Assembly: GCA_031414775.1 (NCBI GenBank)
Contig: JANOQI010000004.1
Span: 1-53,176, forward strand
DNA length: 53,176 bases
DNA from: Synechococcales cyanobacterium VAR_4_metabat_354
Lineage (GTDB): Bacteria; Cyanobacteriota; Cyanobacteriia; Cyanobacteriales; Chamaesiphonaceae
Direction of reading: 5' to 3'
In this document: positions 1-53,176 of the stretch, piece by piece
How positions within the stretch are numbered: the first letter of the stretch is position 1
Layout: every line of letters starts with the position of its first letter
Notes under the pieces: model-generated
Seen by the model: only the letters and a program-made list of their open reading frames with translations
Told to the model about the DNA's origin: nothing
The model's database searches: none
Position numbers and translations under genes: made by a program

Positions 1-511
1 ACTGGAGGAGGAAATTTGCTAGTTTGAACTAATCGTTGTTGAGTATTAGAGCTTATCTTCATGCCAGTTAGCATTGCTATATCTGATTCAGCGTTGGCAT
101 AACTGACATTAGCGCTGACCCGTAGACAGCATAGTTCTAAGTAGGGGCTAATTTGCTTACCAACCTCTACACCCAATGCTTGTCCTTGTTTCTGGCTTAA
201 AGGTAAGTTTCCTAAAATACTTTTTACGGTACGGATGTATCCGGCGTTTGTTCCTGTAATTTCTGTGATAAAAAAACACCTAATTGGGGACTCACATGCT
301 TCTGGAGTTGTGTGCGAATTCCCTCCTCAATCTGTCCCAGATTAGTCATCTGACTTTTATCCGCGTCGGCATACAATAGCTTGGCAATCGCTTGAACATG
401 CTCGTCTAGTTTCACTTTTTCGTCTGGGGTCAAGACTTTTCTCCGTCAAAATGGCTGTGAGCTCCATTATACAAGGCTTGATTTTTCTACCAAAAAAGAT
501 GACATGCTCCC
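1..511 (-). mobile_element. ISKra4-family insertion sequence, left part (runs off the window start); frameshifted transposase
   Basis: ORF 433..224 (MTPDEKVKLDEHVQAIAKLLY...HVSPQLGVFLSQ) continues in the -1 frame from a T7 run (270-276) as FITEITGTNAG...ISPYLELCCLRVSANVSY...TQQRLV, open to base 1. This matches the cyanobacterial ISKra4 transposase pattern. The terminal GGGAGCAT (minus strand) begins at 511. Confidence 0.85.
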
Positions 512-1080
512 TATACGATCGCACCCGAACTCGCAACGAGGAGGAAGGAGAATCGATTGTTGAAGAGATCGATTTTGAGTTGGAATTAATTCAGAGGGAT
601 GAGATTAATGTTGGCTATATCCTCAAATTACTAGCAAAACTCCAGCAAGATGTTAAAGACGATGCCACCCAGGAAAACTATCAGAAGAAGAAAGCTTCTA
701 TTCTGGAGCTAATTGGCAAAGAAGTCCAATTACGGAGCAAACGGGATCTGATTGAGAAGTTTATTGAAGAGCGGATGATCGCCATCGAACCAGAACAGAC
801 GATCGAAAACGTGTTTAAAGATTTCTGGAATCAAGAACGGGTTGAAGCAGTTCGGCAACTTTGCATTGAGGAAAATCTCAACGCAGAAGCCGTGAATCAG
901 ATGATCGCCAACTACAAGTTCTCGGGCAAAGAGCCATTAAGGGAAACTGTATTGAGTGCTTGTAACGACAAACCCAAATTATTAGAGCGCAAAAAAATCT
1001 TCGATCGAGTAGTAGCGAAATTACTCGACATTATCAACAAGTTTGATGACGCTCTTGGTGAGTTTGAAGAGGAAGAATAA
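512..1080 (+). pseudogene. hsdR: 3' fragment of type I restriction endonuclease subunit R (EcoR124_C-like C-terminal domain), interrupted by IS
   Basis: IDFELELIQRDEINVGYILKLL...LRSKRDLIEKFI...KPKLLERKKI resembles the HsdR C-terminus. It begins abruptly at the IS end, and the first 20 aa of ORF 451..1080 are IS sequence. Confidence 0.8.
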
Positions 1081-1175
1081 ATTAGTCTCAGAAATTGGGT
1101 GAACTTCACCGCTCCCAGAAGACATCGACGATCATTTCCTTACCAACCCAGAAGACCCAGAGGAGGAAAGTTTGG

Positions 1176-1216
1176 AATTCTCTAGACCAAACCGCCGTAA
1201 GTAGGTCTAGAGAATT
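1176..1216. terminator. Perfect 13-bp inverted repeat, possible terminator or processing hairpin
   Basis: AATTCTCTAGACC-N15-GGTCTAGAGAATT, about 95 bp downstream of the hsdR stop; no U-tract. Confidence 0.4.
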
Positions 1217-1397
1217 AAATGTAAGATGTTTCAATCAGCCAAAATCCTTGCTGGGAAGCAGATATCTTGTAAAGAGTCTTACAAATAATTAGACTTCTCT
1301 ACTTAATTGATAGAACAAGGAATCACTATCGGCAGAGCGATCGACATACCAAAACCCTTTATTGGAGCCGTTCTATCTTTACTGAGCACCCGACACC

Positions 1398-1502
1398 TAT
1401 AATCAAAATAGCCCCCACCAGTGAAGGCGAGGGCCATTCGATCGAACGGACTGTTATCAGCAGCGCGATCGAAACCGAAATAACTAAAAAAAGGATAGCA
1501 TT
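1398..1502 (+). promoter_or_regulatory. -10 box and structured 5' leader of the coiled-coil ORF
   Basis: TATAAT at 1398-1403; hairpins GCCC...GGGC (1411-1434) and TTCGATCG...CTGTT-ATC-AGCAG...CGATCGAA (1437-1473); SD AAGGA at 1491-1495. Confidence 0.45.
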
Positions 1503-1892
1503 ATGACCACCGAAGAATTACAAGCCCTTGTAACCAGTCTGGCAATTTCGACTGCTAACAACGAGAATCAATCCCGCGCCATGTTGGAGGGCTTGGTCAG
1601 CTTACAGGCCAGCGCAGAAAGCCAAGCTCGAAGCATTGAGTCAATCAGAGAAGGTATGAGCTTTAATACTCAAGCAATGGCCAGCTCTCTAGAGTTAGCC
1701 GCATCATCCCAAAGAACAGCAGCAGCAGCGCAAGAAACAGCAGCGGCGGCCATGGAGTTATCAGCTAATACATTCAGAGCGATCGATCGTTCTGAGCAAA
1801 ACATTACCCGTTTAGAACAGATGGTGGAAATCATCATCAAAGATAACCAAGCCGATCGGGCACGAATTAGCGGATTAGAAGGACAAAGTTAG
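1503..1892 (+). CDS. Hypothetical Ala/Ser-rich coiled-coil protein
   Basis: 129-aa ORF with a good SD, heptad periodicity and repeated TAAAAQE/TAAAAME. Confidence 0.75.
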   Translation: MTTEELQALVTSLAISTANNENQSRAMLEGLVSLQASAESQARSIESIREGMSFNTQAMASSLELAASSQRTAAAAQETAAAAMELSANTFRAIDRSEQNITRLEQMVEIIIKDNQADRARISGLEGQS

Positions 1893-1978
1893 CTAGCGAA
1901 AATGGCAGCTGATCAGCGAATAGACCACCTTACAGATTACCCAAGTAATGAATATCTGGATCGAGAGAAAAGCAACTG

Positions 1979-2152
1979 ACCGTTGATTAATAATTTCGAC
2001 TATGCCGATCTTATCTACCAATCCAGCTTCGATTCCTAGATGATCTATATTTTCTATGCTGATTACTGAATTAATGATGACCTTTTTGCCTTCTGGCTTT
2101 GATTTAGCTCTATTTTAATTTTCGGATGGCCTCTTCAACTAGCGGAATGTGG
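1979..2152 (-). mobile_element. IS1634-family remnant (left end plus transposase N-terminus)
   Basis: The minus strand begins CCACATTCCGCT and encodes SIENIDHLGIEAGLVDKIGIVEIINQR, matching the IS1634 N-terminal motif (NxDHLGxVAGxxDExGxVExIN). No ATG; truncated. Confidence 0.75.
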
Positions 2153-2173
2153 ATTTAAACGCGGACTTTGAAC

Positions 2174-2677
2174 TCAACCTCGTAATTGTTTAACCAGATG
2201 ATTGATTTCCGGCAAAATTATTTGTGACACTCCCAGCTGCACAGCCCCTCGCGATCCTGGCAAAGAAAAAACTAACAAATTTTGATAGGTGCCAGCGATC
2301 GATCGAGAGGCGATCGCCCTAGTACCAATTTCGGCATAACTAAGCTGGCGAAAAATCTCACCAAATCCCGGTAGGGTCTTGTCCAGCATTCTGGCTAGGG
2401 CATCATAGGTGGTATCACGGGGGGCAATGCCAGTGCCGCCATTAAAAATTGCCACTTGCACCTGTTGATTTTCGCCCAATTCGGTCAGTAACTCCGTAAT
2501 CTGAGCTGGTTCATCGGGCAAAATTCGGTAGACCACCACTTGGTGACCAGCGGCCGTAAGTAACTGCTGAATCAGCTGACCACTCTGATCTGTCTTTGGG
2601 GTTCTGGTATCACTGATCGTAATCACAGCACAGTCGATCGATCGAATTTGAGCGTCGGGATGAGGAATAGAAGTCAT
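2174..2677 (-). CDS. moaB: Molybdenum cofactor biosynthesis protein MoaB/MogA
   Basis: TISDTRT...DQSG, NGGTGIAPRDTT, LPGFGEIFR and SLPGS motifs. Confidence 0.92.
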   Translation of the reverse strand: MTSIPHPDAQIRSIDCAVITISDTRTPKTDQSGQLIQQLLTAAGHQVVVYRILPDEPAQITELLTELGENQQVQVAIFNGGTGIAPRDTTYDALARMLDKTLPGFGEIFRQLSYAEIGTRAIASRSIAGTYQNLLVFSLPGSRGAVQLGVSQIILPEINHLVKQLRG

Positions 2678-2748
2678 GGTAATTGCGGCGGATTGCTAAA
2701 ATGTCTCCCACTGCTACAATGGAGCGGTTGTATTCATGTGACGGATCA

Positions 2749-4044
2749 GTGATCGAGCGCTATACATTGCCCGAAATGGGTGAGATTTGGACAGAAAATT
2801 ACAAGTTTAAAACTTGGCTGCAAGTAGAAATTGCTGTTTGTGAAGCCCAGGCTGAGTTGGGATACATTCCGCCAGCAGCAGTAGCCGAGATTAAAGCCAA
2901 GGCCAATTTTAGCGTAGATCGGATTCTAGAAATTGAAGCCGAAGTCCGTCACGATGTTATTGCCTTCTTAACCAATGTTAATGAGTACGTAGGCGATGCT
3001 GGTCGCTATATCCATTTAGGCATGACCAGTTCCGATGTGTTAGATACCGCTTTGGCCCTGCAAATGGTGGCCAGTGCCGACATTATCATTAATCATGTGG
3101 AACAACTAGCCGAGGCCATTCGCACTCGCGCTACCGAGCACCGCGATACCGTGATGGTCGGTCGTTCCCATGGCATCCACGCTGAACCAATTACCTTTGG
3201 CTTTAAGCTGGCCGGTTGGTTAGCAGAAGTCCTGCGGAATCGCGATCGATTGATTGCTGTTCGCAACAATATTGCTGTCGGGAAAATTTCTGGAGCCGTG
3301 GGTACTTATGCCAATATTGAACCGCGCGTCGAAGCCTTAGCCTGTGAAAAAATGGGCTTGCGACCAGATGTTGCTTCCACCCAGGTAATTTCTCGCGATA
3401 TCCATGCTGATTTTGCCAATGTTTTGGCGCTGTTGGGAGCATCGATCGAACGCTTCGCCGTCGAGATTCGCAACCTCCAAAAAACTGACCTGTTAGAAGT
3501 GGAAGAATTCTTCTCTAAAGGCCAAAAGGGATCTTCAGCGATGCCCCACAAACGGAACCCGATTAGATCGGAACGCTTAACCGGGATGGCCAGAATTTTG
3601 CGAGCTAATGCCGTGGCGGCAATCGAGAACGTTGCGCTGTGGCACGAGCGGGATATCTCCCACAGCTCCGTCGAGCGGATTTGCCTGCCGGATTCTTGCA
3701 TCTTGGCGCATTTCATGTTGGTAGAAACCACTAATTTAGTCAAGAATTTGCTGGTTTACCCCGACAATATGCAGCGGAATATGAACTGCTATGGCGGCGT
3801 AGTCTTCAGTCAGCAGGTATTACTAGCCTTGGTCAGCAAGGGCATGAACCGCGAAACCGCTTATTCGATCGTTCAATCTAATGCTCATACGGCTTGGAAC
3901 AAACCCGGCGGCGATTTCCAGGCATTGGTGCGCCAAGATATCCGGGTAACTGAGCATCTGGCTCCCCCAGAGATCGATCAATGCTTTAACCCTCAGCATC
4001 ATCTCCAGCACACCACCGCTGTCTACCAGCGGCTGGGTATCTAA
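2749..4044 (+). CDS. purB: Adenylosuccinate lyase
   Basis: (M)IERY start at GTG 2749; RHDVIAF, HLGMTSSD and the fumarase-family signature GSSAMPHKRNP. Confidence 0.97.
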   Translation: MIERYTLPEMGEIWTENYKFKTWLQVEIAVCEAQAELGYIPPAAVAEIKAKANFSVDRILEIEAEVRHDVIAFLTNVNEYVGDAGRYIHLGMTSSDVLDTALALQMVASADIIINHVEQLAEAIRTRATEHRDTVMVGRSHGIHAEPITFGFKLAGWLAEVLRNRDRLIAVRNNIAVGKISGAVGTYANIEPRVEALACEKMGLRPDVASTQVISRDIHADFANVLALLGASIERFAVEIRNLQKTDLLEVEEFFSKGQKGSSAMPHKRNPIRSERLTGMARILRANAVAAIENVALWHERDISHSSVERICLPDSCILAHFMLVETTNLVKNLLVYPDNMQRNMNCYGGVVFSQQVLLALVSKGMNRETAYSIVQSNAHTAWNKPGGDFQALVRQDIRVTEHLAPPEIDQCFNPQHHLQHTTAVYQRLGI

Positions 4045-4111
4045 GACCGCATCTACGCTAAGATCGTAGGCTAAGCAGCTCAAACTTGATTACACCGATA
4101 CAGATTTAGTC

Positions 4112-5095
4112 ATGGCAGAAACTCTATTTTTTAACGCCCTCCGGGCAGCGATCGATGAAGAAATGGCTCAGGACGGCAATGTCCTGGTAATTGGTGAAGA
4201 TGTTGGCCACTATGGTGGTTCCTACAAAGTCACTAAAGACCTCCATAAAAAATATGGAGATCTGCGGATTTTAGACACGCCGATCGCGGAAAATAGCTTT
4301 GTGGGCATGGCCATCGGCGCTGCCATGACCGGTCTCCGGCCGATCATCGAAGGGATGAATATGGGATTTTTGCTGCTGGCCTTTAACCAAATCTCCAACA
4401 ACGCTGGGATGCTGCGCTACACCTCCGGCGGCAACTTTAAAATCCCGATCGTCATTCGTGGACCCGGTGGGGTTGGTAAAAATCTCGGTGCCGAGCATTC
4501 CCAACGTCTGGAAGCATACTTCCAAGCCGTACCTGGCCTAAAAATTGTGGCTTGTTCCACGCCTTACAATGCCAAAGGTTTACTGAAAGCGGCTATTCGG
4601 GATAATAATCCGGTGCTGTTTTTTGAGCATGTCTTACTCTATAACCTCAAGGAAGATCTACCTGATACCGACTACGTTTGTGCTCTCGATAAAGCCGAAG
4701 TGGTACGCACAGGCAAAGATGTCACCATCTTGACTTACTCCCGGATGCGCTACCACGTCTTGCAAGCGCTAAAAACACTGGAAGCCGAAGGCTATGACCC
4801 GGAGATTATTGACCTAATTTCTCTTAAGCCTTTGGATATGGAAACCATCACGGCCTCGATCCGCAAGACCCACAAGGTTATTATTGTGGAAGAGTGCATG
4901 AAAACTGGTGGGATTGCGGCAGAACTCACTGCCTCAATTATGGATACCTGTTTTGATGAATTAGATGCCCCAGTGGTGCGGATGTCTTCCCAAGATATCC
5001 CCACCCCTTACAATGGCAAGTTAGAATACCTGACGATCGTACAACCGCCGCAGATCGTGGCAGCGGTCAAAAATATGGTTGATGGTCACACTTAA
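4112..5095 (+). CDS. pdhB: Pyruvate dehydrogenase E1 beta subunit
   Basis: [32 protein letters not shown]. Confidence 0.97.
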
Positions 5096-5163
5096 GGTGT
5101 TGTACTACTAACTAAATTCGCTGTAACTTCCAGTCCCAGTCAACTTTTACTAACTTCTTGGTC

Positions 5164-6579
5164 ATGCAAAAACAGCGTCTTATTTTAGGACTGATTATAT
5201 TACTGGTAGTTGCCGCCATTACGGCTTTGGTGAAGCTGCCTATACATCTGGGACTGGACTTGCAAGGTGGTTCGCAGCTAACCATCCAAGTACAACCCAC
5301 CAAAGATATTCCCAAAATCACTGACGAGAATCTGGAAGATGTCAAAAAGGTAATTGAAAACCGGATTAACGGCTTGGGAGTCTCGGAACCGTTGGTACAG
5401 ACCATGGGTAATAAACAGATTCTGGTACAGTTGCCGGGGGTGAGCGATCCGCAAGAAGCCGAGAAAGTGCTAGGTGGTACGGCGCAGTTAGATTTTCGGG
5501 AGCAAAAACCGGATACTGAAGAAAAGTTTCAAGCCGTTAGTCAGCAAAACCAGATCGCTCAAGTTCAAATGGACATCTTGAAAAAGTCTGGGAATAAAGA
5601 CCCCCAGACGATCGAGAAGGCTAAAGCTGAACTGAAGAAAAGCAATGAGTTGATCGCCGAATTGTTTTCGGCTCCTCAGCTTACTGGTAAAAACTTGGTC
5701 GGTGCCCAGTCACGGCCAACTCAGTCTGTAGATGCTTGGGATGTGTCTTTACAGTTTGATAAAGCGGGCGGTGATGCTTTTGCCCAGCTAACCAAGAATC
5801 TGGCTGGCACCGGTCGGAGTATCGGTATTTTTCTAGATGGTGGCCTCATCTCTCGTCCGATCGTAGATATCCAATATAAAGCTACTGGTATTTCTGGTGG
5901 TGGTGCGACTATTAACGGGAATTTCAAGGCTAAAGATGCTGAAAGTTTAGCCGTGCAGCTACGTGGTGGAGCCTTGCCTTTACCGGTCGAAATTGTGGAA
6001 AATCGGACAGTGGGAGCCACCCTAGGACAAGCAAGTATCCGTAGTAGTCTTTATGCTGCTGGCGGCGGTCTGGCTTTGGTGTTGATCTTTATGGGTATTT
6101 ACTATCGGGTATTGGGCTTGGTAGCCAATGTTTCCCTAGTGATTTATACCTTGCTCACGCTAGCAGTTTTTAATATTTTGGGAGTAACGCTCACTCTACC
6201 GGGGATTGCTGGTTTCATCTTAAGTATTGGGATGGCCGTAGATGCCAATGTTTTGATCTTTGAGCGGACTCGTGAAGAACTAAAAGCCGGGAAAACCTTG
6301 TATCGATCGGTCGAATCTGGATTTCACCGCGCTTTTTCCAGCATTTTGGATAGTAACCTTACCACTCTAATTTCCTGTGGTGCGCTCTTCTGGCTGGGAA
6401 CTGGCTTGCTCAAAGGGTTTGCTTTTACCCTGGGATTGGGTGTAGTGGTCAGTATGTTCACGGCTCTGACCTGTAGTCGCACATTTCTGTTGTTGTTAGT
6501 GCTAGGTTTTCCTACTCTCCGTCAAAGTCCGCAGCTGTTTTGTCCGAACCTGCCCAAACTCGCTGAACCCACCGTTTAA
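5164..6579 (+). CDS. secD: Protein translocase subunit SecD
   Basis: LGLDLQGG, RINGLGVSEP, LRGGALP, GMAVDANVLIFER; ATG at 5164. Confidence 0.96.
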   Translation: MQKQRLILGLIILLVVAAITALVKLPIHLGLDLQGGSQLTIQVQPTKDIPKITDENLEDVKKVIENRINGLGVSEPLVQTMGNKQILVQLPGVSDPQEAEKVLGGTAQLDFREQKPDTEEKFQAVSQQNQIAQVQMDILKKSGNKDPQTIEKAKAELKKSNELIAELFSAPQLTGKNLVGAQSRPTQSVDAWDVSLQFDKAGGDAFAQLTKNLAGTGRSIGIFLDGGLISRPIVDIQYKATGISGGGATINGNFKAKDAESLAVQLRGGALPLPVEIVENRTVGATLGQASIRSSLYAAGGGLALVLIFMGIYYRVLGLVANVSLVIYTLLTLAVFNILGVTLTLPGIAGFILSIGMAVDANVLIFERTREELKAGKTLYRSVESGFHRAFSSILDSNLTTLISCGALFWLGTGLLKGFAFTLGLGVVVSMFTALTCSRTFLLLLVLGFPTLRQSPQLFCPNLPKLAEPTV

Positions 6580-6601
6580 ATTTCACCCTTAAAAACAAGT
6601 T

Positions 6602-7543
6602 ATGAAACTGAAAGTTATTCAGCAGCGCAAGATTTGGTGGAGCCTTTCCATTGCAGTTATTTTGGCCGGAATTGCAGCCATGGTGATTTCCTGGAATCGC
6701 CCGGACATCCGGGCACCTTTGCGTCCGAGCCTCGACTTTATTGGCGGTAGTAAACTGCAATATGAGTTGGACTGTACTGCTCCCAATAGTTGCCAACAGC
6801 CGATCGATATCAATGCGGTGCGAAAAGTAACTGATAGTCAAGGGTTTGTTGGTAGTACGGTACAGCCTATCGGTAAAACAGGTATTACCATTAGAACTCG
6901 CGAGCTGAAACAGGCTGAACGACAAAAATTAGAAGTGGCTTTGGCAGAAAAAATTGGCAAGCTTGATCCGAGCAAGATCCAAAATGACACTGTAGGACCA
7001 ACCTTGGGTAAGCAATTATTTACGAATGGATTACTATCGATCGGGATTTCTTTTCTAGGAATTTTTCTGTATTTGGCAGTGCGGTTCCAGATTGACTATG
7101 CATTTTTTGCTTTTGTAGCACTATTTCATGATGTATTTATTACAGTCGGCATCTTTGCCATTTTGGGTTTAACTAACGGCATTGAAGCCGATAGCCTATT
7201 TGTAGTAGCGATCTTAACAATCATTGGTTTCTCGGTGAACGATACAGTGGTAATTTATGATCGAATTCGCGAAGTGGTATCCCTCAACCCCAATGAACCG
7301 ATCAATCAAATTGTGGAAGATGCCGTTAACCAAACTCTCACTCGATCGATCAACACCACTCTCACCGTCTTGTTGACTCTATTTTCGATATTTATTTTTG
7401 GTGGCGAGACCTTGCATAACTTTGCACTAGCTCTCATCATTGGTTTTACAGCCGGTGCCTATTCCAGTATTTTTATTGCCAGTACTTTGCTAGCTTGGTG
7501 GCGCGCGCGGCGACCAAAAAACATGCCTACTGCCAGTATTTAG
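6602..7543 (+). CDS. secF: Protein translocase subunit SecF
   Basis: LDFIGGS, VGPTLG, ALFHDV, GFSVNDTVVIYDRIRE; follows secD. Confidence 0.96.
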   Translation: MKLKVIQQRKIWWSLSIAVILAGIAAMVISWNRPDIRAPLRPSLDFIGGSKLQYELDCTAPNSCQQPIDINAVRKVTDSQGFVGSTVQPIGKTGITIRTRELKQAERQKLEVALAEKIGKLDPSKIQNDTVGPTLGKQLFTNGLLSIGISFLGIFLYLAVRFQIDYAFFAFVALFHDVFITVGIFAILGLTNGIEADSLFVVAILTIIGFSVNDTVVIYDRIREVVSLNPNEPINQIVEDAVNQTLTRSINTTLTVLLTLFSIFIFGGETLHNFALALIIGFTAGAYSSIFIASTLLAWWRARRPKNMPTASI

Positions 7544-7545
7544 TC

Positions 7546-7950
7546 ATGTCTTCCCACAATCGAGCTAAACCCGATTCAGAACTGCCCCCCGATCTGTTGC
7601 TGGCTCAGCAGGTGGCTAAGCTACAGCAACTAGAGGTGTGGCGGCGGTGGCTATCGATGCTACTGATGTGGCTAACACTGGGTTGGTGGAGCCTGTGGGA
7701 GCTACGGGAGAGTATTGTCATTTTACAAGAATACTTTTCTTGGCCAGGAGTAGTTTATGGCTTCTACTTTCATCTGGGGGGTGGGTGTGGCTTGCTATTT
7801 TGTGTGTTGTCTACCTGTTCTAGTCTTGTCTGGCAAATCGGTCACGTTTCTGGTCAGCTGTCGGCCAAAGAACGCCATCAACTGGAAGTTAGAGTTCAGC
7901 AAATTCAAGCCAGCAAAAAAGAAAGCTGGTTATGGCGTTGGATCAATTAA
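7546..7950 (+). CDS. Hypothetical membrane protein
   Basis: ATG 2 nt after the secF stop; two hydrophobic segments; ends ...SWLWRWIN. Confidence 0.7.
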   Translation: MSSHNRAKPDSELPPDLLLAQQVAKLQQLEVWRRWLSMLLMWLTLGWWSLWELRESIVILQEYFSWPGVVYGFYFHLGGGCGLLFCVLSTCSSLVWQIGHVSGQLSAKERHQLEVRVQQIQASKKESWLWRWIN

Positions 7951-7975
7951 GAGACTTGGTCTAAATTAGTTCCCA

Positions 7976-8740
7976 TTAAAGCTTGACCGCATTACCGGTA
8001 CCTTGGAACATCACCCACGACAAGAAAAAATTAGAAATAAAAATAGCTAACAACGAAGTCACCACTGCCGCCGTCGTTGACTCTCCCACCCCCTTTGCTC
8101 CACCAGTAGTTGTTAAACCCCAGTTACAACCAATGATCGCAATCATTGCCCCAAAACATAATCCTTTAATGGGTGCGCTAGCTATATCCCAAGGGTCGAG
8201 AAAGGTTTGGCAAGATTCAATAAAAACTTTAGATGGCAAATTATAAATACTAGTAGCAATTAGCCATCCACCGGCTAAGCCCGTGCCGATCGACATCAAT
8301 GTCAGAATCGGTAACATCACACAACAGGCGATGAGGCGCGGAATCACCAGATAGTCGATCGGATCAGTCTTTAAAACATAAAGAGCATCAATCTGTTCAC
8401 TCACTCTCATGGTGCCAATCTCCGCGGCAAAGGCTGATCCCACTCGACCAGCTACCACTACAGCCGTCAAAACCGGTGCCAGCTCGCGGGTCAGAGACAG
8501 TGACAGTACTCCCCCCACCGCTTGTCCGGCCCCAATACTAATGAACTCTCTAGCTACTTGGATAGTGAACACCATGCCCACTGTCGTTGAAGTCAGGATC
8601 GCAATCAGGATAGAAGCCGGGCCAACAAAGCTCATTTGCTCAATAATATTGCTGTAGTGAAATCTTCCTTTCAGAACATGAATGAGTGCCTGTCCACCCA
8701 GCAAAATTGCGGTAAATAGACGCTTTAACCATCTCTGCAT
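7976..8740 (-). CDS. mlaE: MlaE/TGD1 (Ycf63)-family lipid ABC transporter permease
   Basis: RELAPVLTA, GSAFAAEIGTMRVSEQIDAL, GGAKGVG. Confidence 0.93.
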   Translation of the reverse strand: MQRWLKRLFTAILLGGQALIHVLKGRFHYSNIIEQMSFVGPASILIAILTSTTVGMVFTIQVAREFISIGAGQAVGGVLSLSLTRELAPVLTAVVVAGRVGSAFAAEIGTMRVSEQIDALYVLKTDPIDYLVIPRLIACCVMLPILTLMSIGTGLAGGWLIATSIYNLPSKVFIESCQTFLDPWDIASAPIKGLCFGAMIAIIGCNWGLTTTGGAKGVGESTTAAVVTSLLAIFISNFFLSWVMFQGTGNAVKL

Positions 8741-8799
8741 AAATTTTTCCGCTCTGGAGACTGGGGTATTATTTTAACATTAGTGGACTGCCTGGTACA

Positions 8800-10161
8800 T
8801 CAGAGGATCTTGCGGCCAGTCAAGATTTCGCGGACCTCTAACATCGCCGAGTAAGTAGGGATAATATGCAAAGTTTCATCAGCAGGGGTTAGCTCCAATG
8901 CCTTTTGCACCGCCGCAGCGGTGTCTGGTTCGATGACCAGCCGACAGCCGCTCCCCAGCTGTTCTTTGCTGTACTCTAAACGCAGTGCCATATCAAACAC
9001 CCGATCGCCACTCACCACGATGGTACCGCCAGAATTGACAAATTTTTCAGTGTCCACGTCCCAAATCCAAGAAACATCGGTGCCATCGGGAGTTCGATCA
9101 TTGAGGATCATCAGTGTGACAGAGCTGCCGCCCGCTTTTTGCACTTGCTCGATCGCTCGAATGGTCTCATTCATCCCCACCGGATTTTTGGTGAGCAGAA
9201 TTCGCACTTTTTTGCCCTGATAGACGAGTTCTTCGGCTCGGCCAAAGGCCGCTTGGAAGTTCCCAATCACATCTATTATTTTCTCAGTACCCACACCGAT
9301 CGATTGGGCGGTGGTGATTGCGGCCAGAGTGTTGTATTTGTTATAAACCCCGATTAGTACCTGTGGCCATTTGCGGCTGTCGATCGACAGCTCATTTTTA
9401 TGAAAACCACACTGGGGACAGGCATAGTCACCCTGATGGGAAAGATACACACCTTGATAATCGAGAGCATGACCACAGCTAGGGCAGTAAATAGAATCTA
9501 CGGCGTGGGGAATTTCATCTAGATACAGCTCTGGTTCGCTGAGACCAAAATACGCAACCTGCTTAGGAATAGGCGCAGCAACCATTTGCTGGCCAAAGTG
9601 AGTCAGCGCTGGGTCGTCGCCATTGATAATCAGAGTGGTGGTGGGTGGCAAATCCGCAATCACCTTTGCCCATTTATAAATAATGGTATCCACCTCTCCG
9701 TACCGGTCGAGCTGATCGCGAAATAGATTGAGAGCCATGATATATCTGGGTTGCAATTGCGGCAGTACCAGCGGAATCACATTTTCGTCTACTTCTAAAA
9801 TGCCAAAATCGGCTTTGAGTTGACCAGTTAAACTAGTGTGATCAAGCAAGGTGGTGATCAGACCATTAACCAGATTGGCTCCGGCCTCGTTATGGACTAC
9901 CGACCAACCATCTTTTTCCAGCATGGCGCGTAGCAGCAAAGAAGTAGTTGTTTTGCCATTGGTACCAGCCACTACGATCACACCATGCTTAATCTGCTGT
10001 GAGAGCAGATTTAAAATCCGAGGGTGCAGATTTTTAGCGATCGTACCCGGTAAAACACTAGCCGCTCCTAGTTTCAGGGTACGAATGGTAGTAGTAATAG
10101 CTTTGGCCGCAAATACAGCGGTGCCCAGTCTTACTCGATCGATGAAACTAATTTTGCCCAT
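8800..10161 (-). CDS. murT: MurT-like Mur ligase (lipid II isoglutaminyl synthase subunit, DUF1727)
   Basis: GTNGKTTT, NLFRDQLDRYGE, CxxC...CxxC, KNPVG, DVSWIWD, PTYSAM. gatD is not adjacent. Confidence 0.85.
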   Translation of the reverse strand: MGKISFIDRVRLGTAVFAAKAITTTIRTLKLGAASVLPGTIAKNLHPRILNLLSQQIKHGVIVVAGTNGKTTTSLLLRAMLEKDGWSVVHNEAGANLVNGLITTLLDHTSLTGQLKADFGILEVDENVIPLVLPQLQPRYIMALNLFRDQLDRYGEVDTIIYKWAKVIADLPPTTTLIINGDDPALTHFGQQMVAAPIPKQVAYFGLSEPELYLDEIPHAVDSIYCPSCGHALDYQGVYLSHQGDYACPQCGFHKNELSIDSRKWPQVLIGVYNKYNTLAAITTAQSIGVGTEKIIDVIGNFQAAFGRAEELVYQGKKVRILLTKNPVGMNETIRAIEQVQKAGGSSVTLMILNDRTPDGTDVSWIWDVDTEKFVNSGGTIVVSGDRVFDMALRLEYSKEQLGSGCRLVIEPDTAAAVQKALELTPADETLHIIPTYSAMLEVREILTGRKIL

Positions 10162-10467
10162 TCACCCTCATAAAATAGTCCTGCTCTGGGTCAAACATTA
10201 TAAACTAGAAGGCTGCTTTGCTCCTCAAATCCCTCAAAGTAAATAGACACACAAAAATAATACACATCGCTCATTAGTGCCCATCAATTGCTAGTATGGT
10301 TAAGAAAGTTTATAACCTAGCATCTCAGAGATAGCAAGAATAGATGACATCAATGTACTGTCCAGACTTAGTTCGGAAGTAAAGTCATCGTCCATCAATA
10401 TTTAGTTTTTTTAGAATTATTGCCCTGCGAGAGTCAGCAAGCACTATCGCCCATACCTCAAATAATC

Positions 10468-12816
10468 ATGAAAGATAACCTTGTCAAACTAGCTGAACCT
10501 GGGGCTCTCCAGTTTCTTGGAATGCAAGAATCAGGATCGAAAGAAGAAAGCAATTTCAAGTTAATCACCAACGCTCTGCGCAAATACTGGTATGTCAGCG
10601 CTCTACTCAGCTCCTTGATGATGGGTGGCATTGTGTTGAAAACTCTCACCCAAACCCGTATCTACCAATCAGAAGTTCAGATATCAATTGAGTTAGACAA
10701 AGGCTCATCAGGAGTGGATAAATTAGCCGCGTTAGCTGGGGGAGGCAGTAATAATAACGGTGAGAATTCTTCTACCTCCACTCGTACTACCCAAATTGAA
10801 ACAACCATTGAGCTATTACAGAGCAAGCAGTTGATCAAAAAAGCGATGGATCAGATTGTTGACCCAAAGCTCCGTGCTACTCCTGATAAAGTACTAGATA
10901 ATATTAAGATTTCGTCAAAGACAGATATTGATATTTTAAATATCTCTTACTCTGATCCTTCCCCAGAAAGAGTAGTTGCTGTTTTAAATTCTTTAAGCGA
11001 CACCTATATTAATTTTAGTATCAAGCAAAAAAAGGCTAAGACAGACAGTTCGATCGCCTTTATTGAAGCCCAATTACCAGAGGCTCGTAAGAGATTAGAA
11101 TTTTCAGCTCAGCAAATCGAACAGTTTCGGCGCAAATACCGCTTTGCCGATCCCGAAAGTGCTGCCAAGGCTTTATCTGAATATCGCCAACTCGTTATTG
11201 GCAAGTTGAATGAAGCTCAAGTAGCCAATTTGCAAGCTCAGCAAGCCCAGCAACAGCTAAATAAGCAGTTAGGGCAAGTGGGACTACGCTCTGACAATTC
11301 TTTATCTACAACTGTGCTTACTCAAGATGGTGTGTATCAGAAGCTATTTGAAGAAATTAACCTCCTAAATATCAAATACAATCAGGAAAGAGTTCGGTTA
11401 AGCGACGAAAATCCAACGATCATTGATTACAAGAAAAAGCGCGAACAGTTGCAATTATTGCTCAGAAAAAGAGCGCAAGATGTTCTGAAACGACCAGTAT
11501 CAGATGCAGAACTCGCTAGCGGTGCTATATCTAACGTTTCTGGTAACAAGGCAGGGTCTTCTCTATCCGAGAGTTTTGCTGGAGAGCAGGCGAAACTGGA
11601 GACAACTATCGCCTCTCAAGCTGCTCAACAAGCTGGATTAAAAAAAGTTTATGACCAGGTGGAAACGCAAATTGCCCAGCTGCCCGCACTGCAAAAGCAG
11701 TATACAGAGTTAGAACGGGAGTATAAACTCCAAACTCAAGAATTGACTGCTTTCTTGCAGAAACTACAAGAATTGAAAATTGTTAATGCCGAAAAGATCG
11801 TGCCTTGGACTTTACTAGATCCGCCAGAACTACCCGACTTTCCTATTTCGCCAGATGTCCCTCGTCAACTAGGTCTAGGAGCAGTAGCCAGTTTATTAGT
11901 AGGAGCATTAGCCGCCATCGGCTTAAACAAGCTTGATACCCGCATTGACGACCCAGAAGCTGTTAAAGACTTGACTGGATTGCCTATTTTAGCGCTAATC
12001 CCCAAAGTCGGAGATTTACATGCGCAAGCCGCAATTCAGTCTGATGATCGAGCGACGCCAGTTAGTCGTAAGAAAGGAAAAGACTATGAATACTGGAGCT
12101 TTATCGAAGCAATCCGGTCTTTAGCTTTGGGCATTGGGTTTACGACGGATCAAAAAGAAAGTTTAGAGGGTAAGGTGGTGGCTTTCACCTCCGGTTTGCC
12201 AAAAGAGGGAAAATCAACTATTTCTTTTAATGCTGCTGTGCACCTTGCCGAACTGGGCTACCGAGTATTGATAATCGATGGTGATTTATATAAATCCAGT
12301 GTCCGCAATTTCTGTTCTAAATCCCCAATTTTTCATGGAGTTGACTGCTTCGCCCGAGAGGGATTAACAGATGTGATCAGTGGCACCCATAAATGGCAAG
12401 ACTTAGTCAAGAAAGCGCCTGGTATTAAGCTGGATGCCTTGTTCTCTGGACCACGAGTGGTTAATTCGATCGCATTACTTAATTCACCGCGTTTAGAGCG
12501 GTTGATGGATGAATGGCGCAAAGAGTATGACTACATAGTACTTGATGTTCCACCAATCCTGGGGGTTAGTGATACTCGTCTTTTAACTACTCTGGCTGAT
12601 GGCTTGGTTTTTGTAGTTGGATTAGATATTGCCCAGCGTCAATCGATCAATCGTGCCATTACTCTCTTATCTTCCCTCGAAACACCGATTTTAGGCATGG
12701 CTGTTAACCAAGTGGCAGCTCACCATACTGGTTATCATAGTTACTATGAATACTATAGTAAGCCCGCTCTACTATCAGAGTCAGAGAAGGTTGTTGATGT
12801 TCGAATTATTGACTAA
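10468..12816 (+). CDS. wzc: Polysaccharide co-polymerase/tyrosine autokinase (Wzc/GumC family)
   Basis: Two TM segments around a long coiled coil; Walker A PKEGKST, IDGD, LDVPP; Tyr cluster YHSYYEYY. Likely start is ATG 10468. Confidence 0.9.
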   Translation: MKDNLVKLAEPGALQFLGMQESGSKEESNFKLITNALRKYWYVSALLSSLMMGGIVLKTLTQTRIYQSEVQISIELDKGSSGVDKLAALAGGGSNNNGENSSTSTRTTQIETTIELLQSKQLIKKAMDQIVDPKLRATPDKVLDNIKISSKTDIDILNISYSDPSPERVVAVLNSLSDTYINFSIKQKKAKTDSSIAFIEAQLPEARKRLEFSAQQIEQFRRKYRFADPESAAKALSEYRQLVIGKLNEAQVANLQAQQAQQQLNKQLGQVGLRSDNSLSTTVLTQDGVYQKLFEEINLLNIKYNQERVRLSDENPTIIDYKKKREQLQLLLRKRAQDVLKRPVSDAELASGAISNVSGNKAGSSLSESFAGEQAKLETTIASQAAQQAGLKKVYDQVETQIAQLPALQKQYTELEREYKLQTQELTAFLQKLQELKIVNAEKIVPWTLLDPPELPDFPISPDVPRQLGLGAVASLLVGALAAIGLNKLDTRIDDPEAVKDLTGLPILALIPKVGDLHAQAAIQSDDRATPVSRKKGKDYEYWSFIEAIRSLALGIGFTTDQKESLEGKVVAFTSGLPKEGKSTISFNAAVHLAELGYRVLIIDGDLYKSSVRNFCSKSPIFHGVDCFAREGLTDVISGTHKWQDLVKKAPGIKLDALFSGPRVVNSIALLNSPRLERLMDEWRKEYDYIVLDVPPILGVSDTRLLTTLADGLVFVVGLDIAQRQSINRAITLLSSLETPILGMAVNQVAAHHTGYHSYYEYYSKPALLSESEKVVDVRIID

Positions 12817-12829
12817 TTGATATAGACGC

Positions 12830-12871
12830 AGCGAAAAAATCCCTCTGAAGCTAAGGGGGATTTTCTTCGCT
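12830..12871. terminator. Bidirectional terminator between convergent wzc and the glycosyltransferase
   Basis: AGCGAAAAAATCCCTCT-GAAGCTA-AGGGGGATTTTCTTCGCT hairpin. Confidence 0.7.
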
Positions 12872-12904
12872 AGTATAATCACTAGAGGTCACTAGAGGCA
12901 CAAA

Positions 12905-14242
12905 TTATCTTCGCTTACTCATCGATAACTCTGAGGATGTCAAAGATCGAAAGAGCTGTAAGTAGTCCTGAGCGATTTTTTCTTTGGAATAGTTGTTTAC
13001 ACAATATTCTCTTCCCGATTGGCCTAAGTCTTTCACTAAATCATGATCATGACTTAGTTGTTCTAAGTAAGTCGCTAATCCGGAACCGTCACCATTTCTA
13101 AAAGTAGCACCACAACAGGCTTGAGAAACAACATCATTTAAGTAGGAATGAGCCGGACAAATAGCAGCAATAGGAGTGCCCGCCGCTAGGGCGGAATATA
13201 GTTTGCTAGGCGCAATCAATCCCTCCATCTCTTTGGCAATACTGACGATCGAGATATCGCAAGCTGTTAAAGAAAAAGGCAAGTTTTCTCGGGATTGATA
13301 TGGCAAAAACAAGCAATTAGTAACGCTTGCTTGTTCTACTTCGTTTTGGACATAGTCTCGCTTGTCACCGCTGCCAATAAAAACAAATTTAATTGGCTTG
13401 CCTTGCAGTCGAATAATGGCATCCAGCAGGGTCTCCATATCGTGGCAGCGTCCCATATTACCAGAATACAAAACAGTGAAAGTATCTACTAAGTCATGCT
13501 CTTTAGCAAACCAATTCTGGTTTTTAGCAATCGGCTTAATAACTTTTGGTTCAGTCCAGTTGGGAATTACCGAAATCTTATGGGCGATCGATGGTTGTTT
13601 GGCGACAATCCGATCTTTCATGGTGTCACTTAGTACAATAATTGCTCGTGATTGTTGCCAAGTAAGAGCGTTGCACTTGTCCCAAAATTTAGCAATCCAG
13701 TGCTGCTTCTCAATAACATCTAGTTCGATCGCAATATCTGGATATAGATCATATAGTAGACAGACGTAGGAGATTTTGCAAAAACGGCTAACCACATAGC
13801 CAAGAAACGGTAGGAAAGGTGGCGCAGTGGTGAGCAGGACTAGCTCACGACGATGGCTCGACCGCAGTAAATGAAGAGTTGACCGCAGAAAAAAGAGAAC
13901 TCCAGCTAGGGTTTTGCCCCGAATATGGTTTTGCCAAAGTTGAGCGGAATGCGATCGATGGATGCTGAGAAATTCGTACTGCTCACGACGGGGAGCATGA
14001 AGAGGATTTTTAACATCAAAAGCGTATCCAGGTTGACTCGTGAAGACCTCTACAGAAGCAACACCTTCTTGGAGTTGATGGGCAAGTTCTTCAATAAGCT
14101 GGCCGGTAGCGGCATAGTCTGGAGGAAAGAATTGGTTGATTATCTTCAGATTAACCGGATGAACTTCTTGCCGAGTGTTGGGGGAGTCTTTCAACAAACT
14201 ATCGCCGGTTTTTTTTAGGGATTGACTAGAAGTTAAAGGCAT
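12905..14242 (-). CDS. Glycosyltransferase family 4 (WcaI/WbuB-like)
   Basis: INQFFPPDYAATGQL, YDLYPD, YSGNMG, PSKLY. Confidence 0.9.
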   Translation of the reverse strand: MPLTSSQSLKKTGDSLLKDSPNTRQEVHPVNLKIINQFFPPDYAATGQLIEELAHQLQEGVASVEVFTSQPGYAFDVKNPLHAPRREQYEFLSIHRSHSAQLWQNHIRGKTLAGVLFFLRSTLHLLRSSHRRELVLLTTAPPFLPFLGYVVSRFCKISYVCLLYDLYPDIAIELDVIEKQHWIAKFWDKCNALTWQQSRAIIVLSDTMKDRIVAKQPSIAHKISVIPNWTEPKVIKPIAKNQNWFAKEHDLVDTFTVLYSGNMGRCHDMETLLDAIIRLQGKPIKFVFIGSGDKRDYVQNEVEQASVTNCLFLPYQSRENLPFSLTACDISIVSIAKEMEGLIAPSKLYSALAAGTPIAAICPAHSYLNDVVSQACCGATFRNGDGSGLATYLEQLSHDHDLVKDLGQSGREYCVNNYSKEKIAQDYLQLFRSLTSSELSMSKRR

Positions 14243-14389
14243 TTACTAATGAGGGGTGAAACTTCAAGCTATGGCTACAGCTTCAACAATACAACAATTT
14301 CTGCCTGATTTTTCACTAAAGTAGCATAGCATGTGTCAATAAGTACACGGATACGGCAACTGTTTTCTTAAATATACAATTACTCCGAT

Positions 14390-15799
14390 TCAGATTTTGA
14401 CCATGTAAGTAGGGGCCTTAATATCGAAATTAGCCAGCATTGCTGGAGCAATTGCTGTAGTAGAGAGAGTTCCGTGATCACTTGATGCTGGTGGTTGATT
14501 TGGGTCAAATACTAACAAGATTCCTTCAGGGATGTGGTACGCATAGGAACCGGACTCATCTTCGATGTCTATAATTTCTAAACCAATGTTGCTTAAAGAT
14601 ATAGTCTGCCCATCAAGAGAAATGCTTAGTTTTTCTTTGTCTGGGTTTTCCACTTGAAAAAATATTTGAAAAACGTTGTTACCAAGATCTGCAAATTCAA
14701 TCGGAGTATTATTTATATGTAGCTTTTCTAGATTCAAACGCGCTAATTCAGAAACCTCTTCATCAATAACGACCATGTACATTGGAACCATTGCACGGCG
14801 AGAATGCCATTGATCGCGACTTACACCGATTGTTTCCATAAATTTATCCAGATCGCTAATTAGCAGTTGCGTTTTAACAGCGGCAGACCTATCTACTGCG
14901 GCTTGACCCATACTGCTGGCAACCAATAAGACGTAGTCTTTATTCTGTTTTACAAATGTCAGTATTTTGGATAACTGTCGATCAGCTTCTTGCATAGTAA
15001 AGTCGATTTCTTCGTTATAGATGTTGTACCATTCTGGCGTTAACTCCAGATCTTTAAAGTCTTCGGGGTACTTGGCTGGCCAGTAGCGATGCATTGACGA
15101 AGCTACATGATTCGTAAAAAAAGTGGATAGATCTGGCTTATGTTTATATAGTTGTTTCATAAACAGATCAAAAGCTAGTTGCATTTGAGAGGTTCGTCTA
15201 CGAACAACTCGACTGGGAGTAGTTTTTTCTTCTGCAACTTGTTTAGCTAAACGATAAACCGTATCTAACTGCACGCCAAGCATGGGCGCTTTTACCAAAA
15301 AGGGTAATGCGGCTTTGATATTTAATCCTTTGCTCACATTACGACCTGATGAATCTACCATTTTGAGGTTGAAGTCTTGAAAACAGCTTAAAGAGTCCGG
15401 AAAGCATTCTGAGCCATTAGCAAAAGTATCAGGAACATAGAATGCATAACGTGAAACATCCTCTGGCAAAGGGTATGTATGCAAGGAACCAAACACCCCA
15501 ACCTTGACTCCTTGACGAGATAGTAGTTCTGTATAAGCTGGATACTCTTTATTCACTTCAGACAGATCTTGACCAAAGTTCTGGATCAGGTGTTTTTCGT
15601 TAGTAACACCCCGGTGCAAAGTGGGCCAAGTAACCCAAGGAGATAAATGACCTTTGTCCTCAGTTACAGTTTCGTAGAAAGCGCTTTGCTGAAATATTTG
15701 GGCAAGTGCTGAATTAGGATTTGCTTTCGTATAATCCACTAAAATTCTTCGTGGTACTTCGTTTAGTTCGTAGAAGACCACTTTTTTGCCATGAATCAT
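14390..15799 (-). CDS. Alkaline-phosphatase/nucleotide-pyrophosphatase-superfamily-like protein
   Basis: YELNEVP, SPWVTWPTLHRG, SMHRYW, YHIPEG...IAPAML follow the layout of AP-superfamily polysaccharide-cluster proteins; the metal ligands look atypical. Confidence 0.55.
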   Translation of the reverse strand: MIHGKKVVFYELNEVPRRILVDYTKANPNSALAQIFQQSAFYETVTEDKGHLSPWVTWPTLHRGVTNEKHLIQNFGQDLSEVNKEYPAYTELLSRQGVKVGVFGSLHTYPLPEDVSRYAFYVPDTFANGSECFPDSLSCFQDFNLKMVDSSGRNVSKGLNIKAALPFLVKAPMLGVQLDTVYRLAKQVAEEKTTPSRVVRRRTSQMQLAFDLFMKQLYKHKPDLSTFFTNHVASSMHRYWPAKYPEDFKDLELTPEWYNIYNEEIDFTMQEADRQLSKILTFVKQNKDYVLLVASSMGQAAVDRSAAVKTQLLISDLDKFMETIGVSRDQWHSRRAMVPMYMVVIDEEVSELARLNLEKLHINNTPIEFADLGNNVFQIFFQVENPDKEKLSISLDGQTISLSNIGLEIIDIEDESGSYAYHIPEGILLVFDPNQPPASSDHGTLSTTAIAPAMLANFDIKAPTYMVKI

Positions 15800-15862
15800 T
15801 TTAGTTCTCCAAAAAATACATCTGCGCGCTTATTGTAACAGAACTCTTAAATCACCGATAGC

Positions 15863-17059
15863 TTAAGATTTCATCAAATTTTCATAAATTTCAATAGTCT
15901 TAACTGCTGCTGTTTCCCAAGAAAATAAAGTTTTTTGCCTAACCTGACTATTTATACTAGTTGCTTCTATTTGAGGGGTATTTTGAAGAAGATTTTCTAT
16001 TGTTTTAAGATAATCAGTGAAATTTCCAGCCTTGATAACAACACCAGCATTTTCTGCTAGCTGAAAAGAGATTCCTCCCACATCGTAAGCAACAACTGTT
16101 AGCCCAAGAGCCATAGCTTCGATGATGGTTAGGGGGAGAGTATCAGATAGGCTAGGAAATAGCAGAATTGAAGAAAGGTGATACAAAGCACGTTGATCTT
16201 CTAGGCTTAAAAAATCTGTAAAAATCAGACTGACGTGAGAAGCAGAGGGTATTTCTTGCTGTCGTCGTCTTGGCTCATCGGGGTCTAGTAACTTTCCTCC
16301 GACAACAATAGTGACTTTTTCAGATATGGCGGCTGCAACCTCTAGAACTGTCGAGATACCTTTATTGGCTGTATGGTTGCCAATAAATAAGAGAATTGGT
16401 TTATCTGTCGGAATATTATATTTCCTTAATACAGATCTACACTCTTGTAATTTAGGTACTTCTAGATAGAACGGATTTAAACCATTGGGTACTAGGTGAA
16501 TTTTCTCAGGAGGAATACCCAAAGAGCAAAGCTCTATTTTCTCTTGTGGATAGCCTGAGAGAATAGCATCCACACCTAAAATAGATCTAAGGACAGGTTT
16601 AGTAACAAATTGATGGTATCCCCACTTCTGGATAGGATTAGTAAGTCCAAAGTGATTAATCACCTCAAAAAAACCATGAGTGGAAATTACAGTTTTAATA
16701 TTAGCTATTTTCGCCTGAGCAATTACTTTTTCAAAAAATAATCCTGGCACAGGATTCTGCAAATGAATGATGTCAGGATGTTGCTGAATTAACGCATGTA
16801 AAAGAGGACTTTCTAAGAATAAGGCTTTAAGTTGCCTAGGCAATAATCGATCGATACTTCCCAAGTTAGTTTTAGACTCAAAATTCCTGACAACTAGATC
16901 ATCGATCTTAAAAGTTGAGGTTTCATCCCACATGCGCCATAGTTCAACCTGGTAATGAGCAGCCATGTAGCGACTATGCCATTCGGCGGCTATGGCAGCT
17001 CCTCCTAGCCGACTACCAGAAGTGGACAGGTTAACAACAATGACTTTAGTCTTACTCAT
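15863..17059 (-). CDS. Glycosyltransferase family 4
   Basis: GGAA, STHG, VPNG, NKG, FPSLSDTLPLTIIEAMALG. Confidence 0.88.
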   Translation of the reverse strand: MSKTKVIVVNLSTSGSRLGGAAIAAEWHSRYMAAHYQVELWRMWDETSTFKIDDLVVRNFESKTNLGSIDRLLPRQLKALFLESPLLHALIQQHPDIIHLQNPVPGLFFEKVIAQAKIANIKTVISTHGFFEVINHFGLTNPIQKWGYHQFVTKPVLRSILGVDAILSGYPQEKIELCSLGIPPEKIHLVPNGLNPFYLEVPKLQECRSVLRKYNIPTDKPILLFIGNHTANKGISTVLEVAAAISEKVTIVVGGKLLDPDEPRRRQQEIPSASHVSLIFTDFLSLEDQRALYHLSSILLFPSLSDTLPLTIIEAMALGLTVVAYDVGGISFQLAENAGVVIKAGNFTDYLKTIENLLQNTPQIEATSINSQVRQKTLFSWETAAVKTIEIYENLMKS

Positions 17060-17076
17060 GGGCGAATATCAATGAA

Positions 17077-18015
17077 TTAGGTTGGTTCCGATTGTAGCTG
17101 TTTAAACCAACCGACATAATTATCTAGCCCCAAATCAAGGGTATATTTGGGTGTGTAGTTTAGTGTTTCGAGGCGGGTGGTATCGGCAACTAGCGAAAAT
17201 GGATCGCCAACTCGCTGTTGGCCAGAGAATTTTAACTCTACACCGGGATTCATTTTTTGGCAGAGCAGGGTGGCTACTTCTCCGACACAGGTGCCCTGGC
17301 CAGTGCCGCCGTTAACGATTAGGGGTGATGGGGAAGCCGTGTTGCTGGCTGCTACTAAAATTTCGACAGCATCTTGAATATATAGCCAGTCGCGAATTTC
17401 GTTACCGGTGCCGTGTAGTTCTAGGGTGGTGGGTGATTTTTGCAACCGACAGCATAGCTCCCAGAGTAATTGTTTGCGTAAGCCAGGACCATAGATGGAA
17501 AATAGCCGGACGATCGCAATTTGTAGGCCAAAGTTTTGGGCGTAGGAAGCGCAGAGTAGTTCGGAAGCTCTTTTGTGAAAGCCGTAGGGAGAGTAAGGTG
17601 TGAAGTTTCCTTCTTCTGGGATGTTTGCGGTGGGGGTGTCGCCGTAGATGGCGGCACTAGAGCTGACTACTAGTTTTGTTTGGGGGGCGCTGGAGCGCAT
17701 CCATTCGAGGAGGGCGGCGGTGGAGACAACGGAGCGCCGGAAGTCTTCGGCGGGGGTTTGCAGGGAGAGGCCGACGGAGCTGCCGCCAGCGAGATGATAG
17801 ATGGTCTCAGGATGGCCTGATTTTTCTAGCAGTTGCTGGAGGTTGGTGGTTTCGATGTCGCCGTTAATCCAGTGGGTGATATGGGATTGCTTTACTACTT
17901 CTGGTAGGTAGGCTCCATGTCCAATGCCGGAGATTTGGTGGTTTTGTTGGGATAAGTGGCGGGCAAGGTGTCGCCCGATAAATCCTTGCGCTCCGGTGAT
18001 CCAAATAATTGCCAT
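17077..18015 (-). CDS. NAD-dependent epimerase/dehydratase
   Basis: ITGAQGFIG, SSAAIYG, YGFHK (YxxxK), RLFSIYGPG. Confidence 0.92.
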   Translation of the reverse strand: MAIIWITGAQGFIGRHLARHLSQQNHQISGIGHGAYLPEVVKQSHITHWINGDIETTNLQQLLEKSGHPETIYHLAGGSSVGLSLQTPAEDFRRSVVSTAALLEWMRSSAPQTKLVVSSSAAIYGDTPTANIPEEGNFTPYSPYGFHKRASELLCASYAQNFGLQIAIVRLFSIYGPGLRKQLLWELCCRLQKSPTTLELHGTGNEIRDWLYIQDAVEILVAASNTASPSPLIVNGGTGQGTCVGEVATLLCQKMNPGVELKFSGQQRVGDPFSLVADTTRLETLNYTPKYTLDLGLDNYVGWFKQLQSEPT

Positions 18016-18021
18016 TAGGAC

Positions 18022-18870
18022 TTACTCCGGTTTAGTGCCAACAAAGCTCAACAGCCTTCCTGGACGTTGGTCAATACGAGAAAGAATTGACAGAAAGATG
18101 TTGAAAGAATATGCGTTAAGCAAAAGGCTGCTGACTAAGTTACCAGCTGGAAAACGCTGAAATCTCTCTCTCAGCTCTTTTTTTAGAGTTTCCTTAGTGT
18201 AAGGTGCATAGTTGATAACGCTGTCAAACGAACCAATCACTTTGTTAAGGGTTAATCCGGATGAATTAATTGATTGCTTATATTCTTTGAGCAAAAAAGC
18301 ATTTTCACCTCCATATAGCTTGTGGAGAGGATGTATTTCAAAGAATTTGGGTAGGTCTTGCTTGGAGGATATGACATGATCGCGAACGCCGATAAAGACC
18401 CCACCGGGCTGTAATACCCGATAAATTTCTTGACATAGTTGGGCTAGGTCTTGGGCATGGTGTAAAACTTGTCTAGCAAAAACGACTTGGAAGCTGGCAT
18501 CAGGAAAGGGCAGGCTTTCTCCAAACTCCTGAAAAACTTGGATGTTGAGATGATTATCAGTGGCTATTTTTTTGATAGCACCAGTCCCAACGGTCATGCT
18601 GGGATCGGGTTCTAAGGAGGAGACTTGCCATCCTTCTTTGGCAAAGGCATAGCTAGATATACCGTTACCGGCACCAATATCTAAGACAGCTCCTGGGTTA
18701 GGAGGTAAAAACTGTTTGATGGCTTGCCATTCTTCGCTCTGCCAATACCGATCGACTGCACTTTGAAGTGGCGAATCGTAGTAACAAGCTTGGATAAGTT
18801 CAGCTTGATCTGGTTGATTTGTTAACCAATCAACGGCGGCTTCCCATGTTTGGAATTTACTATCTTTCAT
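18022..18870 (-). CDS. Class I SAM-dependent methyltransferase
   Basis: [27 protein letters not shown]. Confidence 0.9.
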
Positions 18871-19018
18871 TCTCTGGAATTTCTCTAATTAATTTAGCGG
18901 GGTTTCCGGCAGCTATTGTCCAAGGAGCAACATCTTTAGTAACAACGTAGCCAGCACCAACGATAGCACCTTCGTGAATAGTTACTCCTTTGAGAATGAT
19001 TGCATTAAAACCAATCTA
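18860..19018 (-). pseudogene. Remnant of a hexapeptide-repeat O-acetyltransferase
   Basis: [54 protein letters not shown] at 19016-19018 sits where WIG is expected; most of the N-terminus is missing; the stop overlaps the methyltransferase start. Confidence 0.8.
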
Positions 19019-19088
19019 TATTTTGCTCTAGAATATGAACAGATTTTGATCTGCTTGTATTCAAAAAAGTCTTTAGCCCAATCTGAAT

Positions 19089-20048
19089 CTATTTAATTTC
19101 CTGAAGATGCTGATGAAGATATTCCATCATTTTAGAGCAACCTGCAAAGTGTATGAAATACCCTAAGTCATATATGTTATTAAGTGATTGCCTCATCAAC
19201 AAGGATTTAGGGTCTTTCTGCTGAATTTTACTGATCATTTTCTCTATCAGTAATAGTGATTGCCTTATTAATAAAGACTTAGGGTTCCCTCGTTGAATTT
19301 TGTTGACTGCTCTCTCTGCCAGCGATGTAAGAGAATTTGAATGAAATATGAATGGATAGAAAGCAGAAGTCAGGTCGCTAATGCAAAAGTTAAATTGTTG
19401 TGGAATCCAATGAACCATATCATTTTTGACAAGCTCATAGGACATTGCTGGCATCTCATAATTCCACTCAGCACTCTTATTTTCATCTTCATAGTTGTAG
19501 TAAATGTACTCAAAAATATCCCGGTGCTTTTCCGGTGAACAGACAAAAACTCCTGTCTGTACAACCTTGTCTAAATCACCACCGTGAATACCTCTATTCT
19601 CATAAAATAGACCTGGAGTTATATTATCTATGTATTTCATTCCTATACAACGATAGTTTTCATATAACCTTTTAAGAGCAATAGTATACAGTTCTCTAGA
19701 TGGAATGGAATAAGCGTCTACGGCACCAACTTTGTCAATTGGAACATTTTCTGCAATATCTGGTGCCAGGTCGGCATTAATAAATATATCTGTATCAACC
19801 CAGACGATTTGTTCATATTTTGACGACCAATCCTGAGAAAGAATTAGAAGTTTTTGCCAAGCTGGAGAGCGGTTCCTTCCTCTATCAGTCTCATCAAGTG
19901 AGTTTGTTAATACCACTAAGTCATAAGAATGTCTATTACAATAATAACTCCAATTCTTTTTGCAGTACTTCTCAAACATTTCTTCATATTTTTTACCGAT
20001 GGCAAGTGTGACTAGTGCTTTTTTGTTGATAGTGCTCATTTTCCTCAT
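19089..20048 (-). CDS. GT-A fold glycosyltransferase (GT34/GT8-like)
   Basis: PAWQKL, WVDTD (DxD), QTGVF, FIHFAG. Confidence 0.75.
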   Translation of the reverse strand: MRKMSTINKKALVTLAIGKKYEEMFEKYCKKNWSYYCNRHSYDLVVLTNSLDETDRGRNRSPAWQKLLILSQDWSSKYEQIVWVDTDIFINADLAPDIAENVPIDKVGAVDAYSIPSRELYTIALKRLYENYRCIGMKYIDNITPGLFYENRGIHGGDLDKVVQTGVFVCSPEKHRDIFEYIYYNYEDENKSAEWNYEMPAMSYELVKNDMVHWIPQQFNFCISDLTSAFYPFIFHSNSLTSLAERAVNKIQRGNPKSLLIRQSLLLIEKMISKIQQKDPKSLLMRQSLNNIYDLGYFIHFAGCSKMMEYLHQHLQEIK

Positions 20049-20218
20049 TGTTCTTATAAGTAAATCGGCATGATTATTGCTTGAGATTTAGTATGTAACA
20101 TTACCCAAATCTATGAATGTATTCTGATATTTAATGTTGTTGTCAACCTTTCTCACTTTAGTTTATTGAAGTCCTACTTTTACAAAAAACTTAGCCTTTA
20201 AATTTAATCTAAATACAT

Positions 20219-21139
20219 CTAATTACTAATTGAAGTAATGGTGTTTTTTATATTTCTTAGGATAGATAATCCTTTGTTACTGAATCCGCCCATTGATTGC
20301 TTAATTGCCTTCAAATCTTTTGGATTGATTACAACCGTTTTAGGTAAATTAATTTGATCTATCATCCAATTGTGTTCGGATTTATGTAAGAACCAAGCAG
20401 TGAACCACCCATGGCTTCCACTGCCATCAAATCCAATGTTTTTTACGTAAGTTGTTGGGGGGAATACAGCACATCCTTGATTTTTAAACACGCTCCAATA
20501 CCATCGAATTGCCCAAGAATCTATTTCTCCAGCCATTTGTTTTTTTATCATGTTAAAATAGTTAAAACTACTGTCTAAGTCAAAACGAGACCTCATTTCC
20601 TCGTCTGTTTTCAAAACTTCCCAGCCTGTTGCTTGTGGATCAAAGTATTGCCAAGCATTTTTCCATGTTGCCCATCCCCATGAACCTATAAAAGGCCAAA
20701 ACATCGCCTCATTGCGGTTAGCAAATTCCGGCACCGGAAACATGTAACCAGAAACCTGCATTACCGATGGCTCATCTTGATACGCCTCCAAAGCAGCATT
20801 CATATATTGCAAAAACCCAGGACTAACAATCAGATCATCTTCCAATACAATTACCCGCTCATAGTCATTTAGCAACCGACTTACGCCAGCGATAATGGAG
20901 TTTGCTAATCCTTGATTCTGAGCAGCTTCAATCATCTCAGCCCTTTCTCCGACCATCGATCTTACAACTGCGCGGGTTTCGTCAATAGCGGCCTGGTCTC
21001 CGGGTTTCTTCGCTCCATCACAAAACACATAGAGTTGACTTTCGGCAAACCCCGAGCACTGCACCAGAGATTCAATTGTCCGGCGCGTGTGGTCAGGACG
21101 CTTATAAACAAAAATAGCGATCGGAGCATAGTTCATCAA
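20219..21139 (-). CDS. GT2-like sugar transferase
   Basis: APIAIFVYKRPDHT, NQGLANSI, VLEDD, SWGWATW, NIGFDGSG. Confidence 0.88.
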   Translation of the reverse strand: MMNYAPIAIFVYKRPDHTRRTIESLVQCSGFAESQLYVFCDGAKKPGDQAAIDETRAVVRSMVGERAEMIEAAQNQGLANSIIAGVSRLLNDYERVIVLEDDLIVSPGFLQYMNAALEAYQDEPSVMQVSGYMFPVPEFANRNEAMFWPFIGSWGWATWKNAWQYFDPQATGWEVLKTDEEMRSRFDLDSSFNYFNMIKKQMAGEIDSWAIRWYWSVFKNQGCAVFPPTTYVKNIGFDGSGSHGWFTAWFLHKSEHNWMIDQINLPKTVVINPKDLKAIKQSMGGFSNKGLSILRNIKNTITSISN

Positions 21140-21185
21140 TTAAAATCCTCAGAGTGAAAAAGTAGAGTCTTAGTTTTGCAACGCA

Positions 21186-23120
21186 TTAACTTCCTGCAAG
21201 AATTCCTTCATACCATAATTCTAATAGCAGCAGCTTATAAAGCATGAATATATGCCTCTTGGACGTTGGGTAATCGTTAATCATTCGACCTAAATAATCC
21301 GAAGAAATAATCTTTAGAGAAACTAATCGCCCTGATGCCAGCTGATCAACATACTTATCTAAAATTGCCCTCATCCATTCATAGAATGGCGGCTGAAACC
21401 CTTGCTTTGGCCGATCCAAGACCTCGTCCGGCACAACGCCTCTTAACGCCGACTTCAGCCACGATTTATATCCTAAGTCATGGTCTGGCATAGCTTTACG
21501 CAGTCCCATCACTAGCTCAATTAGCTGATAGTCAAGGAAAGGTAAGCGCGTTTCCACTGAAGAAGCCATACTTAAGCGATCCCCCAATGGCAAACAGTTT
21601 GAGGCTAACCAGGTATCAAACAATAGTTTACAAACGCGGCTAGGCACATCTTGACAGTCTTTCAAACCATCCTCAAAAGCTTGGTAAGCATTTCGGATCG
21701 GCAACGAATTACTAAATTCTTGAGTGTATAAATTAGCTGTATAACCTACAGCATTTTTAAAATCTGGTGTCATATCGTAGAACACTGCCTGATAAGGATA
21801 GCTTAAGCTGAGATGATAATTACCAAGAGCTTGCCTCAGTAGATTACGTACTCCGGTTGGAACCTTAGGACTAACTACTAGTTTTTTGTACAGTGAATTA
21901 TTAGCAATAAAACTCAGAGCCTCTTCGTATTGCGAAGAACCTTGTGATTGCCTTAAGAGCTGTTGTTTCTGTTCTGAGAGCTTTACCGCATCCGAACACC
22001 AAGAATAGCCCCAAAATACTTCATCTCCACCAATACCACCCAACACGACTTTGACCCCTTTATCTGCCGCTAATTTAGATACTGAGTAGTGTCCATATGA
22101 CGCAATATCAGCAACCGGATCATCGGACATTGATATTAATGTAGGAAAAAAATCGACTAATTCTTCAGTTCTTAACTCAATGTCAAAGAAAGGCAAACCT
22201 AACTTTTGAGCAAGCTTCTCAGCCTTTCGCCGTTCATCAAAGGCTGGATGACCTGGATATCCAACACTAAAAGCTTGCAAGGTATCTCTATATTTAGGGG
22301 CTGCTAACGAAGCAATTCCACCCGAATCAATGCCACCACTTAAAGATACTCCTACCGGCACATCAGAACGTAGTGTTAATCCAATCACCTCATCTAGCTT
22401 CTGACGAATCAGTGTTGTGGGATCGCCTTCAATAGGAGCAATATTTTCTAGACTCCAGTACCGCTGAGGTGCAATTTGGAAATCTTTTGGATTAACAACC
22501 AAGTAATGAGCAGCAGGTAGTTTTTTCACCCCAACCAGAGGAGTATTGGGTTCAGGAACATATTGATAATGCAGGTAAGCATCAACTGCCAAGGAATCAA
22601 GCTCTGGCACTTTTGGTAATAATGACACCAAAGTACGTAATTCCGAAGCAAAGTAAAGGGTTTGATCTTGAACAGAGTAATAGAGGGGCTTCTCGCCAGT
22701 TCGATCGCGCGCTAAGAATAAAGTTTTTCGAACCTTATCCCAAACACCAAAAGCAAACATACCCCGCAACTTTTGTAGACAGTCTGTCCCCCACTCTATG
22801 TAAGCAGCTAAAAGAACCTCTGTATCAGTTTTGCTGATAAACTGATGCCCCAACTTAATTAACTCTTTCCTTAGTTCTAAGTAGTTATATATTTCTCCAT
22901 TGAAGGTAATAGTAAACCTTTGAGATCGATCAACCATTGGTTGATGACCTAATGAACTAAGATCAAGAATAGAAAGACGAGTATGCCCTAGTACAATAGA
23001 ATCTTCCAACCAAATACCTAGATCATCAGGACCACGATGATGCAGGAGCTTTACAGCTTTATCAAACGTAGAGCTTTGTTCAAAAGAAGAATTTGAAACA
23101 ACTCCAATAATTCCACACAT
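21186..23120 (-). CDS. asnB: Asparagine synthase (glutamine-hydrolysing)-type amidotransferase, probably for sugar amidation
   Basis: MCGI, HRGPD, FNGEIYN, LSGGIDS, GGDE, RLPFLD; lies inside the polysaccharide cluster. Confidence 0.92.
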   Translation of the reverse strand: MCGIIGVVSNSSFEQSSTFDKAVKLLHHRGPDDLGIWLEDSIVLGHTRLSILDLSSLGHQPMVDRSQRFTITFNGEIYNYLELRKELIKLGHQFISKTDTEVLLAAYIEWGTDCLQKLRGMFAFGVWDKVRKTLFLARDRTGEKPLYYSVQDQTLYFASELRTLVSLLPKVPELDSLAVDAYLHYQYVPEPNTPLVGVKKLPAAHYLVVNPKDFQIAPQRYWSLENIAPIEGDPTTLIRQKLDEVIGLTLRSDVPVGVSLSGGIDSGGIASLAAPKYRDTLQAFSVGYPGHPAFDERRKAEKLAQKLGLPFFDIELRTEELVDFFPTLISMSDDPVADIASYGHYSVSKLAADKGVKVVLGGIGGDEVFWGYSWCSDAVKLSEQKQQLLRQSQGSSQYEEALSFIANNSLYKKLVVSPKVPTGVRNLLRQALGNYHLSLSYPYQAVFYDMTPDFKNAVGYTANLYTQEFSNSLPIRNAYQAFEDGLKDCQDVPSRVCKLLFDTWLASNCLPLGDRLSMASSVETRLPFLDYQLIELVMGLRKAMPDHDLGYKSWLKSALRGVVPDEVLDRPKQGFQPPFYEWMRAILDKYVDQLASGRLVSLKIISSDYLGRMINDYPTSKRHIFMLYKLLLLELWYEGILAGS

Positions 23121-23387
23121 TACATTCTTACCTTAGTTATACTGCAAAGGAGCGAAACCATATGATAATAGCAATCATCATATTACAAAATAGTTATGAT
23201 TCGTACAAATTTTATCTTGTATTTTCAACACCCATCAATTCCAAGTTTATAGCCTTGCATCCAAGCTTTTTACAATTAACATAAGAAATAATTATCCTAT
23301 TCAATAAGATAATTTCTCGCTATTTCAGAATAGATTACTTTCAAGACTATAGACACAAAAATTATTTTACTGAGATTAATGATTGCA

Positions 23388-24665
23388 TTATGATTTTTCA
23401 AAATGTGCTTCTTGTATTCTTTTATAGATACTCGCATAATCTTTCTTTACCCACAAGTTATTAACCGCAAAAAGAAGGTACCAAAAGGCTGATGCAGCAT
23501 AAATTGCACCAGAAGTTAGTGACATAATGAAAGCTTGAACATAGAGAACACCAACCCAACCCCATGGATCTCGAGATAATGACAGATCCAATGATCTAAT
23601 TAAAACAACTAAACAAATCAGGGTAAATAAGCATCCACCAATTACACCCGTAGATAAAAATGATTCAACAATAATATTGTGCGGATATCCAAATTTTGGA
23701 AGTTCTACACCATAACCAAAAAAGGTATTGTGCCAATTCTCAGAAACTAACTTAAAAGACATTTGAAGGAAATCGCTTCTTTCAACAGCAGACTTGTCAC
23801 CAATAGATGTTAGCCTATCTAAATTGCTACCTTTTCCAACCTGTAATAGTGGCAAGATAAAATCTACCATCACCATACCACCAGCGATAGTAGCTGGCAA
23901 TCCCACATATATGATTTTACTAGCATAAGAAGCAAATATAATCAAAACACAAATCACAGTGGAAATTATTGGTCCTCTAGAAGCTGCCGAAACCAAGAAA
24001 TACAACCCTAATAGAATAGAAGCAAAGCAAATTATTCTAGTGACAAATCCACCAAATATTTCTTTTCCTTGCAGAAGGATATAAGTAGATAATATGATGA
24101 GTGAGCCGCTAAAAGTGCCTAATGAAATCGGATTCAAAGCCTCAGAAGATAATCTTCCCAAAACTGTATAAAAAACACTAGTTTTAAGATAAGAAAGTCT
24201 TGCAAGCATGAAAAGTCCAAAGGTAATTAAAGTACATTGAGCAATATATAAATACTCTTTAGGTCTTTTTAAATCTATCATTAAAAAGCTAAAACTCGGA
24301 ATCCAACAGATCAAAAACAAAAAAGAAAAATAATACTGCTCATCACCAAAAACTAGCTTTCCGTGAACATCATTGAAAAATCTGAAAGAATAAATAACCC
24401 AAAAAATTGCGACCAAAGGAAATATTCTAATAGACTCTCTTGATTTAAAATATGTCTTGCCATCCAAAAATTGGTCAATCACATTTTTCTTTTTTCCAAA
24501 TACTTTAATATATATAAAATAAAGAGAGATAACTAAAACTATCACCCGATAAGGAATCGTTAATAGTTTGGATTTTGCTTGGTCTGTCACAAATATAGCA
24601 ACAAGGCCATAGCCAAACATAATTAAAGAAAATGCAGCAGCATTTAAAAAAACTCTCAATTTCAT
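23388..24665 (-). CDS. O-antigen ligase/Wzy polymerase family membrane protein
   Basis: Multi-TM, AT-rich; SRGP, FFGYG, YPHNIIVE...GVIG. ATG at 24665. Confidence 0.8.
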   Translation of the reverse strand: MKLRVFLNAAAFSLIMFGYGLVAIFVTDQAKSKLLTIPYRVIVLVISLYFIYIKVFGKKKNVIDQFLDGKTYFKSRESIRIFPLVAIFWVIYSFRFFNDVHGKLVFGDEQYYFSFLFLICWIPSFSFLMIDLKRPKEYLYIAQCTLITFGLFMLARLSYLKTSVFYTVLGRLSSEALNPISLGTFSGSLIILSTYILLQGKEIFGGFVTRIICFASILLGLYFLVSAASRGPIISTVICVLIIFASYASKIIYVGLPATIAGGMVMVDFILPLLQVGKGSNLDRLTSIGDKSAVERSDFLQMSFKLVSENWHNTFFGYGVELPKFGYPHNIIVESFLSTGVIGGCLFTLICLVVLIRSLDLSLSRDPWGWVGVLYVQAFIMSLTSGAIYAASAFWYLLFAVNNLWVKKDYASIYKRIQEAHFEKS

Positions 24666-24787
24666 AATACTTTCCAAGCTATTATAGTTGATTATAAAAA
24701 TTGACAATTAAGCTAGATAAATATTTATTCATATCGAAATTGAAAAGCCCTATCATAGCAAACAATTTACAGATAATAGCTGAAATG

Positions 24788-26092
24788 TCAATTACCTAAG
24801 AACACAAGAGACTTTAACTGTACCAAGAATATTTTACGAGTCTTTGGATGTAAAATGTTAGCCAGAAATGCTGAAACTGCCTGAGATATAATAGTTGCTA
24901 TCGCTGCTCCTATTTCATGATAGTAGGGAATTAAAATGAAATTCAACACCACATTCATCATTGCTCCCAGTAAAGTGTTTTGAAAAGATAAGCGATTTAG
25001 TCTTTCGGCGATAAACCAAGGTGCCGTTGCAACGCCCATAAAGACAAATACACCAGCCCAAATGTGGACTGATAAAATCCGCCCAGATTCAATATACTCA
25101 TTACCAAACAAAGTAGTCACAATAAAAGTAGATAAGAAAGTCATCGGTAATGCCACCAGTATAGGTATCAAGGCCATCGTTCGAATCAACTTTTGAATTC
25201 TTTGATAATAAACTTCTTCACTAATCTTTTTCATCGCGTATATCGACGGCGCGATCGAGGACGAAACCACCGTTGGAATAAAATACCAAGCTTCAGAAAT
25301 ACGAGTTGCTGCTGAATAAACCCCTACAGCTTTTTCTCCAATCATTTCTCCCAACATGATTTGATCTATTCGCATGTAAATCATAATCGATAAGCCAGAA
25401 AGAATTAGTGGCCAACTTTCTTGAAGCAGCTTCTTAGCCAAGGATGAGTTCCATTGGAAAAGATTGATGGTATTGCCTTTAAACTTGAATAAAAGAAACA
25501 ATCCTAAAGCACCCAGCACAGATTCTATTAACGTAGCTATTGCAAATGCTATCAGTGGAGATTTACTATAAATTAATGCCAACCTCAGTGCAAAAGCTAA
25601 AATGAAAGCAGTATTTTTAGCAATCACAGTATATTTAGACTGCACCTGAGACTGAAACCAAATATCGATAGTGTCAAATGTTTGAATTACTCCTACCGCA
25701 GCTAGTATCGACACCAGTGAAATAGTAATTGAATCATTATGACGAAATAGATAGATACTACTTACGGATAAAAGTAATGAACTAAGGCCACCTAAAAACT
25801 TCAACCAAAAAACTGTCGGCAGAACTTTTCCCTTAGAAGATACATCATCAACAAGATAACGAATAACGACGGCATCGAGTCCTAGAGTAGCAATCGGTAA
25901 AAACATCGCTACAAATGCAGTAGCATAGTTAAAGGCACCAAATTGTGATGCACCTAGATAGCGAGCTATGAGCAAGGTTACATATAGACCAACCCCCATT
26001 CGCAAAATTTTATCAAGAAATAGCCATCCAATGTTGTTAATCACAACATGTAAGTTAGGTCTGTTTTTGATTTTATCAAAGTAATTTTTCAA
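24788..26092 (-). CDS. wzx: Flippase (Wzx)
   Basis: NIGWLF, ARYLG..FG, IYMRIDQIML, VGVYSAA, LIP...IGAAIAT. Confidence 0.9.
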   Translation of the reverse strand: MKNYFDKIKNRPNLHVVINNIGWLFLDKILRMGVGLYVTLLIARYLGASQFGAFNYATAFVAMFLPIATLGLDAVVIRYLVDDVSSKGKVLPTVFWLKFLGGLSSLLLSVSSIYLFRHNDSITISLVSILAAVGVIQTFDTIDIWFQSQVQSKYTVIAKNTAFILAFALRLALIYSKSPLIAFAIATLIESVLGALGLFLLFKFKGNTINLFQWNSSLAKKLLQESWPLILSGLSIMIYMRIDQIMLGEMIGEKAVGVYSAATRISEAWYFIPTVVSSSIAPSIYAMKKISEEVYYQRIQKLIRTMALIPILVALPMTFLSTFIVTTLFGNEYIESGRILSVHIWAGVFVFMGVATAPWFIAERLNRLSFQNTLLGAMMNVVLNFILIPYYHEIGAAIATIISQAVSAFLANILHPKTRKIFLVQLKSLVFLGN

Positions 26093-26175
26093 TGGTATTC
26101 ATTAAGATATAAAGACTAACTACCCGATATATGGCACTGTTCAGTAGTAGAGGAACTACCATAATGATATTGTCA

Positions 26176-27486
26176 CTACATAGGTATTCTCTTTAATGAA
26201 CTTCCTTGCAGATGATATATTTCTGTGTGCTTACCCTGAATTTCCAGTTTCACAGATCGAGTACCACAATCGGTAGATACCATCATAGTATCTTGCTCAG
26301 ATTGCCAAGGATTAGTTGCCATCATAATCCATTCATTTTTGCTAACCTTAAATTTGCGAACCAGAGGTTGTTGGTCACGCCACAATTCATGAGCTGACCG
26401 CTCTATAATCAACTGAGATTTAGCAATTTTATCAGACAAGTCTGCAACCCGACCAAGACTATTCACGAAAACTGGAAGGTTCCGATAAGGCTGTCCAGTA
26501 GACTTTGGCTCATACCCCCACAATACAATACCTTTAGCGCCAGTAAAAAATGGCAGCACGGCGGCGGCTTCTACCAAATAGTCAGGTAATTCCTGATTTG
26601 CCATCTTCTCATTACTTTCATGATATCTTAACCAAAAGTAAGCATACAAAGGCTTCTTACTAAATTTGCGGCTACGACGATAATTTTCCTCAATATTAGC
26701 AGCTAAGTAATAGATAGAATCAGGCAAGTCATAGAACATATAAACATCGGCAATATAAAAGTCTACATAAGGTTCAATATATTTCCATAATCTTAAATCA
26801 GCTTGGTGTTTCTGCTGTAGTTTTTCTGGTGTTGAAGATTTTACAAAACCCCAATAATCTCGATTAAAAACTTGTGCTCCATAAATTCCTACCGGTTTAT
26901 GAGGATAAAGCTGCTTAGACCATTTACAGGGAAGGGATAGCCAACTAGCATGCTGACGGTAATTTGCTTCAACAAAGTTCTCAAAATTACTTACTTTAGC
27001 AGATTCTCGAACAATTGGATTTGACCATAATTTCTTTAAATCCTGCTCAAAAATTGATTCTATGTCATGAACATAGATGGCACTTCCAGGAGTATGAAAA
27101 TCTCCGCCAGAGCCTGGAACATTAGCATTTCTAATATTTCTCTTAATTATTTTTTCAAAGAAAGGAGGTTTCAACCATGGATTACCATCATTCTTTAGTA
27201 AAAAAGCATCGATATTCTCTTTCTGTTTATTAGGATAATCTACAAAAGTATTTGATAATTGAACACTCTTAAATCCATGCTTCTCAGCTTGATTATAGTT
27301 GAACGGATGATCTCCTACATACACATTCCAAAAAGCCTTTAAATTTCCTTTCATCTTAATACTACGAATTGATGACCATGGAGTATAAATACTCTTTGCC
27401 GGTGATGACTGACAACCAATCCCAAATGCTACTGATGAAAGTAGATAGATAAAATTTCTACGACTGACCGAGAATTTAACTGACAT
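26176..27486 (-). CDS. Tat-signal (lipo)protein, putative glycoside hydrolase with hyaluronidase/GH56-like motifs
   Basis: SRRNFI twin-arginine motif, FGIGC lipobox-like site, then FWNV, YVHDIE, PHKPVGIYG, GAKGIVLWG. Confidence 0.6.
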   Translation of the reverse strand: MSVKFSVSRRNFIYLLSSVAFGIGCQSSPAKSIYTPWSSIRSIKMKGNLKAFWNVYVGDHPFNYNQAEKHGFKSVQLSNTFVDYPNKQKENIDAFLLKNDGNPWLKPPFFEKIIKRNIRNANVPGSGGDFHTPGSAIYVHDIESIFEQDLKKLWSNPIVRESAKVSNFENFVEANYRQHASWLSLPCKWSKQLYPHKPVGIYGAQVFNRDYWGFVKSSTPEKLQQKHQADLRLWKYIEPYVDFYIADVYMFYDLPDSIYYLAANIEENYRRSRKFSKKPLYAYFWLRYHESNEKMANQELPDYLVEAAAVLPFFTGAKGIVLWGYEPKSTGQPYRNLPVFVNSLGRVADLSDKIAKSQLIIERSAHELWRDQQPLVRKFKVSKNEWIMMATNPWQSEQDTMMVSTDCGTRSVKLEIQGKHTEIYHLQGSSLKRIPM

Positions 27487-27631
27487 TTAATTTAGCTCTA
27501 CTCTAAAAAAGATTAACTTGCTAATAGCTTATTAAAGAACGGAGTCTAATTATAACAATGAGCTACAGTTTGTATTAAAAAATACTTTTACTATTTTACT
27601 CTCCAGTCAAATTTGGGCTTCACCCTATTTT

Positions 27632-28234
27632 TTATAACTGTTTCACACTCTCGGCAAACAAAAAATTCACGGCTCCCATCAATTCTTCTAAATCTTCCAA
27701 AACATAATATTTCCGGTTCTTGGTAAACATCTCTTCCTCCAAAACTCCAAATTCCCACAGCTTCCCATTAGAAACTACTCCAAATAGTCTTTTCAGACTA
27801 TCCCCATTGATTTTTTGCGCCGCTAACATCTCTGCCAAACATTGACCCCACCCCTCCTCGAAATTATCCTTCTTTGCTTCCACCAAAATTACATATGGCT
27901 TCTCTAGAATCACCTTCCCTCGGATAGAACGCCGAGCAATAACATAATCTGGAACACCCGATAAATTATCATCATAATTGAGCGGCTGATGACTCCAAAT
28001 CAAAAGATCTTGAATATAAGCACGCCAAACTTCAGTCAAAATAGGAGAAATTATATTCTCACAGATGGCATACTCTGAGTTGAATACAATTCCTTCTTGA
28101 ACAACAGTGTTTAACCGAGAAAAAAAGTATTCATCACCCTGAAAGGCAACACTCTGAACAAAGTCTTGTTCTTGATAAGTCAAAGGAAAGCTTCCTAAGA
28201 CATCTGCAATACTTTTATAGTTTGTGAAAGCCAT
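27632..28234 (-). CDS. Cyanobacterial hypothetical protein with PD-(D/E)xK (HsdR-N-like) motifs
   Basis: NSEYAICE.IISPIL, GVPDY, LVEAKK, GQCLAEM, SNGKLWEFG. Confidence 0.75.
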   Translation of the reverse strand: MAFTNYKSIADVLGSFPLTYQEQDFVQSVAFQGDEYFFSRLNTVVQEGIVFNSEYAICENIISPILTEVWRAYIQDLLIWSHQPLNYDDNLSGVPDYVIARRSIRGKVILEKPYVILVEAKKDNFEEGWGQCLAEMLAAQKINGDSLKRLFGVVSNGKLWEFGVLEEEMFTKNRKYYVLEDLEELMGAVNFLFAESVKQL

Positions 28235-28595
28235 GCCATTACCCAAAACAATTGCAAAGCAATAACTTGTATCTTAATAATGTAATGCTGAAATTCAGGA
28301 CACAACAATCTTTTACTACGACTTTCTTCTACGAAGCTGAGCCATAATCGATCGAAGGTTGCGCGGGAGAGACTGAGATCTACGTGGATCGTCAAAGCCC
28401 AACTCCTTAGAAAAATAGCACTTAAAGGTTAGGGAATAGTTTAAGCCAATTGTCTGAAACACAACATACCACTTAACGAGACAAAAAGAGTATCTTTAAA
28501 CGTTGATGGCTAGCAACGAAACCCTCATTCCGCCACCTTACCGCACTTTGATGATTGTAAGTAAATTGATCCCTGGGGGCACTATGATAGGGCAT

Positions 28596-28727
28596 GGCGC
28601 TACCAGCGCTATATATTCAATTTTTTTGATAATCATGGACAATAGTCCATTAACTTGTAGTAGACAGCTCTGCTAATTCCTGGAAAGAAACGATCTTTTG
28701 CAGGTCAGCAGAGATCGGGGGGACTCA
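28596..28727 (+). promoter_or_regulatory. Structured 5' leader of mgtE
   Basis: Hairpins at 28596-28611 and 28635-28650 (ATGGAC-AATA-GTCCAT), and a long stem at 28668-28713 just before the G-rich SD. Confidence 0.45.
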
Positions 28728-30086
28728 GTGCTAAGTCAAGAAAGCAAGGTGGAGCTAGCCCATATCAGCGACTTGAACCAGCTCAAGGTGGAATTAAACC
28801 AAATTCCGGCTGTTGATGCTGGCGATTATATTGCTGACTTATTGCCGAGCGATCGGGCGATTGCGTTTCGTCTTTTAAACAAAGGTCAGGCGATCGATGT
28901 CTTTGAGTATCTGCCCGCCGAGATTCAAGAAGATTTAATTGAAGATCTGCACAATAGCCAAGTGCGGCACATTATTGAAGAAATGCGCCCAGACGATCGG
29001 GTGGCTTTATTTGATGAGCTACCTGCTGGGGTCGTCAAACGCTTGCTCCAGCAACTCAGTCCTGAAGAACGTCAAGCCACTGCCACCATTCTGGGCTACG
29101 ACGAAGGTACCGCTGGGCGATTGATGACCACGGAATATGTCCGGTTGCGCCAGGGCCTGACAGTGGGCGAAGCCTTGGCTAAAATCCGGCAAAGTGACCA
29201 AGATAAAGAAACCATCTACTATGCTTACGTCACCGATGATAATCGGAAGCTGTTACAGGTGGTTTCGCTCCGGCAATTACTATTTACGCTGCCGGATACT
29301 CTGATCAAAGATGTGGCTAGCGATCGAGTAATTAAAGTCAGTACTGAAACCACTCAAGAATCGATGGCGCGCTTGATGCAGCGTTATGACCTGATTGCCA
29401 TGCCGGTGGTCGATCGAGAAGATCGCTTGGTGGGGATTATCACGATCGATGACGTGGTAGACATCATCGAAGAAGAAGCCACCGAAGACATGCAAAGACT
29501 GGCCGGGGTGGGCAGCGGTGATGAATCAGCGCTATCTACACCTTTAGAGAAGATTCGCAGCCGCTTACCCTGGTTGCTGGCCATGATGGTGCTATACATT
29601 GGGGCATCCAGTTCGATCGCTCCTTTTCAAGCGATCATTACTAAAATCCCAGTGATCGCCGTGATCATGCCGCTGTTTTCCAACACCGGCGGTACCGTTG
29701 GGATTCAGGCTTTAACTGTCACCATTCGTTCCTTGGGGGTTGGGGATGTCAATACCGACGACACCTTAAAGATTCTGCGTCGGGAGCTGATCGCCGGGGT
29801 GGGCATTGCCCTATCGTTGGGATCGATGATGGTGTTAATTGCAGCTGTGCTGTGGACCTCGCCGACGGAGCGCTGGGTGGCCTTTGTCGCAGGAGCGGTG
29901 ATGGCACTTAATACCCTAGCCGCAGTAACATTGGGCACGATGTTACCGATGGCTTTTAAGCGATTAAACCTCGACCCGGCTTTGCTTAGTGGACCATTAG
30001 TTACGACTTTGCTAGATAGTATCGGCTTTATTCTGTTTTTCTCATTGATTACGATTGCCCTAAATGTTTGGCATTTGCCGATCTAG
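28728..30086 (+). CDS. mgtE: Magnesium transporter MgtE
   Basis: TAGRLMTTEY, CBS pair (VGIITIDD), EEATED, RLPWL, GGTVG.Q, DPA..SGP.VTT..D. GTG start at 28728. Confidence 0.95.
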   Translation: MLSQESKVELAHISDLNQLKVELNQIPAVDAGDYIADLLPSDRAIAFRLLNKGQAIDVFEYLPAEIQEDLIEDLHNSQVRHIIEEMRPDDRVALFDELPAGVVKRLLQQLSPEERQATATILGYDEGTAGRLMTTEYVRLRQGLTVGEALAKIRQSDQDKETIYYAYVTDDNRKLLQVVSLRQLLFTLPDTLIKDVASDRVIKVSTETTQESMARLMQRYDLIAMPVVDREDRLVGIITIDDVVDIIEEEATEDMQRLAGVGSGDESALSTPLEKIRSRLPWLLAMMVLYIGASSSIAPFQAIITKIPVIAVIMPLFSNTGGTVGIQALTVTIRSLGVGDVNTDDTLKILRRELIAGVGIALSLGSMMVLIAAVLWTSPTERWVAFVAGAVMALNTLAAVTLGTMLPMAFKRLNLDPALLSGPLVTTLLDSIGFILFFSLITIALNVWHLPI

Positions 30087-30182
30087 GGATTGCTCAAAAG
30101 ATTGACAAGGGGAACTCGATAATCTATGGTTCAAGCGCAGCTAACGCTAACACTGATACCGGACTTCTCTCCGCTCTTGATC

Positions 30183-31166
30183 ATGACTTGGAATCGCCGA
30201 CATATTTTGTCTTTGGCCGACTTTACCACTGCCGAATACGATACCGTGCTGCAAACAGCAGCTAGCTTTGGAGAAGTCATGCTCCGTCCGGTCAAAAAGG
30301 TGCCCTCTTTGCAAGGACAGCTTGTTACCAATCTATTCTTTGAAGCTTCGACCCGCACCCGCAGTAGCTTTGAGCTAGCGGCCAAACGATTGTCGGCGGA
30401 TGTGATGAACTTTGCGGCTTCTACTTCTTCTTTGAGCAAAGGCGAAACCATTTTGGATACGGCCAAAACCTACCTCGCCATGGGTACCGACATCATGGTG
30501 ATCCGTCATCAACAGTCTGGGGTACCGCAGATTATTGCGCAGGAAATGGATCGGCTGGGAGTGAAGGTGGGGGTCTTAAATGCTGGTGATGGCCAACACG
30601 AACATCCTTCGCAGGGTTTGCTCGACCTATTTACGATTTGTTCAGCTTTAGACCCGACAAATCCGCGTACTGAGCTACTGGCCAGTAAAAAAATTGCGAT
30701 TGTGGGAGATATTTTGCATTCGCGGGTCGCCAGGTCGAACATCTGGAGTCTGACGGCTGGTGGGGCAGAGGTGCATTTAGTGGCACCACCTACGCTACTA
30801 CCGAGGGAGTTTGCTGATTTTTGCGAGCATGATCCCCATAGAAAGTTATTCATTCACTGGCAACTAGCGCCAGCGTTGGTAGATGCCGATTTTGTGATGA
30901 CTCTACGCTTACAAAAAGAACGCATGACCCAGCACCTCTTGCCCAGTCTGCATGAATATCATCAGGTCTATGGCATCACCAGAGAGCGATTAGCCCAGTG
31001 CCGCCCAGGAGTGAAGGTGATGCATCCTGGCCCCACTAATCGCGGCGTAGAAATCACTTCGGACTTGATGGACGATCCAGAATTGAGTTTGGTCAGCCAA
31101 CAGGTTACCAATGGGGTAGCGGTGCGGATGGCGCTGCTTTATTTGATGAGCAACGTTAAAAGATGA
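30183..31166 (+). CDS. pyrB: Aspartate carbamoyltransferase catalytic subunit
   Basis: [40 protein letters not shown]. Confidence 0.97.
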
Positions 31167-31214
31167 CAAAGTCGAACACCACTCCACAGCCAAGATGAGA
31201 TTTATAATCTACTT

Positions 31215-31634
31215 CTAAATGAAGACGCTAGCTGAAATATTGAAAAATTCACCCAATTTCTTGGCCTGAGATTTACTAATTTCTCTTTTACCATTGACGA
31301 TCAAAGACACCAATCCTTTCGACGAACTGAGTACTCCTACTAGATCTACTTGCTTCAGTTCCCTGGCTTCCATCAAATGCTGCAAAAGTTTGTGAGGTGG
31401 GGTTTGAGACCATTCTTTAATTGAGTAGGTTTCTTCTTCATAATCTACAATTAGCTTAACTAAGAGTCTAAACAGAGTCGTTTCTTCAGTTGTGCGAGAA
31501 TGTTTTTTTGAGATCAATCTTTCAGCTACCGCCAAAAACTTTTCGTATTCTTCTTGCGTTTCAATAATTTTGGGGGTGATTTGGTCTTGATTTAACAGAT
31601 CTATATAATTTTCTCGGCTAATAGTAGGTGTCAT
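31215..31634 (-). CDS. higA: HigA-like HTH antitoxin
   Basis: PKIIETQEEYE...LIVDYEE...LQHLMEARELKQVDL...NGKREISKSQAKKLGEFF. Confidence 0.82.
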   Translation of the reverse strand: MTPTISRENYIDLLNQDQITPKIIETQEEYEKFLAVAERLISKKHSRTTEETTLFRLLVKLIVDYEEETYSIKEWSQTPPHKLLQHLMEARELKQVDLVGVLSSSKGLVSLIVNGKREISKSQAKKLGEFFNISASVFI

Positions 31635-31962
31635 TTTTCCACTGCTCCTTGTCATTATAAGTTACCAAAGGCACTGCTAGATACAAGATTCTTTCTGGTT
31701 CTTCCAGTCTTAGTGCCGTTCGATAATTGATAAATTGTCCCAATGCTGTATGAAACTCAGAAATTTTCGATGCAGTGACAAAATTCTTGATCTCTACAGC
31801 GATTTTCTGAGTGCCCTTCGTTGCTGCGATTAGTTTCTCCCCGCCGAGGTCGATCTGGATATCGACACCGCCACACCGGATGCTCAAGGGATCGTTCGTA
31901 ATTGTCCAACCATCTTTTTCTAAGGCTATCCTAACAATATTGTTAAATAGATCGCGAGCCAT
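31618..31962 (-). pseudogene. xisH: XisH N-terminal part fused to the last ~10 codons of a HigB-like toxin
   Basis: MARDLF...ALEKDGWTITNDPL...IAVEIK.F...FHTALGQFINYR...LYLAVP is XisH. It ends early with DKEQWKNDTYY*, overlapping higA. No xisI is present. Confidence 0.75.
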
Positions 31963-32106
31963 AGATTGGTTTTCACTTTTTGGGTAGTAACTGAGTTTGA
32001 GCTTCAATCACAATCTTAACATTCAACACACTCTGCGGCTCTCGATCGGGGGTTAGACGTTACCATAGAGATCCGAAATTCTCATAGCGTCAGAGGCTCT
32101 AAAATC

Positions 32107-34677
32107 GTGGCAGTTGCAGTAGATAGTCTCATTACTCCTGAAATCCTCAAACCCGCTCGTTATCTCGGTAACGAACTCGGTGCGGTGCATAAACCGTGGG
32201 AGAGTGCGACAGTCCGCTGGGCACTGACATACCCAGAAATCTACGAAGTTGGGGCGAGTAATCTGGGGCATATTATCCTCTATAGTATTATCAATGCCCA
32301 GCCTCGCCAATTGTGCGATCGAGCCTACCTTCCCGCAGCAGATTTAGCCCAGAAGTTACGCGATACTCAGACACCATTATTTGGCGTGGAGTCGCAGCAA
32401 TCCCTCGCCGAATTTGATATCCTCGGTTTTAGTCTCAGCTACGAATTGGGTGCGACGAATATATTAGAGATGTTGAGTCTCGCTGGAATTCCCCTGACGT
32501 GGCGCGAGCGTGAGGCGGGTAATTATCCCCTAATTTTTGCAGGTGGGCAAACGGCAACATCGAATCCCGAACCCTATGCAGATTTCTTTGACTTTATCGC
32601 TCTGGGGGATGGGGAAGAGTTATTGCCAGAAATTGGTTTAGTCGTTGAAGATGGCAAAAATGCGGGGCTGAGTCGGCGCGATTTATTATTAGATCTAGCG
32701 CAAGTTCCAGGCGTATATGTGCCCCAATTTTACGATTCGCACCCCGATGGGAGCGTTAAGCCCAGTCATCCCGACGTACCCGAACGCATTCTCAGACGGG
32801 TAGCTACCCCGATTCCAGCATACTCGATCGGGTTGGTGCCTTATGTGGAAACCGTCCACGATCGACTGGTGTTAGAAATTCGGCGGGGTTGCACGCGGGG
32901 TTGTCGGTTTTGCCAGCCAGGAATGTTGACTCGGCCAGCTCGTGATGTTGAACCGGCGGCGGTGGTGGAGGCGATCGAGAAGGGCATGCGGCAGACCGGC
33001 TACGATGAATTTTCCCTACTTTCCCTCAGCTGCTCGGACTACTTGGCTTTGCCAGCTTTGGGTGTGGAAATCAAAAACCGTCTCAAAGACGAAAATATCA
33101 CGCTCACTTTACCTAGCCAAAGAGTCGATCGCTTTGATGAAAATATTGCCCATATTGTGGGCGGCTTGCGCCAGGGCAGCCTCACTTTTGCCCCAGAAGC
33201 GGGTACTCAACGACTGCGGGACATCATCAATAAAGGCTTGACCAACGAAGAATTACTGCGTGGTATCACCACCGCCTGGGAACAGGGTTGGAACAAAGTC
33301 AAACTCTACTTCATGATTGGTCTGCCGGGCGAAACCGACGCAGATATCATCGGCATTGCCGACACGATCCGCTGGCTCCAACGAGAATGTCGGGGAAAAG
33401 GTCGGAAGGGGATGAATTTCAACCTGACTATTTCTAACTTTACGCCCAAGCCCCATACTCCTTTCCAATGGCATTCGGTTTCCACCAGCGAGTTTGAGCG
33501 CAAGCAAGCTCTGCTGCGCAATGAGCTGCGCCAAGAACGCGGCTTAAAAACCAACTACTCTGATGTTCGGATCTCGGCGATGGAAGATTTTCTGGGTCGG
33601 GGCGATCGATTACTCGCTCCAGTCATTAAACGCGCCTGGGAACTGGGTGCGGGCATGGATTCCTGGTGGGAAAACCTGGACAAAGCTTACGGTGCATGGC
33701 AACAGGCGATCGAAGAAGCAGGTTTGAGTGGCCAATATCGCCAGGTAGAAAGTGGCGGCTGGCCGGGGCGGGAGGATGTTTTAACGGCACCACTGCCTTG
33801 GGATCACCTAGATTCCGGCATCGATAAACAGTGGTTACAAGAGGATCTGCAACGGGCGTTAGCCGAGACCACTGTCCCCGATTGTTCCTTTGAGGGCTGC
33901 TCCCATTGCGGGGTTTGCGGTACCGATTTTGGCCACAATGTGGTGGTACCACCGCCACCGATTCCCGATTTTTTGGGTCATTTCCAGCCAGATACCAACA
34001 AAGTGCAGCGGCTGCGAGTTAGATTTGGCAAGTTAGGCGAAATGAAGCTGGTTAGTCATTTGGATTTGGTGCGGTTATTCGATCGAGCGATTCGGCGAGC
34101 CAGTCTGCCGGTAGCCTTTAGTGGTGGTTTTCATCCCGCCCCCCGGATTATGATTGCCAATGCTCTCTCCCTGGGCTATACCAGCACTGGCGAAATTGTG
34201 GAATTTGAAATGAAAACCTCGGTTACACCCCAGGAATTTCAGCAGCGGCTGGCGGCGGAGTTAAATGATCAAATGCCTGTATATGCGGTAGAAGAAATCC
34301 CCCTGCAATCTCTTGCTGCTACCCAATTAATTAATCGAGCCGAGTATCGGTTGACGGTGAGTACTAATCACGTCAAAATCCTACCCGAACAGTGGCGAGA
34401 ATGGGCGAATCTGCTCCAGCAATCTACCGAAATCTGGCAAACCCAAACTACTAAATCTGGCAAAATTCGGGAAGTGAATTTGCGAGAGCGGCTGCATGAG
34501 TTGGAATTAGTAAAGGTTGTCAGTGAGACAGAGTTGGAGCTGCGCTATGTGGGCAGTTGTGCCAATGATGGTATGTTGTTGCGTCCCGATCAGATGGTGT
34601 TTATGTGGGAACAGGTGTCTGGGATGGAATTACAGATGGCGAATGTTAGGCGATCGAGATTAATTTTGGCTGAGTAA
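32107..34677 (+). CDS. B12-binding radical SAM protein (TIGR03960-type) fused to a radical SAM-linked domain (TIGR03936-type)
   Basis: KPARYLGNE, YPEIYEVG, RGCTRGCRFC, CSFEGCSHCGVC, SHLDL.R.FDRA.RRA.LP..FSGGFHP.P. Confidence 0.9.
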   Translation: MAVAVDSLITPEILKPARYLGNELGAVHKPWESATVRWALTYPEIYEVGASNLGHIILYSIINAQPRQLCDRAYLPAADLAQKLRDTQTPLFGVESQQSLAEFDILGFSLSYELGATNILEMLSLAGIPLTWREREAGNYPLIFAGGQTATSNPEPYADFFDFIALGDGEELLPEIGLVVEDGKNAGLSRRDLLLDLAQVPGVYVPQFYDSHPDGSVKPSHPDVPERILRRVATPIPAYSIGLVPYVETVHDRLVLEIRRGCTRGCRFCQPGMLTRPARDVEPAAVVEAIEKGMRQTGYDEFSLLSLSCSDYLALPALGVEIKNRLKDENITLTLPSQRVDRFDENIAHIVGGLRQGSLTFAPEAGTQRLRDIINKGLTNEELLRGITTAWEQGWNKVKLYFMIGLPGETDADIIGIADTIRWLQRECRGKGRKGMNFNLTISNFTPKPHTPFQWHSVSTSEFERKQALLRNELRQERGLKTNYSDVRISAMEDFLGRGDRLLAPVIKRAWELGAGMDSWWENLDKAYGAWQQAIEEAGLSGQYRQVESGGWPGREDVLTAPLPWDHLDSGIDKQWLQEDLQRALAETTVPDCSFEGCSHCGVCGTDFGHNVVVPPPPIPDFLGHFQPDTNKVQRLRVRFGKLGEMKLVSHLDLVRLFDRAIRRASLPVAFSGGFHPAPRIMIANALSLGYTSTGEIVEFEMKTSVTPQEFQQRLAAELNDQMPVYAVEEIPLQSLAATQLINRAEYRLTVSTNHVKILPEQWREWANLLQQSTEIWQTQTTKSGKIREVNLRERLHELELVKVVSETELELRYVGSCANDGMLLRPDQMVFMWEQVSGMELQMANVRRSRLILAE

Positions 34678-34852
34678 CTCGATCGCCAAGTTCTTCCGGC
34701 ATTGTTGATTGATGGTGTGAACCTTTTCCAGCATCGCCACATCTTGCTGCCGAATGCGAAGAACACACTCAGCTATTTGCTTCAGTGGTCAGATCGATCG
34801 ATAATGGTAGGCTGCTTCACCTTGCGTGATGTGTCCCATTTTTGATGTGGTT

Positions 34853-35944
34853 ATGCTAAGAGCTGGTTTTGTCGGTCTGCCCAACGTTGGTAAATCTACC
34901 TTGTTTAACGCTGTTTTGGGCAACGCCAAAGCCCAAGCCGCCAACTTTCCGTTTTGTACGATCGATCCCAATGTCGGTGTTGTGGCCGTGCCCGATAGCC
35001 GCTTAGCTGAGCTGTGTAAAATTCATAACTCCGAAAAAATCGAACCGGCCCGGGTCGAATTCGTAGATATCGCCGGACTCGTCAAAGGTGCCAGCCAAGG
35101 CGAAGGCTTAGGCAACCAGTTCCTCTCTCATATTCGGGAAGTCGATGCGATCGTCCAAGTCGTGCGCTGCTTTGATAACGACGATATTATCCATGTGGCT
35201 GGGGCGATCAATCCGACCGAAGATATGGAAATTATTAACCTAGAATTGGGGCTAGCCGATTTAGCCCAGGTGGAAAAAAGGATCGATCGAGCAAAAAAAA
35301 CAGCGCGTGGCAATAAAGATGCCCAGATCGAAATTGATGCTTTAGAAAAAGTCATGGTTGTCCTCAATGAAGGTAAACCCGCTAGACAAACTGTGTTAAC
35401 AGCCGAGGAAGCAGAGAGCATCAAGCCGCTGTATCTGCTGACCAATAAGCCGATCATCTACGCCGCCAACGTCTCTGATGAAGATTTAGCCACTGGTAAT
35501 GCTTATGTGGAGCAAGTGCGAGCGGTAGCAGCCTTGGAAAATGCCCAAGTAGTGATCGTGTCCGCGCAAGTGGAGTCAGAACTAATTGAGTTATCGGAAG
35601 ATGACAAGAAAGAATTCTTAGAATCTTTGGGTGTAGCTGAAGGTGGTTTAACCAGTTTGATTCGATCGACTTATGATTTGTTAGGTCTGCGCACTTACTT
35701 CACGATCGGACCCAAGGAAACCCGTGCCTGGACAATTCATGCTGGCATGTCGGCACCTCAAGCCGCAGGGGTAATTCATAGTGATTTTGAGCGTTGTTTT
35801 ATTCGCGCCGAGACGATCGCCTACCAAGATATTATTGACCTGGGTTCGATGAAAGTCGCTAAAGAGAAAGGCTTGGTGCGTAGTGAAGGTAAGGAATACA
35901 TCGTGGCCGAGGGAGATGTCATGCTCTTTTTGACTAGCGCTTAA
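34853..35944 (+). CDS. ychF: Redox-regulated ATPase YchF
   Basis: GLPNVGKSTLFN, ANFPFCTIDPN, DIAGLVKGAS.GEGLGNQFL; C-terminal TGS domain. Confidence 0.97.
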   Translation: MLRAGFVGLPNVGKSTLFNAVLGNAKAQAANFPFCTIDPNVGVVAVPDSRLAELCKIHNSEKIEPARVEFVDIAGLVKGASQGEGLGNQFLSHIREVDAIVQVVRCFDNDDIIHVAGAINPTEDMEIINLELGLADLAQVEKRIDRAKKTARGNKDAQIEIDALEKVMVVLNEGKPARQTVLTAEEAESIKPLYLLTNKPIIYAANVSDEDLATGNAYVEQVRAVAALENAQVVIVSAQVESELIELSEDDKKEFLESLGVAEGGLTSLIRSTYDLLGLRTYFTIGPKETRAWTIHAGMSAPQAAGVIHSDFERCFIRAETIAYQDIIDLGSMKVAKEKGLVRSEGKEYIVAEGDVMLFLTSA

Positions 35945-36051
35945 AGTTATGGCAGGGGGCTAACATGGATTCAGCTCCATTGCCAAATGTCATCATTGCA
36001 GCATCGGGCATTTGGCTAGAAAGCAAAATTATTCTTTTACCCGCTAACAAC

Positions 36052-37359
36052 ATGTCTCATATTGGTATTTTGTGCCCTGGTGCGATCGGTCATTTAAACC
36101 CTATGTGCAATTTAGGAAATGAACTTTTGCAGCGTGGGCATCAAGTTACTTTGTTTGGGGTGCCAGAAATAGCGGCAAAAATTTCTCAATCTAACTTAGA
36201 ATTCTGCACAGTTGGGGCAAGCGATTTCCCTCCCGGTAGCATGGAAAGTATGTATGCTCAATTGGGTCAATTAACTGGATTAGACGGCTTTAAATTCGTC
36301 GCTCAGTTTTTTGAAAAAGAAAACAAGATGCTGTTTCGGGATGCGACTCCAGCTATTCGTGATGCTGGAATTGATCTTTTGATTGTCGATCAATTGACTA
36401 TTGCCGGTGGAACAATTGCTGACTATCTGAAATTACCTTTTGTCACAGTTTGCAATGCCTTGCCTAGTAATATGGAACCAGGGATTCCTCCTTATTTTAC
36501 ACACTGGGGATATAAAAATACCTGGCGGGCGAAGCTCCGCAATCAGGTGGGCAACATTCTGAGAAGTTATCTGACCCGCGACATTTGGAAAATGTTAACT
36601 CAGCAAAGAGAGCAATGGCAATTACCCCCGCATTCTGTGCGAGAAGATTCTTATTCACAACTGGCTCAAATTGCGCAATTGCCCCAAGAACTCGATTTTC
36701 CGCGCGAAAAAATAGCACCCTGGTTTCATTATGTCGGCCTACTAAAAAACCCTGCCGATGTAGAGCCGATATCGGCGCAAGATCAGTCTTTTTCTTTTGA
36801 CCAACTAAACGGTAAGCCCTTAATATATGCATCTTTGGGAACATTGCAAAATCACAATTGGGGAATTTTTCACTCTATTGCTGAGGCTTGCTTGGATATT
36901 GATGCCCAGTTGGTAATTTCTTTGGGGAATCCCAATGCAGACTTGTCAAAGGCTAATTTTCCGGGCAATCCACTGGTCTTAGCTTTCCCACCTCATCAAC
37001 AACTGATTAACCGGGCTGCTTTGGTGATCACTCATGCTGGGAGTACGGCAGTGAGTTGTTTAAGTAGTGGTGTGCCGATGGTGGCTATTCCCATAACTAC
37101 TGATCAACCGGGGATGGCGGCTAGAATTGCGCGGGCAGGTGCTTGTGAAGTAATTCCTGTGGCAAAATTGGATGTACCGAGATTAAAAACGGCTATTAAC
37201 AAGGTCTTTAACAATCACAGCTATCGAGAGAATGCCGAGAAATTGCGTGTGTCGATTCATGAGGCTGGTGGTGTGGATTATGCGGCTAATGTTATTGAAC
37301 AGGTGCTCTGGACTAATGCTCCTGTTTTTAATAATCGTCTGCGGTCGCTGAATAATTGA
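36052..37359 (+). CDS. GT1 (MGT/UDP-glycosyltransferase) family protein
   Basis: GHLNP, RGHQVT, IYASLGTLQ, VITHAG, GVPMVAIP...DQP. Confidence 0.88.
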   Translation: MSHIGILCPGAIGHLNPMCNLGNELLQRGHQVTLFGVPEIAAKISQSNLEFCTVGASDFPPGSMESMYAQLGQLTGLDGFKFVAQFFEKENKMLFRDATPAIRDAGIDLLIVDQLTIAGGTIADYLKLPFVTVCNALPSNMEPGIPPYFTHWGYKNTWRAKLRNQVGNILRSYLTRDIWKMLTQQREQWQLPPHSVREDSYSQLAQIAQLPQELDFPREKIAPWFHYVGLLKNPADVEPISAQDQSFSFDQLNGKPLIYASLGTLQNHNWGIFHSIAEACLDIDAQLVISLGNPNADLSKANFPGNPLVLAFPPHQQLINRAALVITHAGSTAVSCLSSGVPMVAIPITTDQPGMAARIARAGACEVIPVAKLDVPRLKTAINKVFNNHSYRENAEKLRVSIHEAGGVDYAANVIEQVLWTNAPVFNNRLRSLNN

Positions 37360-37387
37360 TGTGTTGGCGATCGAATAAATGCCAGGT

Positions 37388-37413
37388 TACACTTAAGTAA
37401 GGAATTCTTACTT
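37388..37413 (+). promoter_or_regulatory. -10 box and palindromic operator of TA module copy 1
   Basis: TACACT at 37388-37393, then AAGTAAG-GAATT-CTTACTT; the palindrome is identical upstream of copy 2. Confidence 0.7.
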
Positions 37414-37446
37414 TCTGTATTTTACTGTGTGATTAGGGAATTTGCC

Positions 37447-37668
37447 ATGCTTGCTAAATTGACTACGAAAAACCAGCTGACCTTGCCTAAATCTATTACC
37501 AAGGAGATTGGAAATACAGAATATTTCGATGTAACAGTAGCAGCCGGACAAATTATTCTGACTCCTGTCAAAATTCAGCGGGCTGATGCTGTACGGGCAA
37601 AACTTACAGAACTAGACCTGAGCGAACAGGATGTTGCTGATGCTGTCGCTTGGGCGCGTCAACCATGA
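37447..37668 (+). CDS. AbrB/MazE-family antitoxin (copy 1)
   Basis: MLAKLTTKNQLTLPK...GQIILTP; ATGA overlap with the PIN gene. Confidence 0.88.
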   Translation: MLAKLTTKNQLTLPKSITKEIGNTEYFDVTVAAGQIILTPVKIQRADAVRAKLTELDLSEQDVADAVAWARQP

Positions 37669-38099
37669 CCAATGCTCGTTTCGATCAGCTGCGAATTGTG
37701 CTGGATACGAATCTAGTGTTGTCAGCGTTGCTGTTTGGCGGCAGTACCGCAAAATTGCGACTGGCCTGGCAAGAGGAGCAATTTATTCCCTTGGCTGCTA
37801 AGGCAACCATTACGGAACTGATTCGGGTTTTGGCTTATCCAAAGTTCCAGTTAACAACAGCTGAACAAGAGGATTTATTATCCGATTATTTACCATTTTG
37901 TGAAACAGTGCTGATTCCCGACGTATTGCCCGCGATTCCAGACCGTCGAGATCCTCTGGACGTGCCTTTTTTAGTGCTGGCGCTGGTGAGTCGAGCCGAT
38001 TATTTAGTGACGGGAGATAGGGATTTATTATGCCTTGCTAATCAATTTTCCTGTCCTATTGTGCAAGCCCAGCAGTTTTTTGCGATTAACAATTTTTAA
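37665..38099 (+). CDS. PIN-domain toxin (copy 1)
   Basis: VLDTNLVLSAL, EL.RVLAYPKF, RDPLD, YLVTGDRDLL. Confidence 0.88.
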   Translation: MTNARFDQLRIVLDTNLVLSALLFGGSTAKLRLAWQEEQFIPLAAKATITELIRVLAYPKFQLTTAEQEDLLSDYLPFCETVLIPDVLPAIPDRRDPLDVPFLVLALVSRADYLVTGDRDLLCLANQFSCPIVQAQQFFAINNF

Positions 38100-38192
38100 T
38101 TTATTCAGCAATATGTCTCTTATTCTCTTATTTACCTAGAATTAAATTAGTCTATTTCCTAATGTCGCAAGCTATCATTTTAATTAAAATTC

Positions 38193-38309
38193 ATGCAGAA
38201 TGGGATGGTGGATAAGGGGCGGGTTTATGGGGGTGGGATGCACAAATTGGAGCCGAGGGAGTTGGCTAATATTCCGGCGATGGAAATATTAAGGTTGATT
38301 AAAAGCTGA
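38193..38309 (+). pseudogene. C-terminal remnant of an N6-adenine DNA methyltransferase
   Basis: MQNGMVDKGRVYGGGMHKLEPRELANIPAMEILRLIKS*. GRxYGGGxxKxEPxE is a recurrent C-terminal motif of Eco57I/XamI-like methyltransferases. Confidence 0.65.
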
Positions 38310-38351
38310 GACCGTGGGCAATGGCTATCTTGTAGAGCTTGCGATTTGCTA

Positions 38352-39365
38352 CTACAATTCATTCTTGTCTAAACCCATAGCCAAAGCCAGTGGATATGTT
38401 ACGTCAGCCCAGTTGAATTCATGGTGCATTCTTGAGCCAGCATCTTCCGAGTTTTGAAAAACAATTATTTCTACTCCTCTATCTTCTAATTTTTCAAGAT
38501 AAGGAACATAAACGAAATCATCAGCCACCAGAAATACATGCTCTATGTCAATAATTCGATCAACTTGATTTTCTACTTTGACACATACAAAGTCTTGTGT
38601 TTTTAATTTGTATAAGTTGTAGTTAGATCCAACTGTTAATTTTTCGCCTGTCCATAGATCGTACTCTTCTTCTTCACCTATATATACAAAATCTTCCAGT
38701 CTAGAATTATCTAAACCTGAGTAGACTAAATAACAAGTTACTTTTTCTTTACATTCGATAGAAGCATATTTCAAAAACTGCTCTACAATACTATCAATGT
38801 TTGGTTTCTCAAGTATCTTTTCCGGGTATATTTCTTTGTAAATCCTTTGTGTTTGCACAATAGCTTTCTCAAGAAATATTCCATCTATAACTATAGAATG
38901 ATTTATTTTTGTTGATTGTTGGCTTACTGCTTGCTTTAAAAGAATGGTCTCAATTTTGAATACAGCTTCTCTTGTAAATGTTTTTTCTCTGAAATATTCT
39001 CGACATCGAAAATCTTTAGGAATAATTAGCTGAAAATCATTTCCTTTAATTTGCCAGTCATTGATTTCACTCCAAAAAAAGACGTAGAGAAAGTCATTCT
39101 TAGTTTCATCTTCTACTAAATATATAAAAACAACAAAATTCTCTTCTACATATTTAATTGGTATTGTTATATTAGAATTTTTCTTTATAGTTCTACCTTT
39201 GCATTGAACTTTAATAATGGGAGTAATCGTCTCGGAAATACTTTTAATTATCAGTAAATCAGTTCCTTCCTTATCAAAGGATGGTTTAGTGACAAGAAAG
39301 CCATGTTTGATTAAATTGTGCTTAATTAGGCTTTCTGCCTGATCTTCTAATGGTTTATTATCCAT
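38352..39365 (-). CDS. PD-(D/E)xK nuclease (DUF4365-like) fused to an NYN/LabA-like domain
   Basis: N-terminal AE...FDKEGTDLL...IKVQCKGR; C-terminal IVIDG...FLVADDFVYVPYLEKL..RGVEII; very AT-rich. Confidence 0.65.
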   Translation of the reverse strand: MDNKPLEDQAESLIKHNLIKHGFLVTKPSFDKEGTDLLIIKSISETITPIIKVQCKGRTIKKNSNITIPIKYVEENFVVFIYLVEDETKNDFLYVFFWSEINDWQIKGNDFQLIIPKDFRCREYFREKTFTREAVFKIETILLKQAVSQQSTKINHSIVIDGIFLEKAIVQTQRIYKEIYPEKILEKPNIDSIVEQFLKYASIECKEKVTCYLVYSGLDNSRLEDFVYIGEEEEYDLWTGEKLTVGSNYNLYKLKTQDFVCVKVENQVDRIIDIEHVFLVADDFVYVPYLEKLEDRGVEIIVFQNSEDAGSRMHHEFNWADVTYPLALAMGLDKNEL

Positions 39366-39366
39366 T

Positions 39367-40773
39367 TTAACAATTAGCTGCAAGTGCTAGAGGCAAAATA
39401 CTTCTGTCTGGTGCCTTGATATCTGCTACCTTTAAAGTCCGTAAAGCTTCATCATCAATGTGAGACAGTGTAATTAGTCTGTTTGCTTGTTTGGCAACAC
39501 TGCTATCAAAGAGATTTCTTGCAAAGCGACCGTTACCAAATGATTCGTCTTTTGAGTTTAATGCTGACGTGAATATCTGCATTGACTTTGCTGCTGCCTT
39601 TCCGGAAAGAACTAAACCCGCATTTTTTATCATTCCTTCAAATACCAATTGAAGCTCAAGAGGAGAATAATCAGGAAAATCAAGGTGTCTGTTGAACCTA
39701 GATTGAAGTCCTGGATTTGACTCAAGGAAAGCTGCCATCTTTCTTGGATAACCTGCAACTATAACGACAAGATCGTGCCGATGGTCTTCCATTAACTTAA
39801 GAAGAGTATCGATCGCCTCTTTTCCGTAAGAGTCATTTCCTTCTTGACTAAGAGTGTATGCTTCATCAATGAAGAGAACTCCACCAAGAGCAGATTCAAC
39901 TACTTCTTTGACCTTTATAGCAGTTTGTCCGAGATAACCAGCAACTAAACCACTACGATCCGTCTCAATCAAGTGACCTTTTGTAAGTACCTCTAAGCCC
40001 TTGTAAATTTCGGCAACAAGTCTAGCGATCGTAGTCTTTCCAGTTCCGGGGTTTCCGTAAAAAACTAAATGATTTGAGGCTTGTAAAACAGGAAGGCCAC
40101 GCTCTTTCCGTATACCATTGACCTTAAGCAAGTTTACAAGATTTCCGACCTCTAATTTAACAGGAGCAAGACCAACTAAGCCATCTAGTTCTATCAGAGC
40201 GTCTTCTACAGGTCTACCAGCAATTTGTAATGACTCGGGAGGAATAACATCTTCAGAAGATGACGTAGAGCAGTCGCTTTCGTATAAGACATTCTTCAGT
40301 TCCTCTAGAAAATCAGATTCATCTTCTTGAAAAGTCCCATCCGCGTTGGCCATAATAACTGCAAATGCAAGGTATAAATGTCGTAACGCATCCGCCAGAT
40401 CAGTTCCATAGGCATTGTCGTATACTTCGAGAAACCTTAGTGGGCGGGGCTTTAATCTAGCTAGAGAGTCCATACTCTCCCACTGTTCAGCACTTTGGTT
40501 ACCTAATGCTGTGTGCATAATTTCAGGTGAAGTATATGACTTATCTGGAAACAATTGCTCTAAATTAGAGAGAACTTCTGCTTCCGCTATATTAAGACGG
40601 CTATCGGCACCACACATACAAATACCAATAACTAAAAATGAATTGTACAGATCTTCCAATACTTCTGGCTCTGAATCTGATTCTTCTTGAATTGCATGTG
40701 CCACTTCAGACAGAGGCTCTAAAAGTGAGCTGACAATTTCAACGAAGTGGCTAGAAAATTCATTGAACTGCAT
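39367..40773 (-). CDS. TerB-like domain fused to a CbbX/SpoVK-family AAA+ ATPase
   Basis: CGADSRLNIAEAEVL and ANADGTFQEDESDFL (TerB ADG...E motifs); LVGLAPVK, HLVFYGNPGTGKTT, VLFIDEAY, NPGLQSRF, FGNGRFARN. Confidence 0.8.
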   Translation of the reverse strand: MQFNEFSSHFVEIVSSLLEPLSEVAHAIQEESDSEPEVLEDLYNSFLVIGICMCGADSRLNIAEAEVLSNLEQLFPDKSYTSPEIMHTALGNQSAEQWESMDSLARLKPRPLRFLEVYDNAYGTDLADALRHLYLAFAVIMANADGTFQEDESDFLEELKNVLYESDCSTSSSEDVIPPESLQIAGRPVEDALIELDGLVGLAPVKLEVGNLVNLLKVNGIRKERGLPVLQASNHLVFYGNPGTGKTTIARLVAEIYKGLEVLTKGHLIETDRSGLVAGYLGQTAIKVKEVVESALGGVLFIDEAYTLSQEGNDSYGKEAIDTLLKLMEDHRHDLVVIVAGYPRKMAAFLESNPGLQSRFNRHLDFPDYSPLELQLVFEGMIKNAGLVLSGKAAAKSMQIFTSALNSKDESFGNGRFARNLFDSSVAKQANRLITLSHIDDEALRTLKVADIKAPDRSILPLALAANC

Positions 40774-40975
40774 TTATTTTTCCTCTGTTGAGAGCCTAAA
40801 CAACGATTGACACTTTTATTCTTCCCCAATAGTTTATGGCAATCATCATAGCCAACAGGTGAAAACAAAATGTCCTCTCTCAAAAACGCAGTATTAAGCG
40901 CATCATCACTATTCAATCCCAGTGCCAGAGAATTCTCGTTCAAACTTGGCCTCCAAAAACATTGAGAGACCAAGA

Positions 40976-41332
40976 TTACGGTAAAGTGCGTTGGCGAATC
41001 TGATCGCGATCCACCACAGTAAATCGTTCCTCAAACAGCAATCCTTCCCTCCAGAATAAATTCAGCAATAACAATGCTGGCTCTTCCGGCGTGTGGGGAC
41101 GAAATCGCAAATAAATGACACCTTTGGGAGAACGTAGCCGCAAGCGATAAATAAGTTCACCATAATCACGATCGAAAGTCAAAATCACTCGTTGCTCATC
41201 TGCCGCACGCGCCAAAACCTCTGTATCTTCGATTCCTGGAGAATCCTCAGTTATTGAAGCGGTATCATACCCCTTCTCTCGAAGCAGTCGCACACTGGGC
41301 AAGAGAAAGTTTTCATTTGCCAGAAACCGCAT
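40976..41332 (-). CDS. DUF5615 PIN-like toxin
   Basis: MRFLANENF, D.EVL..A, VILTFDRDYGEL; overlaps the DUF433 gene. Confidence 0.85.
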   Translation of the reverse strand: MRFLANENFLLPSVRLLREKGYDTASITEDSPGIEDTEVLARAADEQRVILTFDRDYGELIYRLRLRSPKGVIYLRFRPHTPEEPALLLLNLFWREGLLFEERFTVVDRDQIRQRTLP

Positions 41333-41577
41333 CAGCTGGCCTCAGGCAACAATAAAGATGTATAGAATACATCCTCTTTGAGACATTCCGCCGCAAAAGA
41401 AAATACAGCCTGAATCGATTCCGGATGAAGTGTTGGATAGCTCTCTAAAACTTGTTGCTCCGACCATCCTTCTGAAAATAGTCCCAAAATAAACTCCACC
41501 GATAGTCGCGTTCCCTTGACTACAGGTTTGCCGAGCAGAATTTTAGGATCTGAATGAATATAAGTCTTCCAGTTCAT
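41332..41577 (-). CDS. DUF433 antitoxin
   Basis: IHSDPKILLGKPVVKGTRLSVE...YPTL. Confidence 0.9.
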   Translation of the reverse strand: MNWKTYIHSDPKILLGKPVVKGTRLSVEFILGLFSEGWSEQQVLESYPTLHPESIQAVFSFAAECLKEDVFYTSLLLPEAS

Positions 41578-41724
41578 AATTCAGCTTACCCCTCTAGTCG
41601 TTTGATCTATTATGCTCGATCGCACCTAACATTTTAGCTACTACCAACTCTAGCTCAAGAAATTCCTACTCTTCTCAATTACAACCCTACAGAGCTTCGA
41701 TCGAATGTAAAATTGACTTCGACA

Positions 41725-43965
41725 ATGGCGATCGACCAAACACAACACCGCCGTCCTCAGTCTCTGGAATCAATGATCTCCTCCACCGTCCAAACGCCCG
41801 AACAAGCCCTCAAGCACTTCTTTGGCTACGACAATTTCCGCCTCGGTCAACAAGAAGTAGTCCAAGCCGTGCTGGATAACCAAGACGTGTTGGTAATCAT
41901 GCCCACGGGTGGCGGCAAATCGATCTGCTTTCAACTCCCGGCGCTGCTCAAAACCGGCGTTACTATCGTGGTTTCACCGCTGATTGCCCTCATGCAAGAT
42001 CAAGTGGAAGCCCTCCAAGACAATGGCATTAGTGCCACTTTTCTGAACAGCAGCGTCAGTGGCATCGAAGTCCAAACTAGAGCGCAAAAAGTATTGAGCG
42101 GCGAAACAAAACTGCTTTATGTGGCTCCCGAGCGGTTAATGAGTGATCGATTTCTAGAATTTCTCGATCAAATTCACACCGAAATTGGGATTGCTAACTT
42201 TGCGATCGATGAAGCCCATTGTGTATCGGAATGGGGTCACGATTTTCGGCCAGAATATCGACAGCTCAGCACCATTCGGCACCGCTATCCCCTTGTCCCC
42301 TTTCTAGCTCTGACGGCCACTGCCACCCAGCGGGTGCGCCAAGATATCGTCAATCAGTTACAACTCCGACAGCCTAACGTTCATCTCTCTAGCTTTAACC
42401 GCCAAAACCTCTATTACGAAATTCGTCCGAAGGGTAAAAGCACCTACAAAGAGCTGTTGAAAGTAGTTCAACAGTCCAAAGGATCGGGAATTGTCTACTG
42501 CCTGAGCCGCAAGAAGGTGAATGAAGTTACGGCTCAACTACAAGCTGATGGTATTGATGCACTGCCTTATCATGCCGGATTAAATAACAAGGAACGAGAA
42601 ACTAACCAGCGTCGCTTTATTCGCGATGATGTGCAGGTGATGGTGGCCACCGTTGCCTTTGGTATGGGCATTAACAAACTGGATGTGCGGTTTGTGATTC
42701 ACTACGATCTGCCCCGCAATTTAGAGGGCTATTATCAAGAATCGGGACGGGCTGGTCGGGATGGGGAACCGGCTGACTGTATTTTCTTTTTTGGTTATGG
42801 TGACATTAAAACTATTGAGTTTTTAATTGCCCAAAAAGTCGATCCAGAAACGGGTGCACCCTTGGCTGAAGAACAGCAGGTGGCCAAGCAGCAACTAAAT
42901 CAAGTAATTGCCTATGCCGAAGGTACCGACTGTCGGCGGCGGATTCAACTGCGCTATTTTGGGGAAGACTTTCCTGGTAACTGCGGCAACTGTGACAACT
43001 GCTTGCGCCCCAAAGCTGAAGTAGACTGGACGATCGAAGCCCAAAAATTCTTGTCCTGTGTCTATCGCTGCAAAGGCAAGTTCGGGATGAAGTACACGAT
43101 CGATATTTTGCGTGGTTCCAAAGACAAGCGGATTCTGATGAATGAACACGATCAGCTCTCTACCTATGGAATTGGCCGCGACCATACCGCCGATGAGTGG
43201 AAAGTATTAGGCCGGTCGCTACTACACCAAGGATTATTGGCCGAAACCACCGACGGCTATGCAGTGTTGGGTCTGAATGATTTAAGCAAGGAAGTTCTGC
43301 GCGGTGACAGACAAGTGTTGATTTCGCTACCCAACCAACCCCAAGTGGTCACCGCAGCAACCTCTGCGGGGCGAGCGATGGCCGAATTGTTGTTCGATCG
43401 ATTGCGGGTTTTTCGCAAGCAAGTGGCCGATGCCCAGTCAGTGGCTCCCTATATTGTGTTTGCCGACTCCAGTCTGAAGCTAATGGCCAACCAGCAACCC
43501 CAAACACTAGCGGAGTTTGCCGAGATTTCGGGAGTGGGTAGTCGCAAATTAGCCCAGTACGGGGGAAATTTTGTGGCAGAAATTCGGGCTTTTTGTGAAG
43601 AGCAGGGGATTGCTTTGCGATCAGAACGAAATGTGATGCCTACGATTGCTTCGGCAGAAACGGGCCTTAGTCATTTAGAAACTCGCAATCTCTATCAGCG
43701 GGGATTATTACCTGCCGAAATTGCTCAGCAACGGCAGCTGAAGCTAGCCACGATTATGAATCATTTAGAAATATTGTTAGAAGCTGGTGAATTAACGGAT
43801 ATCGATCGATTAGTGCCCCCGGCACATCAGGTGGTAATTAAAGGTGCGATCGAGCAAGTGGGCGATAGTACGCTCAAAACGATCTATGAACATCTGAGTG
43901 AAGAGTATCACTACGACGAAATCAAATTAGTGAGAGCTGCGTGGCGGTCTGCTCTGACTCTCTAA
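41725..43965 (+). CDS. recQ: ATP-dependent DNA helicase RecQ
   Basis: MPTGGGKS, DEAHCVSEWGHDFRPEY, QESGRAGRDG, CRR...CGNCDNC, RQC/HRDC domains. Start uncertain (41725 or 41773). Confidence 0.95.
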   Translation: MAIDQTQHRRPQSLESMISSTVQTPEQALKHFFGYDNFRLGQQEVVQAVLDNQDVLVIMPTGGGKSICFQLPALLKTGVTIVVSPLIALMQDQVEALQDNGISATFLNSSVSGIEVQTRAQKVLSGETKLLYVAPERLMSDRFLEFLDQIHTEIGIANFAIDEAHCVSEWGHDFRPEYRQLSTIRHRYPLVPFLALTATATQRVRQDIVNQLQLRQPNVHLSSFNRQNLYYEIRPKGKSTYKELLKVVQQSKGSGIVYCLSRKKVNEVTAQLQADGIDALPYHAGLNNKERETNQRRFIRDDVQVMVATVAFGMGINKLDVRFVIHYDLPRNLEGYYQESGRAGRDGEPADCIFFFGYGDIKTIEFLIAQKVDPETGAPLAEEQQVAKQQLNQVIAYAEGTDCRRRIQLRYFGEDFPGNCGNCDNCLRPKAEVDWTIEAQKFLSCVYRCKGKFGMKYTIDILRGSKDKRILMNEHDQLSTYGIGRDHTADEWKVLGRSLLHQGLLAETTDGYAVLGLNDLSKEVLRGDRQVLISLPNQPQVVTAATSAGRAMAELLFDRLRVFRKQVADAQSVAPYIVFADSSLKLMANQQPQTLAEFAEISGVGSRKLAQYGGNFVAEIRAFCEEQGIALRSERNVMPTIASAETGLSHLETRNLYQRGLLPAEIAQQRQLKLATIMNHLEILLEAGELTDIDRLVPPAHQVVIKGAIEQVGDSTLKTIYEHLSEEYHYDEIKLVRAAWRSALTL

Positions 43966-44187
43966 GACGAATGTGAAATTTAGGTACCAGGAATATACAA
44001 ACAGCAAAAAACACGATAAGATTCCCTACAAAATACCGGGACAGCTGTAGGTAATTGCCACCACAGTACTGAGCAGAAACAAAATCGAATTGTCTAAAGA
44101 TAGTAGATGCATAGAATTTTTGGCAGCGTAGATTTATTATGCCCACGATGGCGCAGACTTAATTCACAAGACAAATTAGTTACTTAA

Positions 44188-45198
44188 CTAGTTTCCCACT
44201 CCATCTAAGCGCGGATTAAAAGTCTCGATCGATCTCAACTCTTCATAGAGCTTTTTCTCGGCATCAGAGATTTTCTTCGGCACCACAATCTGCACCTCTA
44301 ACAATTGGTCACCGCGTTCCCCGTTTTCCTGGGGAAACCCTTTCCCCGCCAACCGTAGTCGGCGACCAGTATTAACCCCCGTCGGTAGACTAATCTTCAC
44401 CAATCCATCCAACGTCGGTACCTCGACAAAGCCCCCCAACACCGCCTCCGCCGGGGTTACCGGTAGAGAGCAATGAATATCCCACCCTTCTAATCGAAAA
44501 CGGTGGTGCGGAATCACATCGATTTTCAAGAATAAATCGCCACTGGCAATCCCTTGACCACGCAGCCGAATCATATGACCAGGTAACATTCCAGGTGGCA
44601 TATCTACTTCTAACGAGCGGCCATCTTCCAGCTTAATTCGTTCTCGTCCACCCTGATAGGCTTTTTCTAACGGCAATCGTAATTCGGCTTCCACATTTTT
44701 AGAGCGCGGGGGTGGCTCCGTTCTGGGGAAAGAACTGTATAGATCATTATCAGCTGCCGAGTTGCGGCCAGGTCGTCGCCCAGATTCTGGGGGAGCGTCG
44801 TACCGGTTGGCATCTTCTCGATCGTCAGAATTATCTTTTGGTTTTCGTCCTAGCAACTGATCAATAAAGCTATTAAAGTCACCAAACTGGCTAAAATCTT
44901 CATCATTGCGAGCCTGACCGTCGGGCTTATTATTGATGTTGCCCCAAAAGTCTTTATTGCGGCCTTTTTTACTCCGCCAAAAGCGGGTGAATTGATCGTA
45001 TTGGCTGCGGGACATCGGGTCGGAAAGAATCCGGTAAGCTTCGTTAAACTCCTTGAATTTTTCCTCGGCTACTTTATTCCCAGGATTCATATCTGGGTGA
45101 TACTGCCGAGCCAGCTGCCGAAATGCTTTTTTGATATCTTCCGGACTGGAATTGCGTTCTACGCCTAACAGTTCGTAATAATTCCGAATATTTTCCAT
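44188..45198 (-). CDS. dnaJ: DnaJ-class co-chaperone (type II, no zinc finger)
   Basis: [11 protein letters not shown] motif, C-terminal [14 protein letters not shown]; lies downstream of dnaK3. Confidence 0.9.
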
Positions 45199-45209
45199 AG
45201 TGTTAGTCG

Positions 45210-47609
45210 TTAGTACCACTCATCTTCATCTTCCCAGGCATCTTGGCTCGTCGGCGGCGGTGGCGGACGACGCTCTAGATTATTATTACTTGTGTTCAAT
45301 CGTCTGTCATTATTGGGCGGATAGTTGCGTTTTTCTGGAACATCGGGCTGCTGGCGAGGACGATCTTCTCTACGTGACGATAACTGCTCCTCATTGCCAC
45401 GGTCACGATATCGATTTTCTGCGGGGTATTCAGGATCGTTCGATCGATCATCGCGGGAGCGGGGAAGTGGGGAAGACCGATCTTCATAACCACCGTCGGA
45501 TTGGGGTCGTCTAGACCGTCTGTCATTGGCGCGACCGTCGGTGGGGAAGTCATTTATCTCTCGCCGGGGTTCATTACGACGATTGTAATCATCATTCGCC
45601 CGGTTGTAGCCACCATCATAGCCCCGGCTATTCGGGTAGGGCGTGGAGTAGTCGGTGGGACGATAGGGGTCGTAATTGGGTGCGGGTGGAAGCATTCGAC
45701 CAGAGGAGCCATAGTCGCGGTTGTCGTAGAATTCGTCATCATCCCCAAGCAAGGTCTTTTTCAGAGTGGTGAAGAAGCCTTCATCTTCGGAGTCGGTCAG
45801 TAGCCGCACTTGGCGATTGATGTCGTACAGCAGTTCATCTAATTCGATTTTGATACTTTCTACTTCGCGTTCATCATTGTTTTGCAGCGCGCCTCTTAAC
45901 TCCTGCACCAAGGTTTCGACCTGTCGCCGTTGGCCGCTGGCAAATTGCATCCCAAATTCGAGGGCAATTTCCCGCATCCGCCGTTCGGCCTGGTAGGTGA
46001 GCGATTCGGCCTTGTTACGCTTTTCCACCTTGTCTTTTTTCTGACGATCGGCTGTAGCAAACTGTTCGGCTTCTTCAATCATCCGCTGCACTTCCGATTC
46101 ATTCAGAGTCGATGCGCCCTGCACCGTAATCGTCTGCTCGCGGCCAGTCATCCGATCCATAGCCGTCACTTGCAAGATGCCGTTGGCATCAATATCCAAG
46201 GCTACCTGAATTTGGGGTAAACCTTTGGGTGACGGCGGAATGCCAGTGAGTTTGAACCGACCTAATGATTTATTATCGGCGGCCATTTCCCGTTCACCTT
46301 GCACTACATGGATTTCCACCATCGTTTGGTTGTTTTCGGAGGTGGAAAAAGTGTCCGATCGCCTCACTGGAATGGTGGTATTGCGAGGAATCAGCTTTTT
46401 CGTCACCCCGCCAATGGTTTCTAAGCCGATGGTGAGGGGAGTGACATCTAGCAGCAAGAGTTCTTTGACTTCACCAGATAAAACGCCCGCTTGGATTGCC
46501 GCTCCGATCGCCACTACTTCATCGGGGTTGACGTTTTGATTGGGACGTTTGTTCAAAATCTGTCGGACGGTATCTTGCACCACTGGCATCCGGGTAGAAC
46601 CGCCGACTAGCACTACTTCATCAATGTCTCGTGCGGTCATCCCCGCATCAGCCAAAGCTCGTTTTACTGGTGCTTGCAGCCGCGTCAATAATTCGCCGCA
46701 CATTTCCTCGAAAATGGCACGGGTTAAGCTGGTTTCAATGTGCTTAGGACCTTCAGTGGTGGCGGTGATAAAGGGCAGATTAATCTCGGTGCTGGCTACG
46801 CCTGATAGCTCGATCTTAGCCTTCTCGGCTGCATCAGCTAAGCGTTGCAGTGACTGCCGTTCTTTGCGCAGATCAATACCTTCAGTCTTTAGGAATTCAT
46901 CAGCCAGCCAGTTCACAATCTTGCGATCGAAGTCATTGCCGCCTAGTTGGGTATCGCCGCTGGTAGCTTTGACTTCAAATACGCCATCACCTACTTCCAA
47001 AATGGAAACATCAAAAGTCCCACCGCCCAGGTCAAAGACCAAGATGGTTTGCATCTCGCTTTTATCCAAACCATAAGCTAGGGAAGCGGCAGTAGGTTCA
47101 TTTAAAATCCGTAGTACTTCTAAACCAGCAATCCGGCCAGCATCACGGGTAGCTTGGCGTTGGGAGTCGTTAAAGTAGGCCGGTACGGCGATGACCACCC
47201 CGGTGACTTCCTCTCCCAAATATCTTTCCGCTTCATCGACTAGTTTCTGGAGAATCATCGCCGAAATTTCTTCCGAGGCATATTCCCGGTTTTGGCGCGG
47301 GCAACGAATTTTGACGTTGCCGTTATCGTCTTTACGAATGGTGTAGGGAACTTGCTTGGCCTGGGGACTCAGTTCAGCGTATTTGCGCCCCAAAAAGCGT
47401 TTGACCCCGTAGAACGTATTCTGGGGGTTCATTTCGGCTTGTCGCCGCGCCAGTTGACCCACCAACCGCTCGCCATCTTTGCTAAAGCCCACAACAGAGG
47501 GGGTAGTGCGCGTGCCTTCGGCGTTGGCGATGACTACTGGCTTGCCACCTTCCATCACGGCTACTACCGAGTAGGTTGTGCCTAAATCAATGCCGACTAC
47601 TTTACCCAT
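45210..47609 (-). CDS. dnaK: Chaperone DnaK (cyanobacterial DnaK3 type with long C-terminal extension)
   Basis: [38 protein letters not shown]; tail ends WEDEDEWY; paired with dnaJ. Confidence 0.95.
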
Positions 47610-47797
47610 CCCTAATATTTCCCGATCGATAGCATACTGATTATATTAGAACCTGGGGTGCAGATTCCCCAGTGAAAATGAGGCTTCCAGATTCTTAGTT
47701 CAGCCAAATAATTAGCCGAAGCTGCTATTGTGCTTACGCTTTGTCCATTGTATCGAACTCTACGGGGTGGGGTTTCCCGTACCTCTGGGCTGGTCGG

Positions 47798-48118
47798 TTA
47801 GGTTTTAGAGCCAGCTATGGCGGTGGCGATATCGGTACGGGCTGCGCCCAGGGCGAGTAGTGATTTAATTAGGAGATCGATCGATACCGACGGATCGCTG
47901 GCTTCCATTTTGGCTACTCGGGATTGACTGGAACTGATGTTCTTAGCCAACTTTTGTTGAGACAGATGTTGTTGTTGTCTCAATTTTTTAAGGTATTTAC
48001 TGATTGATAATCGAATTTCAACAATTGCTTCTTCTTCTGGGGAAAGCTGTAGAAATTCAGTGATACTGCCAACTTGCCAGCCAGCAGCTTCTAGCTTCTG
48101 CCGTTTTGTTGGTTCCAT
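47798..48118 (-). CDS. XRE-family HTH antitoxin
   Basis: KRQKLEAAGWQVG...EFL.LS.EE, LSQQKLA...SSQSRVAKME..DPSVSIDLL. Confidence 0.85.
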   Translation of the reverse strand: MEPTKRQKLEAAGWQVGSITEFLQLSPEEEAIVEIRLSISKYLKKLRQQQHLSQQKLAKNISSSQSRVAKMEASDPSVSIDLLIKSLLALGAARTDIATAIAGSKT

Positions 48119-48138
48119 AATTTATTTGGTACCAGGAA

Positions 48139-48207
48139 TTATCCTGTACCTGAGATTTCATCATATAGTTTTAGTCTTTTCTGACAATTATCGATGACTT
48201 GCTTAGG
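48139..48207 (-). pseudogene. C-terminal stub of a RelE/Gp49-like toxin
   Basis: PKQVIDNCQKRLKLYDEISGTG*, ending 20 nt before the antitoxin ATG; no upstream toxin ORF. Confidence 0.7.
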
Positions 48208-48352
48208 GCAATAGTCCGGACAATTTTTCAGTGCAGGGCTGAAAACCTTATTCTATCGTTGCTACTAAAAAACTGTTGGCCAATACAGCGGTTTAAGAGT
48301 TGATACAGATAGTATTTGCTCCTTTGCGGTTCAGCAATTTGTTATGCTCCAG

Positions 48353-51300
48353 CTACTTGCTAATATTACGCACTGTTACCTCAAAATCATCACAAAGTTT
48401 ATTTACCAAATCTTCCATTTCCTTGAAAAAATAACTTCCTACAGTCTTCTGATTTAAGATTTTGTATCTACGATAGATCTTTCCGAAGTCATTATATATT
48501 TCGTCTTCTGAGATATTGGAGTTGATCTTGACGATCAATCGTTTACCCTCATCGGATTGTTGAACATAGGCAAAAAAGGCACTAATCTTTGATGCAAAAT
48601 CACGAATCTGCTCTCCTTTTAAGTCTTCTTGATCGTTGCGAGCTTCAAGAATAGCAAGCACATCAAATTGATGGACATGATAAGTTTCTGATGCTTCTGC
48701 CACCTTCGATTCTCGCTTTTTCTTTGGCTCTGACTCCTTGGTCTCAACTTCAATAATGCCAATTTGATTATCGAAGTAGACTTCGATCGCGTCTTTTACG
48801 TCATCAGTTCGATAAAGCCTGTTGTAGATGGCGTTGAAGAATCGTAGAAATTCCAGAAGGGTGTGTTCACTGTATTTTTCATCCAGAGTAATCACATACT
48901 CAATGCGATTGAGTATGGTGAAATACTGGGCGGCTTTAGCTTTGGTATCAGCGGTGCGATTGGGGTTAGCGCTAATATACTTTTCGATGCTGCTTTCTAG
49001 ATTAAGGTATCTTTCTGGATCAGTCCGTTTGGCATCATCGTTAAAGATGGCGAGAAAGGTAGTAAAAAATTCTGTGTAAATATCGGACTTTTTAAGTTCG
49101 GTGAAGAGGATGTCTAAAACTCGCTGATCGCTGAAGGGGTCAAAGTCGCTGACTACAACATCAGAGAAGTGTTCAAAGGCATCTTTGAGGTTTTGAATGT
49201 TGACGTTGTTGTAAGAAAAGTCAACAATCTTACAGTCGTTTTTATATTTGGTGGTGCGATTGACTCGTGAAATGGCTTGGATCGCCGCAATGCCTTTGAT
49301 TTCTTTATCGAGAAATAGGGTGTGGAGTTTTTTTTCGTCAAATCCCGTTTGGAGCTTGGCGACGACGATGATTAAGCCGTTTTTCTTGAGGGCAAAACTT
49401 TCTAAGGCTTTTTCTTCTGCGAGTCCGTCGTTTAGTCCTGTGGCGCTTTGTTCGTCTTGGTTACTGGAATAGACAACATGAATGGGCGCGTCGGTGTATT
49501 TGGAGTATTTGGGTTGTTGGACGAGTTCGTTAAAGTGTTGAGTGACGGCCTGTTTGTAGGCGATCGCCGCTTTAATCGAATACACTGCTAGCATGGCTTT
49601 GCCTGTACCGCGAATTTGCCGATAGACATCTTTGACAAGGAGATCGGCAATATATTGGGCGATCGCACCAATTCGCTCACGGTTTTCGTAGATGTCTTTT
49701 TTATCTGCGTCTTTATAGTTGGGTTCAGTGAAACCTTCTAGGTCGTTGCTGGGTAGATCAAACAGCATTTTGGAGGCGACGGGGACGATATTTTTGAGCG
49801 GGTTGAGGATGAAGCCATCTTCAATCGCTTCTTTCATGGTGTAGGCGTCGAAGGGCACCCAGAGTTTTTCGCTTTCGGCATAGCCGCTGAATTCCCCAAA
49901 GCGGGCAAGGGTATGATCGTCGGGGGTAGCGGTGAAGCCGACAATGAGATTCTTTTTGGTGCGCAGGAGGCTGTATTGCTGTTGGCTATCGAAGGGGGTT
50001 TGGAGTTCGTCGAAGATATTGACCATTTCTTCGTGTTGGTCGCCGCTGTTGGAGCGGTGGATTTCGTCAATCAGGAAGACGATGCGGAGTTGGGCGAGTT
50101 TTTGCAGGGTGTCGGCATCGAGCATTTCCCGCACGGAGCCAAATTTTTGCAGGTTAACGATGACGAGGCGGGTGTCGGATTTGAGGGCGGCTTGGAAGGT
50201 GGTTTTGTTGTGGGCTTCGATGTACATCCGGTTATCGATGTTCATGTTCAGCAGTTTGGAGTCGATCTGGCTGCGGAGTTGGAGCCGATCGACCACAATC
50301 ATGATTTTGTCGTAGACATATTGTCCGTTGCGGCGGAGGTCTTTGAGTTGGAGTGCTGTCCAGCCGATGATGTTGGATTTGCCGAATCCGGCGGCGTATT
50401 GCAGCAGTAGGGAGTAAACGTTTTTGTTGTTGGCGTAGGCACGGCGCTTTTCGATCAGTTCGGCGCGTTTGCTGGGGGAGGTGTGGGCGAGCTGCTGTTC
50501 GAGCTGGTGGAGAAAGTAGTCGGCTTCGGTTTCGTGGGCGAGGAATTCGTCGATTTTGGCGAGGATTTTGTCGGTGCCAAATTTTTGCTTGGGACGGGGG
50601 GAAATTAGGTATCCGAGTTCGTTTTTGAGTTCTTTGCGGCCATTGATGACATAGACATCACGTTCAATGAAGTTGTAGTAGAGAATTTCTTTTTCGATAT
50701 TGCTTTTGCTGTAGTGGGCGGTGAAGAGTTCTTTGAGTTTGTCTTTTTTGTCGGCGGTGGGTTTGAGTAGGGGATAGGGTTTGAAGACTTTGAGGGCTTT
50801 TTTTTCGTATTCTTCGCGATCGAATTTACCTTCGCGGCAGGTGGTGAGGATTTCGTCGAAGAAGTCGGACAGGGTGCGAATAATGTAGGTTTCGCCGATG
50901 TCGGTGCTGGTAATGTGGATAGCTTTTTCAAAGATTTTGAGAAAGTCTTTGCGGTAGGTGTCTTTTTCTTTGTCACTGAGGTGGGGGTTGCGATCGAAGG
51001 TTTCGTAATAGACCTTGACGGCCTCGAAGTAGTCTTTAATGACTTTGCCGCGTCCATTTTTACGGGCGTTTTGGTTGGTGAGGTTAGATTTTAGTTCGCT
51101 GTAGCCGAGGTAGATGCCGTTGACGAAGAGGCTGATGTCGGGGCGGAAGGAGAAGATCTGTTTGCCTTGATATTTGTATTTGTAGGGGAGTTCTTGGACG
51201 ACGGAGAAGATGTTTTGATCGAAAAGGCGGCTGCCATGAATAACACTATCGTCGGTGTAGAACAGGTGGAGTTTGATGCCTTGGAGGGTGACGGATTTGT

Positions 51301-51574
51301 TGGCGTTGATGAAGAGAGACATGTTGCGGCTGCTGGCGATCCGGTCTTGGATCAGTTCGATCAGTTCTGTTAGGAGTTTTTGGGCGTTGCCGTTGTATTT
51401 TTTGAGGAGGGTTTCGTAGGCTTGTTGGTTGAGTTCGGTGGTGGCGATGAAGGTTTGCAGGTCTTCTTCGATGATCAGGCTATTGGTGATGGTGTTGGCT
51501 TTGACTTCTTTGTAGCCGAGTTCATCCCGAAAGAAGGGAATGAGGAATTTATCTTGGAGGTGAAGTTCACTCAT
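48353..51574 (-). CDS. hsdR: Type I restriction endonuclease subunit R
   Basis: RPD..LFVNGI....ELK nuclease motif, AAGFGKS, VVDR.QL, IDEIHRS, GFTATP, KLQTGFD, QAISRVNR. Confidence 0.9.
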   Translation of the reverse strand: MSELHLQDKFLIPFFRDELGYKEVKANTITNSLIIEEDLQTFIATTELNQQAYETLLKKYNGNAQKLLTELIELIQDRIASSRNMSLFINANKSVTLQGIKLHLFYTDDSVIHGSRLFDQNIFSVVQELPYKYKYQGKQIFSFRPDISLFVNGIYLGYSELKSNLTNQNARKNGRGKVIKDYFEAVKVYYETFDRNPHLSDKEKDTYRKDFLKIFEKAIHITSTDIGETYIIRTLSDFFDEILTTCREGKFDREEYEKKALKVFKPYPLLKPTADKKDKLKELFTAHYSKSNIEKEILYYNFIERDVYVINGRKELKNELGYLISPRPKQKFGTDKILAKIDEFLAHETEADYFLHQLEQQLAHTSPSKRAELIEKRRAYANNKNVYSLLLQYAAGFGKSNIIGWTALQLKDLRRNGQYVYDKIMIVVDRLQLRSQIDSKLLNMNIDNRMYIEAHNKTTFQAALKSDTRLVIVNLQKFGSVREMLDADTLQKLAQLRIVFLIDEIHRSNSGDQHEEMVNIFDELQTPFDSQQQYSLLRTKKNLIVGFTATPDDHTLARFGEFSGYAESEKLWVPFDAYTMKEAIEDGFILNPLKNIVPVASKMLFDLPSNDLEGFTEPNYKDADKKDIYENRERIGAIAQYIADLLVKDVYRQIRGTGKAMLAVYSIKAAIAYKQAVTQHFNELVQQPKYSKYTDAPIHVVYSSNQDEQSATGLNDGLAEEKALESFALKKNGLIIVVAKLQTGFDEKKLHTLFLDKEIKGIAAIQAISRVNRTTKYKNDCKIVDFSYNNVNIQNLKDAFEHFSDVVVSDFDPFSDQRVLDILFTELKKSDIYTEFFTTFLAIFNDDAKRTDPERYLNLESSIEKYISANPNRTADTKAKAAQYFTILNRIEYVITLDEKYSEHTLLEFLRFFNAIYNRLYRTDDVKDAIEVYFDNQIGIIEVETKESEPKKKRESKVAEASETYHVHQFDVLAILEARNDQEDLKGEQIRDFASKISAFFAYVQQSDEGKRLIVKINSNISEDEIYNDFGKIYRRYKILNQKTVGSYFFKEMEDLVNKLCDDFEVTVRNISK

Positions 51575-51593
51575 CGTTTTTTTGGGGAAAGGC

Positions 51594-51620
51594 TATACTA
51601 AAGTAAGGAATTCTTACTTT
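51594..51620 (+). promoter_or_regulatory. -10 box and palindromic operator of TA module copy 2
   Basis: TATACT at 51594-51599, then AAAGTAAG-GAATT-CTTACTTT. Confidence 0.7.
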
Positions 51621-51652
51621 CTGTATTTTACTATGCGATTAGAAAATTTGCC

Positions 51653-51874
51653 ATGCTTGCCAAATTAACCGCGAAAAATCAGCTTACGCTGCCTAAATCT
51701 ATTACCAGGGAGATTGGGGCGGCTGAGTATTTTGATGTGCGGGTGGAAGGTGGAGAAATTATTTTGACCCCGGTAAAAATTCAACGGGCTGATGCGGTGC
51801 GGGCGAAGTTGGCAGCGCTGGAGTTGAGTGAGCAAGATGTTGCTGATGCGGTGGCTTGGGCGCGGGAGTCATGA
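51653..51874 (+). CDS. AbrB/MazE-family antitoxin (copy 2)
   Basis: 60 of 73 residues identical to copy 1 by manual alignment. Confidence 0.88.
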   Translation: MLAKLTAKNQLTLPKSITREIGAAEYFDVRVEGGEIILTPVKIQRADAVRAKLAALELSEQDVADAVAWARES

Positions 51875-52299
51875 CGGATAGCGCCAGCTTGCGAGTGGTG
51901 ATTGATACTAACTTGGTGTTGTCGGCGTTGGTGTTTGGTGGCAGTATGGCAAAACTGCGGCTGGCATGGCAGGATGAGCGGTTTACGCCCTTGGCTTCTA
52001 AGGCGACTGTTACGGAGTTGATTAGGGTTTTGGCTTATCCTAAGTTCAAGCTAACCCAATCGGAGCAAGAGGATTTGCTGGCAGATTATTTACCTTTTTG
52101 TGACACGGTGCTGATGCCTGATGCATTACCCGCAATTCCTGATTGTCGAGATCCTTTTGATGTACCTTTTTTGGTGTTAGCGCTGGTGGGTAAGGCTGAT
52201 TATCTGGTGACGGGCGATCGCGATCTTTTATGCCTTGCCGACAGTTTTTCTTGTCCAATCATCAAGGTCGATCAATTTTTTGCAGTTAACAATCTTTAG
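51871..52299 (+). CDS. PIN-domain toxin (copy 2)
   Basis: VIDTNLVLSAL, CRDPFD, YLVTGDRDLL; ATGA overlap with the antitoxin. Confidence 0.88.
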   Translation: MTDSASLRVVIDTNLVLSALVFGGSMAKLRLAWQDERFTPLASKATVTELIRVLAYPKFKLTQSEQEDLLADYLPFCDTVLMPDALPAIPDCRDPFDVPFLVLALVGKADYLVTGDRDLLCLADSFSCPIIKVDQFFAVNNL

Positions 52300-52931
52300 C
52301 CATTGGCAGGCGATTGCTCAAATTCAAGGATATTCACTAAAATTTGAATAAGATCGGCGAGATCGGCGGGGACACGGTAAAGATTCAGGTCTTGGGTGAT
52401 GCGACGTGAGGCGCGATCGAATTGGCCAAATTGCCAAATGTTGCCAGTGGAGATGGCTCCTTGGAGGATGGGCTGGTCGGATTCGATCCATTGGTCGAGG
52501 GCAATCAGTTCGATCGCAAGCTGGACAAAGCCGCGTTCTAGATCTTCGTTTTTGGCTTCTATAACTAAGAAGGTTTGGTGATTCTGAAGCAAATAATCCA
52601 ATGAGCCTTTAAGTTGGTTGCTAACAACGACTGGATATTCGACGTTGAGGGTGGCTTGGGTGTAGTGCAGTACGTCGGTGAGAACGGGGGCGATGAGAAA
52701 TTCTCGCCGTGCCATTTCGCTGGTGAGGCTGAGGCGGGGCAGGCTTTCTTCGATGCGGGCTTTGAGTTCTGTGAGCCGATCAAGTTCTCCGGTGTAGCGG
52801 GGCAGGGTGAGCGCACGACGTTGTAGTGAAACGCCGAAGTAGGCGAGGATGTCTTGGGGGGCAAAGTTGAGTTTGAAGTAGTCGGCAAAAGTATAGGACT
52901 GGTCGGGCTGAATGATCGGGGTTCTGAGCAT
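52296..52931 (-). CDS. Cyanobacterial hypothetical protein with PD-(D/E)xK (HsdR-N-like) motifs
   Basis: SEMARREFLIAPVL, GSLDY, VIEAK, QLAIEL, STGNIWQFG. Confidence 0.78.
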   Translation of the reverse strand: MLRTPIIQPDQSYTFADYFKLNFAPQDILAYFGVSLQRRALTLPRYTGELDRLTELKARIEESLPRLSLTSEMARREFLIAPVLTDVLHYTQATLNVEYPVVVSNQLKGSLDYLLQNHQTFLVIEAKNEDLERGFVQLAIELIALDQWIESDQPILQGAISTGNIWQFGQFDRASRRITQDLNLYRVPADLADLIQILVNILEFEQSPANG

Positions 52932-52960
52932 TAGAGGATTCCTCGTTGATGATTGAAAGT

Positions 52961-53023
52961 TTAGGAATTTTGGGATATAGGATCGTCCTCAATGACTTTT
53001 ATTTTCCCGGTAACGACATCATT
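52961..53023 (-). pseudogene. hsdS: C-terminal stub of type I RM specificity subunit
   Basis: NDVVTGKIKVIEDDPISQNS* resembles the usual HsdS ending (LIxxxVTGKIxV); upstream of and co-oriented with hsdR. Confidence 0.65.
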
Positions 53024-53057
53024 CCGCAGATCCTTCTCATAGTAAGAGTGCGGAATG

Positions 53058-53176
53058 CGGGAAACTCAGTGGCTTTAGCCCTGAGAGGGAAGCGACTCGA
53101 GGGACTTCAGTCCCCTTCATCTTAGTTTGCTGAATGGTGTGGATCTTCAATATATTTTATGACAGCTTCACTACTG
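53058..53176 (-). mobile_element. tnpA: IS200/IS605-family element end with the 3' end of tnpA (runs off the window)
   Basis: Hairpins CTCAG-T-GGCT-TT-AGCC-CTGAG (53065-53085) and GGGACT-TC-AGTCCC (53101-53114). Minus-strand SSEAVIKYIEDPHHSAN* (53175-53122) contains the Y1 transposase catalytic Tyr helix. Exact boundary uncertain. Confidence 0.8.

Follow-up and report, generated by a model that had tools for sequence, protein, structure and literature searches.

McrBC consists of an AAA+ motor, McrB, and a PD-(D/E)xK nuclease, McrC. Shedu (SduA) is a single-gene PD-(D/E)xK defence, found in variable islands, that combines a nuclease with an accessory domain. Several other described proteins are relevant here on account of individual domains. 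TerB occurs in the Shango and Bunzi defence systems, according to Table 1 of PMC10952713. The DREN domain of SPARDA, and the endonuclease I-Ssp6803I, depend on a tetramer for activity, as stated in excerpts of bioRxiv 10.1101/2025.04.08.647717 and PMC3384342. HEC-09, a candidate that consists of one protein with a MARF1-like NYN domain, did not defend against the phages tested, according to the relevant section of bioRxiv 10.1101/2024.01.29.577857.

Here, we analyse two adjacent genes within 53,176 nt of cyanobacterial DNA (the window, meaning the whole stretch analysed). The arrangement is like that of McrBC: a gene for an AAA+ NTPase, with a putative N-terminal sensing domain, is followed by a gene for a predicted PD-(D/E)xK nuclease. 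Unlike McrBC, the ATPase is assigned to the SpoVK/CbbX/EccA clade, not to McrB/AAA_5, the nuclease has an extra NYN domain and no McrC match, and the pairing is not conserved. The portions of the literature consulted, including those of PMC10952713 and bioRxiv 10.1101/2024.01.29.577857, contain no description of the pair, or of a PD-(D/E)xK-NYN fusion; the TerB-AAA+ architecture was possibly described earlier, in a paper on Ter systems (doi 10.1039/c2mb25239b).

Results

The locus

A first-pass annotation, made from the window's sequence, had described two intact minus-strand genes, 1 nt apart and more AT-rich than their neighbours. We confirmed the coordinates. The features are as follows:

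37429-37668, 'AbrB' antitoxin, recognised by motif only
37650..38099, plus strand, PIN_3 toxin gene (Pfam 7.5e-17), outside the 3.56-kb block and truncated in congener G407
38193..38309, plus strand, C-terminus remnant of an N-6/Eco57I-type DNA methylase, 38 codons and stop (38 aa, 38193-38306), from plasmid-record matches
38195..41752, no strand, presence/absence block of 3,558 nt with the methylase remnant, gene 2, gene 1, DUF5615 and DUF433, from a contig joint in runs X5, X6 and X7 and from G407
38352..39365, minus strand, gene 2, predicted PD-(D/E)xK + NYN-like two-domain protein, 337 aa from ATG, the last three bases being the stop codon; intact ORF (family of 64 clusters, alignment A1, AF2)
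38370..38912, minus strand, gene 2 C-domain, residues 152-332, NYN/PIN-like fold (VIA, conservation)
38925..39365, minus strand, gene 2 N-domain, residues 1-147, PD-(D/E)xK fold (invariant columns, Foldseek, VIA)
39367..40773, minus strand, gene 1, TerB-like + predicted SpoVK/CbbX/EccA-clade AAA+ ATPase, 468 aa; intact ORF (Pfam AAA and AAA_lid_6; NCBIfam SpoVK/EccA/CbbX below cut-offs)
39418..40191, minus strand, gene 1 AAA+ module with lid, residues 195-452; Walker A K246, Walker B D303/E304, SRF R359, GNGR 413-416 (Pfam, NCBIfam, motif positions)
40264..40773, minus strand, gene 1 N-domain, about residues 1-170, all-helical, TerB superfamily; two A-D-x..E motifs and a central YD..GT (relatives, alignment A3, AF2, VIA, profile)
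40976..41332, minus strand, DUF5615 (PIN/Mut7-C-like) toxin-type gene (Pfam 4.4e-24)
41332..41577, minus strand, DUF433 antitoxin-type gene (Pfam 1.1e-19)

The junction between genes 1 and 2 reads TAA-A-ATG. Note that a 1-nt gap, on the same strand, has the look of translationally coupled partners. Because the spacing is so tight, co-transcription of the two genes is likely. Both are foreign by composition; gene 2 has a GC content of 0.31 and gene 1 of 0.41, compared with 0.48-0.52 for the flanking core genes. The setting had been described as toxin-antitoxin genes and a methyltransferase remnant. This held for PIN_3, for DUF433/DUF5615 and for the remnant, which matches C-termini in 11 plasmid records, 10 of them listed (best E 4e-6); their annotations are N-6 DNA methylase, Eco57I-domain methylase or restriction subunit M. 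The 'AbrB' label is from a motif only, because there is no Pfam match to the ORF at 37429-37668.

The 3.56-kb block lies between the PIN gene and recQ. In runs X5-X7, the island form occurs together with a variant allele, in which 53 other letters replace positions 38195-41752 (joint 38194->41753). Similarly, congener G407 is without the segment from about 37756 to 41690. Among 11 congeners, none (0/11) has gene 2 and none (0/11) gives a SpoVK-type match to gene 1. No direct repeats flanking the block were found. Genes 1 and 2 are accessory genes, and their block is polymorphic in natural populations. Both are AT-rich, and they come and go as one unit with the block. Between DUF5615 and gene 1 there are 200 nt. 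On the minus strand, upstream of DUF433-DUF5615-gene 1-gene 2, the only promoter-like site is at 41658-41631, from a promoter and terminator scan in which sites were no more numerous than in shuffled sequence.

Gene 1

In gene 1, Walker A (GNPGTGKT) spans residues 240-247, IDEAY residues 302-306, SRF residues 358-360 and GNGR residues 413-416. The protein matches Pfam AAA (PF00004; 67.1 bits, 2.7e-18) and AAA_lid_6 (PF17866; 57.6 bits, 1.3e-15), both above cut-off. This order, a PF00004 core and then PF17866, assigns the predicted protein to the SpoVK/CbbX/EccA clade of AAA+ ATPases. It resembles these remodellers in a full-length match over AAA+ module and lid, at 232-276 bits. It differs in falling below the NCBIfam equivalog cut-offs (423-467 bits), in its N-domain, which is TerB-like and not EccA's TPR, and in its context. 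The individual scores are 275.7 against 422.95 for SpoVK, 231.8 against 459.25 for CbbX and 248.4 against 466.65 for EccA. Since all three are under the cut-offs, we rejected identity with SpoVK, CbbX or EccA proper.

The two A-D-x...E motifs of the N-domain are at residues 55-66 and 142-154. On Pfam TerB (PF05099), gene 1 scores 16.5 bits, below the gathering cut-off of 24.4. Its relatives are more informative. There are 32 for the N-domain, many of them TerB-like + AAA+, and four (P0073, P0076, P0092 and P0099) exceed the Pfam TerB cut-off. The N-domain profile, from alignment A3, also led to TerB+DnaJ proteins in 11/401 genomes; all four of those checked score 68-83 bits on Pfam TerB. For the AF2 model of the domain (pLDDT 82.9), the top three VIA matches include 2h5n (Z 6.0) and 2ou3 (Z 5.6), Z values that are low for a helical domain. 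Foldseek gave no match at E<=0.001 with this model. By sequence, the domain matches PDB 2ou3 at E 0.021. Profile and fold together show kinship with TerB at the superfamily level. The initial reading of gene 1, as a TerB-like domain joined to a SpoVK-type AAA+ ATPase, is sound, with TerB recognised by profile and direct scores below the Pfam cut-off.

As a single-sequence query, the N-domain has no match in 400 other cyanobacterial genomes (0/400). The profile finds matches in 3/400, and no nuclease gene adjoins the three TerB-like AAA+ genes concerned. The N-domain has no match in plasmids, a scan of viral contigs with alignment A2 found no relative, and no lead from a protein atlas reached 0.9. 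TerB-like AAA+ remodellers are rare genes that have spread horizontally. In more distant DUF4236-(FtsK_gamma)-TerB-like-AAA+ proteins, an ion-channel gene adjoins in 4/4 loci (L041, L043, L068 and L083), and an Endonuclease_NS gene also adjoins in two of these (L068 and L083). Genes for effector-like proteins can therefore adjoin such ATPases. At L084, a short-class relative overlaps with an ORF downstream, which is incomplete at the contig end.

Gene 2

The first-pass annotation had recognised nuclease motifs at both ends of gene 2, and structural comparison agrees. In the AF2 model (pLDDT 83.5), residues 1-147 best resemble I-Ssp6803I (2ost; VIA Z 13.0), then Hjc (Z 9.7); Foldseek matches this domain to SPARDA DREN (3.4e-6) and I-Ssp6803I (5.7e-5). 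Residues 152-332 resemble the MARF1 NYN domain (VIA Z 14.5) and VPA0982 (2qip; Z 12.1). Sequence comparison gave 22.6 bits on Pfam PDDEXK_5, below the cut-off of 26.1, no Pfam match for the C-domain, and no match at E<=1 between the gene 2 profile and the sequences of solved chains.

In alignment A1, E7, E11, D31, D36, Q54, K56 and R58 are invariant in the N-domain. D36 precedes strand 37-40, and Q54-x-K56 lies within strand 50-60, as judged from alignment and AF2 model; Q54 occupies the (D/E) position of (D/E)xK. The modelled domain has the core fold of PD-(D/E)xK nucleases with D...(D/E)xK, Q replacing D/E, and nuclease activity is predicted. In the C-domain, the invariant residues are D161 and D283, with D282 conserved to at least 90%. 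With acidic residues at strand ends of the modelled fold, this domain is NYN/PIN-like, and again activity is predicted. DxxN is motif 1 of NYN/PIN-like nucleases. The asparagine is absent from gene 2, which has F164 instead.

The closest described proteins each share part of this layout. I-Ssp6803I and SPARDA DREN have the fold of residues 1-147, with D...(D/E/Q)xK on canonical strands. Gene 2 differs in having no sequence-level match to any solved chain, no Argonaute/APAZ partner and no intron context, in its fusion to an NYN domain, and in Q54. MARF1-type NYN RNases share the fold of residues 152-332, with aspartates conserved at strand ends. The Hma-embedded candidate HEC-09 is similar by description: it too is one protein, from a defence context, with an NYN domain like that of MARF1. 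However, its N-terminal partner domain is HTH-like, where gene 2 has PD-(D/E)xK, and HEC-09 was without defence in the reported test. Shedu resembles gene 2 in joining a PD-(D/E)xK nuclease to an accessory domain, and in its variable islands. Domain order and second domain differ, and gene 2 has no PADLOC SduA match at E<=1.

Gene 2 belongs to a family of 64 clusters, at 90% identity, from at least four phyla (Cyanobacteria, Bacteroidota, Gammaproteobacteria and Campylobacterota). We found 25 homologue loci in genomes; 19 are full-length and, of these, 18 have at least 1.4 kb upstream. No neighbour is conserved across the 19. Surroundings vary, and include integrases, transposases, IS elements, toxin-antitoxin genes, DRT2 and SoFic. 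The only shared neighbours are due to synteny of two Brasilonema, tyrosine recombinases (L009, L011, L012 and L015) and DRT2 (L012/L015). At L015, the homologue begins 3 nt after DRT2. DRT2 is a self-sufficient system; such tight spacing is found with genes other than gene 1. At L007, a DUF433 gene is 215 nt downstream.

Known or candidate defence genes are at most 3.5 kb away in 8/19 loci, or 9/19 counting a TnpB/Cas12f-like match. PADLOC matches at E<=1e-10 were obtained for 11/111 ORFs near gene 2 homologues (one of them UvrB, a false match) and 4/111 control ORFs that were not taxon-matched (one-sided Fisher p=0.053). Enrichment in defence islands is only suggestive. Among 50,697 phage records gene 2 has no match, IMG/VR has only 2 loci with homologues, and plasmids have only a 131-aa fragment, between IS elements, in Acaryochloris pREB5. 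No intron or intein context was seen for the homologues. Our search for fused forms of 591-2000 aa found none, which is weak evidence. Gene 2 represents an unnamed, conserved PD-(D/E)xK + NYN family without a conserved partner gene. Independence of genes 1 and 2 does not account for how an unpartnered double nuclease would avoid self-toxicity.

Comparison with named systems

That the pair matches no named system was borne out with PADLOC. Neither protein was assigned; gene 1 matched IetA, but only over its P-loop region, while nothing better than E 0.011 was obtained for gene 2. The IetA match (38.7 bits) covers only profile positions 119-199 of 374, and gene 1 scores 34.8 against 510 on NCBIfam IteA. 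We rejected IetAS, the match being partial and the block having no protease gene. McrBC was also rejected; the AAA_5 score of gene 1 (26.2 bits) is secondary to PF00004, and gene 2 has no McrC family match at E<=0.1. Shango and Bunzi resemble gene 1 in having a TerB-superfamily domain. They differ in that neither protein matches theirs at E<=1 in the PADLOC library, which we take to include models of both, and in that the block contains neither a helicase nor another partner. Membership was rejected on these grounds.

Conservation of the pair

Logically, the two halves of a dedicated system should be adjacent in several independent genomes. The first-pass annotation had proposed such a system, with the ATPase controlling the nuclease, and suggested looking for co-occurrence. 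We found adjacent gene 1-like and gene 2-like genes nowhere that we looked. At the 25 genome loci with a gene 2 homologue, tblastn (E<=1e-3) with the whole of gene 1, with the N-domain or with the AAA part found nothing (0/25). The N-domain profile had no match in five whole genomes carrying gene 2 homologues (0/5). Conversely, for 80 metagenome loci of SpoVK-like AAA+ ATPases, picked by generic Walker A patterns, there is no gene 2 homologue at E<=1e-2 among the matches listed (0/80), and P0066 and P0069 are not among these loci. The test from the side of gene 1 is thin, and covers the surroundings of loci other than those of its four closest homologues, P0066-P0069. As an indirect proxy, no gene 2-family cluster is on a contig of the same size as the 71,629-nt contig of P0068; for P0069 this is less complete, with some multi-contig clusters that would still fit. 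Prediction of a complex between the two proteins scored 0.00, which is no verdict and was counted neither way. By sequence comparison, a conserved two-gene system is not supported. Because relatives of gene 2 always occur without the ATPase, genes 1 and 2 look like separate accessory genes.

Discussion

We favour, with moderate confidence, a reading in which genes 1 and 2 are two separate accessory genes, juxtaposed in a strain-variable block of 3.56 kb. Gene 2 would need no dedicated partner, and its most likely role would be that of a defence or addiction nuclease encoded by a single gene. Its predicted DNase domain (E7/E11...D36...Q54-x-K56) may be active only on oligomerisation, as for I-Ssp6803I and SPARDA DREN, and its NYN domain would be of MARF1 type, with D161, D282 and D283. 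Within the SpoVK/CbbX/EccA clade, gene 1 would encode a rare protein remodeller of the hexamer type, whose TerB-like N-domain is the likely sensor or client-binding part. In this strain the two are probably co-transcribed, possibly with the upstream DUF433/DUF5615 genes, as a local arrangement and not a conserved functional pairing.

Alternatively, the genes could form a true two-gene system with McrBC-like logic. A TerB-AAA+ hexamer would sense infection, or membrane or metal stress, and activate or unleash the gene 2 nuclease, resulting in abortive infection; the pair would have arisen recently, when a nuclease that normally has no partner was placed behind a modular ATPase. The 1-nt gap on one strand, joint presence or absence in populations and the foreign composition of both genes are consistent with this. 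So are the ion-channel genes (L041, L043, L068 and L083) and Endonuclease_NS genes (L068 and L083) beside DUF4236-class TerB-like AAA+ genes, the overlapping ORF at L084, and TerB in Shango and Bunzi, as tabulated in PMC10952713. Yet the pair was found in none of 25 genome loci, 80 metagenome loci (among the matches listed) or five genomes. No nuclease gene lies beside the three cyanobacterial TerB-AAA+ genes, gene 2 homologues evidently work without gene 1 and, weakly, no gene 2 fusions of 591-2000 aa were found. We consider a true two-gene system unlikely, if far from negligible. A broader version seems distinctly unlikely. Here, TerB-like SpoVK-clade AAA+ proteins would act as the motors in an undescribed class of conflict systems whose effectors can be exchanged. 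For the DUF4236/FtsK_gamma class these would be Endonuclease_NS and ion channels, and for this locus PD-(D/E)xK-NYN; the locus would then be a freshly assembled, McrBC-like abortive-infection pair.

The remaining possibilities concern gene 2 outside immunity, and the block as a whole. All four minus-strand genes (DUF433, DUF5615, gene 1 and gene 2) might be one composite, operon-level system. They share a strand, are gained and lost as one block and have a sole upstream promoter-like site on the minus strand (41658-41631, from a scan no richer than shuffled sequence), and at L007 the gene 2 homologue is followed, after 215 nt, by a DUF433 gene. However, DUF433/DUF5615 is a widespread, self-contained pair, 200 nt separate DUF5615 from gene 1, and DUF433 is near a gene 2 homologue in only 1/19 loci; a composite of this kind would be very surprising. 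We think it improbable that gene 2 is a selfish, free-standing endonuclease of the homing type, or a nucleic-acid processing enzyme (junction resolvase and RNase), hopping between variable regions, with gene 1 a stress-related remodeller. While the N-domain is closest in fold to a cyanobacterial homing endonuclease, I-Ssp6803I, and then to Hjc resolvases, and the variable neighbours include integrases, transposases and IS elements, there is no match in the 50,697 phage records, there are only 2 IMG/VR loci and neither introns nor inteins were seen in the context. The PADLOC enrichment falls short of significance (p=0.053), and HEC-09, as described in the section consulted of bioRxiv 10.1101/2024.01.29.577857, did not protect against the phages tested; against this, known or candidate defence genes are within 3.5 kb in 8/19 loci (9 with the TnpB/Cas12f-like match).

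Were the two-gene reading true, it would represent a new ATPase-nuclease design; the contrary evidence spares a bench test aimed at the wrong unit. The locus offers a clean natural presence/absence polymorphism that can be exploited in population data. Gene 2, from variable and partly defence-rich neighbourhoods, is a candidate that, as one gene, can readily be assayed for phage defence or toxicity.

The two genes lie in a variable block

The first-pass annotation proposed that a TerB-like AAA+ ATPase (gene 1) and a PD-(D/E)xK-NYN protein (gene 2) form an undescribed two-gene defence system, with the ATPase controlling the nuclease. The relevant features are:

39367-40773, minus strand: gene 1, intact ORF, 468 aa
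38352-39365, minus strand: gene 2, intact ORF, 337 aa counted from the ATG
38193-38306, plus strand: methylase remnant, 38 codons, matching N-6/Eco57I-type C-termini in 11 plasmid records (best E 4e-6)

As described in that annotation, the two minus-strand ORFs are intact and separated by 1 nt (TAA-A-ATG). Gene 2 has a second open start, TTG, six codons upstream of the ATG. The pair is also more AT-rich than flanking core genes; gene 2 has a GC content of 0.31 and gene 1 of 0.41, compared to 0.48-0.52 for radical-SAM, ychF, recQ and dnaJ. The neighbours listed were largely confirmed. Pfam identified PIN_3 (7.5e-17), DUF5615 (4.4e-24) and DUF433 (1.1e-19), and the plasmid matches support the methyltransferase remnant. 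The 79-aa 'AbrB' ORF had no Pfam match. Elsewhere, window positions 19001-28000 have a GC content of 0.30-0.38 (window mean 0.44) and strongly negative GC skew. This may be another foreign island.

Related genomes lack the pair. Gene 2 is absent from all 11 other genomes of the genus. SpoVK-type matches to gene 1 are likewise missing from these genomes, its only matches there being weak (~1e-6 to 1e-8) and in ORFs of ~750-900 aa. One such congener, G407, can be aligned with the window as far as 37755 and then from ~41690-41722 onwards, with ~35 nt in between. In three runs of a second study (X5-X7), contigs join 38194 to 41753 (depth 9.9, 9.9 and 6.9). Island-bearing contigs of the same runs have a depth of ~5-6.7, and an island-bearing contig spanning 38226-39873 crosses the junction of the two genes. 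Since joined and island-bearing contigs coexist, and congeners lack the genes, we conclude that the methylase remnant, gene 2, gene 1, DUF5615 and DUF433 are one 3,558-nt presence/absence unit. This is joint mobility, not joint function. Note that the strain in the second study is near-identical. Hence, it is not independent evidence for pairing. There are two distinct island-less alleles: 53 other letters in place of 38195-41752 (X5-X7), and, in G407, a larger deletion that leaves the PIN gene truncated. The PIN-recQ interval is a hot spot of variation. Separately, an X7 contig (depth 4.5) has a 23-nt insertion after window position 41161, inside the DUF5615 gene. This would frame-shift the toxin-type gene in the X7 population.

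Homologues of the two genes were not found together

The gene-2 family comprises 64 clusters. With one genome scanned per species, gene-2 homologues were located at 25 loci, 19 of them full-length, and 18 of these 19 have at least 1.4 kb of upstream sequence. Using tblastn, no match to gene 1, its N-domain or its AAA part was found at any of the 25 loci. Similarly, the N-domain profile had no match in five whole genomes with gene-2 homologues. All-against-all comparison of 160 ORFs within 3.5 kb revealed no conserved neighbour. The only shared features were Brasilonema synteny (two species), tyrosine recombinases (loci L009, L011, L012 and L015) and DRT2 (L012 and L015). At L015 (4498-6975) the gene-2 homologue begins 3 nt past the DRT2 stop, so a gap this short is not peculiar to gene 1. 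At L012 (6001-9144) DRT2 is ~640 nt downstream. The DRT2 proteins (PADLOC E 2e-133 at L015, 7.5e-131 at L012) are only ~28% identical. A search for gene-2 forms of 591-2000 aa found none, which is weak evidence.

One homologue is split, and another is a fragment. The closest in a genome (69% identity; L005:1483-2493, Pseudanabaena MAG) is split into ORFs of 155 and 167 aa, and may be a pseudogene or assembly error. On the conjugative Acaryochloris marina plasmid pREB5 (L137, record 9300-9695), a 131-aa fragment between two IS transposases aligns with the first 105 residues of gene 2 at 39% identity.

We found only four close gene-1 homologues in an index of 5.8 billion proteins. One, from a Pseudomonas MAG, is 63% identical overall and has a very similar ATPase module, which points to horizontal spread of gene 1. 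Indirect evidence suggests that the 71,629-nt contig of P0068, one of the four, has no gene-2-family cluster. Among 400 other cyanobacterial genomes, the N-domain was detected in none by single sequence and in three by profile. Downstream of these three cyanobacterial TerB-like AAA+ genes lie a convergent DUF1825 gene, an ACBP gene and a permease gene; no nuclease gene adjoins them. Likewise, among the matches listed, no gene-2 homologue occurs at 80 metagenome loci with SpoVK-like genes. The source genome has a second SpoVK-type match (C48, 101012-101848), which shares 51% identity with the ATPase module of gene 1 and is interrupted by stop codons.

Four loci (L041:330-4023, L043:314-4380, L068:412-4111 and L083:2878-6694) encode large DUF4236-(FtsK_gamma)-TerB-like-AAA+ proteins of 659-812 aa. 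An Ion_trans channel gene tightly adjoins in all four cases, and Endonuclease_NS is also adjacent in two. Hence, TerB-like AAA+ ATPases can have effector-like neighbours. L043 also encodes a small TerB protein of its own, separate from the large one. PADLOC gave only generic AAA matches at these loci, which may be an undescribed conflict system.

The 1-nt gap between genes 1 and 2, their joint gain and loss, and the neighbours of the distant DUF4236-class proteins favour a genuine pair. However, pairing was not seen from any direction tested, be it the 25 gene-2 loci, the five genomes, the 80 listed SpoVK-like loci or the three cyanobacterial genes. The co-occurrence of homologues that the first-pass annotation had wished to see checked is therefore absent from both sets of loci, and a dedicated two-gene system is not supported. 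We consider a genuine pair unlikely.

Gene 1 encodes a TerB-like AAA+ ATPase

All gene-1 motifs quoted previously are present:

residues 55-66 and 142-154: two A-D-x...E motifs
residues 240-247: Walker A
residues 302-306: IDEAY
residues 358-360: SRF
residues 413-416: GNGR

The protein matches AAA and AAA_lid_6 in Pfam. NCBIfam matches to SpoVK, EccA and CbbX span the entire ATPase module (232-276 bits), each below the equivalog cut-off. Because of this, gene 1 is classed by sequence as a member of the SpoVK/EccA/CbbX clade, yet as none of these named proteins.

The N-domain scores 16.5 bits on Pfam TerB (cut-off 24.4). An exhaustive HMMER search, for which residues 1-195 were the query, yielded 32 relatives (E<=1e-3). 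The same AAA and AAA_lid_6 pair is in 14 of 29 scanned, with AAA alone in two more that are cut short; four reach the TerB cut-off. In another phylum, the N-domain profile also retrieves TerB+DnaJ proteins, from 11 of 401 genomes; all four that were checked reach 68-83 bits for Pfam TerB. The AF2 model of the domain is all-helical (pLDDT 82.9), with no Foldseek match at E<=0.001. In a wide VIA search, the top three chains include the TerB-family structure PG1108 (2h5n, Z 6.0) and 2ou3, a tellurite-resistance protein of COG3793 (Z 5.6). For a helical domain such Z values are low, and the TerB call therefore rests on profile evidence. We conclude that the N-domain belongs to the TerB superfamily and that the AAA+ module is complete. 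Most likely, gene 1 encodes a hexameric remodeller that would recognize its client via the TerB-like domain.

Gene 2 carries two nuclease folds

In Pfam, gene 2 has only a sub-threshold PDDEXK_5 match. The 'PD-(D/E)xK-NYN' label is upheld instead by fold and conservation. In an alignment of 22 family sequences (29-70% identity), E7, E11, D31, D36, Q54, K56 and R58 are invariant in the first half. In the second half D161, R270, A281 and D283 are invariant, and D282 is at least 90% conserved. A VIA search with the AF2 model (pLDDT 83.5) paired residues 1-147 with I-Ssp6803I, a homing endonuclease (Z 13.0; 128 aligned, rmsd 3.1); fusellovirus D212 and Hjc also resemble this half, at Z 10.4 and 9.7. 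For residues 152-332, the matches are the NYN domain of MARF1 (Z 14.5; 137 aligned, rmsd 2.6) and, at Z 12.1, VPA0982. In Foldseek, the SPARDA DREN nuclease domains come first (E 3.4e-6). D36 lies ahead of strand 37-40, and Q54-x-K56 within strand 50-60. As modelled, these positions follow the canonical PD-(D/E)xK layout, the acidic one being taken by Q. Hence, gene 2 combines two nuclease folds and has conserved acidic and lysine residues.

Defence context and implications

Among 111 ORFs neighbouring gene-2 homologues, 11 match PADLOC (E<=1e-10), at 9 of 19 loci. These are DRT2 (twice), SoFic, a type IV restriction enzyme, HerA, a Cas12f/TnpB-like protein, the candidates PDC-S03 (twice), PDC-M11A and PDC-S15, and UvrB, a false positive. 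In a control not matched for taxa, consisting of ORFs drawn at random from the metagenome loci with SpoVK-like genes, the figure was 4 of 111 (Fisher p=0.053, one-sided). Enrichment near defence genes is at most suggestive. HerA-like and NurA genes adjoin the homologue at L016:7264-10822, and NurA alone at L008:7180-8370.

Neither protein matched a named PADLOC system. Membership tests rejected Shango, Bunzi, IetAS, McrBC and Shedu. Neither a PD-(D/E)xK-NYN fusion nor the pair is described in the literature searched. Like gene 2, HEC-09 is a single protein with a MARF1-like NYN domain; this candidate is reported to have given no defence against the phages tested (bioRxiv 10.1101/2024.01.29.577857).

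We propose that gene 2 would act without a dedicated partner. I-Ssp6803I is a tetramer, according to a review (PMC3384342), and the activity of the SPARDA DREN domain depends on tetramer formation (bioRxiv 10.1101/2025.04.08.647717). By analogy, the DNase domain of gene 2 may be controlled by oligomerization. The NYN domain could be a second (RNA) nuclease, or else a sensing or assembly part. Gene 2, with no matching named PADLOC system, represents an unnamed PD-(D/E)xK-NYN family and an uncharacterized candidate single-gene nuclease family.
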